Part shown: in pieces, positions 1-32,000 of the stretch | Position numbering within the stretch: position 1 is the stretch's first letter | Layout of the letters: each line of letters opens with the position of its first letter | Assembly: GCF_000007145.1 (NCBI RefSeq) | Contig: NC_003902.1 | Coordinates: 697,436 to 729,435, forward strand | Length of the DNA stretch: 32,000 nucleotides | Reading direction: 5' to 3' | Source: Xanthomonas campestris pv. campestris str. ATCC 33913 | GTDB taxonomy: Bacteria > Pseudomonadota > Gammaproteobacteria > Xanthomonadales > Xanthomonadaceae | Notes under the pieces: model-generated | What the model was told of the DNA's origin: nothing | Databases searched by the model: none | Seen by the model: only the letters and a program-made list of their open reading frames with translations | Made by a program: the position numbers and the translations under genes

Positions 1-1362
1 GTCCAGCCGCGGTGCACTGGCATTGCTGCGCATGTCGATCAGCGGGTTGTGGTCTTCGCTGGCGGGGTGGTGTGGCGCGCGCGAGGATGCACTGGCGTGG
101 CCGTGCTGTTGCAGGGCGTGCGCAGATGGATCGTGCTGCACGGTGTGGCCCGCATGCGTATCCGCCGGCGAGGCGCCGTGCTGTGCCGGCATGTCATGCA
201 TTGCGCCATGCGCCATGCCATCGCCGTGCCCCATATCCTGCATGGTGAGGATGGCGCGCGGATCCTGTGCCGGAATCGGCGCCTGCAAGCCGTGGCGCAC
301 CGCCAGCGTGCCGCAGGCAAATCCGGTGCGGCCCATGTCTTGTGCGAACAGCGTAAAGGCATCCTGGCCGATGGGTTCGACGAGGACATCGAATGTTTCG
401 GCGGCGGCAATGCGCAATTCATCCACGCTGACCGGATGCACATATTGGCCGTCGGCGGCGACCACGGTCATGCGCAGCCCGGGGATGCGGAGATCGAAAT
501 ACGTCATCGAAGAACCATTGATGAAACGCAGTAGCACCTTTTCGCCAGGCTTGAATAGTCCGGTCCAGTTGCCGGCCGGCGCCACGCCGTTGAGCAGGTA
601 GGTATAGGTGTTGGCGTTGACGTCGGACAGGTCGGTCGGGGTCATGCGCATGCGCCCCCACATGCCGCGGTCGGCCAACGTGGCGCGCAGCCCGTCTTCG
701 CGCGCATCACGTACGAAGTCGCCCACGGTGCGCTGGGCGTAGTTGTCGTGGCTGGGCATCTGCTTGAGCCGGCGGAACAGCGCAGCCGGGTCCAGATCGG
801 TCCAGTCCGACAGCAGCACCACGTGCTCGCGGTCAAACCGGTAGGGCGGCGGTGCCAGCGGGTCGATCACGATCGCCCCGTATAGCCCCGCCTGCTCCTG
901 GAACATCGAATGGCTGTGATACCAGTAGGTGCCGGATTGGCGCAGCGCGAAGCGGTACAGGTACTCCTGGCCCGGTGCGATGCCGTCGAAGCTCATGCCG
1001 GGCACGCCGTCCATGTTGGCCGGCAGCAGCAAGCCGTGCCAATGCACGGAGGTGAACTGGTCGGCCAGGGCGTTACGCACCCGCACGCTGACGGTGTCGC
1101 CCTCGCGCCAGCGCAGCGTGGGTGCCGGCAGCGACTGGTTGACGGTGATGGCGCTGCGCGCGCGGCCGGTGAGGTTGACCGGCATGCGGCCGATCTGCAG
1201 CGCCGCGGCGCCGCCACGCAGGACGGCGGGCGTGGCGTACGCGGGGGTGGCGCGTGCCTCGCTGCGCCACAGGCCGGTGGCCGCGGCAACGCCGCCCAGC
1301 GCCAGGCCGTGCACGAAGCGGCGGCGGGCCAGCCCGCCGTTGGACAAGGGATCGAATGACAT
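1..1362 (-). CDS. copA: Multicopper oxidase CopA (copper resistance), N-terminal 454 codons; the C-terminus lies beyond the left edge
   Basis: Absent from the ORF track because the frame stays open to the window edge. The reverse frame starting at the ATG at 1362 reads MSFDPLSNGGLARRRFVHGLALGG (twin-arginine signal). It then shows FTSVHWHGLLLP and GTYWYHSHS (multicopper-oxidase copper-ligand motifs), a Met/His-rich tract (MQDMGHGDGMAHGAMHDMPAQHG...) around 60-250, and NPLIDMRSNASAPRLD at the edge. GGAGG lies 5 nt upstream of the ATG. Confidence 0.9.
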   Translation of the reverse strand, partial: MSFDPLSNGGLARRRFVHGLALGGVAAATGLWRSEARATPAYATPAVLRGGAAALQIGRMPVNLTGRARSAITVNQSLPAPTLRWREGDTVSVRVRNALADQFTSVHWHGLLLPANMDGVPGMSFDGIAPGQEYLYRFALRQSGTYWYHSHSMFQEQAGLYGAIVIDPLAPPPYRFDREHVVLLSDWTDLDPAALFRRLKQMPSHDNYAQRTVGDFVRDAREDGLRATLADRGMWGRMRMTPTDLSDVNANTYTYLLNGVAPAGNWTGLFKPGEKVLLRFINGSSMTYFDLRIPGLRMTVVAADGQYVHPVSVDELRIAAAETFDVLVEPIGQDAFTLFAQDMGRTGFACGTLAVRHGLQAPIPAQDPRAILTMQDMGHGDGMAHGAMHDMPAQHGASPADTHAGHTVQHDPSAHALQQHGHASASSRAPHHPASEDHNPLIDMRSNASAPRLD

Positions 1363-1459
1363 GAAGCCTCCAGGCGCGGCCCGCACGGTGCAGGCAACGC
1401 GCATCGCAATGGGCCCTGCGCATGCGCGCAGGGGCGACGACGGCTGCTGCCGTCGAGGC

Positions 1460-1867
1460 TCAGGCGATGGGAGGTCGGACCGGTTGCTCGGGCGCCGGGT
1501 TGGCGCGCCCCTCGGCCAGGGCGCCCGGCATTGCGGGGCGGCCGGCCAGCGCCGCAGGCACCGCCGGCAGCGTCAGCAGGGCCAGGCTGCAGTGCTGCAG
1601 GCAATCGCAGCTGCCCAATTTGCAGCAGTCGCCTTTGCCCGCATGCTGCGCGTGATCCGGGTCGGGCAGCGGCATCGCAGCGGGCGAGGCCATGTCTTCA
1701 TGACACGGCAGTGCGTCCGGCGCGGCCGCGTGCATGCCACGCGCCGCCGACCCCATCGCGGCCGAGCCCATGGCCGGCATCGCCATGCCCACCGACGCCC
1801 ACGCGCCGGTGGCCGTATTGGCAACCAGGCACAGGCACAGCAGCAGGCGAAGCAGGCAATGCGGCAC
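1460..1867 (-). CDS. copL: CopL-like small Cys/His/Met-rich protein encoded upstream of copA
   Basis: This is the C-terminal part of track ORF 1460..2248(-). The proposed GTG start at 1867 gives [24 protein letters not shown] (signal-peptide-like). It is followed by a Met/His-rich segment and the cysteine cluster [15 protein letters not shown], which I recall as typical of Xanthomonas CopL. The longer ATG-initiated version would overlap the divergent PLP-enzyme gene. The start codon is uncertain. Confidence 0.6.
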
Positions 1868-1997
1868 GGGGAATCGGGCGAGCGGGCAGGTACACCGAGC
1901 ATACCATCGGCGCCGTGGCCGCCCGGATGACCCGCCCGCCCATGGCACATGCGCGGCGGCGGTAGAATCAACGCCTCTCTCGCAGCACAGCCTTGCC

Positions 1998-3101
1998 ATG
2001 TCGCAGCGCCAGTGGGTGGCCGCCGCCATCCAGAAGATCGAAGCCGATTTCAACCGCTCGGCCGATACCCACCTGATTCCGATGGACCTGCCGGGGTATC
2101 CGGGCATCGACCTGTACTTCAAGGACGAGTCCAGCCACCCCACCGGCAGCCTCAAGCACCGGCTGGCGCGCTCGCTGTTCCTGTACGCGCTGGCCAACGG
2201 CTGGCTGCGCGAAGGCCGGCCGGTGATCGAGGCCTCCAGCGGCTCCACCGCAGTGTCGGAGGCCTATTTCGCGCGCCTGCTCGGGGTGCCCTTCATCGCG
2301 GTGATGCCGGCCTCGACCTCGCCGGAGAAGATCGCCGCCATCGCATTCCAGGGCGGGCGCTGCCATCTGGTCGAGCGTGCCTGCGACCTGGACAGCGCCT
2401 CGCACCAGCTGGCGCGCGAGACCGGCGGGCACTTCATGGACCAGTTCACCTACGCCGAGCGCGCCACCGACTGGCGTGCCAACAACAACATCGCCGAGTC
2501 GATCTTCAAGCAGCTTTCCGAAGAGCCGCACCCCATTCCGGAGTGGATCGTCTGCAGCCCCGGCACCGGCGGCACCAGCGCCACGCTGGGCCGCTATGTG
2601 CGCTACCGGCGCCACGACACCCGCATTCTGTGCGCGGACCCGGAGGTGTCGGTGTTCTTCGACGGTTATTGCCGCGCCGTGGACGGGCAGTGCCCCAAGG
2701 AACTGGCCATCACCGGCGGCTCGCGCATCGAAGGCATCGGCCGCCCGCGGGTGGAGTCCAGCTTCATCGCCAGCTGCGTGGATGTGATGATCAAGGTGCC
2801 AGACGCCCTGAGCCTGGCGGCCATGCGGCATGTGAGCGCCACGCTGGGCAAGCGCGTCGGCGGCTCCACCGGCACCAACTTCGTCGGCGTGCTGCAGGCG
2901 GCCCAGCGCATGCGTGACGAGGGCCGGCAGGGCTCCATCGTCACCATCCTGTGCGATGCCGGCGAGCGTTATGCGCACAGCTACTACGACCCGGCCTGGT
3001 ATGTGGCGCGCGAGATCGACGTGGACGCCAGCGACGCGGCCATTGCCGCGGCCGTGGCCGGCGCCGCGTTACCCGCCCTGCCTTGTGCTGCGCTGGAATG
3101 A
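1998..3101 (+). CDS. PLP-dependent cysteine synthase family protein (fold-type II, CysK/CBS-like)
   Basis: In-frame ATG at 1998 within track ORF 1734..3101 ([15 protein letters not shown]...). Contains [11 protein letters not shown] (PLP-lysine motif), SSGSTA and SPGTGGT glycine-rich loops. The upstream part of the track ORF overlaps copL and is unlikely to be coding. Confidence 0.85.
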
Positions 3102-3287
3102 TCGCCATCTGCTAGGTGCGGCTGTCGCAACGCGCTGCGCGCCACAAGGCGTGCGCCGCTCGGTGTCGGGACCGGCGGTGCTTCACGCACACGTGGTGAC
3201 CGACCCAACAGCCGCATCCTGACGAGGCCACGCGCGGTCCTGTGCGCCCTCCGATGCCGCCTGATTCACTTAATTGCCGGAGATCCC

Positions 3288-5312
3288 ATGACCAACCCGC
3301 TGCTCGATTTTTCCGGACTGCCGTCCTTCGATGCGATCCGCCCCGACCATGTGGGCCCGGCGATCGATCAGCTGCTGGCCGATGCCGAGGCAGCGGTGAA
3401 GGCGGCCGAACAGGTCAGCCCGGTCAGCTGGGACAGCTTCGTGGTGCCGCTGGATGACGCCACCGAGCGCCTGTGGCGCGCCTGGGGCCAGGTCGGCCAC
3501 CTGCAGGCAGTGATGAATACCCCCGAGCTGCGCGAGGCCTACAACAGCAATCTGCCCAAGGTCAGCCGCTTCGGCAGTGCACTGGCGCAGAACCTGGCCC
3601 TGTACGCGCAATACAAGGCGTTGGCCGCCTCGCCGGAAGCTGCGCATTACGACGAAGCCCGGCGCAAGGTACTCGACAACGCGCTGCGCGATTTCCGCCT
3701 GGGCGGCGCCGAACTGGACGACGCCTCCAAGGCGCGCTTTGCACAGATCCAGGAAGAGTTGTCCGGCCTGGCCGCCAGGTTTTCGCAGAACGTGCTCGAC
3801 GCCACCGACGCGTGGGCACACGTGACGCAGGACGAGACCCAGTTGTCGGGCTTGCCGTCCGAAGTGGTTGCCGCCGCACGCGCGGCAGCGGAAAAGGATG
3901 GGGCTGCCGGCTGGAAATTCACCTTGCAGATGCCGTGCTACCTGCCGGTGCAGAGCGATGCCGACAGCCGCGAACTGCGCGCGCGGTTGTACCGCGCCAA
4001 TGCCGAGCGCGCCTCCGAATTCGGCGATGTCGCGCTGGACAACAGCGCCACCATCCAGCGCATCCTGGCGCTGCGCGCCGAGCTGGCACAGCTGCTGGGC
4101 TTTGCCAGCTACGCGGACTATTCCATCGCCACCAAGATGGCGCAAAGCCCGGATGAAGTGATGGGATTTCTGCGCGATCTGGCCGTGCGTGCCAAGCCGT
4201 ATGCACAACAGGATCGTGCCGAACTGGAAGCCTTTGCGCGCGACGAACTCGGCCTGGAACAGCTGGAAGCCTGGGACCTGGCGTATGCCGGCGAAAAGCT
4301 CAAGCAGGCGCGCTACAGCTTCTCCGAGCAGGAAGTGAAGCAGTACTTCACCGAGCCCAAGGTGCTGGCTGGCCTGTTCGATGTGATCCATAGCCTGTAC
4401 GGCCTGACTGTCAAACCCGATAGCGCGCCGGTCTGGCACCCGGACGTGCGCTTCTATCGGCTGGAAGATGCGCAGGGCGCACTGGTGGGGCAGTTTTATC
4501 TGGATCTGTACGCGCGCGAAGGCAAGCGCGGCGGCGCATGGATGGACGACTGCCGCAATCGCCGCGAGACCAGTCAGGGTGTGCAGACGCCGCTGGTGTA
4601 TCTGGTGTGCAATTTCGGCCGTGGCAGTGGCGATGCGCCGGCCACGTTCCGGCACGGCGAAGTCACCACGCTGTTCCATGAAATGGGCCACGGCCTGCAT
4701 CAATTGCTCACCCGTATCGGCGAGCTCGGCGTGGCCGGCATCAATGGCGTGGAGTGGGATGCAGTGGAGCTGCCCAGCCAGTTCATGGAGAACTTCTGCT
4801 GGGAATGGGAGCGTGTGCAGGCGATGACCGCGCACGTGCAAACCGGCGAGCCGCTGCCGCGCAATCTGTTCGACCGGCTGCTGGCCGCGCGCAATTTCCA
4901 GAGCGGCATGTTCACCGTGCGTCAGCTGGAATTCGCGTTGTTCGACATGCAATTGCACAGCAGTTTCGATCCGGCCCAGGACAGCGTGCTGGAGTTGATC
5001 GAGCGCGTGCGCGACGAAGTGGCGGTGAATCGCCCGCCGACGTGGAATCGCTTCCCGCATCAGTTCAGCCACATTTTTGCGGGCGGCTACGCGGCCGGGT
5101 ATTACAGCTACAAGTGGGCCGAGGTCCTCAGCGCCGATGCCTACGCGGCGTTCGAAGAAGCGCCCGAGCAGGTGGCCGACACCGGCGCGCGGTTCCGGCA
5201 TGAAGTGCTGGCGCGTGGTGGCAGCCGCAGCGCAGCGGACAACTTCCGCGCCTTCCGTGGACGCGCGCCCAAGATCGACGCGCTGCTGCGGCACAACGGC
5301 ATGGCGGGCTGA
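3288..5312 (+). CDS. prlC: Oligopeptidase A (M3 family zinc metallopeptidase)
   Basis: 674-aa ORF with the HEMGHGLH zinc-binding motif. Length and overall sequence are typical of PrlC/Dcp-family peptidases. A GGAG-type RBS (ccggagatccc) precedes the ATG. Confidence 0.95.
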   Translation: MTNPLLDFSGLPSFDAIRPDHVGPAIDQLLADAEAAVKAAEQVSPVSWDSFVVPLDDATERLWRAWGQVGHLQAVMNTPELREAYNSNLPKVSRFGSALAQNLALYAQYKALAASPEAAHYDEARRKVLDNALRDFRLGGAELDDASKARFAQIQEELSGLAARFSQNVLDATDAWAHVTQDETQLSGLPSEVVAAARAAAEKDGAAGWKFTLQMPCYLPVQSDADSRELRARLYRANAERASEFGDVALDNSATIQRILALRAELAQLLGFASYADYSIATKMAQSPDEVMGFLRDLAVRAKPYAQQDRAELEAFARDELGLEQLEAWDLAYAGEKLKQARYSFSEQEVKQYFTEPKVLAGLFDVIHSLYGLTVKPDSAPVWHPDVRFYRLEDAQGALVGQFYLDLYAREGKRGGAWMDDCRNRRETSQGVQTPLVYLVCNFGRGSGDAPATFRHGEVTTLFHEMGHGLHQLLTRIGELGVAGINGVEWDAVELPSQFMENFCWEWERVQAMTAHVQTGEPLPRNLFDRLLAARNFQSGMFTVRQLEFALFDMQLHSSFDPAQDSVLELIERVRDEVAVNRPPTWNRFPHQFSHIFAGGYAAGYYSYKWAEVLSADAYAAFEEAPEQVADTGARFRHEVLARGGSRSAADNFRAFRGRAPKIDALLRHNGMAG

Positions 5313-5347
5313 GCCTGCCAGGCGTGCGCCTGCCGTCGCTGGCAGGC
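5313..5347 (+). terminator. Hairpin immediately after the prlC stop (possible terminator, no U-tract)
   Basis: gcctgccag (5313-5321) pairs with ctggcaggc (5339-5347). An alternative tighter stem is gcctgcc (5327-5333) with ggcaggc (5341-5347). No T-rich tail follows. Confidence 0.35.
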
Positions 5348-5935
5348 GCTGCGTTCGCAGTGCATGCGTTCGCCGTGGAGTGCGGTGGTTTGTTTTATGG
5401 CGCATCACCCGGCAGCGCACCAGCGTTGCAGGTGCTTGCGGCCGGAGAGGGTGTGCCGTAAACCGGCGAGGCCTCCATCGCAAGGCGCGTCAAGCAAGAG
5501 ATACGCGCAAATATCGAACGGACCAACCGCGAGCGGGCCGAGATCGATGCGGCCAGGCGCTTGCAGCGCAAGCGTGATCAGGCCCGTATGGCGTGCGGCA
5601 GCAGGCAGCGTGCGGCTGAGCAGAGCGCTTCCAGGGAGTCGAATGGGCAGCCCACCAGCGTCGGGACGGCGGTGGAAGATTGCGACCGATTGCGGGACGA
5701 ATAAGGTGCTGCACCTGCGCTTTCGCGCAGGGCGGTAAAGCGTGATTGCACCTCACTGCGCTCACAGGTGCGTGTCGTCAACACGCATGCTGGCAGGGCT
5801 GCCCGGTGTAAGCATTTGCACCACACGTCCCCGCACAGATGCAAGACAGGCAAGCCCTTGCACCGCGCGGACACGGATCGCATCTCCGTCTCCGCGTATC
5901 GGCACAACGCGATCACGCGCGTCCGCATGCCGCCA

Positions 5936-7144
5936 TTACACCCGGCCGAACACCAGCACGCCGTTGGTGCCGCCGAAGCCGAAGCTGTTGGACATCACCG
6001 TGTTCAACGTCGCCTCGCGTGTAGCGCGCAGGATCGGGAAGCCTTCCGCGCGCGGGTCGAGTTCGTCGATATGCGCCGAGCCGGCCATGAAGCCATCGCG
6101 CAGCATCAGCATGCTGTAGATCGCCTCGTGCACGCTTGCCGCACCCAGCGAATGACCGGACAACGCCTTGGTCGAGGACAGCGGTGGCACGTTGTCGCCG
6201 AACACCTCGCGCACCGCGCCCAGCTCGGTGGCATCGCCCAGCGGGGTGGAGGTGCCGTGCGTGTTGAGATAGTCGATCGGGCGATCCAGCCCTTGCATCG
6301 CCATGTGCATGCAGCGCACCGCGCCCTCGCCACTGGGCGCGACCATGTCCGCGCCATCGGAGCTCACGCCGTAGCCCAGCAGTTCGGCATGGATGCGGGC
6401 GCCGCGCGCGATGGCGTGGTCGTAGTCTTCCAGCACCAACATGCCACCGCCGCTGCCGATGACGAACCCATCGCGTTGCGCATCGTAGGGACGCGAGGCC
6501 ACCGCCGGGCGATCGTTGAAGCCGGTGGACAACGCGCCCATCGCATCGAACATCACGCTCATGGTCCAGTGCAGTTCTTCGCCGCCGCCGGCAAACATCA
6601 CATCCTGCTCACCATGCCGGATCAGATCCGCGGCCGCGCCAATGCAATGCGCCGAGGTCGCGCAGGCGGCCGACAACGAATAGCTCAGGCCGCGGATCTT
6701 GAAGGCAGTGGCAAGCGATGCGGAGACTGCCGAACACATCGTGCGCGGCACCATGTACGGGCCTACCTTGCGCACGCCGCGTGCGCGCAGCAGATCGGCC
6801 GTTTCCACCTGCCACTGGCTGGAGCCGCCGCCGGAGCCGGCAATCACGCCGGTGCGCAGGTCGCTGACCTGCTCGGGCGACAGGCCGGCATCGGCAATGG
6901 CATCGCGCATCGCCAGGTAGGCGTAGGCCGAGGCATCGCCCATGAAGCGCTTGAGCTTGCGGTCGATCAATCCGTCCAGGTCGATGTCCACCGCGCCGCC
7001 CACCTGGCTGCGCAGACCCGCTTCGGCATGGTCGGGTAATGCGGTGATGCCCGAGCGGCTTTCGCGCAGCGCGCTGGAGACCGTGTCCAGGTCATTGCCC
7101 AGGCACGAATTGATGCCCATTCCGGTGACGACAACACGGCGCAT
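5936..7144 (-). CDS. fabB: 3-oxoacyl-ACP synthase I (KAS I)
   Basis: Internal ATG at 7144 of track ORF 5936..7468(-) gives [17 protein letters not shown]..., 402 aa. It has the KAS motifs [11 protein letters not shown] (active-site Cys), NTHGTSTP and the GFGGTN tail. The start overlaps the fabA stop (TGATG). Confidence 0.95.
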
Positions 7145-7659
7145 CAGAAATTCTCCGTCGAAGTGAACATGCCCACGCGCAGATCCTTGGCGGCGTAGAT
7201 CTCGCGCCCATCCACCAACATGCGCGCATCGCTCTGTGCCATCACCAGCTTGCGGTTGATGACCCGGCTGATCTCGATTTCGTAGGTCACCAGCGTTGCG
7301 GTGGGCAGCACCTGGCCGGTGAATTTCACCTCGCCACAGCCCAGCGCGCGTCCGCGGCCCGGCGCACCGATCCAGGTGAGAAAGAAGCCGGTCAGTTGCC
7401 ACATCGCATCCAGGCCGAGGCAGCCGGGCATCACCGGGTCGCCGATGAAGTGGCAATTGAAGAACCACAGGTCCGGGCGGATATCGAGCTCGGCGCGGAT
7501 CAGGCCCTTGCCGTGGCTGCCGCCGTTGTCGTTGATCTCGGTGATGCGGTCGAACATCAGCATCGGGTCGTTCGGCAGACGGCCGCTGTTGGGGCCGAAC
7601 AATTCCCCGCGCGCGCTGGCCAGCAATTGGTCACGCGAGTACGCATTTTGACGAGTCAT
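7144..7659 (-). CDS. fabA: 3-hydroxydecanoyl-ACP dehydratase/isomerase
   Basis: ATG at 7659 gives 171 aa: [22 protein letters not shown]...[25 protein letters not shown]...[11 protein letters not shown]. This is near-colinear with E. coli FabA as I recall it. Confidence 0.95.
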
Positions 7660-7741
7660 CACGAACGGTTTCCTGCAAGAGCAAAAGGCGAGGGCGGCAA
7701 GCGTGCATGAGCCCGTACGGTTCAATCAAACGTTTTATCCG

Positions 7742-7753
7742 TACGCATGCGTA
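7742..7753. promoter_or_regulatory. Perfect 12-bp palindrome TACGCATGCGTA in the fabA/dinB divergent region (candidate operator)
   Basis: Read directly from the sequence. It lies about 85 nt upstream of the fabA start and about 115 nt upstream of the dinB start. Its CGTAC..GTACG-like half-sites resemble the FabR/DesT-type sites I remember for fabA/fabB promoters. Confidence 0.3.
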
Positions 7754-7865
7754 GTGTTTTCAAGCAATTGCGCACTGCAGCAACTGCGGGCCAACGACTG
7801 GCGCAAGGCATGAGACGCGGCTGATTTATCATGCGCAGCAAGACTGTGCTGGGGAATCTGGCTTG

Positions 7866-8945
7866 ATGCGCAAGATCGTTCACGTGGACATGGATGCGTT
7901 CTACGCGTCCGTGGAACAACGTGATGATCCGTCGCTGCGCGGCAAGCCGGTGGTGGTGGCCTGGCGCGGCGCGCGCTCGGTGGTGTGCGCTGCCTCGTAT
8001 GAAGCACGCACCTTCGGCATCCGCTCGGCGATGCCGGCCGTACGCGCCGAGCGCTTGTGCCCGGATGCGGTCTTCGTGCCGCCGGATTTCGCACGCTACA
8101 AGGCGGTGTCGCGGCAGGTGCGCGAGATCTTTCACCGGCACACCGACCTGGTCGAGCCGCTATCGCTGGACGAAGCGTATCTGGACGTCACCGAAGCCAA
8201 GACCGGCATGCAGTTGGCCACGGAAATCGCGCAGCTCATCCGGACCCAGATCCGCGAAGAAACCCAGCTCACCGCGTCGGCAGGCATCGCGCCTAACAAG
8301 TTCCTGGCCAAGATCGCCTCGGATTGGCGCAAGCCCGATGGCCAGTTCGTGATCGCGCCCAGTCGCGTGGATGCCTTCCTGCTGCCGCTGCCGGTCAACC
8401 GTATTCCCGGCGTGGGCAAGGTCATGGATGGCAAGCTGGCGGCGTTGGGCATCGTCACCGTGAGTGACTTGCGCTTGCGGCCACTGGAAGAACTGCAGGC
8501 GCATTTCGGCAGTTTCGGGCAAAGCCTGTACCGGCGTGCACGCGGCATCGACGAGCGGCCGGTGGAGCCGGACCAGGAAGTGCAATCGGTGTCTTCCGAG
8601 GACACCTTCAGTGAAGATCTGGCACTTGATGCGCTTGACCCGCACATCCAGCGGCTGGCCGAAAAGACCTGGCATGCGACGCGGCGCACCGAGCGGATTG
8701 GCCGCACGGTGGTGCTCAAGCTGAAGACCTCCAACTTTCGCATCCTCACTCGCTCGTATACGCCCGAGCAGCCGCCGGCGTCGTTGCAGGGGCTGGTCGA
8801 TATCGCGTTGGGGCTGACCCGGCGCGTGGAGTTGCCGCCGGAGACACGTTACCGCCTGGTCGGCGTGGGGCTGAGCGGTTTTTCCGACCCCGAGCTGCAG
8901 GCCGCGGTGCAGGGCGAATTGTTCGGCGAGGTGCCGCAGCAGTAA
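7866..8945 (+). CDS. dinB: DNA polymerase IV (Y-family translesion polymerase)
   Basis: MRKIVHVDMDAFYASVEQRDDPSLRGKPVVV... is the canonical DinB N-terminus with catalytic DMD and SLDEAYLD motifs. The ATG at 7866 is preferred over the TTG one codon upstream used by the track. Confidence 0.95.
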   Translation: MRKIVHVDMDAFYASVEQRDDPSLRGKPVVVAWRGARSVVCAASYEARTFGIRSAMPAVRAERLCPDAVFVPPDFARYKAVSRQVREIFHRHTDLVEPLSLDEAYLDVTEAKTGMQLATEIAQLIRTQIREETQLTASAGIAPNKFLAKIASDWRKPDGQFVIAPSRVDAFLLPLPVNRIPGVGKVMDGKLAALGIVTVSDLRLRPLEELQAHFGSFGQSLYRRARGIDERPVEPDQEVQSVSSEDTFSEDLALDALDPHIQRLAEKTWHATRRTERIGRTVVLKLKTSNFRILTRSYTPEQPPASLQGLVDIALGLTRRVELPPETRYRLVGVGLSGFSDPELQAAVQGELFGEVPQQ

Positions 8946-9081
8946 CGCGCTGACACGGCCTGCGGCAACGACCGATGCCGCGGACGCACCCGCACTCACC
9001 CCGCTGATTGCAGCACTGCACTGACACGTCCTGAATCAGCCGCTTCGTACACTGCGCGCTCCCCTACGCAAAGGCGACCCG

Positions 9082-9732
9082 ATGTTTCCGTATCCGCTGG
9101 TGATCTTCGACCTGGATGGCACGCTGGTGGACAGCGCATCGGATATTGCCGAGGCCCTCAACGGCACCTTGCAGGAACTCGGCCTGCAGCAGTTTCCCGA
9201 AGCCACCGTGCGCAGCTGGATCGGCGAGGGCGTACACACACTGTTGGCCACCGCTTTGCGCGAAGCAGGCAGCGACCGCGATGTGGATGCGGAAATGCCG
9301 GTGATGATGCGCCACTACGAAGCCAGCCTGCTGCATCATCCGCACTTGTATCCAGGCGTTGCCGAGGCCTTGCCTGCGTTGCGCAGCGCAGGCGCCACGC
9401 TGGCGTTATGCACCAACAAGCCGGCGCGTTTCATCCAGCCCTTGCTCGAACACCTGGGCATTGCGGCGCAGTTTGCGACGGTGCTCGGCGGCGATTCGTT
9501 GCCGCAACGCAAGCCTAGTGCAGCGCCCTTGCTGCATCTGGCGCAGCAGTTCCAACATGCGCCCGCGCAGTGCCTGATGGTGGGCGACTCGGCCACCGAT
9601 GCCGCCGCTGCGCAGGCCGCCGGCATGCCGTTGGCGATGGTGCGGTATGGCTACCTGCGTGGCTTCGATGTGGAGCACGCCGGCGCGGTTGCGGTGATCG
9701 ACGACATGCGCGCGCTGCTCATGCTGCACTGA
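9082..9732 (+). CDS. gph: HAD-superfamily phosphoglycolate phosphatase
   Basis: 216 aa. Contains VIFDLDGTLVDS (HAD motif I), CTNK (motif II region), KP...MVGDSATD (motifs III/IV). Gph-like length and layout. Confidence 0.85.
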   Translation: MFPYPLVIFDLDGTLVDSASDIAEALNGTLQELGLQQFPEATVRSWIGEGVHTLLATALREAGSDRDVDAEMPVMMRHYEASLLHHPHLYPGVAEALPALRSAGATLALCTNKPARFIQPLLEHLGIAAQFATVLGGDSLPQRKPSAAPLLHLAQQFQHAPAQCLMVGDSATDAAAAQAAGMPLAMVRYGYLRGFDVEHAGAVAVIDDMRALLMLH

Positions 9733-10081
9733 GCACGCGCGTTGGTGAGTGACGCGTGACGCGGCAAATCAGCGGTAATGGATGCGTCCTTTGCCGAGGT
9801 GCATGACGCATGCAGCGCGCTGACGCAGTGTGCAATGAATCGCATATGTGTAGATGCGCGGATCGCGAGGCTGTATGCGTGACCGAGGGGTGACGCCCAC
9901 GCCCGGCGTGCGGCTGGACCAGTGCGGCCGGTTCGGCAACACCCTCAGTCCCAGCCTCATAGCGGCGCTTCGAGGACTGGGCCACGGGCAAACGTTAAGC
10001 GCTTCGCTCGTGCCGACCTTGCAGGCCGCAGCGGCGCGCTAGCGGCCCGTCACACCCGCATATGCGCTGCGTGCGGCCGCG

Positions 10082-10474
10082 TTACTCGTCGTGCGTGGCG
10101 GGCTGCGCGTCGTCGCCGGCCACGTCGGTGGCATCGTCTGCCAGCGCATCGCTGTCGGCGCGCGCGTAATGCACGGTTTCCACCGGGCCACCGACCGGGC
10201 GGCCACGTGCGGCCGGCAGCAGTGCGCTGGCGGCTTCGTATTCGGCCAGCAAGGCATGCCGGCGCGCTTCCGGCACTTCCTGCCAATGGCAATCGGCAAG
10301 CGCACCTTCCAGCGAATACAGCAGATTGAGGCTGGGCTTGAATCCGGCACGACGCACTTTTACAAACGCGCCCACCGCGCCCACGGCCTGCAGGTCCTGC
10401 TGGGTGCGCAGGCCCACCTGGCGTAGCCAAGCCGCGCTCTTGGGGCCGATGTTGCGCAGCCGTTCGGTGGTCAC
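10082..10474 (-). CDS. TfoX/Sxy C-terminal-domain protein with acidic tail
   Basis: 130 aa. LRNIGPKSAAWLRQVGLRTQQDLQAVGAVGAFVKVRRAGFKPSLNLLYSLEGAL is typical of the TfoX C-terminal domain. The GTG start overlaps the stop of the upstream GAF gene (GTGA). Confidence 0.75.
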   Translation of the reverse strand: MTTERLRNIGPKSAAWLRQVGLRTQQDLQAVGAVGAFVKVRRAGFKPSLNLLYSLEGALADCHWQEVPEARRHALLAEYEAASALLPAARGRPVGGPVETVHYARADSDALADDATDVAGDDAQPATHDE

Positions 10475-10953
10475 GTCAACGCGCCGACGAAGACCTGCGC
10501 GATGGCTTCCAGTCCGCGCTGGTCGTCCGCGTCGAAACGGTCCAGTTCCGGGCTGTCCAGGTCGAGCACGCCGATCAGCGTGTCGCCTTGCACCAGCGGA
10601 ATCACCAGCTCCGACCGCGACGCCGAATCACAGGCGATATGCCCGGGAAACGCATCCACATCGGCAATGCGCTGAGTCTGCCGGGTACTGGCGGCGGCAC
10701 CGCACACACCCTTGTCCAACGGGATGCGCACGCAGGCGGGCAGCCCCTGGAAGGGCCCGACGACCAGCTCGCGGCCGTCGTAGAAATAGAACCCTGTCCA
10801 GTTGAGCGACGGCAGTGAATTGAAGATCAGCGCGGCCAGGTTGGCAGCGTTGGCGATCCGGTCCGGCTCGCCGTGCACCAGTGCCTGGGCCTGGGCGGTG
10901 AGCTGGGCATATTGTTCCGGCTTGCTGCCGGTCAGCGAAGAGGTGGCGAACAT
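10471..10953 (-). CDS. msrC: GAF-domain free methionine-(R)-sulfoxide reductase (YebR/MsrC family)
   Basis: GPFQGLPACVRIPLDKGVCGAAA...FPGHIACDSASRSELVIPLV...IGVLDLDS closely follows the E. coli YebR/MsrC sequence as I recall it. The ATG at 10953 is preferred over the TTG at 10959. Confidence 0.85.
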   Translation of the reverse strand: MFATSSLTGSKPEQYAQLTAQAQALVHGEPDRIANAANLAALIFNSLPSLNWTGFYFYDGRELVVGPFQGLPACVRIPLDKGVCGAAASTRQTQRIADVDAFPGHIACDSASRSELVIPLVQGDTLIGVLDLDSPELDRFDADDQRGLEAIAQVFVGALT

Positions 10954-11224
10954 GCGCAAAGTCTAGCAGCGGCCATCCGCAGCGTCGTTGCGACGCCACG
11001 GAGCAGGTGCGCGGGCTGCAGGGCCGGCAGGACCCCAAGGGGCGCGCCGCGCACACGACCATCCCGGGCCGCGCGCCGCATATACCGGCCAGCCAAGCGG
11101 CCCACGATGCATTGGTTCGTTTCAGAAGGCATGGCAGATGCCACGCAGGCGCGTGCAGCCAACGCCCGCACGGTATGCTGCGCGGCCTCTCCGGCAATGG
11201 CGGCGCGGCCGCAGGAACAGGTGC

Positions 11225-11899
11225 ATGCAGTTTCCCGCCTTCTACGTCACTGGCACCGATACCGGCATCGGCAAGACCGTTGCCAGCACGGCTTTGTTAC
11301 ATGCGGTGCGAGCACGCGGCCACACCGCAGTGGGCATGAAGCCGGTGGCCAGTGGCTGCGTCGCAACCCCGCAGGGTTGGCACAACGAAGACGCGCTGGC
11401 GCTGCAAGCCGCCAGCCAGCCGCAGCCGGACTACGCCACCCTCAATCCATATGCGTTGCCTGCGGCGTTGGCCCCGGAACTGGCTGCCGCCGATGTCGGC
11501 GTGAGCCTGTCGCTGGTGCCGCTTCAGCTGGCCTTTGCGCAGTTGCGCGCGCAGGCCGAGGTGGTGGTGGTGGAAGGGGTCGGCGGCTGGGCGGCGCCGC
11601 TGAGTGCGCAGCTGGATCAGGCCGATCTGGTGCGCGCACTGCAGCTGCCGGTGGTGCTGGTGGTGGGCGTGCGCCTGGGCTGCATCAACCATGCGCGCCT
11701 GACCGCCGCGGCCATCGCCGCCGATGGCCTGCGCTGCATCGGCTGGATCGCCAACGAGATCGACCCGCAGATGGAGCGCATCGAGGACAACATCCGCATG
11801 CTTGGCCAGCGCCTGGCGATGCCGTGCTGGGGGCGCATTCCGTGGCGCCCCAACGCCCAGGCCGAGGCCCTGGCGCAGCACATCCGCCTGCCGCAGTGA
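11225..11899 (+). CDS. bioD: Dethiobiotin synthetase
   Basis: Internal ATG at 11225 of track ORF 10988..11899 gives MQFPAFYVTGTDTGIGKTVASTALL (P-loop GxGKT), then MKPVASGC and VVVEGVGGW. 224 aa. Confidence 0.92.
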   Translation: MQFPAFYVTGTDTGIGKTVASTALLHAVRARGHTAVGMKPVASGCVATPQGWHNEDALALQAASQPQPDYATLNPYALPAALAPELAAADVGVSLSLVPLQLAFAQLRAQAEVVVVEGVGGWAAPLSAQLDQADLVRALQLPVVLVVGVRLGCINHARLTAAAIAADGLRCIGWIANEIDPQMERIEDNIRMLGQRLAMPCWGRIPWRPNAQAEALAQHIRLPQ

Positions 11900-11972
11900 G
11901 CGCAGCGGCTTTGCGCGCGGCCGCATCGAAAGGGCCGGCCGACGCCTGCGCCGGTCACCAGACAATAAAAAA

Positions 11973-12000
11973 GCCCGACAGAGGGAGGGATCTGTCGGGC
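11973..12000. terminator. Bidirectional intrinsic terminator between convergent bioD and the phasin gene
   Basis: Perfect 10-bp stem gcccgacaga (11973-11982) with tctgtcgggc (11991-12000) and an 8-nt loop. It is preceded by aataaaaaa, which gives a U-tract for the minus-strand transcript. Confidence 0.7.
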
Positions 12001-12052
12001 CGGGTTGCATGGGGGGAGGGACCCATGCAAAGACGCTGAATTTTGGTGGCCG

Positions 12053-12388
12053 TTACTTGCGCCGGGTCTTGCCTGTTGCGCCGGTCTGATCGCTGCCGGT
12101 CTCGAACTGCTGCTTGGCAAACTGCCCAAGTTCGCTGGACATCTTCAGCCCCATGCCAACCACTTCCTGGTTGACCGACGCCAGACGTTCCAGGTTGTCG
12201 CGGGCCAGTTGCAGCCCTTTCGGCCAGAGCGTCTGGTAGGCGCCCAGGTCGCGCGCCTGTGCAAACTCACCGAAGAAGCTGGTGGTCGCGTTGACGTTCT
12301 GTTCCAGCGTGTCCAACGCCAACTGGTTGGCACGGGCTGCCGCTGAAGCAAACTGACTGGTGAAGCTGTTTTCGAACTGCGCCGACAT
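12053..12388 (-). CDS. Phasin-family (PHA granule-associated) protein
   Basis: ATG at 12388 gives 111 aa: MSAQFENSFTSQFASAAARANQLALDTLEQNV...LERLASVNQEVV. The protein is alanine/glutamine-rich and helical with no Cys, and resembles the phasin_2 family. The upstream part of track ORF 12053..12508 is unlikely to be coding. Confidence 0.7.
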   Translation of the reverse strand: MSAQFENSFTSQFASAAARANQLALDTLEQNVNATTSFFGEFAQARDLGAYQTLWPKGLQLARDNLERLASVNQEVVGMGLKMSSELGQFAKQQFETGSDQTGATGKTRRK

Positions 12389-12534
12389 CGCGAACCCCTT
12401 GGGGAAGCCTGTGACCGTTTGTTGCGTCGCAGCATACGCGGATGTTGTTGCGATGCAACATGTTTCCTGAAAATTTTCCAACCGACCTGAAAAGTGGTTT
12501 CCAATCAACCGCTTGCGTTGCGCTCAAAACGAGA

Positions 12535-12558
12535 AAGGCCGCCTCGGAGGGCGGCCTT
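12535..12558 (-). terminator. Intrinsic terminator downstream of queD
   Basis: aaggccgcc (12535-12543) pairs with ggcggcctt (12550-12558), loop tcggag. On the minus strand the hairpin is followed by tctcgtttt. Confidence 0.65.
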
Positions 12559-12577
12559 CGGTCACCATTTGCGCCAA

Positions 12578-12931
12578 TCAACCGCGATAGCGGCAGCCGG
12601 AAGTGCAGGTCTCGTGCACCACGATTTCGCTCAACTGCGGCAAGGCCGGCTTGAGCTGCTGCCAGATCCAGATGGCCAGGCGTTCGCTGGTGGGGTTTTC
12701 AAGCCCCTCGATGTCATTGAGGTAGTGGTGATCGAGCCGGTCGTAGATCGGCTGGAAGGCAGCCTTGATGTCGCCGAAGTCCATGATCCAGCCGGTCTCG
12801 GCACCCGGTTCGCCGCTGACATGCAGCTCGACCCGGAACGAATGCCCGTGCAGCCGTGCGCACTTATGGCCCGGCGGAACGTTGGGCAGCCGGTGGGCGG
12901 CCTCAAGCGTAAATACTTTGAAGATATCCAT
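12578..12931 (-). CDS. queD: 6-carboxy-5,6,7,8-tetrahydropterin synthase (queuosine biosynthesis)
   Basis: ATG at 12931 gives [32 protein letters not shown]...HETCTSGC. This is the QueD/PTPS signature (His triad, catalytic Cys) in 117 aa. Confidence 0.92.
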
Positions 12932-13000
12932 GGCGTTGATCGGCAAGCGGGTACAGAGGAAGGGTGGGCCGGACATCGCCGGCGTCGGTGTGGCTGACAG

Positions 13001-13027
13001 GACAAGGGCCGCATCGCGGCCCTTGTC
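13001..13027 (-). terminator. Hairpin downstream of rhlE (possible terminator)
   Basis: gacaagggccgc (13001-13012) pairs with gcggcccttgtc (13016-13027), a perfect 12-nt inverted repeat 21 nt past the rhlE stop. There is no clear U-tract. Confidence 0.5.
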
Positions 13028-13047
13028 GTTACCGTCAGTCGCGGGCG

Positions 13048-14436
13048 TTAGGCGCCGCGGCTGGCGGGCCGGCCACTGCCACCACGACCACCGTCGCGAC
13101 GGCCGGCACCGGCGCCGGCAGTGGCCTGACGCGGCCCGCTGCTGCGCTGGCCACCCGGCTTCTTCGGGCCGGCATGCGCATGTGCCTGGCGCGGTGCGTC
13201 ACCGTGCGGGCGACGGGCGTGGCTCTTGCGCGGGGCGCGATCGCCACCTGGCTGCTCGGCACGGCCCGGGGCGCTGTTGCCCCAGCGGATCGGGGTCTGC
13301 GGCTCGTAGCCCGGCACGTCGCGGATTTCCACGTCGCGGCCCAGCATGCGCACGATCTGACGCAGCAGCTTGGCTTCGTCCTGTGCCACCAACGAGATCG
13401 CCTCGCCGGTCGAACCGTTACGGCCAGTCCGGCCGATGCGGTGCACGTAGTCCTCGGCCACCATCGGCAGGTCATAGTTGATGACCTTCGGCAACTGGTC
13501 GATATCGATACCACGCGCGGCGATGTCGGTGGCCACCAGCACGGTCACGCGGCCGGCCTTGAAGTCGCTCAGTGCACGCATACGCTGGCCCTGGCTCTTG
13601 TTGCCGTGGATCGCCGCGGTCTTGATGCCGGACTTCTCCAGGAACAGCGCCAGCTTGTCGCTGCCGTGCTTGGTGCGTGCGAAGACCAGGGTCTGCTCGC
13701 GGCTGTCCTGCGCCAGCAGGTGCAGCAGCAGGTCGCGCTTGCGCGCGCCATCGACCGGGTGCACGCGGTGGGTGATGCTCTCGGCCACGGTGTTGCTCGG
13801 GGTGACCTGGATCTGCATCGGGTTGCGCATGAATTCCAGCGCCAGCTGCTTGATGTTCTCTTCGAACGTGGCCGAGAACAGCAGGGTCTGGCGGTCCTGG
13901 CGCGGCAGCTTGGTCAGGATGCGCTTGATCGACGGCAAGAAGCCCATGTCGAGCATGCGGTCGGCTTCGTCCAGGATCAGTACTTCGATGCCGGACAGGT
14001 CCACGCTGCGGCGCTCGATATGGTCGATCAGCCGGCCCGGGCAGGCGATCAGCAGGTCCACGCCACGACGCAGCGCATCGAGCTGGTTGCCCATGCCCAC
14101 GCCGCCGTAGATCACCGCGCTCGGAATGCGCAGGTACTTGCTGTAGCCGCGCAGGCTGTCGTGCACCTGGGTGGCCAGCTCGCGGGTGGGGGTCAGGATC
14201 AGCGCGCGCGGCTTGCGCGGGCCGTTGACCGGCTGCGGGGTGGTGCCCAGGTGCTGCAGCAGCGGCAGGCCGAACGCGGCGGTCTTGCCGGTACCGGTCT
14301 GTGCGCCAGCCAGCAGGTCATGGCCGGCCAGCACGAGCGGGATCGCCTGCTGCTGGATGGCGGTGGGGGTTTCATAGCCCTGCTCGGCCAATGCGCGCAG
14401 CAGGAAGGGCGCCAGGCCCAAGGATTCAAAAGACAT
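13048..14436 (-). CDS. rhlE: ATP-dependent DEAD-box RNA helicase
   Basis: ATG at 14436 gives [33 protein letters not shown] (Q motif). Further motifs are [21 protein letters not shown] (DEAD), SAT and HRIGRTGR. The C-terminus is an Arg/Gly-rich basic tail. 462 aa. Confidence 0.93.
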
Positions 14437-14815
14437 CAGGAAGCTCCAAGTAAAGCGTCGCCACCAGGCAGAGCCCGGAGCGCAGACGCATTGCAAATGC
14501 AAAAAAGTGAGGCTCGGAGCGTTCCCGTGAACCGCGCTGCGAGATGGTGGAACAACCCAATCAAAGAGCGATGGGTTTGTCGGCACCACGAAAGGCGTCG
14601 GGTGGGGCGGGCGAGCGGATCGATCGATCCTGGCCTCGCCGGCGGTCCCTAAGGGAAACGGACGGCCGCATGCAGACCCGGCAAGTGTACGCCCGATTGG
14701 CGCGCTGCACAAAACTGTGTGATCGCGGTTGGGGAACGGGTCAGTTGTTTCAGCTGCAACCACCTCGCGCGACAGGTCGTACAATCAGCGCTTCAGCCAC
14801 AGCCGCAGGACGGTC

Positions 14816-15805
14816 ATGAAGCTAGGTTCCCTGAAGGAAGGCGGCCGCGACGGCTGCTTGATCGTGGTCTCGCGTGACCTGACCAGCGCGGTGCGCGCTA
14901 CCGGCATCGCGCCGACGCTGCAGCGCGCGCTGGAGGACTGGAGCAACGTGGCGCCGCGGCTGAACGCCCTGGCGGACTCCCTCGACGATGGCAGCGCCGA
15001 TGGCGTGTTTGCGCTGGACATGCAGGCGCTGGCCGCGCCGCTGCCGCGCGCCTACGAGTTCGTCGATGGCAGCGCCTACCTGCCACACGTGGAGCGGGTG
15101 CGCCGCGCGCGCAATGCCGAGGTGCCGGAGAGCTTCTACACCGACCCGCTGATGTACCAGGCCACCAGCGCCGGCTTCTACGGCCCGCGCGATGCCATCA
15201 AGGTGATCAGCGAAGACCATGGCATCGATCTGGAAGCCGAATTGGTGGTCATCACCGACGATGTGCCGATGGGCGCCTCGCCTGAGCAGGCGGCTGCGCA
15301 TATCCAGCTGATCGGCCTGGTCAACGATGTTTCGCTGCGCAACCTGATCCCGGCCGAGCTCGCCAAGGGCTTTGGCTTTGTGCAGTCCAAGCCGCGCTCG
15401 GCGTTGTCGCCGGTGTTCGTCACCCCCGACGAGCTGGGCGATGCCTGGCGCGACAACAAGGTGCATCTGCCGCTGGTGACGCACGTCAACGGCGCCTGGT
15501 TTGGCGCGCCCGAGGCCGGCCACGACATGCAGTTCGACTTTGCCCAGCTGATTGCCCATGCCGCCAAGACCCGGCCGCTGTCGGCCGGCACCATTGTCGG
15601 CTCCGGCACCATCGCCAACCAGGACACATCCCTGGGCGCCTCCTGCTTTGCCGAGCAGCGCGTGGTGGAGACGCTGCGCGATGGCAGCCCGAGCACCCCG
15701 TTCATGTCCTTCGGCGATGTAGTGCGCATCGAGATGATGGACGCGCAGGGCCACAGCATCTTCGGGGCGATCGAGCAGCGCGTCGAACGCCAGCCGCTGC
15801 CATGA
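14816..15805 (+). CDS. Fumarylacetoacetate hydrolase (FAH) family protein
   Basis: ATG at 14816 gives MKLGSLKEGGRDGCLIVVSRDL..., 329 aa. Its FAH-family C-terminal domain features include DLEAELVVIT and GTIVGSGT. It sits directly upstream of maiA, which suggests the distal homogentisate/tyrosine catabolic steps. Confidence 0.85.
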   Translation: MKLGSLKEGGRDGCLIVVSRDLTSAVRATGIAPTLQRALEDWSNVAPRLNALADSLDDGSADGVFALDMQALAAPLPRAYEFVDGSAYLPHVERVRRARNAEVPESFYTDPLMYQATSAGFYGPRDAIKVISEDHGIDLEAELVVITDDVPMGASPEQAAAHIQLIGLVNDVSLRNLIPAELAKGFGFVQSKPRSALSPVFVTPDELGDAWRDNKVHLPLVTHVNGAWFGAPEAGHDMQFDFAQLIAHAAKTRPLSAGTIVGSGTIANQDTSLGASCFAEQRVVETLRDGSPSTPFMSFGDVVRIEMMDAQGHSIFGAIEQRVERQPLP

Positions 15806-15848
15806 ACCAGATGCCGATGCTCACGCATGCGGCAGGGCAGGGGCAGGC

Positions 15849-16523
15849 ATGAGCAGGCCCCTGGAGCTGTTTTCGTACTGGCGCTCCAGCGCCGCCTATC
15901 GCGTACGCATCGGGCTGCAGCTGAAGGCGCTGGCCTACGTCGCGCACCCGGTGCATCTGGTGCGCGATGGCGGCGAGCAACACGCCGCCGCTTACGCGCA
16001 ACTCAACCCGCAGGAGCTGGTGCCGACGCTGCGGCACGGGCAGGTGGTGATCCCGCAGTCCCTGGCCATCCTCGAATACCTGGACGAGGCATTTGCGGAC
16101 AGCGCGCCGCTGTTGCCGACCGGCCCCGCCGCGCGTGCGCGGGTGCGGGCGCTGGCACAGGTGATCGCTTGCGATGTGCACCCGCTCAACAACCTGCGCG
16201 TTACCCAATTCCTGGAGCACACCTGGGACGTCTCGCCAGCGCAGCGCCATCACTGGACTGCGCACTGGACTGCGCACTGGATGCAGCAAGGCTTGGCAGC
16301 GCTGGAAACCCACCTGGCGGGCGACGCACAGACCGGGCAGTTCTGCCACGGCGACACGCCGGGCCTGGCCGATTGCGTGCTGGTGCCGCAGCTCTACAAC
16401 GCGCGGCGGTTCGCCGTGGAGTTGGCGCCGTATCCGACGCTGCAGCGGATCGAACAGGCCTGCCTGGCACTGCCGGCGTTCGATGCGGCACGGCCGGAAA
16501 CGCAGCCTGACGCGGCAGTCTAG
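15849..16523 (+). CDS. maiA: Maleylacetoacetate isomerase (zeta-class glutathione S-transferase)
   Basis: LELFSYWRSSAAYRVRIGLQLK...NPQELVPTL...IPQSLAILEYLDE is the GST-zeta signature (SSxxxRVRIAL-type motif). 224 aa. Confidence 0.9.
   Translation: MSRPLELFSYWRSSAAYRVRIGLQLKALAYVAHPVHLVRDGGEQHAAAYAQLNPQELVPTLRHGQVVIPQSLAILEYLDEAFADSAPLLPTGPAARARVRALAQVIACDVHPLNNLRVTQFLEHTWDVSPAQRHHWTAHWTAHWMQQGLAALETHLAGDAQTGQFCHGDTPGLADCVLVPQLYNARRFAVELAPYPTLQRIEQACLALPAFDAARPETQPDAAV
16251..16280 (+). repeat. 12-bp tandem repeat (2.5 copies of cactggactgcg) inside maiA
   Basis: Read directly: cactggactgcg cactggactgcg cactgg. In frame it encodes HWTAHWTAHW. Confidence 0.95.
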
Positions 16524-16662
16524 ACGCGGAGAATGCCGGCCGCATCTGCCGTTCGGGCAGCCTTCCGCAATGCGGGGGGCGCAGAGCGATCGACGCGCGT
16601 GCGGCCGCTGATGCTCACGCCGGTCTACTGCAGGGTGCTGATCTGCGCCAGCGCTGCAGTGC

Positions 16663-16764
16663 CCTTGCCCGCCCACCCTCGCGGGACACGCTGCAAGGAC
16701 GTCCTTCTAAGCGCTGACGCGGCATCCATGCCGCGTCAGGTCCCGCGACGGTGGGCGGGCAAGG
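16663..16764. repeat. Nested palindromic (REP-like) element between convergent maiA and pilU
   Basis: Outer arms are ccttgcccgcccaccctcgcgggac (16663-16687) and gtcccgcgacggtgggcgggcaagg (16740-16764), complementary at 24 of 25 positions. They enclose the perfect palindrome aaggacgtcctt (16696-16707). They also enclose the hairpin ctgacgcggcat-cc-atgccgcgtcag (16714-16739). Confidence 0.85.
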
Positions 16765-16851
16765 ACCAGTCAAGATGGTCGTTGCGCGTAACTATCCTCA
16801 AAGCAACCAGCAGACTTTCTGGTGCGGTGTCCTCGCCGATCGCGGGACCAT

Positions 16852-16873
16852 GTGGCGGCATGGATGCCGCCAC
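16852..16873. repeat. Second palindrome sharing a GCGGCAT-NN-ATGCCGC core with the element at 16714-16739
   Basis: The sequence is gtggcggcat-gg-atgccgccac. Its reverse complement carries the same 16-nt core gcggcatccatgccgc as the hairpin 130 nt upstream. Confidence 0.8.
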
Positions 16874-16982
16874 TGAGCCTCCACGGAAGGATTCACGGCG
16901 TGTCCCGCAAGCGGTGAGGGCACTGCGCCCTCGACCGACCAGGCGTTTTGCTCTGGACTTGTCACTGCATCCAGCAAGATGC

Positions 16983-17039
16983 GACCAACAAAACCACTGC
17001 GCTCACCGCCAGGCGGGCGCACGCTACATTTTGTTGGTC
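16983..17039 (-). terminator. Long-loop inverted repeat just downstream of the pilU stop (possible terminator)
   Basis: gaccaacaaaa (16983-16993) pairs with ttttgttggtc (17029-17039), a perfect 11-bp stem ending 4 nt from the pilU stop codon. The loop of about 35 nt contains further GC-rich self-complementarity. Confidence 0.4.
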
Positions 17040-17042
17040 GTT

Positions 17043-18176
17043 CTAAATAAACCCATGGCTGATCTTCGGCGCCGAGGCCGACTCGTAGTCGGCATACGGA
17101 TCGTGCTCGCCGGAGCCGCCTTCGGAAAGACGGAATTTCAGCGCCAAGCCGTCGCGCGAGTCGGCCGCGCGCAGCGCTTCCTCCTGCTCGATCTCGCCGG
17201 TCTTGACCATCCGGAACAGGCACTGGTCGAAGGTCTGCATGCCTTCTTCCAGCGACTCCTCCATCGCCTGCTTGACCTCGTGCACCTGCCCGCGACGCAG
17301 CAGGTCGCGGATCATCGGCGTGTTGAGCAGCACCTCGGTGGCCGGGCGGCGGCGCCCGTCCAGTCCCTTGACCAGGCGCTGGGACACCACTGCGCGCAGA
17401 TTCAGTGCCAGGTTCATCAGCACGTTCTTGTGCGCGCTTTCCGGGAAGAAGTTGAGGATGCGCTCGATGGTCTGGTCGGCGTTGTTGGAGTGCAGCGTCG
17501 CCAGGCACAGATGGCCGGTTTCAGCGAAGGCGATCGCCGCCTCCATGGTCTCGGCGTCCAGGATCTCGCCGATCAGGATCACGTCGGGCGCCTCGCGCAT
17601 CGCGTTCTTCAGCGCGCTCTGGAAGGCGTGCGTGTCCAGGCCCACCTCGCGCTGGTTCACGATCGACATCTTGTGCTTGTGCAGGTACTCGATCGGGTCC
17701 TCGATGGTGAGGATGTGCCCGGTCGTGGTGCTGTTGCGGTGGTCGATCATCGAGGCCAGCGAGGTCGACTTGCCCGAACCGGTCGAACCGACCACCAGCA
17801 CCAGCCCGCGCGGGGTCATGATGACGTCCTTGAGCACCTGCGGCAGGTTGAGCTCCTCGATGCTCGGGATCCGGCTGCGGATGGCACGGATCACCATGCC
17901 CACTTCGCCGCGCTGCTTGAACACGTTCACGCGGAAGCGCCCGGCGTCGGACAGAGCGATGGCCATGTTGAGTTCCAGCTCGCGCTCGAACTGCGGCACC
18001 TGGCCTTCGTCCATCAATGAGTAAGCGATTTTCTTGACCATCCCCGGCGGCAACCCCGTATTGCCGAGCGGGTAAAGCTTGCCTTCGATCTTGATGTACA
18101 CCGGCGCGCCGGTGGTCAAAAACATGTCCGAGGCATTCTTTTCGGTCATCAGCTTCAGGAAGTAGCCGATATCCAT
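17043..18176 (-). CDS. pilU: Type IV pilus retraction ATPase, PilU-like (PilT/PilU family)
   Basis: MDIGYFLKLMTEKNASDMFLTTGAPVYIKIEG... Contains Walker A GSTGSGKST, IEDPIEY, the Asp box and the His box ETGHLCLATLHSNNA. The C-terminal region ...GEIEQEEALRAADSRDGL is closer to PilU than PilT as I recall them. The ATG at 18176 is preferred over the TTG at 18182. Confidence 0.88.
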   Translation of the reverse strand: MDIGYFLKLMTEKNASDMFLTTGAPVYIKIEGKLYPLGNTGLPPGMVKKIAYSLMDEGQVPQFERELELNMAIALSDAGRFRVNVFKQRGEVGMVIRAIRSRIPSIEELNLPQVLKDVIMTPRGLVLVVGSTGSGKSTSLASMIDHRNSTTTGHILTIEDPIEYLHKHKMSIVNQREVGLDTHAFQSALKNAMREAPDVILIGEILDAETMEAAIAFAETGHLCLATLHSNNADQTIERILNFFPESAHKNVLMNLALNLRAVVSQRLVKGLDGRRRPATEVLLNTPMIRDLLRRGQVHEVKQAMEESLEEGMQTFDQCLFRMVKTGEIEQEEALRAADSRDGLALKFRLSEGGSGEHDPYADYESASAPKISHGFI

Positions 18177-18274
18177 GCGCAATGGTTCCCCAACAAACAG
18201 CAGCGTCTCGTTGCAAGTCCGCCGCAGGCTTCCGACAATGGCCGTGCTCGAGACTTCTCGCTACGGCTCCCCTA

Positions 18275-18658
18275 ATGACGGCTAGCTTCGCATACTTGCG
18301 GCGATCCCTGTATGGCATCGCCTGTTTCATGGTTCTCTCCGCTCCCGCCGCCGCCCAGGTGGCGCCGGAGCTCACTGCCGCCGAACAGGCCGTGCAACGC
18401 GCCACCCAGGCCGATGCCGACCAATACGCCCCTGATCTGGTCAATCTGGCCCGCCAGGAACTGATGCAGGCCCAGCAGGCGCAACTGGACAAGCGCCAGC
18501 GCAAGCAGGTACCACAGATCGCCCTGCGCGCCGCTGCCGATGCCGACCTGGCCAAGGCGCGCAGCGAAGAGGCGGTGGTCAGCGCCCAGCTGGAGCAACG
18601 CCGCAAGGAAGTGGCGCAACTGCAGAACAGCCTCAACACCGGGGAGGGCGGCCGATGA
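18275..18658 (+). CDS. DUF4398-like secreted/periplasmic helical protein
   Basis: ATG at 18275 gives MTASFAYLRRSLYGIACFMVLSAPAAAQ (signal peptide). This is followed by an Ala/Gln-rich helical region (AEQAVQRATQADADQYAPDLVNLARQEL) typical of DUF4398. Its stop overlaps the next start (ATGA). Confidence 0.7.
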   Translation: MTASFAYLRRSLYGIACFMVLSAPAAAQVAPELTAAEQAVQRATQADADQYAPDLVNLARQELMQAQQAQLDKRQRKQVPQIALRAAADADLAKARSEEAVVSAQLEQRRKEVAQLQNSLNTGEGGR

Positions 18659-19545
18659 AACTGCGCCCCTTCCTCTATATCGGTGTGCTGAGCCTGGCCA
18701 CGCTGCCGTCGCTGGCGATGGCGGCCAAGGACGACCCGCAGGCCGATGCACTTAATCGGCGCTTGGCCTTGTTGCAGAACGATCCGCAGACCAGTGACCT
18801 GGCCCGCTACGAGCGCCTGCAGGCGCAACAGACCGTGGCGGCCCTGGCCGAAGCCAAGCGTCGCGACCGCGATGAGCTGGTGTTCCTGGCCGACCGCCGG
18901 GTCGAGATTGCCGAGCTCACCGCCCGCACCGCGCTGGCCCGGCGCGAGCTGGACCGTCTGGAAGGCACCCGCAACGACTTGCTGATCGAAGCCAGCCGTC
19001 GCGATGCCTCCCGCGCCCGGCAGGAGGCCGAGCGTCTGCGCGTGCAGGCGCAGATCCAGGCCGAGGAAGCCGAGCGCATGCGCCAGGCGGCCGAGCAGGA
19101 AACCCTGGCGCGCCAGGATGCCGAGCTGGCCCTGACCAGCGTGGCCGGCAAGCAGACCGCCAAGCTCAACGCGGCCCAGCAAAAGGCCCTGCAGCTCGCC
19201 CACGAAGAGGCCGAACTGGTGGCCGGGGCCAAGCTGCCGTCGTCCAAGGTCGATGGCCGCGGCGAAGTGTTCTCGCTCGGCAGCGACGCCTTTGCCGGCA
19301 AGACGGCCCTGGCCGGTGCCGGTTCCGGCCAGGCCAAGGCGCTGGCCGAGTACCTGCAGATCGGCAAGAAGGGCCGGGTCACCATCGTCGGCTACGACAG
19401 CGACGCGGCCACGGCCAAGAAGCGTGCCGAGGCGCTTCGCGATGCCCTGGTCGCCGGTGGCGTTGCCGCCGCGCGCTTGCAGGTCAGTGGCACCAAGGGC
19501 ACCGCCAGCAAGTCGCGTGCGGCTGAGGTCGTTGTGCTGCCGTAG
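18655..19545 (+). CDS. Envelope protein with signal peptide, long coiled coil and degenerate OmpA-like C-terminal domain
   Basis: MKLRPFLYIGVLSLATLPSLAMA is a signal peptide. About 170 residues of E/R/A/Q-rich heptad-like sequence follow. The C-terminus GRVTIVGYDSDAATAKKRAEALRDALVAGGVAAARLQVSG resembles the peptidoglycan-binding OmpA_C fold but lacks the full canonical motif. Confidence 0.75.
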   Translation: MKLRPFLYIGVLSLATLPSLAMAAKDDPQADALNRRLALLQNDPQTSDLARYERLQAQQTVAALAEAKRRDRDELVFLADRRVEIAELTARTALARRELDRLEGTRNDLLIEASRRDASRARQEAERLRVQAQIQAEEAERMRQAAEQETLARQDAELALTSVAGKQTAKLNAAQQKALQLAHEEAELVAGAKLPSSKVDGRGEVFSLGSDAFAGKTALAGAGSGQAKALAEYLQIGKKGRVTIVGYDSDAATAKKRAEALRDALVAGGVAAARLQVSGTKGTASKSRAAEVVVLP

Positions 19546-19829
19546 GCCAAGTGGTTGAAGTTAAGGTCTTTTAACCGGCGGATGACGCCCGGTTGAACCG
19601 CGGTCACTGATTGACGCGGGGAACGGCAAAAGCAGCCGTTTCGGCCTTGAACGCCCCCCGCGACCGGCGTAGGGTCGTACCTCCAGGCAGCAACTCCGCC
19701 GCCTGGAAAGTACGGAGGGCCGGGCCAGTGACGCAGAGGCACGCAGTGACGCAATACGGTGGAATGGTTGGTGGTGGTTCCGCCCATGTGTCGGCCTTTG
19801 CAACGCGTTGGTCTTCCATCCCCAAGCTG

Positions 19830-19866
19830 CGCCCCGTGCCTTCGCTGGCCGGGGCGTTCTTGTTTT
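19830..19866 (+). terminator. Intrinsic terminator about 20 nt upstream of the DUF465 start codon
   Basis: cgccccg (19830-19836) pairs with cggggcg (19850-19856), with extra gcc/ggc pairs inside the loop. The tail gttcttgtttt follows. The RBS gaaggagg begins at 19871. Confidence 0.7.
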
Positions 19867-19885
19867 AAGTGAAGGAGGTAACGCC

Positions 19886-20104
19886 ATGTTCGAAGGGCAA
19901 CCGCAGACCGAAATCGACGCATTGATGAAGTCCGATCCCGAGTTCAAGCAGCTCTACCAACGGCACAAGCTCTTGAACAAGAAATGCATGGATGCCGAAC
20001 TCGGGGTGCTCCCGATCGACGACGTGACCTTAGGCCAGATGAAACGCGAGAAATTGCAGGCCAAAGAGAAACTCACCCGGATGTACGACCAACTCACGCA
20101 CTGA
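19886..20104 (+). CDS. DUF465 (YdcH-like) small protein
   Basis: Strong RBS gaaggaggtaacgccATG. 72 aa: MFEGQPQTEIDALMKSDPEFKQLYQRHKLLNKKCMDAE...REKLQAKEKL matches the DUF465 pattern. The track ORF 19808..20104 starts upstream, inside the terminator. Confidence 0.85.
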   Translation: MFEGQPQTEIDALMKSDPEFKQLYQRHKLLNKKCMDAELGVLPIDDVTLGQMKREKLQAKEKLTRMYDQLTH

Positions 20105-20137
20105 TCCTCTCCCACTGCTAAGAACAAGTTCACCGTC

Positions 20138-20190
20138 GCGGGCGGTGGCGGCCTCCTCGTCGGCTTGCCACCGTCCGCGTCGCCTTTTCT
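20138..20190 (+). terminator. Probable terminator of the DUF465 gene
   Basis: gcgggcggtggc (20138-20149) pairs with gccaccgtccgc (20167-20178) at 11 of 12 positions, followed by gtcgccttttctgg. Confidence 0.5.
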
Positions 20191-20335
20191 GGCAGCCGCT
20201 CGTTGCAGGGCAGGGCGGCTGATGTACATCCGCGTTCATCGGCGCGCTCAATCGCTTCCTGCCTGAATGAGCATTCCCCGGCGGTTCGTCGGATAATGAC
20301 CGGTCTAGCCCGCGCGGCGCAGCGACGATATCCCG

Positions 20336-21706
20336 ATGGCGATCCATTCCTCCGTACTCGAACTGATTGGCAATACGCCGATCGTCAAGGCCCAGCGCCT
20401 GGACACCGGTGTCTGCGAACTGTTCCTCAAGCTGGAGGCATCCAATCCGGGCGGCTCGATCAAGGACCGTATCGGCTTGTCGATGATCGAAGCGGCCGAG
20501 CAGCGCGGCGACCTGAAGCCCGGCGCCACCCTGGTGGAAGGCACGGCCGGCAACACCGGTCTTGGCCTGGCGCTGGTCGCGCAGCAGAAGGGCTACCGCC
20601 TGATCCTGGTGGTGCCGGACAAGATGAGCCGCGAGAAGATCTTCAATCTCAAGGCGATGGGCGCTGATGTGGTGCTGACCCGCTCGGACGTGGCCAAGGG
20701 GCACCCGGAGTATTACCAGGACCTGGCCGCCAAGATCGCCTCGGAGACCCCGGGCGCCTACTTCATCAACCAGTTCGGCAACCCGGACAACCCGGCCGCG
20801 CATGAGTTCGGTACCGGGCCGGAAATCCTGGCGCAGATGGATGGCCAGCTGGACGCGATCGTGTTCGGCTGCGGCAGCTCAGGCACCATGACCGGCCTGT
20901 CGCGCGCCTTCGCCACCGCTTCGCCGCAGACCGAACTGGTGCTGGCAGACCCGGTGGGCTCGATCCTCACCCAGTACATCGAAGAGGGTACGGTGAGCGA
21001 GAAGTCCGGCAGCTGGCTGGTCGAAGGCATCGGTGAGGATTTCCTGCCGGATATCTCCGATTTCTCGCGGGTCAAGAAAGCCTATTCGATCAGCGATGCG
21101 GAAAGCTTCCACACCGCGCGCGAGCTGCTGGCCAAGGAGGGCATCCTCGGCGGCTCGTCCACCGGCACGCTGCTGGCCGCAGCGCTGAAGTACTGCCGCG
21201 AGCAGACCACGCCCAAGCGCGTGCTGGTGTTCGTCTGCGATACCGGCAACAAGTACCTGTCGAAGATGTACAACGACTATTGGATGCTGGACAACGGCTT
21301 CCTGGAGCGCGAACAGCACGGCGACCTGCGTGACCTGATCCTGCGCCCGTACAACAAGCGCGACACCGTGGTGGTCGGGCCGAAAGATCTGCTGACTACC
21401 GCCTACCAGCGCATGAAGCTCTACGACGTCTCGCAGTTGCCGGTGATCGATAATGGCGAGCTGGTCGGCATCGTCGATGAGAGCGATGTGCTGCTGCATG
21501 TGTATGGCGACGAAGCACGGTTCCGCGACCCGATCTCCACTGCAATGGTCAGCAAGCTCGACCGTCTGGACGTGGCCTCGCCGATCGAAGCGCTGCTGCC
21601 GGTGTTCGATCGCGGCCAGGTCGCCATCGTCATGGACGGCAACCAGTTCCTGGGCCTGATCACCCGTATCGACCTGCTCAACTACCTGCGCCGCCGCGTG
21701 CAGTAA
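20336..21706 (+). CDS. Cystathionine beta-synthase (PLP domain plus C-terminal CBS-domain pair)
   Basis: 456 aa. Contains NPGGSIKDRIG (PLP lysine), EGTAGNTG and GSSGT. The C-terminal roughly 120 aa contain two CBS motifs (VSQLPVIDNGELVGIVDESDV, GQVAIVMDGNQFLGLITRIDL). Confidence 0.93.
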   Translation: MAIHSSVLELIGNTPIVKAQRLDTGVCELFLKLEASNPGGSIKDRIGLSMIEAAEQRGDLKPGATLVEGTAGNTGLGLALVAQQKGYRLILVVPDKMSREKIFNLKAMGADVVLTRSDVAKGHPEYYQDLAAKIASETPGAYFINQFGNPDNPAAHEFGTGPEILAQMDGQLDAIVFGCGSSGTMTGLSRAFATASPQTELVLADPVGSILTQYIEEGTVSEKSGSWLVEGIGEDFLPDISDFSRVKKAYSISDAESFHTARELLAKEGILGGSSTGTLLAAALKYCREQTTPKRVLVFVCDTGNKYLSKMYNDYWMLDNGFLEREQHGDLRDLILRPYNKRDTVVVGPKDLLTTAYQRMKLYDVSQLPVIDNGELVGIVDESDVLLHVYGDEARFRDPISTAMVSKLDRLDVASPIEALLPVFDRGQVAIVMDGNQFLGLITRIDLLNYLRRRVQ

Positions 21707-21799
21707 TGCGTGCCGCCGCCGTGCGTGCTCGCATGAGACGCACGGCATGGGCCATTCAGGCCTGCTTGCTACAATCCGCCACTTTTTCCGGGAACCTCC

Positions 21800-22999
21800 A
21801 TGTCCAACCGCACCGCAAACAGCCACGATGGCGAGCGCGCGCTGTCGCTCGCAACGCTGGCGATCCATGGTGGACAGTCGCCGGACCCCAGCACCGGGGC
21901 GGTGATGCCGCCGATCTACGCGACGTCCACCTATGCGCAGTCCAGCCCGGGCGAGCATCAGGGCTTTGAGTACTCGCGGACCCACAACCCTACGCGTTTT
22001 GCCTATGAGCGCTGTGTTGCCGTGCTGGAAGGCGGCACCCGCGGGTTTGCCTTCGCCTCCGGCATGGCCGCGACCTCCACAGTGATGGAGTTGTTGGACG
22101 CCGGCAGCCACGTGGTAGCGACCGATGACCTGTACGGCGGCTCGTTCCGTCTGTTCGAGCGTGTGCGTCGCCGCACCGCCGGCCTGGACTTCAGTTTCGT
22201 CGACCTGACCGACCCGGCCGCGTTCGAGGCCGCGATCCGCCCGACCACCAAGATGGTCTGGATCGAAACCCCGACCAACCCGATGCTCAAGCTGGTCGAC
22301 ATCGCCGCCATTGCGGCGATCGCGCGTAGGCACGGCCTGCTGGTGGTGGTGGACAACACCTTCGCCTCGCCGATGCTGCAGCGCCCGCTGGAATTGGGCG
22401 CCGACCTGGTGGTGCATTCGGCCACCAAGTACCTCAATGGCCACTCGGACATGGTGGGCGGCATCGCCGTGGTCGGCGACAACGCCGAACTCGCCGAACA
22501 GATGGCCTTCCTGCAGAACTCGATCGGCGGCGTACAAGGCCCGTTCGACAGCTTCCTGGCCCTGCGCGGGCTCAAGACCCTGCCGCTGCGCATGCGCGCG
22601 CACTGCGAAAACGCCCTGGCGCTGGCGCAGTGGCTGGAGACCCACCAGGCGATCGAAAAAGTGATCTACCCCGGCTTGGCCTCGCACCCGCAGCACGCAC
22701 TCGCCAAGCAGCAGATGTCCGGCTTCGGCGGCATCGTCTCGATCGTCCTCAAGGGCGGCTTCGAGGCAGCCAAGCGTTTCTGCGAAAAGACCGAACTGTT
22801 CACCCTGGCCGAATCGTTGGGTGGTGTGGAAAGTTTGGTCAATCATCCCGCCGTCATGACCCATGCCTCGATCCCTGTGGCCCGCCGTGAACAGCTAGGC
22901 ATCAGCGATGCGCTGGTGCGGCTGAGTGTGGGGGTTGAGGATGTGGGGGATTTGCGGGGGGATTTGGAGCGTGCGCTTGAGGCGTCTCAGTCTCCATGA
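21800..22999 (+). CDS. metB: Cystathionine gamma-lyase/gamma-synthase family PLP enzyme
   Basis: 399 aa. It has the Cys/Met-metabolism PLP family signature DNTFASP...HSATKYLNGHSD (PLP lysine). Pairing with the upstream CBS suggests reverse transsulfuration. metB is the name used in the Xanthomonas literature for the gene flanking the LPS locus. Confidence 0.92.
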   Translation: MSNRTANSHDGERALSLATLAIHGGQSPDPSTGAVMPPIYATSTYAQSSPGEHQGFEYSRTHNPTRFAYERCVAVLEGGTRGFAFASGMAATSTVMELLDAGSHVVATDDLYGGSFRLFERVRRRTAGLDFSFVDLTDPAAFEAAIRPTTKMVWIETPTNPMLKLVDIAAIAAIARRHGLLVVVDNTFASPMLQRPLELGADLVVHSATKYLNGHSDMVGGIAVVGDNAELAEQMAFLQNSIGGVQGPFDSFLALRGLKTLPLRMRAHCENALALAQWLETHQAIEKVIYPGLASHPQHALAKQQMSGFGGIVSIVLKGGFEAAKRFCEKTELFTLAESLGGVESLVNHPAVMTHASIPVARREQLGISDALVRLSVGVEDVGDLRGDLERALEASQSP

Positions 23000-24381
23000 C
23001 AGATTCTTCGCAACGTCAGGGCATCGTCGCCTCCTGGCGGAATGGTCTGGCTGGACTGCATCTGCAGGCGTGGGTGCGTCGGCAGACATGGCTGCAGCGC
23101 TTCTACCGGATGTTTCCGACCAGCTTGCGCGGCAGGGTATCTGCCGCACTGTCCGCCCGCTCGGTCATTCAGACGCGTTTCCAGCGTACGTCGGCCTGGG
23201 AGCGTGCGGCCGGTGAGGCCCGTGCATCCCTGGATGCAGAGATGCAAAATGCTCCGCCAACTCCGACGCCTACGGCTGCGGCAGGAATCAATATTCTTGG
23301 CTACATCCGTGGAGAGTTCGGGCTGGCAGAAAGTGCCAGGATGTACGCTCGTGCGCTGATCAACGCGGGCGCCTCGGTGTCTCTGTATGACCTGGATATG
23401 GGGCTTCCCCACTCCTGGCGGGACCGCAGTATGGATGCCTTCATCGATCAGCGCATGCCGCATCGCGTCACCATCGTGTTCGTGAATCCTGACTATCTGG
23501 AGGCCGCCTTCGAACAAGTTGGTCGCGCCAGACTGGCTGGTCATTACGTGATTGCCTGCTGGTTCTGGGAGCTGGAAGTAATCCCGAGTACTTGGCTACG
23601 CGCCATTGAGCTTGTAGACGAGATCATGGTTGCGTCACAGTTCATTGAAAGCGCGTTTCGGCACGTGACGGATAAACCGATCATGCGAGTGCCTCTACCG
23701 GTATCGGACTTGCGGGACAGCGGTCTGCAGCGAGAGGACTTTGGCCTGCCGGCTGGCAAGTTCACCTTTCTTTTTAGCTTCGATTTCCATTCGGTTGCTG
23801 CCAGAAAAAATCCGCAAGCCGTGGTACACGCTTTTCAGCAAGCGTTTCCGAACAAGCGCGATGATGTGCACCTTGTGTTGAAGTCCAGTAACGGCCACAT
23901 GTATCCCGAACAGATGCGCGAACTTCTCGCGCTTGTGGTGGGAGATGCGCGTATCCAGCTTCGGGATGAGGTGATCGACAAAATGCATGTTCGTGCGCTT
24001 CAGCGTTGCTGCGATGTCTATGTCTCTCTGCATCGCGCCGAGGGCTTCGGTTTGGGTCTGGCCGAATGCATGTCGTTGGGCAAGCCCGTTATCGCAACCG
24101 GATGGTCGGGCAATATGGAATTCATGACCGAAAGTAACTCCGTGCTTGTCCCGTACGATCTGGTGCCTGTTGCTGGAAGATACCCCGAATCTGAGGGCGC
24201 GCAGTGGGCCGAGCCGAAAGTTGCAAGGGCAGCCGACGCCATGCGTCGCCTCGCGGATGACCCGGAATATGCGCGAGCCATTGGCGAGGCTGCAAGAAGA
24301 GACGTCGGTTTGAAGCTGGCTCCAGACAGGGCGGCCCAGGCTATTTTGTTCAGGACTGCGAATGTCTTAGCGGCAAGTTGA
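22996..24381 (+). CDS. GT-B fold glycosyltransferase (GT4-like), first gene of the O-antigen cassette
   Basis: 461 aa. The C-terminal half carries LHRAEGFGLGLAECMSLGKPVIAT (E-x7-E motif). The N-terminal domain begins near INILGYIRGEFGLAESAR. The ATG at 22996 overlaps the metB stop (ATGA). An alternative start at 23242 (MQNAPP...) cannot be excluded. Confidence 0.85.
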   Translation: MTDSSQRQGIVASWRNGLAGLHLQAWVRRQTWLQRFYRMFPTSLRGRVSAALSARSVIQTRFQRTSAWERAAGEARASLDAEMQNAPPTPTPTAAAGINILGYIRGEFGLAESARMYARALINAGASVSLYDLDMGLPHSWRDRSMDAFIDQRMPHRVTIVFVNPDYLEAAFEQVGRARLAGHYVIACWFWELEVIPSTWLRAIELVDEIMVASQFIESAFRHVTDKPIMRVPLPVSDLRDSGLQREDFGLPAGKFTFLFSFDFHSVAARKNPQAVVHAFQQAFPNKRDDVHLVLKSSNGHMYPEQMRELLALVVGDARIQLRDEVIDKMHVRALQRCCDVYVSLHRAEGFGLGLAECMSLGKPVIATGWSGNMEFMTESNSVLVPYDLVPVAGRYPESEGAQWAEPKVARAADAMRRLADDPEYARAIGEAARRDVGLKLAPDRAAQAILFRTANVLAAS

Positions 24382-24464
24382 GGCGCGGCTGCCATACCGT
24401 GTTCCTGATGTTGACGCCGGCCGCTTACCAAGTAGTGACTATTTCAGAGGTAGCAACGTTGGAC

Positions 24465-25250
24465 ATGATTCGGTCCGTATGGGCCTTCCGATACTTCATC
24501 CTCTCATCGATCAGGAATGATCTGCGCCTGCGCTTTTTGCGCAGCAAGCTCGGCGCCTTGTGGATGATCATTCATCCGCTCATGCAGGTGCTGATCTTTG
24601 CAACGATCCTCTCGGAGGTCCTGGCAGCAAAGTTGCCTGGTGTCAACAACAAGTTTGCTTACGCCCTCTACCTTATGGCGGGGACACTTTGCTGGAGCAT
24701 GTTTGCAGAATCTATCGGCAAATGCGCATCCTTGTTTGTGGATAACGGAAATCTGATGAAAAAGCAGGCGTTTCCACGGATATGCCTTCCGCTCATCGCG
24801 GGCGGGACCGTCATGGTGAATAACTTGCTGTTATTTTTAGCGATCATTGTTGTTTTCGCGATTTTGGGGCACTCCCTGGGACCCCAGGCAGGCTGGCTGC
24901 CGCTGCTGATGCTCCTGACGCTTGCGTTCGCGATGTCGATCGGTCTGCTGCTCGGGATTTTCAATGTCTTCGTGCGCGACATCGGGCAGGTTGTACCGGT
25001 CGTTCTGCAGGCAATGTTCTGGGTGACGCCAATCGTCTACACCATCGATATCCTTCCGCAGCAGACGCGGGATTTATTTAAGCTCAACCCGCTGTTCCCG
25101 CTCGTCAGCGCCTACCAGGGGGTGCTTCTTTACGGGCGTGCACCGGATTGGATGAGTCTGCTGCCTCTGACCGCCGCCACGGCCGTCCTGGGTTTTGTAT
25201 CGCTGGTCGTCTTTCGTCGCGCAAGTGCCGAAATGGTGGATGCGCTATGA
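24465..25250 (+). CDS. wzm: O-antigen/polysaccharide ABC transporter permease (ABC-2 type)
   Basis: MIRSVWAFRYFILSSIRNDLRLRFLRSKLGALWMIIHPLMQVLIF is a typical Wzm N-terminus, followed by about 6 hydrophobic spans. Alternative starts are the ATG at 24408 and the TTG at 24378, so the start is uncertain. Its stop overlaps the wzt start (ATGA). Confidence 0.85.
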   Translation: MIRSVWAFRYFILSSIRNDLRLRFLRSKLGALWMIIHPLMQVLIFATILSEVLAAKLPGVNNKFAYALYLMAGTLCWSMFAESIGKCASLFVDNGNLMKKQAFPRICLPLIAGGTVMVNNLLLFLAIIVVFAILGHSLGPQAGWLPLLMLLTLAFAMSIGLLLGIFNVFVRDIGQVVPVVLQAMFWVTPIVYTIDILPQQTRDLFKLNPLFPLVSAYQGVLLYGRAPDWMSLLPLTAATAVLGFVSLVVFRRASAEMVDAL

Positions 25251-26533
25251 GCGCTATGCTGACGGTCGAGGGATTGGGAAAGTCCTATCGTGTTTGGGGT
25301 AGCGAGTGGCTGCGTGCGGCCAGCTGGTTTGGTCTGAAGGTCAAGCCGCGGGAGGAGCATTGGGTGCTGCGCAACGTCGGCTTTTCGGTCACTGCTGGTG
25401 AGTCGATTGGAATCATGGGGCGAAATGGCGCTGGCAAGAGTACGCTGCTCAAGCTGATCACGGGGACATCGCAGCCCACTGAAGGGCGTATCGTCCGGCG
25501 CGGGCGCATTGCTGCGATCCTCGAGCTCGGGATGGGGTTCAACCCGGACCTGAGTGGACGAGAAAATGCCCGTCACTCGGCCGGGCTCATGGGCTACACG
25601 CTGGACCAGATTGAGGCCGTACTGCCGGAAATTCAGGAGTTTGCTGAGATCGGAGATTACTTCGATGAGCCGGTGCGCACTTACTCCAGCGGCATGCAGG
25701 TACGCGTGGCATTCGCGGTCGCTACCGCATTCCGGCCCGATGTGCTGATCGTCGATGAAGCATTATCGGTCGGAGATGTGTATTTTCAGGCAAAATGTTT
25801 CAAGCGTATTCTGTCCTTCAAGGAAAAGGGCATGACGCTGATTCTTGTGAGTCACTCCGTAGGGGACGTCGTCAAGCATTGCGACCGGGCTATATTAATT
25901 AAGGATGGCGGCGTCTATGCCGATGGTCCGTCCCGGGAGGTATCCAACCTCTATCTGGACGAGCTGTTTGGCAAGAAACCCGCGTCGCTTCAAGCCGAGG
26001 CCAAGGATACCCCGAAGGATCTACGCGCCGGCACGGAAGACTTGTTTCATACCCGGCCTTACTACAACGCTGGCGAGCACCGCTGGGGTCAGGGGGGCGC
26101 AAGGATTTTGGATTACGTGGTTGTCAGTGACGGCCAGGAATTCCCAGCACGCGTGGAAAGTGGCTCAAGGACGGCGTTCTACGTCAAGATCGCATTCGAC
26201 CAGGATTTCGATAGCGTGGTCCCCGGCATTCTGGTGAAAACGCTTGAGGGATTATTCCTCTACGGTACCAATTCCTTTCTTTCCAGCGAGGGCCGTACCG
26301 GAATCGCGGCCAAAGCCGGCGACGTCATCGTCTGCAAGTTTACGATGCCTCTTGACCTCAATGAAGCCAATTATCTGATCTCGCTCGGCATCTCCAGCGG
26401 CGATCCGCTGGTGGAATTGACACCGCTGGATCGGCGCTACGATGCCATCGTGCTGAACGTGGCCCGAGGCATGCAGTTCTGGGGGATGATGGATCTGAAG
26501 GCCGATTTCGAAATCGTGGAGGCCTTGTCATGA
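25247..26533 (+). CDS. wzt: O-antigen ABC transporter ATP-binding protein with C-terminal glycan-binding-type extension
   Basis: ATG at 25247 (MSAMLTVEGLGKSY...). Contains Walker A GRNGAGKST, signature YSSGMQVR and Walker B LIVDEALS. About 165 extra C-terminal residues (RWGQGGARILDYVVV...DFEIVEAL) are laid out like the Wzt_C beta-sandwich. Confidence 0.92.
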   Translation: MSAMLTVEGLGKSYRVWGSEWLRAASWFGLKVKPREEHWVLRNVGFSVTAGESIGIMGRNGAGKSTLLKLITGTSQPTEGRIVRRGRIAAILELGMGFNPDLSGRENARHSAGLMGYTLDQIEAVLPEIQEFAEIGDYFDEPVRTYSSGMQVRVAFAVATAFRPDVLIVDEALSVGDVYFQAKCFKRILSFKEKGMTLILVSHSVGDVVKHCDRAILIKDGGVYADGPSREVSNLYLDELFGKKPASLQAEAKDTPKDLRAGTEDLFHTRPYYNAGEHRWGQGGARILDYVVVSDGQEFPARVESGSRTAFYVKIAFDQDFDSVVPGILVKTLEGLFLYGTNSFLSSEGRTGIAAKAGDVIVCKFTMPLDLNEANYLISLGISSGDPLVELTPLDRRYDAIVLNVARGMQFWGMMDLKADFEIVEALS

Positions 26534-26573
26534 AGGCGCCAGCAATTCACCTCAACGCAGAGAGCGAACAGCC

Positions 26574-28868
26574 ATGATCGAGTCACTGAATATAGGGGCG
26601 CTTGTGGCAGCCCTGCCAGAGAAGTACCAGCCGATCTTTGCGCATCCGGAGCTGTCCGACGGCAGCTCGCGTGGGTGCGAGGACAGGCTTGTGCTGATCC
26701 GCCAATGCGCGCAGCGCCTGCAGCATGCGCTTGGCCGCCCGCTGCGTGTGCTCGACCTTGGCTGTGCCCAGGGGTTTTTCTCTCTGAACCTTGCAGCCGA
26801 TGGTCACACGGTACACGGCGTGGATTTTCTCGATCTCAACGTCAATGTGTGCAAGGCGCTGGCTGCCGAGAACCCTGCATGTGCAGCTACCTTTGAGCAC
26901 GGCACGGTGGAAGATGTGATAGATCGCCTTGAGCACGATGAGTGCGACCTGGTCCTCGGCCTGAGCGTCTTCCATCATCTAATTCACGACAAAGGCATCC
27001 TGAAGGTATCCGCGCTGTGTCGGAAGCTTTCAGAAACGACCAGCGCGGGCATTTATGAGCTCGCCCTGCGTGAGGAGCCGCTCTACTGGGCGCCATCGTT
27101 GTCGCAGGACCCGGCCGAGTTGCTATCCAGTTATGCATTTTTGCGCCTGCTTTCACAGCAGCAGACACATCTTTCGGCGGTTTCAAGGCCACTATATTTT
27201 GCCAGTAGCCGTTTCTGGTACGTGGATGGAGCCATTGGTAATTTTACGTCTTGGTCATCCGAGTCACATGCGCATGGCCGCGGCACGCATCTGCAATCGC
27301 GCCGTTATTATTTCAGCGAACAGTCGTTCGTAAAGAAAATGACGCTGGGCGTGGGAGATCGCGCAGAGATCAATTTGCAGGAGTTCGTCAATGAGGTGGA
27401 GTTTCTGGGCAATCCACCGGAGAGCTACCCGGCACCGCGCCTGATCGCATCGCTGAACGATTCCAGGGATCTGTTCATTGCAAGGTCCATGATGAATGGA
27501 CGGCTTCTCTCCCAGGCGATCGATGATGGGGCCGCTTATGATGCTGATGAAATAATTGCACAGATTCTTGCGCAACTTGTTTTGCTTGAGCGTGCTGGTC
27601 TGTACCACAACGACGTGCGCTGCTGGAATATCCTTATCGCGCCTGAAGGGCGTGCTGTATTGATCGACTATGGCGCAATATCGGCCAATCCATTCGATTG
27701 CTCATGGCTCGACGATCTTCTGCTTTCCTTCCTGATCACGGTCAAGGAGATTCTTGAGCGCAAGGTTGTTCCCTCCAGTCCGAGCCGGGAGCCCGCTCTG
27801 GATTTCATGACGCTGCCCGCGCGTTATCGCAATGCGTTCATCGGGTTTTTTGGTCAGAATCGGTCCCCGTTGACATTCGCCTTGCTGCAACAGTGTCTTC
27901 AGCAGGCAGATGCGACCCCTCACTCTGCCCCCGAGTGGGTGACCATCTATCAGCGCCTGCAGAAAGCACTGCTCGGCTATAATGCGCGGCTTAGTGCTGT
28001 GCATATTGAGACAGAGCATCATCGGGTGGAGCTTGCCGCGCGCGGGGCGGCAATTGAGCATCTTCGCGATAGTACATTGCAAGACCAAGAGCGCACTCAG
28101 GCGTTTGAGCAGGGGGTTGCCGCTGCCGAGGAAAGGTACAAGCGCCTCGAGGAGGAGAGCGAGAAGCTGGCGGCGTGGGCGAAAGGACTTGAAGCTCAGA
28201 CTATCGAGTCCAACCGTGACAAAGAAGCGCTTGCCGCGCTCAATGCAGAACTGGAATCAGACAAAGCTGCGCTCGCGACGCGAATTGCGTCACTTGGCCA
28301 GGAGCTGGAAGAGCGTCAGCGTGCGCGTGAGTTGGCCGAGTTGCTGGCTGCCGACGTGGGACGGCTGACCGAGGAGCGTGACGCTGCCAGGTCCGATCTC
28401 CTCGACACCCAAAGCGTCGTTGAGCAGCACCAGGCGACGATTACAGCGCTGGAGGCGCGTGTCGCCGTTCAGCAGCAACAGATCAGTGGCCTTGAGAGTT
28501 CGCGCGATCAGGAAAGAAATAGGTTGAGGGAGTTGCAGGTGGATCTCTCGCGTAGCATGGACGGTACTGCAAGTGCGCGTGAGTACATTCGTGAGCTTGA
28601 GATGGCGGTGGATGCTCTGGAGGGACAGATCAACAGCCTCCACGGAAGTCGGTCCTGGCGCGTTACGGCACCTCTGCGTCTGTTCACCACACGGGTACTG
28701 AAGCGTGGCAATGCTGACGCTGCGACCATCCGCAAGGTTTCAGACGCGCGCCTTGAAAGTCCTGTCCATACGGATGGTGTGACACCTACACCGGCAGAGG
28801 CTGCGATGGACGAACGCTTAGCTGCAGTCGATCAATTGGGTAGCCGGATTCGTAAGTCGCTTAAATAA
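26574..28868 (+). CDS. wbdD: WbdD-like bifunctional methyltransferase/kinase with long coiled coil (O-antigen chain terminator; wxcB-type in X. campestris nomenclature)
   Basis: 764 aa. LPEKYQPIFAHPE and GRPLRVLDLGCAQGFFSLNLAADG (SAM-binding motif) parallel the E. coli O9a WbdD N-terminus as I recall it. The kinase-like motifs are LYHNDVRCWNILI and LIDYG. Residues of about 480-690 are heptad-rich (E/L/A/Q/R). SRSWRVTAP follows, as in WbdD (SRSWRMT). Confidence 0.9.
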   Translation: MIESLNIGALVAALPEKYQPIFAHPELSDGSSRGCEDRLVLIRQCAQRLQHALGRPLRVLDLGCAQGFFSLNLAADGHTVHGVDFLDLNVNVCKALAAENPACAATFEHGTVEDVIDRLEHDECDLVLGLSVFHHLIHDKGILKVSALCRKLSETTSAGIYELALREEPLYWAPSLSQDPAELLSSYAFLRLLSQQQTHLSAVSRPLYFASSRFWYVDGAIGNFTSWSSESHAHGRGTHLQSRRYYFSEQSFVKKMTLGVGDRAEINLQEFVNEVEFLGNPPESYPAPRLIASLNDSRDLFIARSMMNGRLLSQAIDDGAAYDADEIIAQILAQLVLLERAGLYHNDVRCWNILIAPEGRAVLIDYGAISANPFDCSWLDDLLLSFLITVKEILERKVVPSSPSREPALDFMTLPARYRNAFIGFFGQNRSPLTFALLQQCLQQADATPHSAPEWVTIYQRLQKALLGYNARLSAVHIETEHHRVELAARGAAIEHLRDSTLQDQERTQAFEQGVAAAEERYKRLEEESEKLAAWAKGLEAQTIESNRDKEALAALNAELESDKAALATRIASLGQELEERQRARELAELLAADVGRLTEERDAARSDLLDTQSVVEQHQATITALEARVAVQQQQISGLESSRDQERNRLRELQVDLSRSMDGTASAREYIRELEMAVDALEGQINSLHGSRSWRVTAPLRLFTTRVLKRGNADAATIRKVSDARLESPVHTDGVTPTPAEAAMDERLAAVDQLGSRIRKSLK

Positions 28869-28902
28869 TCCGGGTAGAGGGAATCGTTGTGGTAAGGACA
28901 TC

Positions 28903-29982
28903 ATGCAAGAGGTTGTGGCCGTGAAGAGAGTCATTGTTCTGGGTGCGCAGGTACCGTTTGTCAGAGGAGGAGCAGAGTTCCTGAATGAAGAACTTGTCCG
29001 CCAGATCAATCTGTGGGGAAAAAAACGCCAGGTTGTCGCGGAATTGGTACAGCTGCCTTATCGGTGGTATCCGGAAACGGAAATCCTCTCGTCCACGCTT
29101 GCGTGGAGGCTACTGGATCTAAATGAGAGCAACGGGCAGAAGATCGACCTATGCATCTGTACCAAGTTTCCGACGTATGCTGCTTCGCATGCGAACAAGA
29201 CGCTTTGGCTCGTTCATCAGCACAGGGTTCTTTATGATCTGGAGCGGACGCGTTTTGATTTTCCTCATTTGACCTCCCAGGACAGCGCGCTGCGCGATTC
29301 ATTGCGTGCTTCGGATACGCAATTGTTGTCGGACATCGAGTCGCGCTACACCATATCGCAGACCGTTACCGACCGACTTCAACGGTTCAACGGCCTGTCG
29401 TCGCAGGTTCTATACCCTCCATCTAAGCTGGCGCCTTTCATTACATCTGGTGATTACGGCGACTACGTCTTGTGCATCGGCAGACTAGAGTCGATGAAAC
29501 GACCCGACCTGCTCATCCGTGCAGCGGCGCATGCTCCAAAGGCTAGGGTCGTGATTGCGGGAACGGGCGCGAGTGATTACGCACTCTCCCTGGCGCCGTT
29601 GGTACGCGAGCTCGGTCTGGAGGATCGGGTAGAGCTGACGGGCTTTGTCGAGGATGAGAAACTGCTAGCGCTGATCGCTAACTGTAGAGCGGTTTTCTAC
29701 TCTCCCGTGGATGAAGATTACGGGTTTGCGACCTTGGAGGCATTTGCGGCGCATAAGCCAGTCATTACTGTCGACGACAGTGGCGAAGTGGCGAGAATTG
29801 TGGAGGCCACGGGAGGGGGGTGGATCAGCGGCCCGACGGCAGAGGAGATAGCGCAGAGCATTGGGGATTGCTACGCACGAACCGATGCGCAATTACGCGC
29901 GCTTGCCGACGGCGGATACCGGCTGAGTACTTCGATTACGTGGGATCTTGTGATACGCAATCTTGTGGAGGGCAAGATTTGA
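28903..29982 (+). CDS. GT-B fold glycosyltransferase (GT4-like)
   Basis: 359 aa. VIVLGAQVPFVRGGAEF is the N-terminal Rossmann strand with a glycine-rich loop. The C-terminal domain carries VDEDYGFATLEAFAAHKPVI (E-x7-E). Confidence 0.88.
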   Translation: MQEVVAVKRVIVLGAQVPFVRGGAEFLNEELVRQINLWGKKRQVVAELVQLPYRWYPETEILSSTLAWRLLDLNESNGQKIDLCICTKFPTYAASHANKTLWLVHQHRVLYDLERTRFDFPHLTSQDSALRDSLRASDTQLLSDIESRYTISQTVTDRLQRFNGLSSQVLYPPSKLAPFITSGDYGDYVLCIGRLESMKRPDLLIRAAAHAPKARVVIAGTGASDYALSLAPLVRELGLEDRVELTGFVEDEKLLALIANCRAVFYSPVDEDYGFATLEAFAAHKPVITVDDSGEVARIVEATGGGWISGPTAEEIAQSIGDCYARTDAQLRALADGGYRLSTSITWDLVIRNLVEGKI

Positions 29983-31745
29983 ACACGCGCTTCCGAATTG
30001 CCATGGTCGGGCCATTGCCTCCTGAGCATTCCGGTATCGCCGAGTATTCGGCCGGGCTGGTGGAACTGCTGCGCGATCGGGGCGTACAGGTCCACACCGT
30101 CGTGCGCGGTGACGTCGAGCGCATGGGCATGCAGCAGGTGATCGATGAGCTTGGGCAAGCGGATGCGATCGTGTACCAGATGGGAAATCATCCCGCCTTC
30201 CACGGTTGGATGCTTCCACTTATGGCACAGGTGCCCGGCATTGTTCATCTGCATGATCTAGTGCTGCACCATATGGTTGCGGGTGTTCTGAGCGACGAAG
30301 GTCTTCTCAGCGATGGATACGCGCGGGTGCTGGAGCAATGGCACTCCGCTGCGGATGTGAAGAACGCAACGCTTGCACTGCGATACGGCACTCCGATCTG
30401 GGGACGTGACGAAGTCGTGCACTACCCACTTCACCAGGTGGCGACGAAGTTGGCGCTTGAGGTGGTCGTGCATTCCAGGTACGCGGCTGAGAGAGTTGCA
30501 AAAGAGTTTCCGTGGCTGCCTGTTACGGTCATTCCGCAGCTCTATCCTGTCGCCGCGCGGCATCGTGTGCGTGATTGCCTCAATACCATTGCGGTGATGG
30601 GGGGAGGGCAAGCGAATCGCAGGTTCGACTGGATCGTTGAGGCCTTATTGCAGATCGACCCCGTGTTGACTCGCCCGCTTACCCTCGAAATAGCTGGAGA
30701 TGTCGAACCTGCGGTACAGCTTCAGCTTGAACGAATTTCGGGTTTGCAGAACGTGCGATTGGTCAATCACGGCCGCATCGACGACGAGCAATTCCGGGAT
30801 ATGTTCGCGCGCGCCGACCTGATGATCGCGCTTCGTCAGCCGACGATGGGCGAAGCATCCGCAGTGGTGTCCAAGGCGTTGCAGGCGGGCCTGCCTGTGG
30901 TGGTGTCGGATCAGGCATGGTATGCGGAACTGCCGTCCTGTGTGAGGAAATTGCCCCCCACCCCCGAATGTCCCGATGTTCTGGGGAGTCTGTTGCAGCG
31001 GCTTGCGCTCGATTCAACGGCCTATTCGTATTGGGCAGAGGAATGTAAGGATCAGGCCGGCCGCCCCGAGCTAGATCCATACGCCGCCACTGATCGCTAT
31101 GTCAGGCTACTCAAATCCAACCGTGTGTTCTCTGCGTTTAGAGATCGCGTGGCCAATGCATTGGCCAGCCTCAGGATTGACTTGGAATCCCCGGCGGCTC
31201 GGGAAGTGCAGCGAATCGATGTCCGCGCGTCTCTACGAGGGGATCGTTGGGTCGATTCTGCGCTGGCAGCACTGGCTGAGCGAGGGCTCGATTCTTATGG
31301 ACGAATGATCTCCGCTAGGGTCAGCCCGTACCCTCATACGCAAGCCCTGCCGCCAGATGCCTGGCAGGGCAGTGCTGCATTGCTCAACACTCATCTGGGC
31401 GTGGTGCAGCCATCAAGCATGCTGACCGTGCGCCTGGTGTTGACCAATGACAGCAAGGTTCAGTGGCTGAGTCCATCGAACCACTCTGTAATGCCGTTTG
31501 GCATATATATTGGTTACTTCTGGCACTCCAGCAATGTCCCGCTGGCACCCGAACAGCCGCGCCAGTGGCTTGAAGAGGTAATTGAGCCGGCATCGTCCGG
31601 CGAGCAGCTTATAACACTTCAAGCGCCAGACGCGCCGGGCGATTATGTCCTGGAGGTCGACCTTGTCCAGGAATCAGTTTCTTGGTTCAAAAGTCGGGGG
31701 TTTGTACCCGCCCGGCTACTCGTACGCGTAGAAGCTCCCCAGTAA
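29979..31745 (+). CDS. Glycosyltransferase (GT4-like N-terminal about 370 aa) fused to an uncharacterised C-terminal region of about 200 aa
   Basis: A TTG at 29979 overlaps the preceding stop (TTGA) and gives MNTRFRIAMVGPLPPEHSGIAEYS. An ATG at 30003 would truncate the first beta-strand. The C-terminal part (...MLTVRLVLTNDSKVQW...GDYVLEVDLVQESVSWF...) alternates hydrophobic and polar residues like a beta-sandwich. Confidence 0.82.
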   Translation: MNTRFRIAMVGPLPPEHSGIAEYSAGLVELLRDRGVQVHTVVRGDVERMGMQQVIDELGQADAIVYQMGNHPAFHGWMLPLMAQVPGIVHLHDLVLHHMVAGVLSDEGLLSDGYARVLEQWHSAADVKNATLALRYGTPIWGRDEVVHYPLHQVATKLALEVVVHSRYAAERVAKEFPWLPVTVIPQLYPVAARHRVRDCLNTIAVMGGGQANRRFDWIVEALLQIDPVLTRPLTLEIAGDVEPAVQLQLERISGLQNVRLVNHGRIDDEQFRDMFARADLMIALRQPTMGEASAVVSKALQAGLPVVVSDQAWYAELPSCVRKLPPTPECPDVLGSLLQRLALDSTAYSYWAEECKDQAGRPELDPYAATDRYVRLLKSNRVFSAFRDRVANALASLRIDLESPAAREVQRIDVRASLRGDRWVDSALAALAERGLDSYGRMISARVSPYPHTQALPPDAWQGSAALLNTHLGVVQPSSMLTVRLVLTNDSKVQWLSPSNHSVMPFGIYIGYFWHSSNVPLAPEQPRQWLEEVIEPASSGEQLITLQAPDAPGDYVLEVDLVQESVSWFKSRGFVPARLLVRVEAPQ

Positions 31746-31780
31746 TGCGGGTCACATTCATCCAAACCAGGTCCACGTCC

Positions 31781-32000
31781 ATGAAAATTTTTATGAAATT
31801 CCCCCTCTCTTCGGCCACTGTCGTCGCGCTTGCAACTGCGATTACTTTTACCGGCTGTTCCGAGTCGCCAGATGTAGGTCAGGCCGCGAGCGCCGCGCCG
31901 CAAAAGGCTGCATCTGCATCCGATGCGCCCGGCATGAGCATGCCCCTGACGCAAGAGCAGGTGGGGGCGCGGTACGCCATCGTTTCAGATCCGGTCATTG
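31781..32000 (+). CDS. Putative lipoprotein, N-terminal fragment (runs off the right edge)
   Basis: Not in the ORF track because it has no stop in the window. ATG at 31781 (or 31793): MKIFMKFPLSSATVVALATAITFTGCSESPDVGQAASAAPQK... It shows a hydrophobic signal followed by a lipobox-like FTGC. The frame stays open to 32000. Confidence 0.5.
   Translation, partial: MKIFMKFPLSSATVVALATAITFTGCSESPDVGQAASAAPQKAASASDAPGMSMPLTQEQVGARYAIVSDPVI

What the first reader, a model, noticed from the sequence alone, without database searches (positions are those of the whole stretch)
22996..32000. Lower-GC O-antigen cassette (ABC-transporter-dependent pathway) attached directly to the core metB gene
By eye, G+C falls from roughly two-thirds in the core genes to the mid-50s from about 23300 onward and stays low to the window edge. 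The genes there are GT, wzm, wzt, a wbdD-like gene, GT, GT-fusion and a lipoprotein. Almost all are coupled by 4-nt overlaps or gaps under 45 nt, which suggests one operon. No wzx or wzy is present, which fits an ABC-dependent route. The position next to metB is the known hypervariable LPS locus of Xanthomonas (between metB and etfA), where cassettes are exchanged horizontally. No nucleotide-sugar synthesis genes lie within the window, so the sugar composition cannot be read from here. The combination of three GTs and a capping enzyme may specify a strain-specific glycan.
Basis: partly seen in the sequence, partly recalled or inferred. Interest (0 to 1): 0.7.

Follow-up and report, generated by a model that had tools for sequence, protein, structure and literature searches.

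The report
Known Xanthomonas campestris wxc O-antigen cluster

Summary
G+C falls from 0.662 (1-22995) to 0.572 (22996-32000). GC3 falls from 0.84 to 0.61-0.71, and all six complete cassette genes are 5-9 SD off core codon usage. The gene list is correct: GT4, Wzm, Wzt, a WbdD-like protein, GT4, GT4 with an extra domain, and a lipoprotein.

The window is 99.95% identical to X. campestris pv. campestris 8004. The region is "region 1" of the published wxc cluster (wxcA, wzm, wzt, wxcB, wxcC, wxcD, wxcE). The GDP-D-rhamnose genes gmd and rmd begin about 460 nt past the window edge.

The cassette is variable. CBS-metB is conserved in all 80 related loci, but homology stops in the last 20-75 nt of metB in 76 of them. 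The gene sets that follow differ, even between genomes carrying the same species name.

The mechanism follows the E. coli O9a model. WxcB matches WbdD at E 7e-101 and keeps the catalytic and phosphate-methyltransferase residues. The Wzt C-terminal domain is 57% identical to the O9a cap-binding module.

Two side observations appear new. X. campestris WxcB alleles carry 1, 2 or 3 copies of a 35-residue coiled-coil unit, and WxcE is a beta-sandwich related to the WxcD C-terminus.

Novelty: already known. Interest is low.

The parts
21800..22999 (+). metB (cystathionine gamma-synthase/lyase family). This is the conserved left flank. Its last ~100 nt belong to the exchangeable segment.
   Evidence: Pfam Cys_Met_Meta_PP at 3.7e-154, and NCBIfam PRK07811 at 527 bits against a cutoff of 513. 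Homology to 76 loci with a different cassette ends at 22925-22981. In 22900-22999, identity is 84-91% to wxc-type loci and 67-79% to loci with other cassettes.
22996..24381 (+). wxcA, a 461-aa GT4-family glycosyltransferase with an N-terminal extension of about 95 aa. Its ATG overlaps the metB stop codon (ATGA).
   Evidence: Pfam Glyco_trans_1_4 and Glycos_transf_1 over residues 265-435. Sequence at the junction. Same gene call in strain 8004 and five other genomes. A wxcA mutant lacks O-antigen according to PMC12573098, which cites Vorholter 2001.
24459..25250 (+). wzm, the ABC-2 permease of the O-antigen exporter. The start codon is uncertain (24408, 24459 or 24465).
   Evidence: Pfam ABC2_membrane at 5.8e-25; the best NCBIfam hit is the Wzm/RfbD galactan permease. 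Alternative starts come from gene calls in six genomes. A GAGG lies 9 nt upstream of the TTG at 24459.
25247..26533 (+). wzt, the ABC ATPase with a C-terminal carbohydrate-binding domain (residues ~263-422).
   Evidence: Pfam ABC_tran plus Wzt_C at 9.8e-29. The nucleotide-binding domain matches Aquifex Wzt (8dku, 7k2t) at E 1e-60. The C-terminal domain matches the E. coli O9a Wzt domain 2r5o at E 6e-63, with 91 of 159 residues identical (57%).
26574..28868 (+). wxcB, a 764-aa WbdD-type chain terminator. It contains a methyltransferase (about residues 6-210), a kinase (about 211-459), a coiled coil (about 460-700) and a conserved SRSWRVTAPLR motif near the C-terminus.
   Evidence: Match to WbdD (4uw0, 4azs) at E 7e-101 over residues 6-447, 40% identity. 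WbdD residues R36, D82, H132, H133, R203, D351 and W355 are conserved as R38, D84, H134, H135, R205, D347 and W351. Heptad (3.5-residue) hydrophobic periodicity has z = 3.8 in residues 460-700 only.
28245..28349 (+). One copy of a 35-residue (five-heptad) coiled-coil unit inside wxcB. Other X. campestris alleles carry it 2 or 3 times.
   Evidence: The blastn alignment to L004 overlaps itself at 28245-28354. The protein alignment shows a 35-aa duplication. Alleles of 764, 799 and 834 aa carry the AELESDKAAL motif 1, 2 and 3 times.
28903..29982 (+). wxcC, a 359-aa GT4 glycosyltransferase.
   Evidence: Pfam Glycos_transf_1 at 3.2e-23. PDB sequence hits are to GT4 enzymes only.
30003..31745 (+). 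wxcD, 580 aa (588 aa if started at 29979). It has a GT-B/GT4 catalytic module (residues 1-~355), a helical linker (359-445) and a C-terminal beta-sandwich (456-576, nt 31368-31730).
   Evidence: Pfam GT4 hits cover residues 19-315. The AF2 model has mean pLDDT 86.4. Foldseek finds only GT-B retaining glycosyltransferases such as GlgM, BshA, WaaG and PimA. The C-terminal domain aligns with the WxcE family at hhalign E 7e-5, probability 63%.
31781..32000 (+). wxcE, 5' part only (73 of 199 codons). It encodes a predicted outer-membrane lipoprotein with an Ig-like beta-sandwich domain.
   Evidence: The full gene is present in L001/L003. The Cys of the lipobox is invariant in 33 homologues. The AF2 model has pLDDT above 90 for residues 61-211. 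Foldseek returns only generic beta-sandwich matches.

Best explanation
Region 22996-32000 is 'region 1' of the wxc lipopolysaccharide O-antigen cluster of Xanthomonas campestris pv. campestris, in its 8004/ATCC 33913 form. It encodes an ABC-transporter-dependent pathway.

Proposed mechanism:
1. Three cytoplasmic GT4 glycosyltransferases (WxcA, WxcC, WxcD) build a D-rhamnan backbone on undecaprenyl diphosphate. The donor is GDP-D-rhamnose, made by Gmd and Rmd, which are encoded just beyond the window.
2. WxcB stops growth by modifying the non-reducing end. WxcB is a trimer-type WbdD homologue whose catalytic head is held away from the membrane by a coiled coil of about 240 residues. The modification is probably phosphorylation followed by methylation of the phosphate.
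3. The C-terminal carbohydrate-binding domain of Wzt recognises that cap, and Wzm/Wzt export only finished chains.
4. Periplasmic side-branching and ligation use genes outside the window.

The block is a compositionally foreign, exchangeable cassette. Its left junction lies in the last ~100 nt of metB.

Shown here: the identity of the locus, the domain content, the conservation of catalytic residues, the composition shift and the locus variability. Taken from the literature: loss of O-antigen in wxcA and wxcB mutants, and the rhamnan/Fuc3NAc structure. Inferred: the methyl-phosphate cap, cap-dependent export, the ruler function of the coiled coil, and which glycosyltransferase makes which linkage.
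For: Identity of the locus:
- 13,098 nt of the window match strain 8004 (CP000050.1) with 6 mismatches. Gene order is identical to 8004 and to nine other X. campestris genomes.

Pathway type:
- ABC2_membrane, ABC_tran plus Wzt_C, three GT4 proteins, and no Wzx or Wzy.

Terminator:
- WxcB matches WbdD at E 7e-101 and 40% identity across both catalytic domains.
- The residues that PMC3482155 identifies as essential for phosphate methylation (H132, H133, R203), for SAM binding (R36, D82) and for kinase activity (D351) are all conserved.
- A coiled-coil signal is present in residues 460-700.
- Some database sources already name homologues 'O-antigen chain-terminating methyltransferase'.

Cap reader:
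- The Wzt C-terminal domain is 57% identical to the O9a cap-binding module 2r5o.

Sugar:
- gmd passes its NCBIfam equivalog cutoff, and rmd follows it.

Phenotypes from the literature:
- The wxcB mutant has no O-antigen on its LPS, yet about half the wild-type amount of rhamnose is still recovered. The authors suggest a chain that cannot be transferred (PMC4878081). E. coli O9a wbdD mutants make polymer but cannot export it (PMC3482155).
- In X. hortorum, Tn-seq insertions in every gene from the metB-equivalent (annotated metC there) to gmd give phage resistance (PMC12573098).

Foreign, exchangeable cassette:
- GC and codon shift.
- 76 of 80 related loci lose homology within the last 20-75 nt of metB.
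- Gene content differs between genomes labelled X. hortorum (L017 vs L019) and between X. arboricola pathovars (L018 vs L024).
- The published description of the metB-etfA locus and its horizontal transfer (PMC2238763; PMC13133917).
Against: - No terminal methyl-phosphate has been reported on the Xcc O-antigen in the papers I could read. Steffens 2016 calls WxcB function 'still obscure', and a wxcB mutant of X. euvesicatoria showed no LPS change on gels.
- The published wxcB mutant is a Tn5 insertion. Its loss of O-antigen could be a polar effect on wxcC, wxcD, wxcE, gmd and rmd.
- WbdD acceptor-contact residues Y230 and R270 are not conserved (H232 and I266), so the acceptor or the position modified may differ.
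- Cassette genes are less similar between species (65-84% nt) than the flanks (88-92%). The data therefore do not show a recent transfer. Old divergence maintained by selection fits equally well.
- The promoter and terminator scans are at chance level and neither prove nor disprove a single operon.
Confidence: 0.9

Rival explanations
1. The low G+C and odd codon usage do not mark horizontal acquisition. On this view the wxc cassette is an old resident allele class of the locus. It is kept distinct by diversifying or balancing selection, or by selection for low expression, and passed on mostly vertically with occasional homologous replacement.
For: Between species, wxc-type cassette genes are more diverged (65-84% nt) than the flanking CBS/metB genes (88-92%). 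This is the opposite of what a recent transfer would give. A G+C lower than the flank by more than 0.03 is seen downstream of metB in 46 of 78 related loci, so low G+C is a general property of whatever sits there.
Against: Genomes carrying the same species name hold unrelated cassettes (L017 vs L019, L018 vs L024). The same wxc type turns up in a Stenotrophomonas MAG (L086). The last 100 nt of metB co-vary with cassette type, which marks a recombination junction. Patil 2007 reports that the B100 cassette is almost 100% identical to that of X. campestris pv. armoraciae but only 69% identical to 8004.
Confidence: 0.25
2. WxcB is not a chain terminator read by Wzt. Instead it is needed only as a scaffold, or as a kinase or methyltransferase acting on another substrate, and chain length is set in another way, for example by side-branching.
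For: Steffens 2016 found longer rhamnan chains in the branchless wxcK and wxcN mutants and proposed that the branches influence chain length. The same paper calls WxcB function obscure and cites an X. euvesicatoria wxcB mutant with unchanged LPS. Two WbdD acceptor-contact residues differ in WxcB.
Against: All tested catalytic residues of both WbdD domains are conserved. The partner Wzt carries a domain 57% identical to the O9a cap reader. Coiled-coil length changes favour multiples of 7, with remainders of 3 or 4 also common. This is expected if a continuous coiled coil must be preserved.
Confidence: 0.15
3. The cluster makes a surface glycan other than the LPS O-antigen, such as a capsule, an exopolysaccharide or a protein-linked glycan.
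For: Wzm/Wzt-type exporters and GT4 enzymes also occur in capsule, teichoic-acid and S-layer glycan systems. The NCBIfam hits to TagH and KpsM show the family resemblance.
Against: Published mutants in wxcA and wxcB lose the O-antigen specifically. The Wzt_C plus WbdD pairing is the O-antigen arrangement. No KpsE/KpsD-type or capsule-export genes are present.
Confidence: 0.03

Closest known systems
wxc cluster of Xanthomonas campestris pv. campestris (Vorholter et al. 2001; compared across strains in Patil 2007, PMC2238763, and in PMC13133917)
   Same: It is the same locus. It shows 99.95% nt identity to strain 8004 and the same genes in the same order (wxcA, wzm, wzt, wxcB, wxcC, wxcD, wxcE, then gmd and rmd). 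It has the same position after metB and the same G+C of about 57-58%.
   Different: There is no material difference. The window stops inside wxcE, so regions 2 and 3 (gmd, rmd, wxcK-O) and etfA lie outside it. Six mismatches to 8004 mean the window comes from 8004 itself with minor differences, or from a very close relative.
E. coli O9a polymannose O-antigen system (WbdA/B/C, WbdD, Wzm, Wzt)
   Same: Both use an ABC-transporter-dependent route. Both have a bifunctional methyltransferase-kinase terminator with a C-terminal coiled coil (E 7e-101, catalytic residues conserved). Both have a Wzt with a C-terminal binding module (57% identical). Both show loss of surface O-antigen when the terminator is mutated.
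   Different: The polymer is D-rhamnan (6-deoxy-mannan) with Fuc3NAc branches, not polymannose. The glycosyltransferases are not detectably orthologous to WbdA/B/C; the PDB sequence search returned only generic GT4 similarity, and no WbdA/B/C sequence was compared. WxcD carries a beta-sandwich domain and WxcE is an extra lipoprotein, and neither was recognised as an O9a-type component. The cap chemistry in Xanthomonas has not been demonstrated.
Pseudomonas aeruginosa common polysaccharide antigen (A-band D-rhamnan: gmd, rmd, wzm, wzt, wbpX/Y/Z)
   Same: From general knowledge of that system, it also has a GDP-D-rhamnose supply from gmd and rmd, a Wzm/Wzt exporter, three GT4-family rhamnosyltransferases and a D-rhamnan product.
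   Different: I did not compare sequences with WbpX/Y/Z, so orthology is untested. The CPA core cluster has no WbdD-type kinase-methyltransferase with a coiled coil encoded between wzt and the glycosyltransferases.
Other cassettes at the Lysobacteraceae metB locus (X. axonopodis, X. oryzae BXO8, Stenotrophomonas types)
   Same: They occupy the same chromosomal slot after CBS-metB. Nearly all carry a wzm/wzt pair, usually at reduced G+C.
   Different: Their Wzm and Wzt proteins are only 22-31% and 31-51% identical to those of the window. They begin directly with wzm and lack WxcA, WxcB, WxcC, WxcD and WxcE.

Membership tests
ABC-transporter-dependent O-antigen pathway | Wzm-type ABC-2 permease and Wzt-type ATPase encoded together | tested here: met
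   ABC2_membrane at 5.8e-25 and ABC_tran at 4.5e-23. The two genes overlap by 4 nt.
ABC-transporter-dependent O-antigen pathway | No Wzx flippase or Wzy polymerase in the cluster | tested here: met
   No such Pfam family was found in any window protein or in the called genes to the right in L001-L010. The 730/750-aa WxcO has no family hit, so a distant Wzy-like role for it is not formally excluded.
ABC-transporter-dependent O-antigen pathway | Loss of LPS O-antigen when the cluster genes are mutated | not testable with these tools
   Literature only: wxcB (PMC4878081) and wxcA (PMC12573098 citing Vorholter 2001).
O9a-type terminator-coupled export (WbdD + Wzt carbohydrate-binding module) | Bifunctional methyltransferase-kinase with intact active sites | tested here: met
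   E 7e-101 to 4uw0. R36, D82, H132, H133, R203, D351 and W355 are conserved (residue roles from PMC3482155).
O9a-type terminator-coupled export (WbdD + Wzt carbohydrate-binding module) | Long C-terminal coiled coil followed by a membrane-proximal region | tested here: met
   Heptad periodicity has z = 3.8 in residues 460-700, with no proline-rich breaks. The SRSWRxTAPLR motif is conserved after the coiled coil. No dedicated coiled-coil predictor was available.
O9a-type terminator-coupled export (WbdD + Wzt carbohydrate-binding module) | Wzt carries a C-terminal module homologous to the O9a cap-binding domain | tested here: met
   Wzt_C at 9.8e-29. Match to 2r5o at E 6e-63, 57% identity over 159 residues.
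O9a-type terminator-coupled export (WbdD + Wzt carbohydrate-binding module) | Methyl-phosphate on the non-reducing terminal sugar, required for export | not testable with these tools
   This needs chemistry. It is not reported for Xcc in the papers read.
O9a-type terminator-coupled export (WbdD + Wzt carbohydrate-binding module) | Polymannose product made by WbdA/B/C | tested here: not met
   gmd and rmd sit next to the cluster, and the published structure is a rhamnan. The glycosyltransferases show only generic GT4 similarity; no WbdA/B/C sequence was compared. The system therefore works like O9a but is not the O9a system.
Xanthomonas metB-etfA hypervariable LPS locus | Starts immediately after metB | tested here: met
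   The wxcA ATG overlaps the metB stop codon.
Xanthomonas metB-etfA hypervariable LPS locus | Ends at etfA | not tested
   The 10-kb flanks ended in wxcK or wxcL. This feature rests on PMC2238763.
Xanthomonas metB-etfA hypervariable LPS locus | Gene content differs among related genomes while the flank is conserved | tested here: met
   In the 80 loci, MetB is 78-96% identical. A full wxc set is present in only 5 loci, and the others carry different sets. In 76 of the 80, homology ends at 22925-22981.
Xanthomonas metB-etfA hypervariable LPS locus | Atypical base composition | tested here: met
   G+C 0.572 against 0.662, and GC3 0.61-0.71 against 0.84.

The most novel reading that the evidence does not exclude
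The coiled coil of WxcB may be a naturally tunable molecular ruler. X. campestris alleles that are otherwise 95-100% identical carry 1, 2 or 3 tandem copies of a 35-residue (five-heptad) unit, giving proteins of 764, 799 and 834 aa.

Across close relatives, the spacer between the kinase catalytic loop and the membrane-proximal motif takes 18 distinct lengths. Seven of the 17 non-reference lengths differ from the reference by exact multiples of 7, and 14 of 17 by 7n, 7n+3 or 7n+4.

If WxcB works like WbdD, these alleles set different modal O-antigen chain lengths. That would add a second, quantitative axis of surface variation on top of cassette exchange. The same reading predicts an as yet unreported methyl-phosphate cap on the Xcc D-rhamnan.
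Probability: 0.45. Interest if true: 0.4.

Novelty: already known. Interest (0 to 1): 0.15.

Why it matters
The O-antigen made by this cluster is a phage receptor, a shield against plant immune recognition and a competitor with xanthan synthesis for precursors. The locus therefore matters for black-rot biology and for industrial strains. All of this is established, and the finding adds no new system.

The value of this check is threefold:
- It confirms that a tool-free reading of raw sequence was accurate.
- It pins the left recombination junction to the last ~100 nt of metB.
- It gives two cheap, testable leads: repeat-number alleles of the WxcB ruler with the predicted cap, and the relationship between the WxcE and WxcD beta-sandwiches.

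Tried and rejected
- Extending to etfA: two look-ups with 10-kb flanks ended in wxcK or wxcL, partly because IS elements lengthen the 8004-type locus. etfA was not reached.
Within-species comparison therefore rests on loci L001-L010 and on the literature.
- A search for a JUMPStart/ops element (GGCGGTAG) found nothing on the + strand upstream of the cassette.
- Promoter-like and terminator-like sites in 19500-32000 are at the level of shuffled sequence (4 vs 4.3, and 10 vs 9.0). They neither support nor refute a single operon.
- No tRNA gene or Rfam family lies anywhere in the window, so there is no tRNA-linked island signature.
- Tandem Repeats Finder saw no repeat in wxcB, which is correct because the window allele has a single copy of the 35-aa unit.
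- PDB sequence searches for WxcA, WxcC and WxcD gave only generic GT4 matches, so linkage specificity cannot be assigned.
- Foldseek on the WxcE model gave only generic beta-sandwich matches at E of about 1e-3, so no function can be inferred.
- The Pfam N_BRCA1_IG hit to the WxcD C-terminus (E 0.16) is below threshold and is not used as evidence.
- I considered whether the core-like G+C of the first 240 nt of wxcA means the gene starts later. I rejected this because homologues in other genera cover 92-97% of WxcA.

Full report

Yes. G+C is 0.662 over 1-22995 and 0.572 over 22996-32000. The 31 overlapping 1-kb windows inside the cassette span 0.539-0.592 and the 88 overlapping core windows span 0.606-0.736, so the ranges do not overlap. 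A single change-point fit puts the switch at 23233.

Third-position G+C is 0.84 +/- 0.03 in 15 core genes of the window and 0.61-0.71 in the six complete cassette genes (Mann-Whitney p = 3.7e-5). Under the core synonymous-codon model every cassette gene lies 5.1-9.2 SD below the core genes.

| Gene | Coordinates | Hits |
|---|---|---|
| wxcA | 22996-24381 | GT4 |
| wzm | to 25250 | ABC-2 permease |
| wzt | 25247-26533 | ABC ATPase with Wzt_C |
| wxcB | 26574-28868 | methyltransferase, kinase-like, coiled coil |
| wxcC | 28903-29982 | GT4 |
| wxcD | 30003-31745 | GT4 with a long C-terminal extension |
| wxcE | from 31781 | signal peptide with lipobox, cut by the window end |

Gene spacing is tight. 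metB/wxcA and wzm/wzt each overlap by 4 nt, and the other gaps are 20-40 nt. The exception is wxcA-wzm, where the claimed overlap needs a TTG at 24378. Gene callers in six genomes use 24408, 24459 or 24465 instead.

**2. What is it?**

An exact-protein look-up of the GT at 28903-29982 found it in many Xanthomonas campestris genomes. Window 18903-32000 aligns to strain 8004 (CP000050.1) with 6 mismatches in 13,098 nt.

The region is therefore 'region 1' of the published wxc O-antigen cluster: wxcA, wzm, wzt, wxcB, wxcC, wxcD, wxcE.

The fetched flanks show what follows the window:
- the rest of wxcE (199 aa);
- gmd, which passes the NCBIfam equivalog cutoff (462 bits against 415);
- rmd;
- IS elements in 8004-type strains;
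- on the opposite strand, wxcO, wxcN (GtrA-like), wxcM (FdtA + hexapeptide), wxcL (GT2) and wxcK (DegT aminotransferase).

They begin about 460 nt beyond it and point to GDP-D-rhamnose. The literature describes the product as a rhamnan main chain with N-acetylfucosamine branches (PMC4878081).

The upstream 20 kb holds ordinary housekeeping genes at core composition. These include a PLP enzyme, an M3 oligopeptidase, FabA, DinB, a HAD phosphatase, BioD, QueD-like PTPS, a DEAD-box helicase, FAA hydrolase, GST, a PilT-like ATPase, DUF465, CBS and MetB. There is no tRNA gene and no Rfam match.

**3. Is the locus variable and foreign?**

I fetched 80 loci around MetB homologues, drawn from a collection that holds one genome per species across Lysobacteraceae.

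- CBS and MetB are present and 78-98% identical wherever the contig extends that far.
- A wzm/wzt pair follows metB in most loci.
- The full wxc gene set occurs in only five loci: X. nasturtii, X. populi, X. arboricola pv. guizotiae, X. hortorum FPH2013-1 and one Stenotrophomonas MAG.
- Other genomes carry unrelated sets whose Wzm and Wzt are 22-31% and 31-51% identical. These include ones labelled X. hortorum (NBC5721) and X. arboricola (pv. juglandis).

Nucleotide homology between the window and 76 of the 80 loci stops at 22925-22981, inside the last 20-75 nt of metB. In 22900-22999 the window is 84-91% identical to wxc-type loci and only 67-79% identical to the others. Further upstream the two groups do not differ. 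The left recombination junction therefore sits in the 3' end of metB, and the last few MetB codons travel with the cassette.

G+C is lower than the flank by more than 0.03 in 46 of 78 loci.

One caution applies. Between species the wxc genes are more diverged (65-84% nt) than CBS/metB (88-92%). My data therefore show exchange and long-standing divergence, not a recent transfer.

Published work reached the same picture:
- All sequenced xanthomonads have an LPS locus between metB and etfA.
- The Xcc locus has about 58% G+C.
- Strain B100 differs sharply from 8004/ATCC 33913 except at the two ends (PMC2238763).
- A 66-strain study calls wxc hypervariable, with WxcB, WxcD and WxcE the most divergent region-1 proteins (PMC13133917).

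I did not reach etfA by sequence.

**4. How does it most likely work?**

WxcB matches the solved E. coli O9a chain terminator WbdD at E 7e-101 over residues 6-447, with 40% identity. Hagelueken 2012 names the key WbdD residues (PMC3482155):
- R36 and D82 as SAM contacts;
- H132, H133 and R203 as essential for methylating a phosphate rather than a sugar hydroxyl;
- D351 as the residue whose loss kills the kinase.

All of these are conserved in WxcB, as R38, D84, H134, H135, R205 and D347. Two acceptor contacts differ: Y230 becomes H, and R270 becomes I.

Residues 460-700 of WxcB show heptad-type hydrophobic periodicity (z = 3.8 against shuffles; no signal elsewhere in the protein). They are followed by a conserved SRSWRVTAPLR motif.

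The C-terminal domain of Wzt is 57% identical (E 6e-63) to the O9a Wzt domain 2r5o. In the O9a system that domain reads the terminal cap, so that only finished chains are exported.

D-rhamnose is 6-deoxy-D-mannose (general chemistry), so a shared cap and a shared reader are chemically plausible.

The published wxcB::Tn5 mutant has no O-antigen on its LPS, yet about half the wild-type amount of rhamnose is still recovered. The authors suggest a chain that cannot be transferred. O9a wbdD mutants behave in the same way.

What is shown is homology, intact active sites and the domain pairing. What is inferred is the methyl-phosphate cap, cap-gated export and the ruler function. Polarity of the Tn5 insertion and the unchanged LPS of an X. 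euvesicatoria wxcB mutant are real caveats.

**5. The glycosyltransferases and WxcE.**

WxcA and WxcC give only GT4 matches.

WxcD was modelled with 44 homologues (mean pLDDT 86). The model has a GT-B module (residues 1-~355), a long helix and low-confidence linker (359-445), and a beta-sandwich (456-576). Foldseek finds only retaining GT-B enzymes. It is one glycosyltransferase fused to a non-catalytic domain.

WxcE belongs to a small family of about 35 clusters. Those that carry a source name are from Xanthomonas or Stenotrophomonas, and none has a Pfam domain. The lipobox cysteine is invariant. The model is a confident beta-sandwich (pLDDT above 90 for residues 61-211) with only generic structural neighbours.

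Its domain aligns to the WxcD C-terminal domain. The profile-profile comparison gives E 7e-5, probability 63%, over 118 columns, and both share the motif LVQESVxWF. This is suggestive but not proven. NCBI names WxcE homologues 'glycosyltransferase', and nothing here supports that name.

**6. A side observation that may be new.**

X. campestris WxcB alleles that are otherwise 95-100% identical are 764, 799 or 834 aa long. They carry the 35-residue unit AELESDKAALATRIASLGQELEERQRA... once, twice or three times. The window has one copy, at 28245-28349.

Across 74 close full-length homologues, the spacer from the kinase catalytic loop to the SWRxTxPLR motif takes 18 distinct lengths. Of the 17 that differ from the window allele:
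- 7 differ by exact multiples of 7 (binomial p = 0.006);
- 14 differ by 7n, 7n+3 or 7n+4 (p = 0.001), which are the increments a coiled coil tolerates.

These lengths are not phylogenetically independent, so the p-values are indicative only.

In WbdD, inserting or deleting coiled-coil segments lengthens or shortens the O-antigen (PMC5082667, summarising Hagelueken 2015). I found no paper in the held library describing this natural variation in Xanthomonas.

**7. Verdict.**

The object is a textbook, experimentally studied locus, so its novelty is 'already known' and its interest is low. The only leads worth follow-up are the WxcB repeat-number alleles with the predicted cap, and the WxcE/WxcD beta-sandwich relationship.

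Noticed in passing
window 28245-28349 (wxcB); proteins P0111, P0108, P0107: X. campestris WxcB alleles carry 1, 2 or 3 tandem copies of a 35-residue (five-heptad) coiled-coil unit, giving proteins of 764, 799 and 834 aa. Family-wide, spacer lengths favour multiples of 7. This may be a natural 'ruler' polymorphism for O-antigen chain length.
   Followed up: partly
window 31781-32000 and L001:12879-13478 (wxcE); window 31368-31730 (wxcD C-terminus): WxcE is a lineage-restricted lipoprotein with a confident Ig-like beta-sandwich model. Database sources name its homologues 'glycosyltransferase', which neither its fold nor its size supports. Its domain appears related to the C-terminal domain of WxcD (hhalign E 7e-5, shared motif LVQESVxWF).
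   Followed up: partly
window 22650-22999 (3' end of metB): GC3 of the last 100 metB codons drops to 0.72, against 0.835 for the whole gene. The last ~100 nt co-vary with cassette type. A published Tn-seq screen in X. hortorum found insertions in the metB-equivalent (annotated metC there) as phage-resistant as wxc insertions, which suggests read-through transcription from metB into wxcA.
   Followed up: partly
L001:16232-17753, L002:15856-17769, L009:15465-16567: IS/transposase genes lie between rmd and wxcO in some X. campestris genomes and differ in number and orientation between them. The same region 1 is paired with either a 730-aa or a 750-aa WxcO-position protein (L001 vs L003), so the cluster is mosaic.
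   Followed up: no
L023 (titled Nocardiopsis yanglingensis) and L055 (titled Bacillus subtilis): Two records named as Gram-positive species carry a Stenotrophomonas-like CBS-metB-wzm-wzt locus, with MetB 87-90% identical to the window. They are probably contaminated or mislabelled assemblies.
   Followed up: no
window 24378-24465: The wzm start codon is ambiguous. Four candidate starts (TTG 24378, ATG 24408, TTG 24459, ATG 24465) are used by different annotations. A GAGG lies 9 nt before 24459.
   Followed up: partly
window 18655-19545 (+), 5768-7039 (+) and 16533-18020 (+): The ORF at 18655-19545 has core-like GC3 (0.87) but no Pfam match and is called as a gene in related genomes. The other two long ORFs gave no Pfam hit and may be spurious frames opposite real genes (for example the PilT-like gene at 17043-18182 on the minus strand).
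   Followed up: no
window 12001-13000: There is a local G+C dip to 0.606 in otherwise core sequence, around the PTPS/QueD-like gene (12578-12976, minus strand) and the intergenic region upstream of it.
   Followed up: no

What the first reader, a model, noticed from the sequence alone, without database searches (positions are those of the whole stretch)
26574..28868. WbdD-like three-module protein: SAM methyltransferase, kinase and a coiled coil of about 210 residues (predicted chain-length ruler)
The sequence shows an N-terminal class-I methyltransferase motif (VLDLGCAQG) and a eukaryotic-like kinase catalytic loop (HNDVRCWN...IDYG). An uninterrupted heptad-rich segment spans about nt 28000-28646 and ends at SRSWRV. 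In E. coli O9a, WbdD caps the growing O-polysaccharide with methyl-phosphate, and its coiled-coil length sets the chain length. If the same holds here, this O-antigen is capped at its non-reducing end. Its modal length would then be encoded by the coiled-coil length, which can be tested by deletion or insertion of heptads. The region after SRSWRV (about 70 aa) is shorter than the membrane/WbdA-binding tail I recall for WbdD and unlike it, so partner contacts may differ.
Basis: partly seen in the sequence, partly recalled or inferred. Interest (0 to 1): 0.75.

Follow-up and report, generated by a model that had tools for sequence, protein, structure and literature searches.

The report
Xanthomonas WxcB, a WbdD-type O-antigen terminator
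This gene is wxcB of the Xanthomonas campestris O-antigen cluster, a clear relative of E. coli WbdD, the enzyme that caps sugar chains and sets their length with a rod-like spacer. That kinship was already published, but strains carry spacers of different lengths, which gives a ready-made test of the ruler idea.

Summary
The ORF at 26574-28868 (+, 764 aa) is real. It is wxcB of the X. campestris pv. campestris wxc O-antigen locus and is identical to AAM39918/AAY50672.

Residues 6-447 match the E. coli O9a WbdD crystal structures (E 1e-100; model TM 0.81-0.92). The WbdD methyltransferase residues tested by mutation and the kinase catalytic residues are conserved. The acceptor residues differ: Y230 becomes His and R270 becomes Ile.

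Residues 455-691 form a proline-free heptad coiled coil of 237 residues (about 35 nm, against about 20 nm in WbdD). It ends at SRSWRVTAPLR, a motif E. coli WbdD also has. The 68-residue tail lacks the roughly 50-residue basic amphipathic segment of WbdD.

The upstream Wzt is 56% identical to O9 Wzt, and its cap-binding domain matches PDB 2R5O (E 9e-62).

The WbdD similarity was already published in 2012 and 2016, so this is a new member of a known kind.

The new point is a natural allelic series. Near-identical X. campestris proteins have 684, 687, 764, 799 or 834 residues, and every length difference lies in the coil. A 105-bp repeat of five heptads is present in 1-3 copies. Diverged alleles keep exactly 237 coil residues.

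The cap chemistry and the ruler effect are untested.

The parts
26574..28868 (+). wxcB: complete ORF of 764 aa plus stop, a WbdD-type methyltransferase-kinase-coiled-coil protein
   Evidence: The ORF is listed. Identical proteins are AAM39918/AAY50672 (Q8PCV0), seen on 119 contigs. WbdD PDB chains match at E 1e-100.
26574..27209 (+). N-terminal class I SAM methyltransferase domain (about residues 1-212)
   Evidence: Pfam Methyltransf_25/31/11 match. Y18, H134, H135 and R205 correspond to WbdD Y16, H132, H133 and R203 and are invariant in 53 homologues. Boundaries are taken by alignment to WbdD residues 1-210 (PMC3482155).
27210..27935 (+). Eukaryotic-like kinase domain (about residues 213-454)
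   Evidence: It aligns to WbdD residues 211-459. D347, W351, N352, D365 and E270 correspond to WbdD D351, W355, N356, D369 and E274 and are invariant. WbdD Y230 is His232 and R270 is Ile266. Foldseek TM to WbdD is 0.81-0.92.
27936..28646 (+). Coiled coil of 237 residues (455-691), about 34 heptads and about 35 nm
   Evidence: AF2 helices span 455-560 and 569-691. Heptad Viterbi z = 8.9, one discontinuity at residue 580, no prolines, top period 3.5.
28245..28349 (+). Single copy of the 105-bp (35-aa, 5-heptad) unit AELESDKAALATRIASLGQELEERQRARELAELLA, which is present in 2 or 3 tandem copies in other X. campestris strains
   Evidence: Protein alignments are. TRF finds 105 bp x 3.0 copies at 93% matches in L025. 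blastn of the window against L025/L026 shows flanks about 98.1-98.9% identical. TRF finds no repeat in the window itself.
28647..28679 (+). SRSWRVTAPLR motif (residues 692-702) at the foot of the coil
   Evidence: W695 and R702 are invariant, and S692, S694, R696, T698 and P700 are at least 90% conserved, in 53 homologues. The motif is present in E. coli O9 WbdD at residue 592 and in a Klebsiella WbdD. There is only one match in the window.
28680..28865 (+). Short C-terminal tail (residues 703-764): a basic amphipathic stretch, a disordered linker at 712-739, and a terminal helix at 740-763
   Evidence: Secondary structure and pLDDT are from the AF2 model. The short tail co-occurs with wxcC/wxcD.
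24408..25250 (+). wzm, the ABC-2 permease of the O-antigen exporter
   Evidence: Pfam ABC2_membrane E 6e-25.
25247..26533 (+). wzt, the ABC ATPase with a C-terminal carbohydrate-binding domain (residues 263-422, nt 26033-26512)
   Evidence: Pfam ABC_tran plus Wzt_C E 1e-28. It is 56% identical to E. coli O9 Wzt over the full length. The carbohydrate-binding domain matches PDB 2r5o at E 9e-62.
22996..24381 (+). wxcA, a GT4 glycosyltransferase and first gene of wxc region 1
   Evidence: Pfam Glycos_transf_1 / Glyco_trans_1_4 match. The synteny is conserved in the fetched loci.
28903..29982 (+). wxcC, a GT4 glycosyltransferase
   Evidence: Pfam Glycos_transf_1 E 3e-23. It is present only in loci whose WxcB has the short tail.
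30003..31745 (+). wxcD, a 580-aa GT4-containing protein with an unassigned C-terminal region
   Evidence: Pfam Glyco_trans_1_4 E 2.5e-7. It co-occurs with the short tail.

Best explanation
WxcB is the chain terminator and length-setting component of the ABC-transporter-dependent O-antigen pathway of X. campestris.

By analogy with WbdD it forms a parallel, probably trimeric, coiled coil. The foot of the coil (the SRSWRxTAPLR motif plus a short basic tail) sits at the cytoplasmic membrane with the polymerising glycosyltransferases. The head (kinase plus methyltransferase) is held about 35 nm away.

When the undecaprenyl-PP-linked D-rhamnan is long enough to reach the head, the kinase phosphorylates the non-reducing terminal D-rhamnose and the methyltransferase methylates that phosphate. 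The cap blocks further elongation. It is also the ligand that the C-terminal domain of Wzt needs before Wzm/Wzt exports the chain.

Coil length should therefore set the modal chain length, and alleles with 1, 2 or 3 copies of the 35-residue unit should give stepwise longer O-antigen.

Shown here: homology, conserved catalytic residues, the coil and its properties, gene context, the similarity of the Wzt binding domain, and the length polymorphism.

Inferred: the cap chemistry, the trimer, the membrane anchoring, which glycosyltransferase is recruited, and the ruler effect.
For: - Homology: WbdD PDB chains match at E 1e-100 over residues 6-447. The AF2 model superposes on WbdD with TM 0.81-0.92.
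- Catalytic residues: the methyltransferase residues whose mutation abolishes methylation in WbdD (Y16, H132, H133, R203; PMC3482155) are Y18, H134, H135 and R205, invariant in 53 homologues. The kinase residues D351, W355, N356, D369 and E274 are also conserved.
- Coil: 237 residues with z = 8.9 against shuffles. Applying the same boundaries to E. coli gives 133 residues x 1.48 A = 197 A, matching the published figure of about 200 A (PMC5082667).
- Spacer signatures: diverged alleles are 70-74% identical in the catalytic part but only 41-55% in the coil, yet show no indel across 237 residues. Near-identical X. campestris alleles differ only by coil indels of +35, +70, -77 and -80 residues. 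Recent internal duplications across the family mostly have periods that are multiples of 7.
- Context: wzm-wzt-wxcB is syntenic in the fetched loci, and all 24 Xanthomonas/Stenotrophomonas loci examined have a Wzt with a binding domain.
- Wzt: its binding domain matches the O9a cap-binding domain 2r5o at E 9e-62. It stays 84-96% identical in loci where WxcB is only 54-61% identical.
- Genetics: wxcB::Tn5 in B100 lacks O-antigen on LPS but retains 56% of wild-type rhamnose (PMC4878081). E. coli wbdD mutants likewise make polymer but cannot export it (PMC3482155).
Against: - No methyl-phosphate or other terminal cap has been reported for a Xanthomonas O-antigen in the papers I could search.
- WbdD Y230, whose Y230F change kills kinase activity, is His in WxcB and in all 53 homologues. 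R270 is Ile, D350 is Asn, and two residues of the sulphate pocket are acidic. The acceptor, and possibly the hydroxyl that is modified, may therefore differ.
- The tail lacks the roughly 50-residue basic amphipathic region found in the long-tail relatives, E. coli WbdD included, so membrane anchoring is unexplained.
- The Tn5 mutant may be polar, and it is in B100, whose WxcB is only 61% identical.
- Steffens et al. attribute chain-length control to the FucNAc side branches (PMC4878081).
- An X. euvesicatoria wxcB mutant showed no LPS change. That gene is of the long-tail class and sits in a different cluster.
- The AF2 monomer model breaks the coil at 561-568 with low confidence. This is probably a monomer artefact, but a real hinge is not excluded.
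Confidence: 0.75

Rival explanations
1. WxcB caps the chain as described, but the coiled coil serves only for oligomerisation and scaffolding. Chain length would be set by something else, such as the terminator-to-polymerase ratio or the side branches, and the length alleles would be neutral repeat slippage.
For: - In E. coli O9a the WbdA:WbdD stoichiometry also shapes the size distribution (King 2014, as cited in PMC11231755).
- Branchless wxcK and wxcN mutants have 3-5 times more rhamnose (PMC4878081).
- A 105-bp tandem repeat is intrinsically unstable.
Against: - Exactly 237 coil residues are kept without any indel at 41-55% identity.
- Indels and internal duplications are enriched for multiples of 7.
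- Engineered coil insertions and deletions shift the modal length in WbdD (PMC5082667, PMC11231755).
Confidence: 0.15
2. The kinase is inactive or has another role because the acceptor tyrosine is replaced. WxcB would then act as a methyltransferase-only terminator, like E. coli O8 WbdD, or would add only a phosphate.
For: - WbdD Y230F is inactive in vitro, and WxcB has His at that position.
- R270 is Ile and D350 is Asn.
Against: - The catalytic Asp, the Mg-binding Asp, the HxDxRxWN loop and E270 are invariant across 53 homologues, which argues for a kinase under selection.
- The phosphate-binding cluster of the methyltransferase (H134, H135, R205) is also invariant.
- His232 is itself invariant, suggesting a functional substitute rather than decay.
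Confidence: 0.06
3. WxcB is not a terminator. It would modify another substrate, such as the primer or adaptor, internal residues or the core, and O-antigen loss in the mutant would be due to polarity on wxcC-E.
For: - Polar effects of the Tn5 insertion were not excluded.
- The authors called the function of WxcB 'still obscure' (PMC4878081).
Against: - The full three-module architecture is conserved.
- The gene sits next to a Wzt whose binding domain is of the O9a type.
- According to PMC11231755, such extended coiled coils are a characteristic marker of terminator proteins in ABC-transporter-dependent glycan assembly.
Confidence: 0.04

Closest known systems
E. coli O9a / K. pneumoniae O3 WbdD (bifunctional kinase-methyltransferase chain terminator with a coiled-coil ruler; PDB 4azs, 4azw, 4uw0)
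   Same: - Same order of methyltransferase, kinase, coiled coil and SRSWR motif.
- About 40% identity over the catalytic 450 residues.
- Same catalytic and phosphate-binding residues.
- Same position after wzm-wzt.
- The partner Wzt is 56% identical, with a binding domain of the 2R5O type.
- Same null phenotype in the literature.
   Different: - The coil has 237 residues against about 133. It is more regular (no prolines and 1 discontinuity, against 3 prolines and 4 discontinuities).
- The tail has 68 residues against 112 and lacks the basic, aromatic-rich amphipathic segment.
- Acceptor residues differ: Y230 is His and R270 is Ile.
- The polymer is a D-rhamnan with Fuc3NAc branches, not a polymannan.
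- The glycosyltransferases show only generic GT4 similarity to WbdA/WbdB.
WxcB of X. campestris pv. campestris B100 (CAP53115, 762 aa), the genetically studied allele
   Same: - Same locus and gene order.
- Same coil length of 237 residues and the same short tail class.
   Different: - Only 61% identical overall: 72% in the catalytic part and 43% in the coil.
- The published mutant data therefore come from a diverged allele.
Other coiled-coil terminators of ABC-transporter-dependent glycans (K. pneumoniae O12 WbbB, the O4 GT137 enzyme, O7 ORF6, and E. coli O8 WbdD)
   Same: A terminating enzyme sits at the distal end of an extended coiled coil (PMC11231755).
   Different: Those use a Kdo transferase, an unrelated kinase or a methyltransferase alone, and some carry the polymerase modules on the same polypeptide. 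WxcB has the WbdD-type catalytic pair and no glycosyltransferase module.

Membership tests
WbdD (O9a-type bifunctional O-antigen chain terminator) | N-terminal class I SAM methyltransferase with the phosphate-binding cluster (Y16, H132, H133, R203) | tested here: met
   Pfam methyltransferase models match. Y18, H134, H135 and R205 are invariant in 53 homologues. The roles of these residues are from PMC3482155.
WbdD (O9a-type bifunctional O-antigen chain terminator) | Eukaryotic-like kinase domain with the catalytic loop and Mg-binding Asp | tested here: met
   The PDB WbdD alignment has E 1e-100 and the fold match has TM 0.81-0.92. D347, R349, W351, N352 and D365 are invariant.
WbdD (O9a-type bifunctional O-antigen chain terminator) | Acceptor-binding residues Y230 and R270 (specific for mannose) | tested here: not met
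   Y230 is His232, invariant in 53 homologues, and R270 is Ile266. This fits a different acceptor sugar. It does not affect the catalytic machinery.
WbdD (O9a-type bifunctional O-antigen chain terminator) | Extended C-terminal coiled coil between the catalytic head and the membrane-proximal region | tested here: met
   Residues 455-691: AF2 helices, heptad z = 8.9, controls.
WbdD (O9a-type bifunctional O-antigen chain terminator) | C-terminal membrane-associated amphipathic region and polymerase recruitment site | tested here: inconclusive
   The SRSWRxT motif is shared, but the roughly 50-residue basic amphipathic segment is absent. The tail class co-varies with the downstream glycosyltransferase set, which fits a recruitment role. 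Binding itself was not tested.
WbdD (O9a-type bifunctional O-antigen chain terminator) | Encoded next to wzm and a wzt with a cap-specific carbohydrate-binding domain | tested here: met
WbdD (O9a-type bifunctional O-antigen chain terminator) | Parallel homotrimer | not testable with these tools
   Only monomer prediction was available. The monomer model folds the coil back at 561-568 with pLDDT below 50.
WbdD (O9a-type bifunctional O-antigen chain terminator) | Adds methyl phosphate to the non-reducing terminal sugar | not testable with these tools
   No chemical report was found for Xanthomonas.
WbdD (O9a-type bifunctional O-antigen chain terminator) | Coil length determines the modal chain length | not testable with these tools
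   Indirect support only: length is conserved despite sequence divergence, and indels tend to preserve the heptad phase.

The most novel reading that the evidence does not exclude
X. campestris strains tune O-antigen modal length through a variable-number tandem repeat inside the ruler, plus larger coil deletions that keep or nearly keep the heptad phase. The 105-bp, five-heptad unit is present in 1-3 copies. This gives coils of about 157 to 307 residues (23-45 nm) in otherwise 99% identical proteins and about 98-99% identical clusters. It would be a natural, heritable and reversible length dial, possibly selected by phage, tailocin or plant immune pressure. The short-tail WxcB clade would dock on WxcC/WxcD-type glycosyltransferases rather than through the WbdD amphipathic anchor.
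Probability: 0.4. Interest if true: 0.55.

Novelty: new member of a known kind. Interest (0 to 1): 0.4.

Why it matters
It gives a mechanistic reading for wxcB, a gene whose role was called 'obscure' in 2016. It also explains why wxcB mutants lose surface O-antigen yet keep rhamnose.

It predicts a terminal methyl-phosphate cap on a plant-pathogen rhamnan. No such cap turned up in my literature searches.

The most useful result is the set of natural alleles. They differ essentially only in coil length, so the ruler model can be tested outside the Enterobacteriaceae without protein engineering. They also link O-antigen length variation to phage or tailocin sensitivity and to plant immune recognition.

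It does not change the known picture of how ABC-transporter-dependent O-antigens are terminated.

Tried and rejected
- The primary ruler paper (Hagelueken 2015, PMC4650267) is not held (after a malformed first request). I relied on PMC5082667 and PMC11231755 for the ruler result.
- No standard coiled-coil predictor was available. I wrote an ad hoc heptad score.
  - With a strict whole-protein shuffle threshold, the sliding-window version flagged only 505-542 and 613-643.
  - I replaced it with a register Viterbi with region shuffles and controls.
- Self-BLAST for internal repeats returned nothing, which was a method failure. I replaced it with an offset-identity scan.
- MAFFT misaligned the E. 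coli and WxcB C-termini. I recovered the shared SRSWR motif by regex.
- TRF finds no repeat in the window itself. The repeat is visible only by comparison with other strains.
- Literature searches for a methyl-phosphate or methyl terminus on Xanthomonas O-antigen found nothing relevant.
- phmmer with the last 110 residues gave only 15 hits, one of them spurious (P0165, a repetitive protein).
- I did not treat the antisense ORFs inside the gene as genes. The + strand ORF has strong homology, and antisense ORFs of this size are common in GC-rich DNA. They were not examined further.
- I considered an SMC-like or other structural role because of weak SMC and DUF1664 hits. I rejected it as coiled-coil composition matches far below the cutoffs.
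Full report
**1. Observation**

The ORF 26574-28868 on the + strand (ATG start, 764 codons) is present as described.
- VLDLGCAQG at residues 59-67
- HNDVRCWN at 345-352
- IDYG at 364-367
- SRSWRV starting at nt 28647

The start codon is credible. A purine-rich GAGAG lies about 8 nt upstream, wzt ends 40 nt upstream, and the alignment to WbdD begins at residue 6.

**2. Identity of the gene**

Identical proteins occur on more than 100 X. campestris contigs. They include AAM39918 (ATCC 33913) and AAY50672 (8004), UniProt Q8PCV0.

The window is the metB end of the Xanthomonas LPS locus. The gene order is: cystathionine beta-synthase, a metB-like gene, a GT4 glycosyltransferase (wxcA), wzm, wzt, this gene, then two GT4 genes (wxcC and wxcD). 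G+C falls from about 65% to about 57% at nt 23000. Near-identical loci continue with wxcE, gmd, rmd and a GtrA/GT2/large-membrane-protein set. The gene is therefore wxcB of the wxc cluster (PMC4878081).

**3. Catalytic head**

phmmer against PDB sequences gives the E. coli O9a WbdD chains at E 7e-101 to 2e-99 over residues 6-447. The next hit is at E 3e-6. Identity is about 40%.

An AlphaFold2 model built on 53 homologues has pLDDT above 90 for most of residues 40-400. It superposes on WbdD structures with Foldseek E 1e-44 and target-normalised TM 0.81-0.92. Unrelated kinases and methyltransferases follow at E 4e-9 or worse.

I mapped the residues tested by mutagenesis in WbdD (PMC3482155).

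| WbdD residue | WxcB residue | Conservation in 53 homologues |
|---|---|---|
| Y16 (methyltransferase) | Y18 | invariant |
| H132 (methyltransferase) | H134 | invariant |
| H133 (methyltransferase) | H135 | invariant |
| R203 (methyltransferase) | R205 | invariant |
| D351 (catalytic Asp) | D347 | invariant |
| W355 | W351 | invariant |
| N356 | N352 | invariant |
| D369 | D365 | invariant |
| E274 | E270 | invariant |
| Y230 (acceptor-binding) | H232 | invariant His |
| R270 (acceptor-binding) | I266 | variable |
| D350 | N346 | Asn in 51 of 53 |

Two positions of the WbdD sulphate pocket, N34 and Q35, are E36 and D37 here.

My reading is that both enzyme activities are intact and the acceptor site is adapted to a different sugar. 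That fits the D-rhamnan backbone made from GDP-D-rhamnose; the gmd and rmd genes lie downstream.

**4. Coiled coil**

AF2 predicts helices 455-560 and 569-691. The break at 561-568 has pLDDT below 50. It is the fold-back expected when a homo-oligomeric coil is modelled as a monomer, although a hinge cannot be excluded.

A register-tracking heptad score over residues 455-691 gives:
- one continuous register with a single discontinuity at residue 580
- z = 8.9 against 300 shuffles
- 69% hydrophobic residues at a/d positions against 29% elsewhere
- no prolines
- a dominant 3.5-residue period

The same score gives z = 1.6 and -0.2 on two catalytic segments of equal length. It gives z = 4.6 on the coil of E. 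coli WbdD (459-591), which has three prolines and four discontinuities.

At 1.48 A per residue the E. coli segment is 197 A, in line with the published figure of about 200 A (PMC5082667). By the same measure WxcB spans about 351 A.

**5. Foot and tail**

The coil ends at SRSWRVTAPLR. This is not specific to Xanthomonas. E. coli O9 WbdD has IHRSRSWRMT at residue 592 and a Klebsiella WbdD has SRSWKMT. In 53 homologues W695 and R702 are invariant, and S692, S694, R696, T698 and P700 are at least 90% conserved.

After the motif there are two tail classes.
- **Long tail (109-129 residues).** This class includes E. coli (112 residues) and carries a roughly 50-residue basic amphipathic stretch.
- **Short tail (63-68 residues).** This is the WxcB clade of Xanthomonas and Stenotrophomonas. 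It keeps only a short basic stretch (APLRLFTTRVLKR), a disordered linker and a terminal helix ending in DQLGSRIRK.

In the loci I fetched, every intact short-tail gene is followed by wxcC and wxcD homologues (15 loci). Every long-tail gene lacks them (5 loci). This fits the tail being the docking site for the polymerase, as in WbdD-WbdA (PMC11231755). The two classes may simply be two clades, so the correlation is weak evidence.

**6. Partner transporter**

Wzt (25247-26533) is 56% identical to E. coli O9 Wzt over its full length. Its C-terminal domain (residues 263-422) matches PDB 2R5O at E 9e-62. From my own knowledge, 2R5O is the O9a Wzt domain that binds the capped chain end.

Across Xanthomonas and Stenotrophomonas loci this domain stays 84-96% identical where WxcB itself is only 54-61% identical. 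That fits recognition of a constant terminal structure. It is the best indirect evidence for an O9a-like cap.

**7. Literature**

- Hagelueken et al. 2012 already noted close WbdD kinase homologues in 'several Xanthomonas species'.
- Steffens et al. 2016 noted similarity of WxcB to the methyltransferase and kinase domains of WbdD but called its function 'still obscure'. They did not mention the coil.
- Their wxcB::Tn5 mutant of B100 has no O-antigen on LPS yet retains 56% of wild-type rhamnose. That matches the WbdD null phenotype, in which polymer is made but not exported.
- Caveats: polarity was not excluded, and B100 WxcB (CAP53115, 762 aa) is only 61% identical to the protein in this window.
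- Some database sources already name homologues 'O-antigen chain-terminating methyltransferase'.

**8. What is new: natural variation of the ruler**

Among X. campestris proteins 99-99.5% identical to this one, lengths are 684, 687, 764, 799 and 834 residues. Every difference lies in the coil.

The +35 and +70 alleles carry two and three tandem copies of a 35-residue (five-heptad) unit that is single in the window at nt 28245-28349. TRF reports 105 bp x 3.0 copies at 93% matches in L025. The flanking clusters have the same gene order and are about 98.1-98.9% identical.

The 687-residue allele has a 77-residue (11-heptad) deletion. X. nasturtii has an independent 77-residue deletion at a different position. 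The 684-residue allele lacks 80 residues, and X. vesicatoria has a 38-residue insertion.

Conversely, alleles that have diverged to 41-55% identity in the coil (70-74% in the head) keep exactly 237 coil residues with no indel.

Across the family the distance from the catalytic loop to the SRSW motif ranges from 202 to 420 residues. Recent internal duplications mostly have periods that are multiples of 7 (35, 21, 7, 70, 28, 77, 63, 14). Some have period 11.

Length conserved while sequence drifts, and length changes that keep the heptad phase, are what a spacer under selection for length should show. These counts are not phylogenetically independent and should be read as suggestive.

**9. Verdict**

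This is a WbdD-type terminator in a plant pathogen, a new member of a known kind whose kinship was already in print. The cap chemistry and the ruler effect remain inferences.

Overall interest is moderate. It rests on three points:
- the natural allelic series, which makes the ruler hypothesis directly testable
- the altered acceptor site
- the reduced tail

Noticed in passing
window 28647-28679; proteins P0166, P0167, P0168, P0171, P0172, P0174: The SxSW[RK]xTxPLR motif at the foot of the coil also occurs in proteins with other architectures. Examples are a GT4 protein (P0166), a 1513-aa GT4+RgpF protein (P0168), an FkbM methyltransferase (P0171) and several proteins with no Pfam match (P0167, P0172, P0174). 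It is often present in two or three copies, each preceded by a short helical stretch ending in L-x-x-S-x-SWR. It may be a general docking or membrane module of glycan-assembly proteins.
   Followed up: partly
L001-L026, downstream of the wxcB homologue: The tail class of WxcB co-varies perfectly with the downstream glycosyltransferases. Tails of 63-68 aa come with wxcC+wxcD (15 loci) and tails of 111-116 aa come without them (5 loci). This may reflect polymerase docking, or simply two clades.
   Followed up: partly
window 26033-26512 and the same region in L001-L022: The Wzt carbohydrate-binding domain is better conserved across species (84-96% identity) than the terminator it works with (54-61%).
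   Followed up: partly
P0089 (Stenotrophomonas rhizophila, 803 aa), from about residue 508: The coil contains a near-perfect 11-residue tandem repeat (26 of 28 identical at offset 11). This is a hendecad rather than a heptad period. Offset 11 is also the best in P0090, P0085 and P0103.
   Followed up: no
L015 10001-13046 (X. arboricola NL_P126); L020 10001-11510 (X. phaseoli ATCC 49119): The wxcB homologues appear fragmented. In L015, residues 132-192 are duplicated, about 540 extra nt lie in the coil region, and the ORF from the match start is only 194 aa. In L020 the match is split over three frames. These could be pseudogenes or assembly errors in repeats.
   Followed up: partly
window about 23000: G+C drops from about 65% in the housekeeping genes to about 55-60% from wxcA onward. 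From my own knowledge, this is typical of horizontally exchanged O-antigen clusters.
   Followed up: no
window 30003-31745 (wxcD): Only the middle of the 580-aa WxcD matches a GT4 model, and weakly. The C-terminal part, roughly 270 residues, has no Pfam match.
   Followed up: no
window 18655-19545 (+) and 16533-18020 (+): Long ORFs with no Pfam match lie upstream of the LPS locus. The 296-aa ORF is also called as a gene without a domain in L025. The second ORF (16533-18020) overlaps the stretch corresponding to the minus-strand T2SSE/PilT-like gene of L025 and is probably spurious.
   Followed up: no
window 1-16000: The rest of the window holds ordinary housekeeping genes: a PLP-dependent enzyme, an M3 oligopeptidase, a beta-ketoacyl synthase, a DinB-type polymerase and a DEAD-box helicase.
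   Followed up: partly
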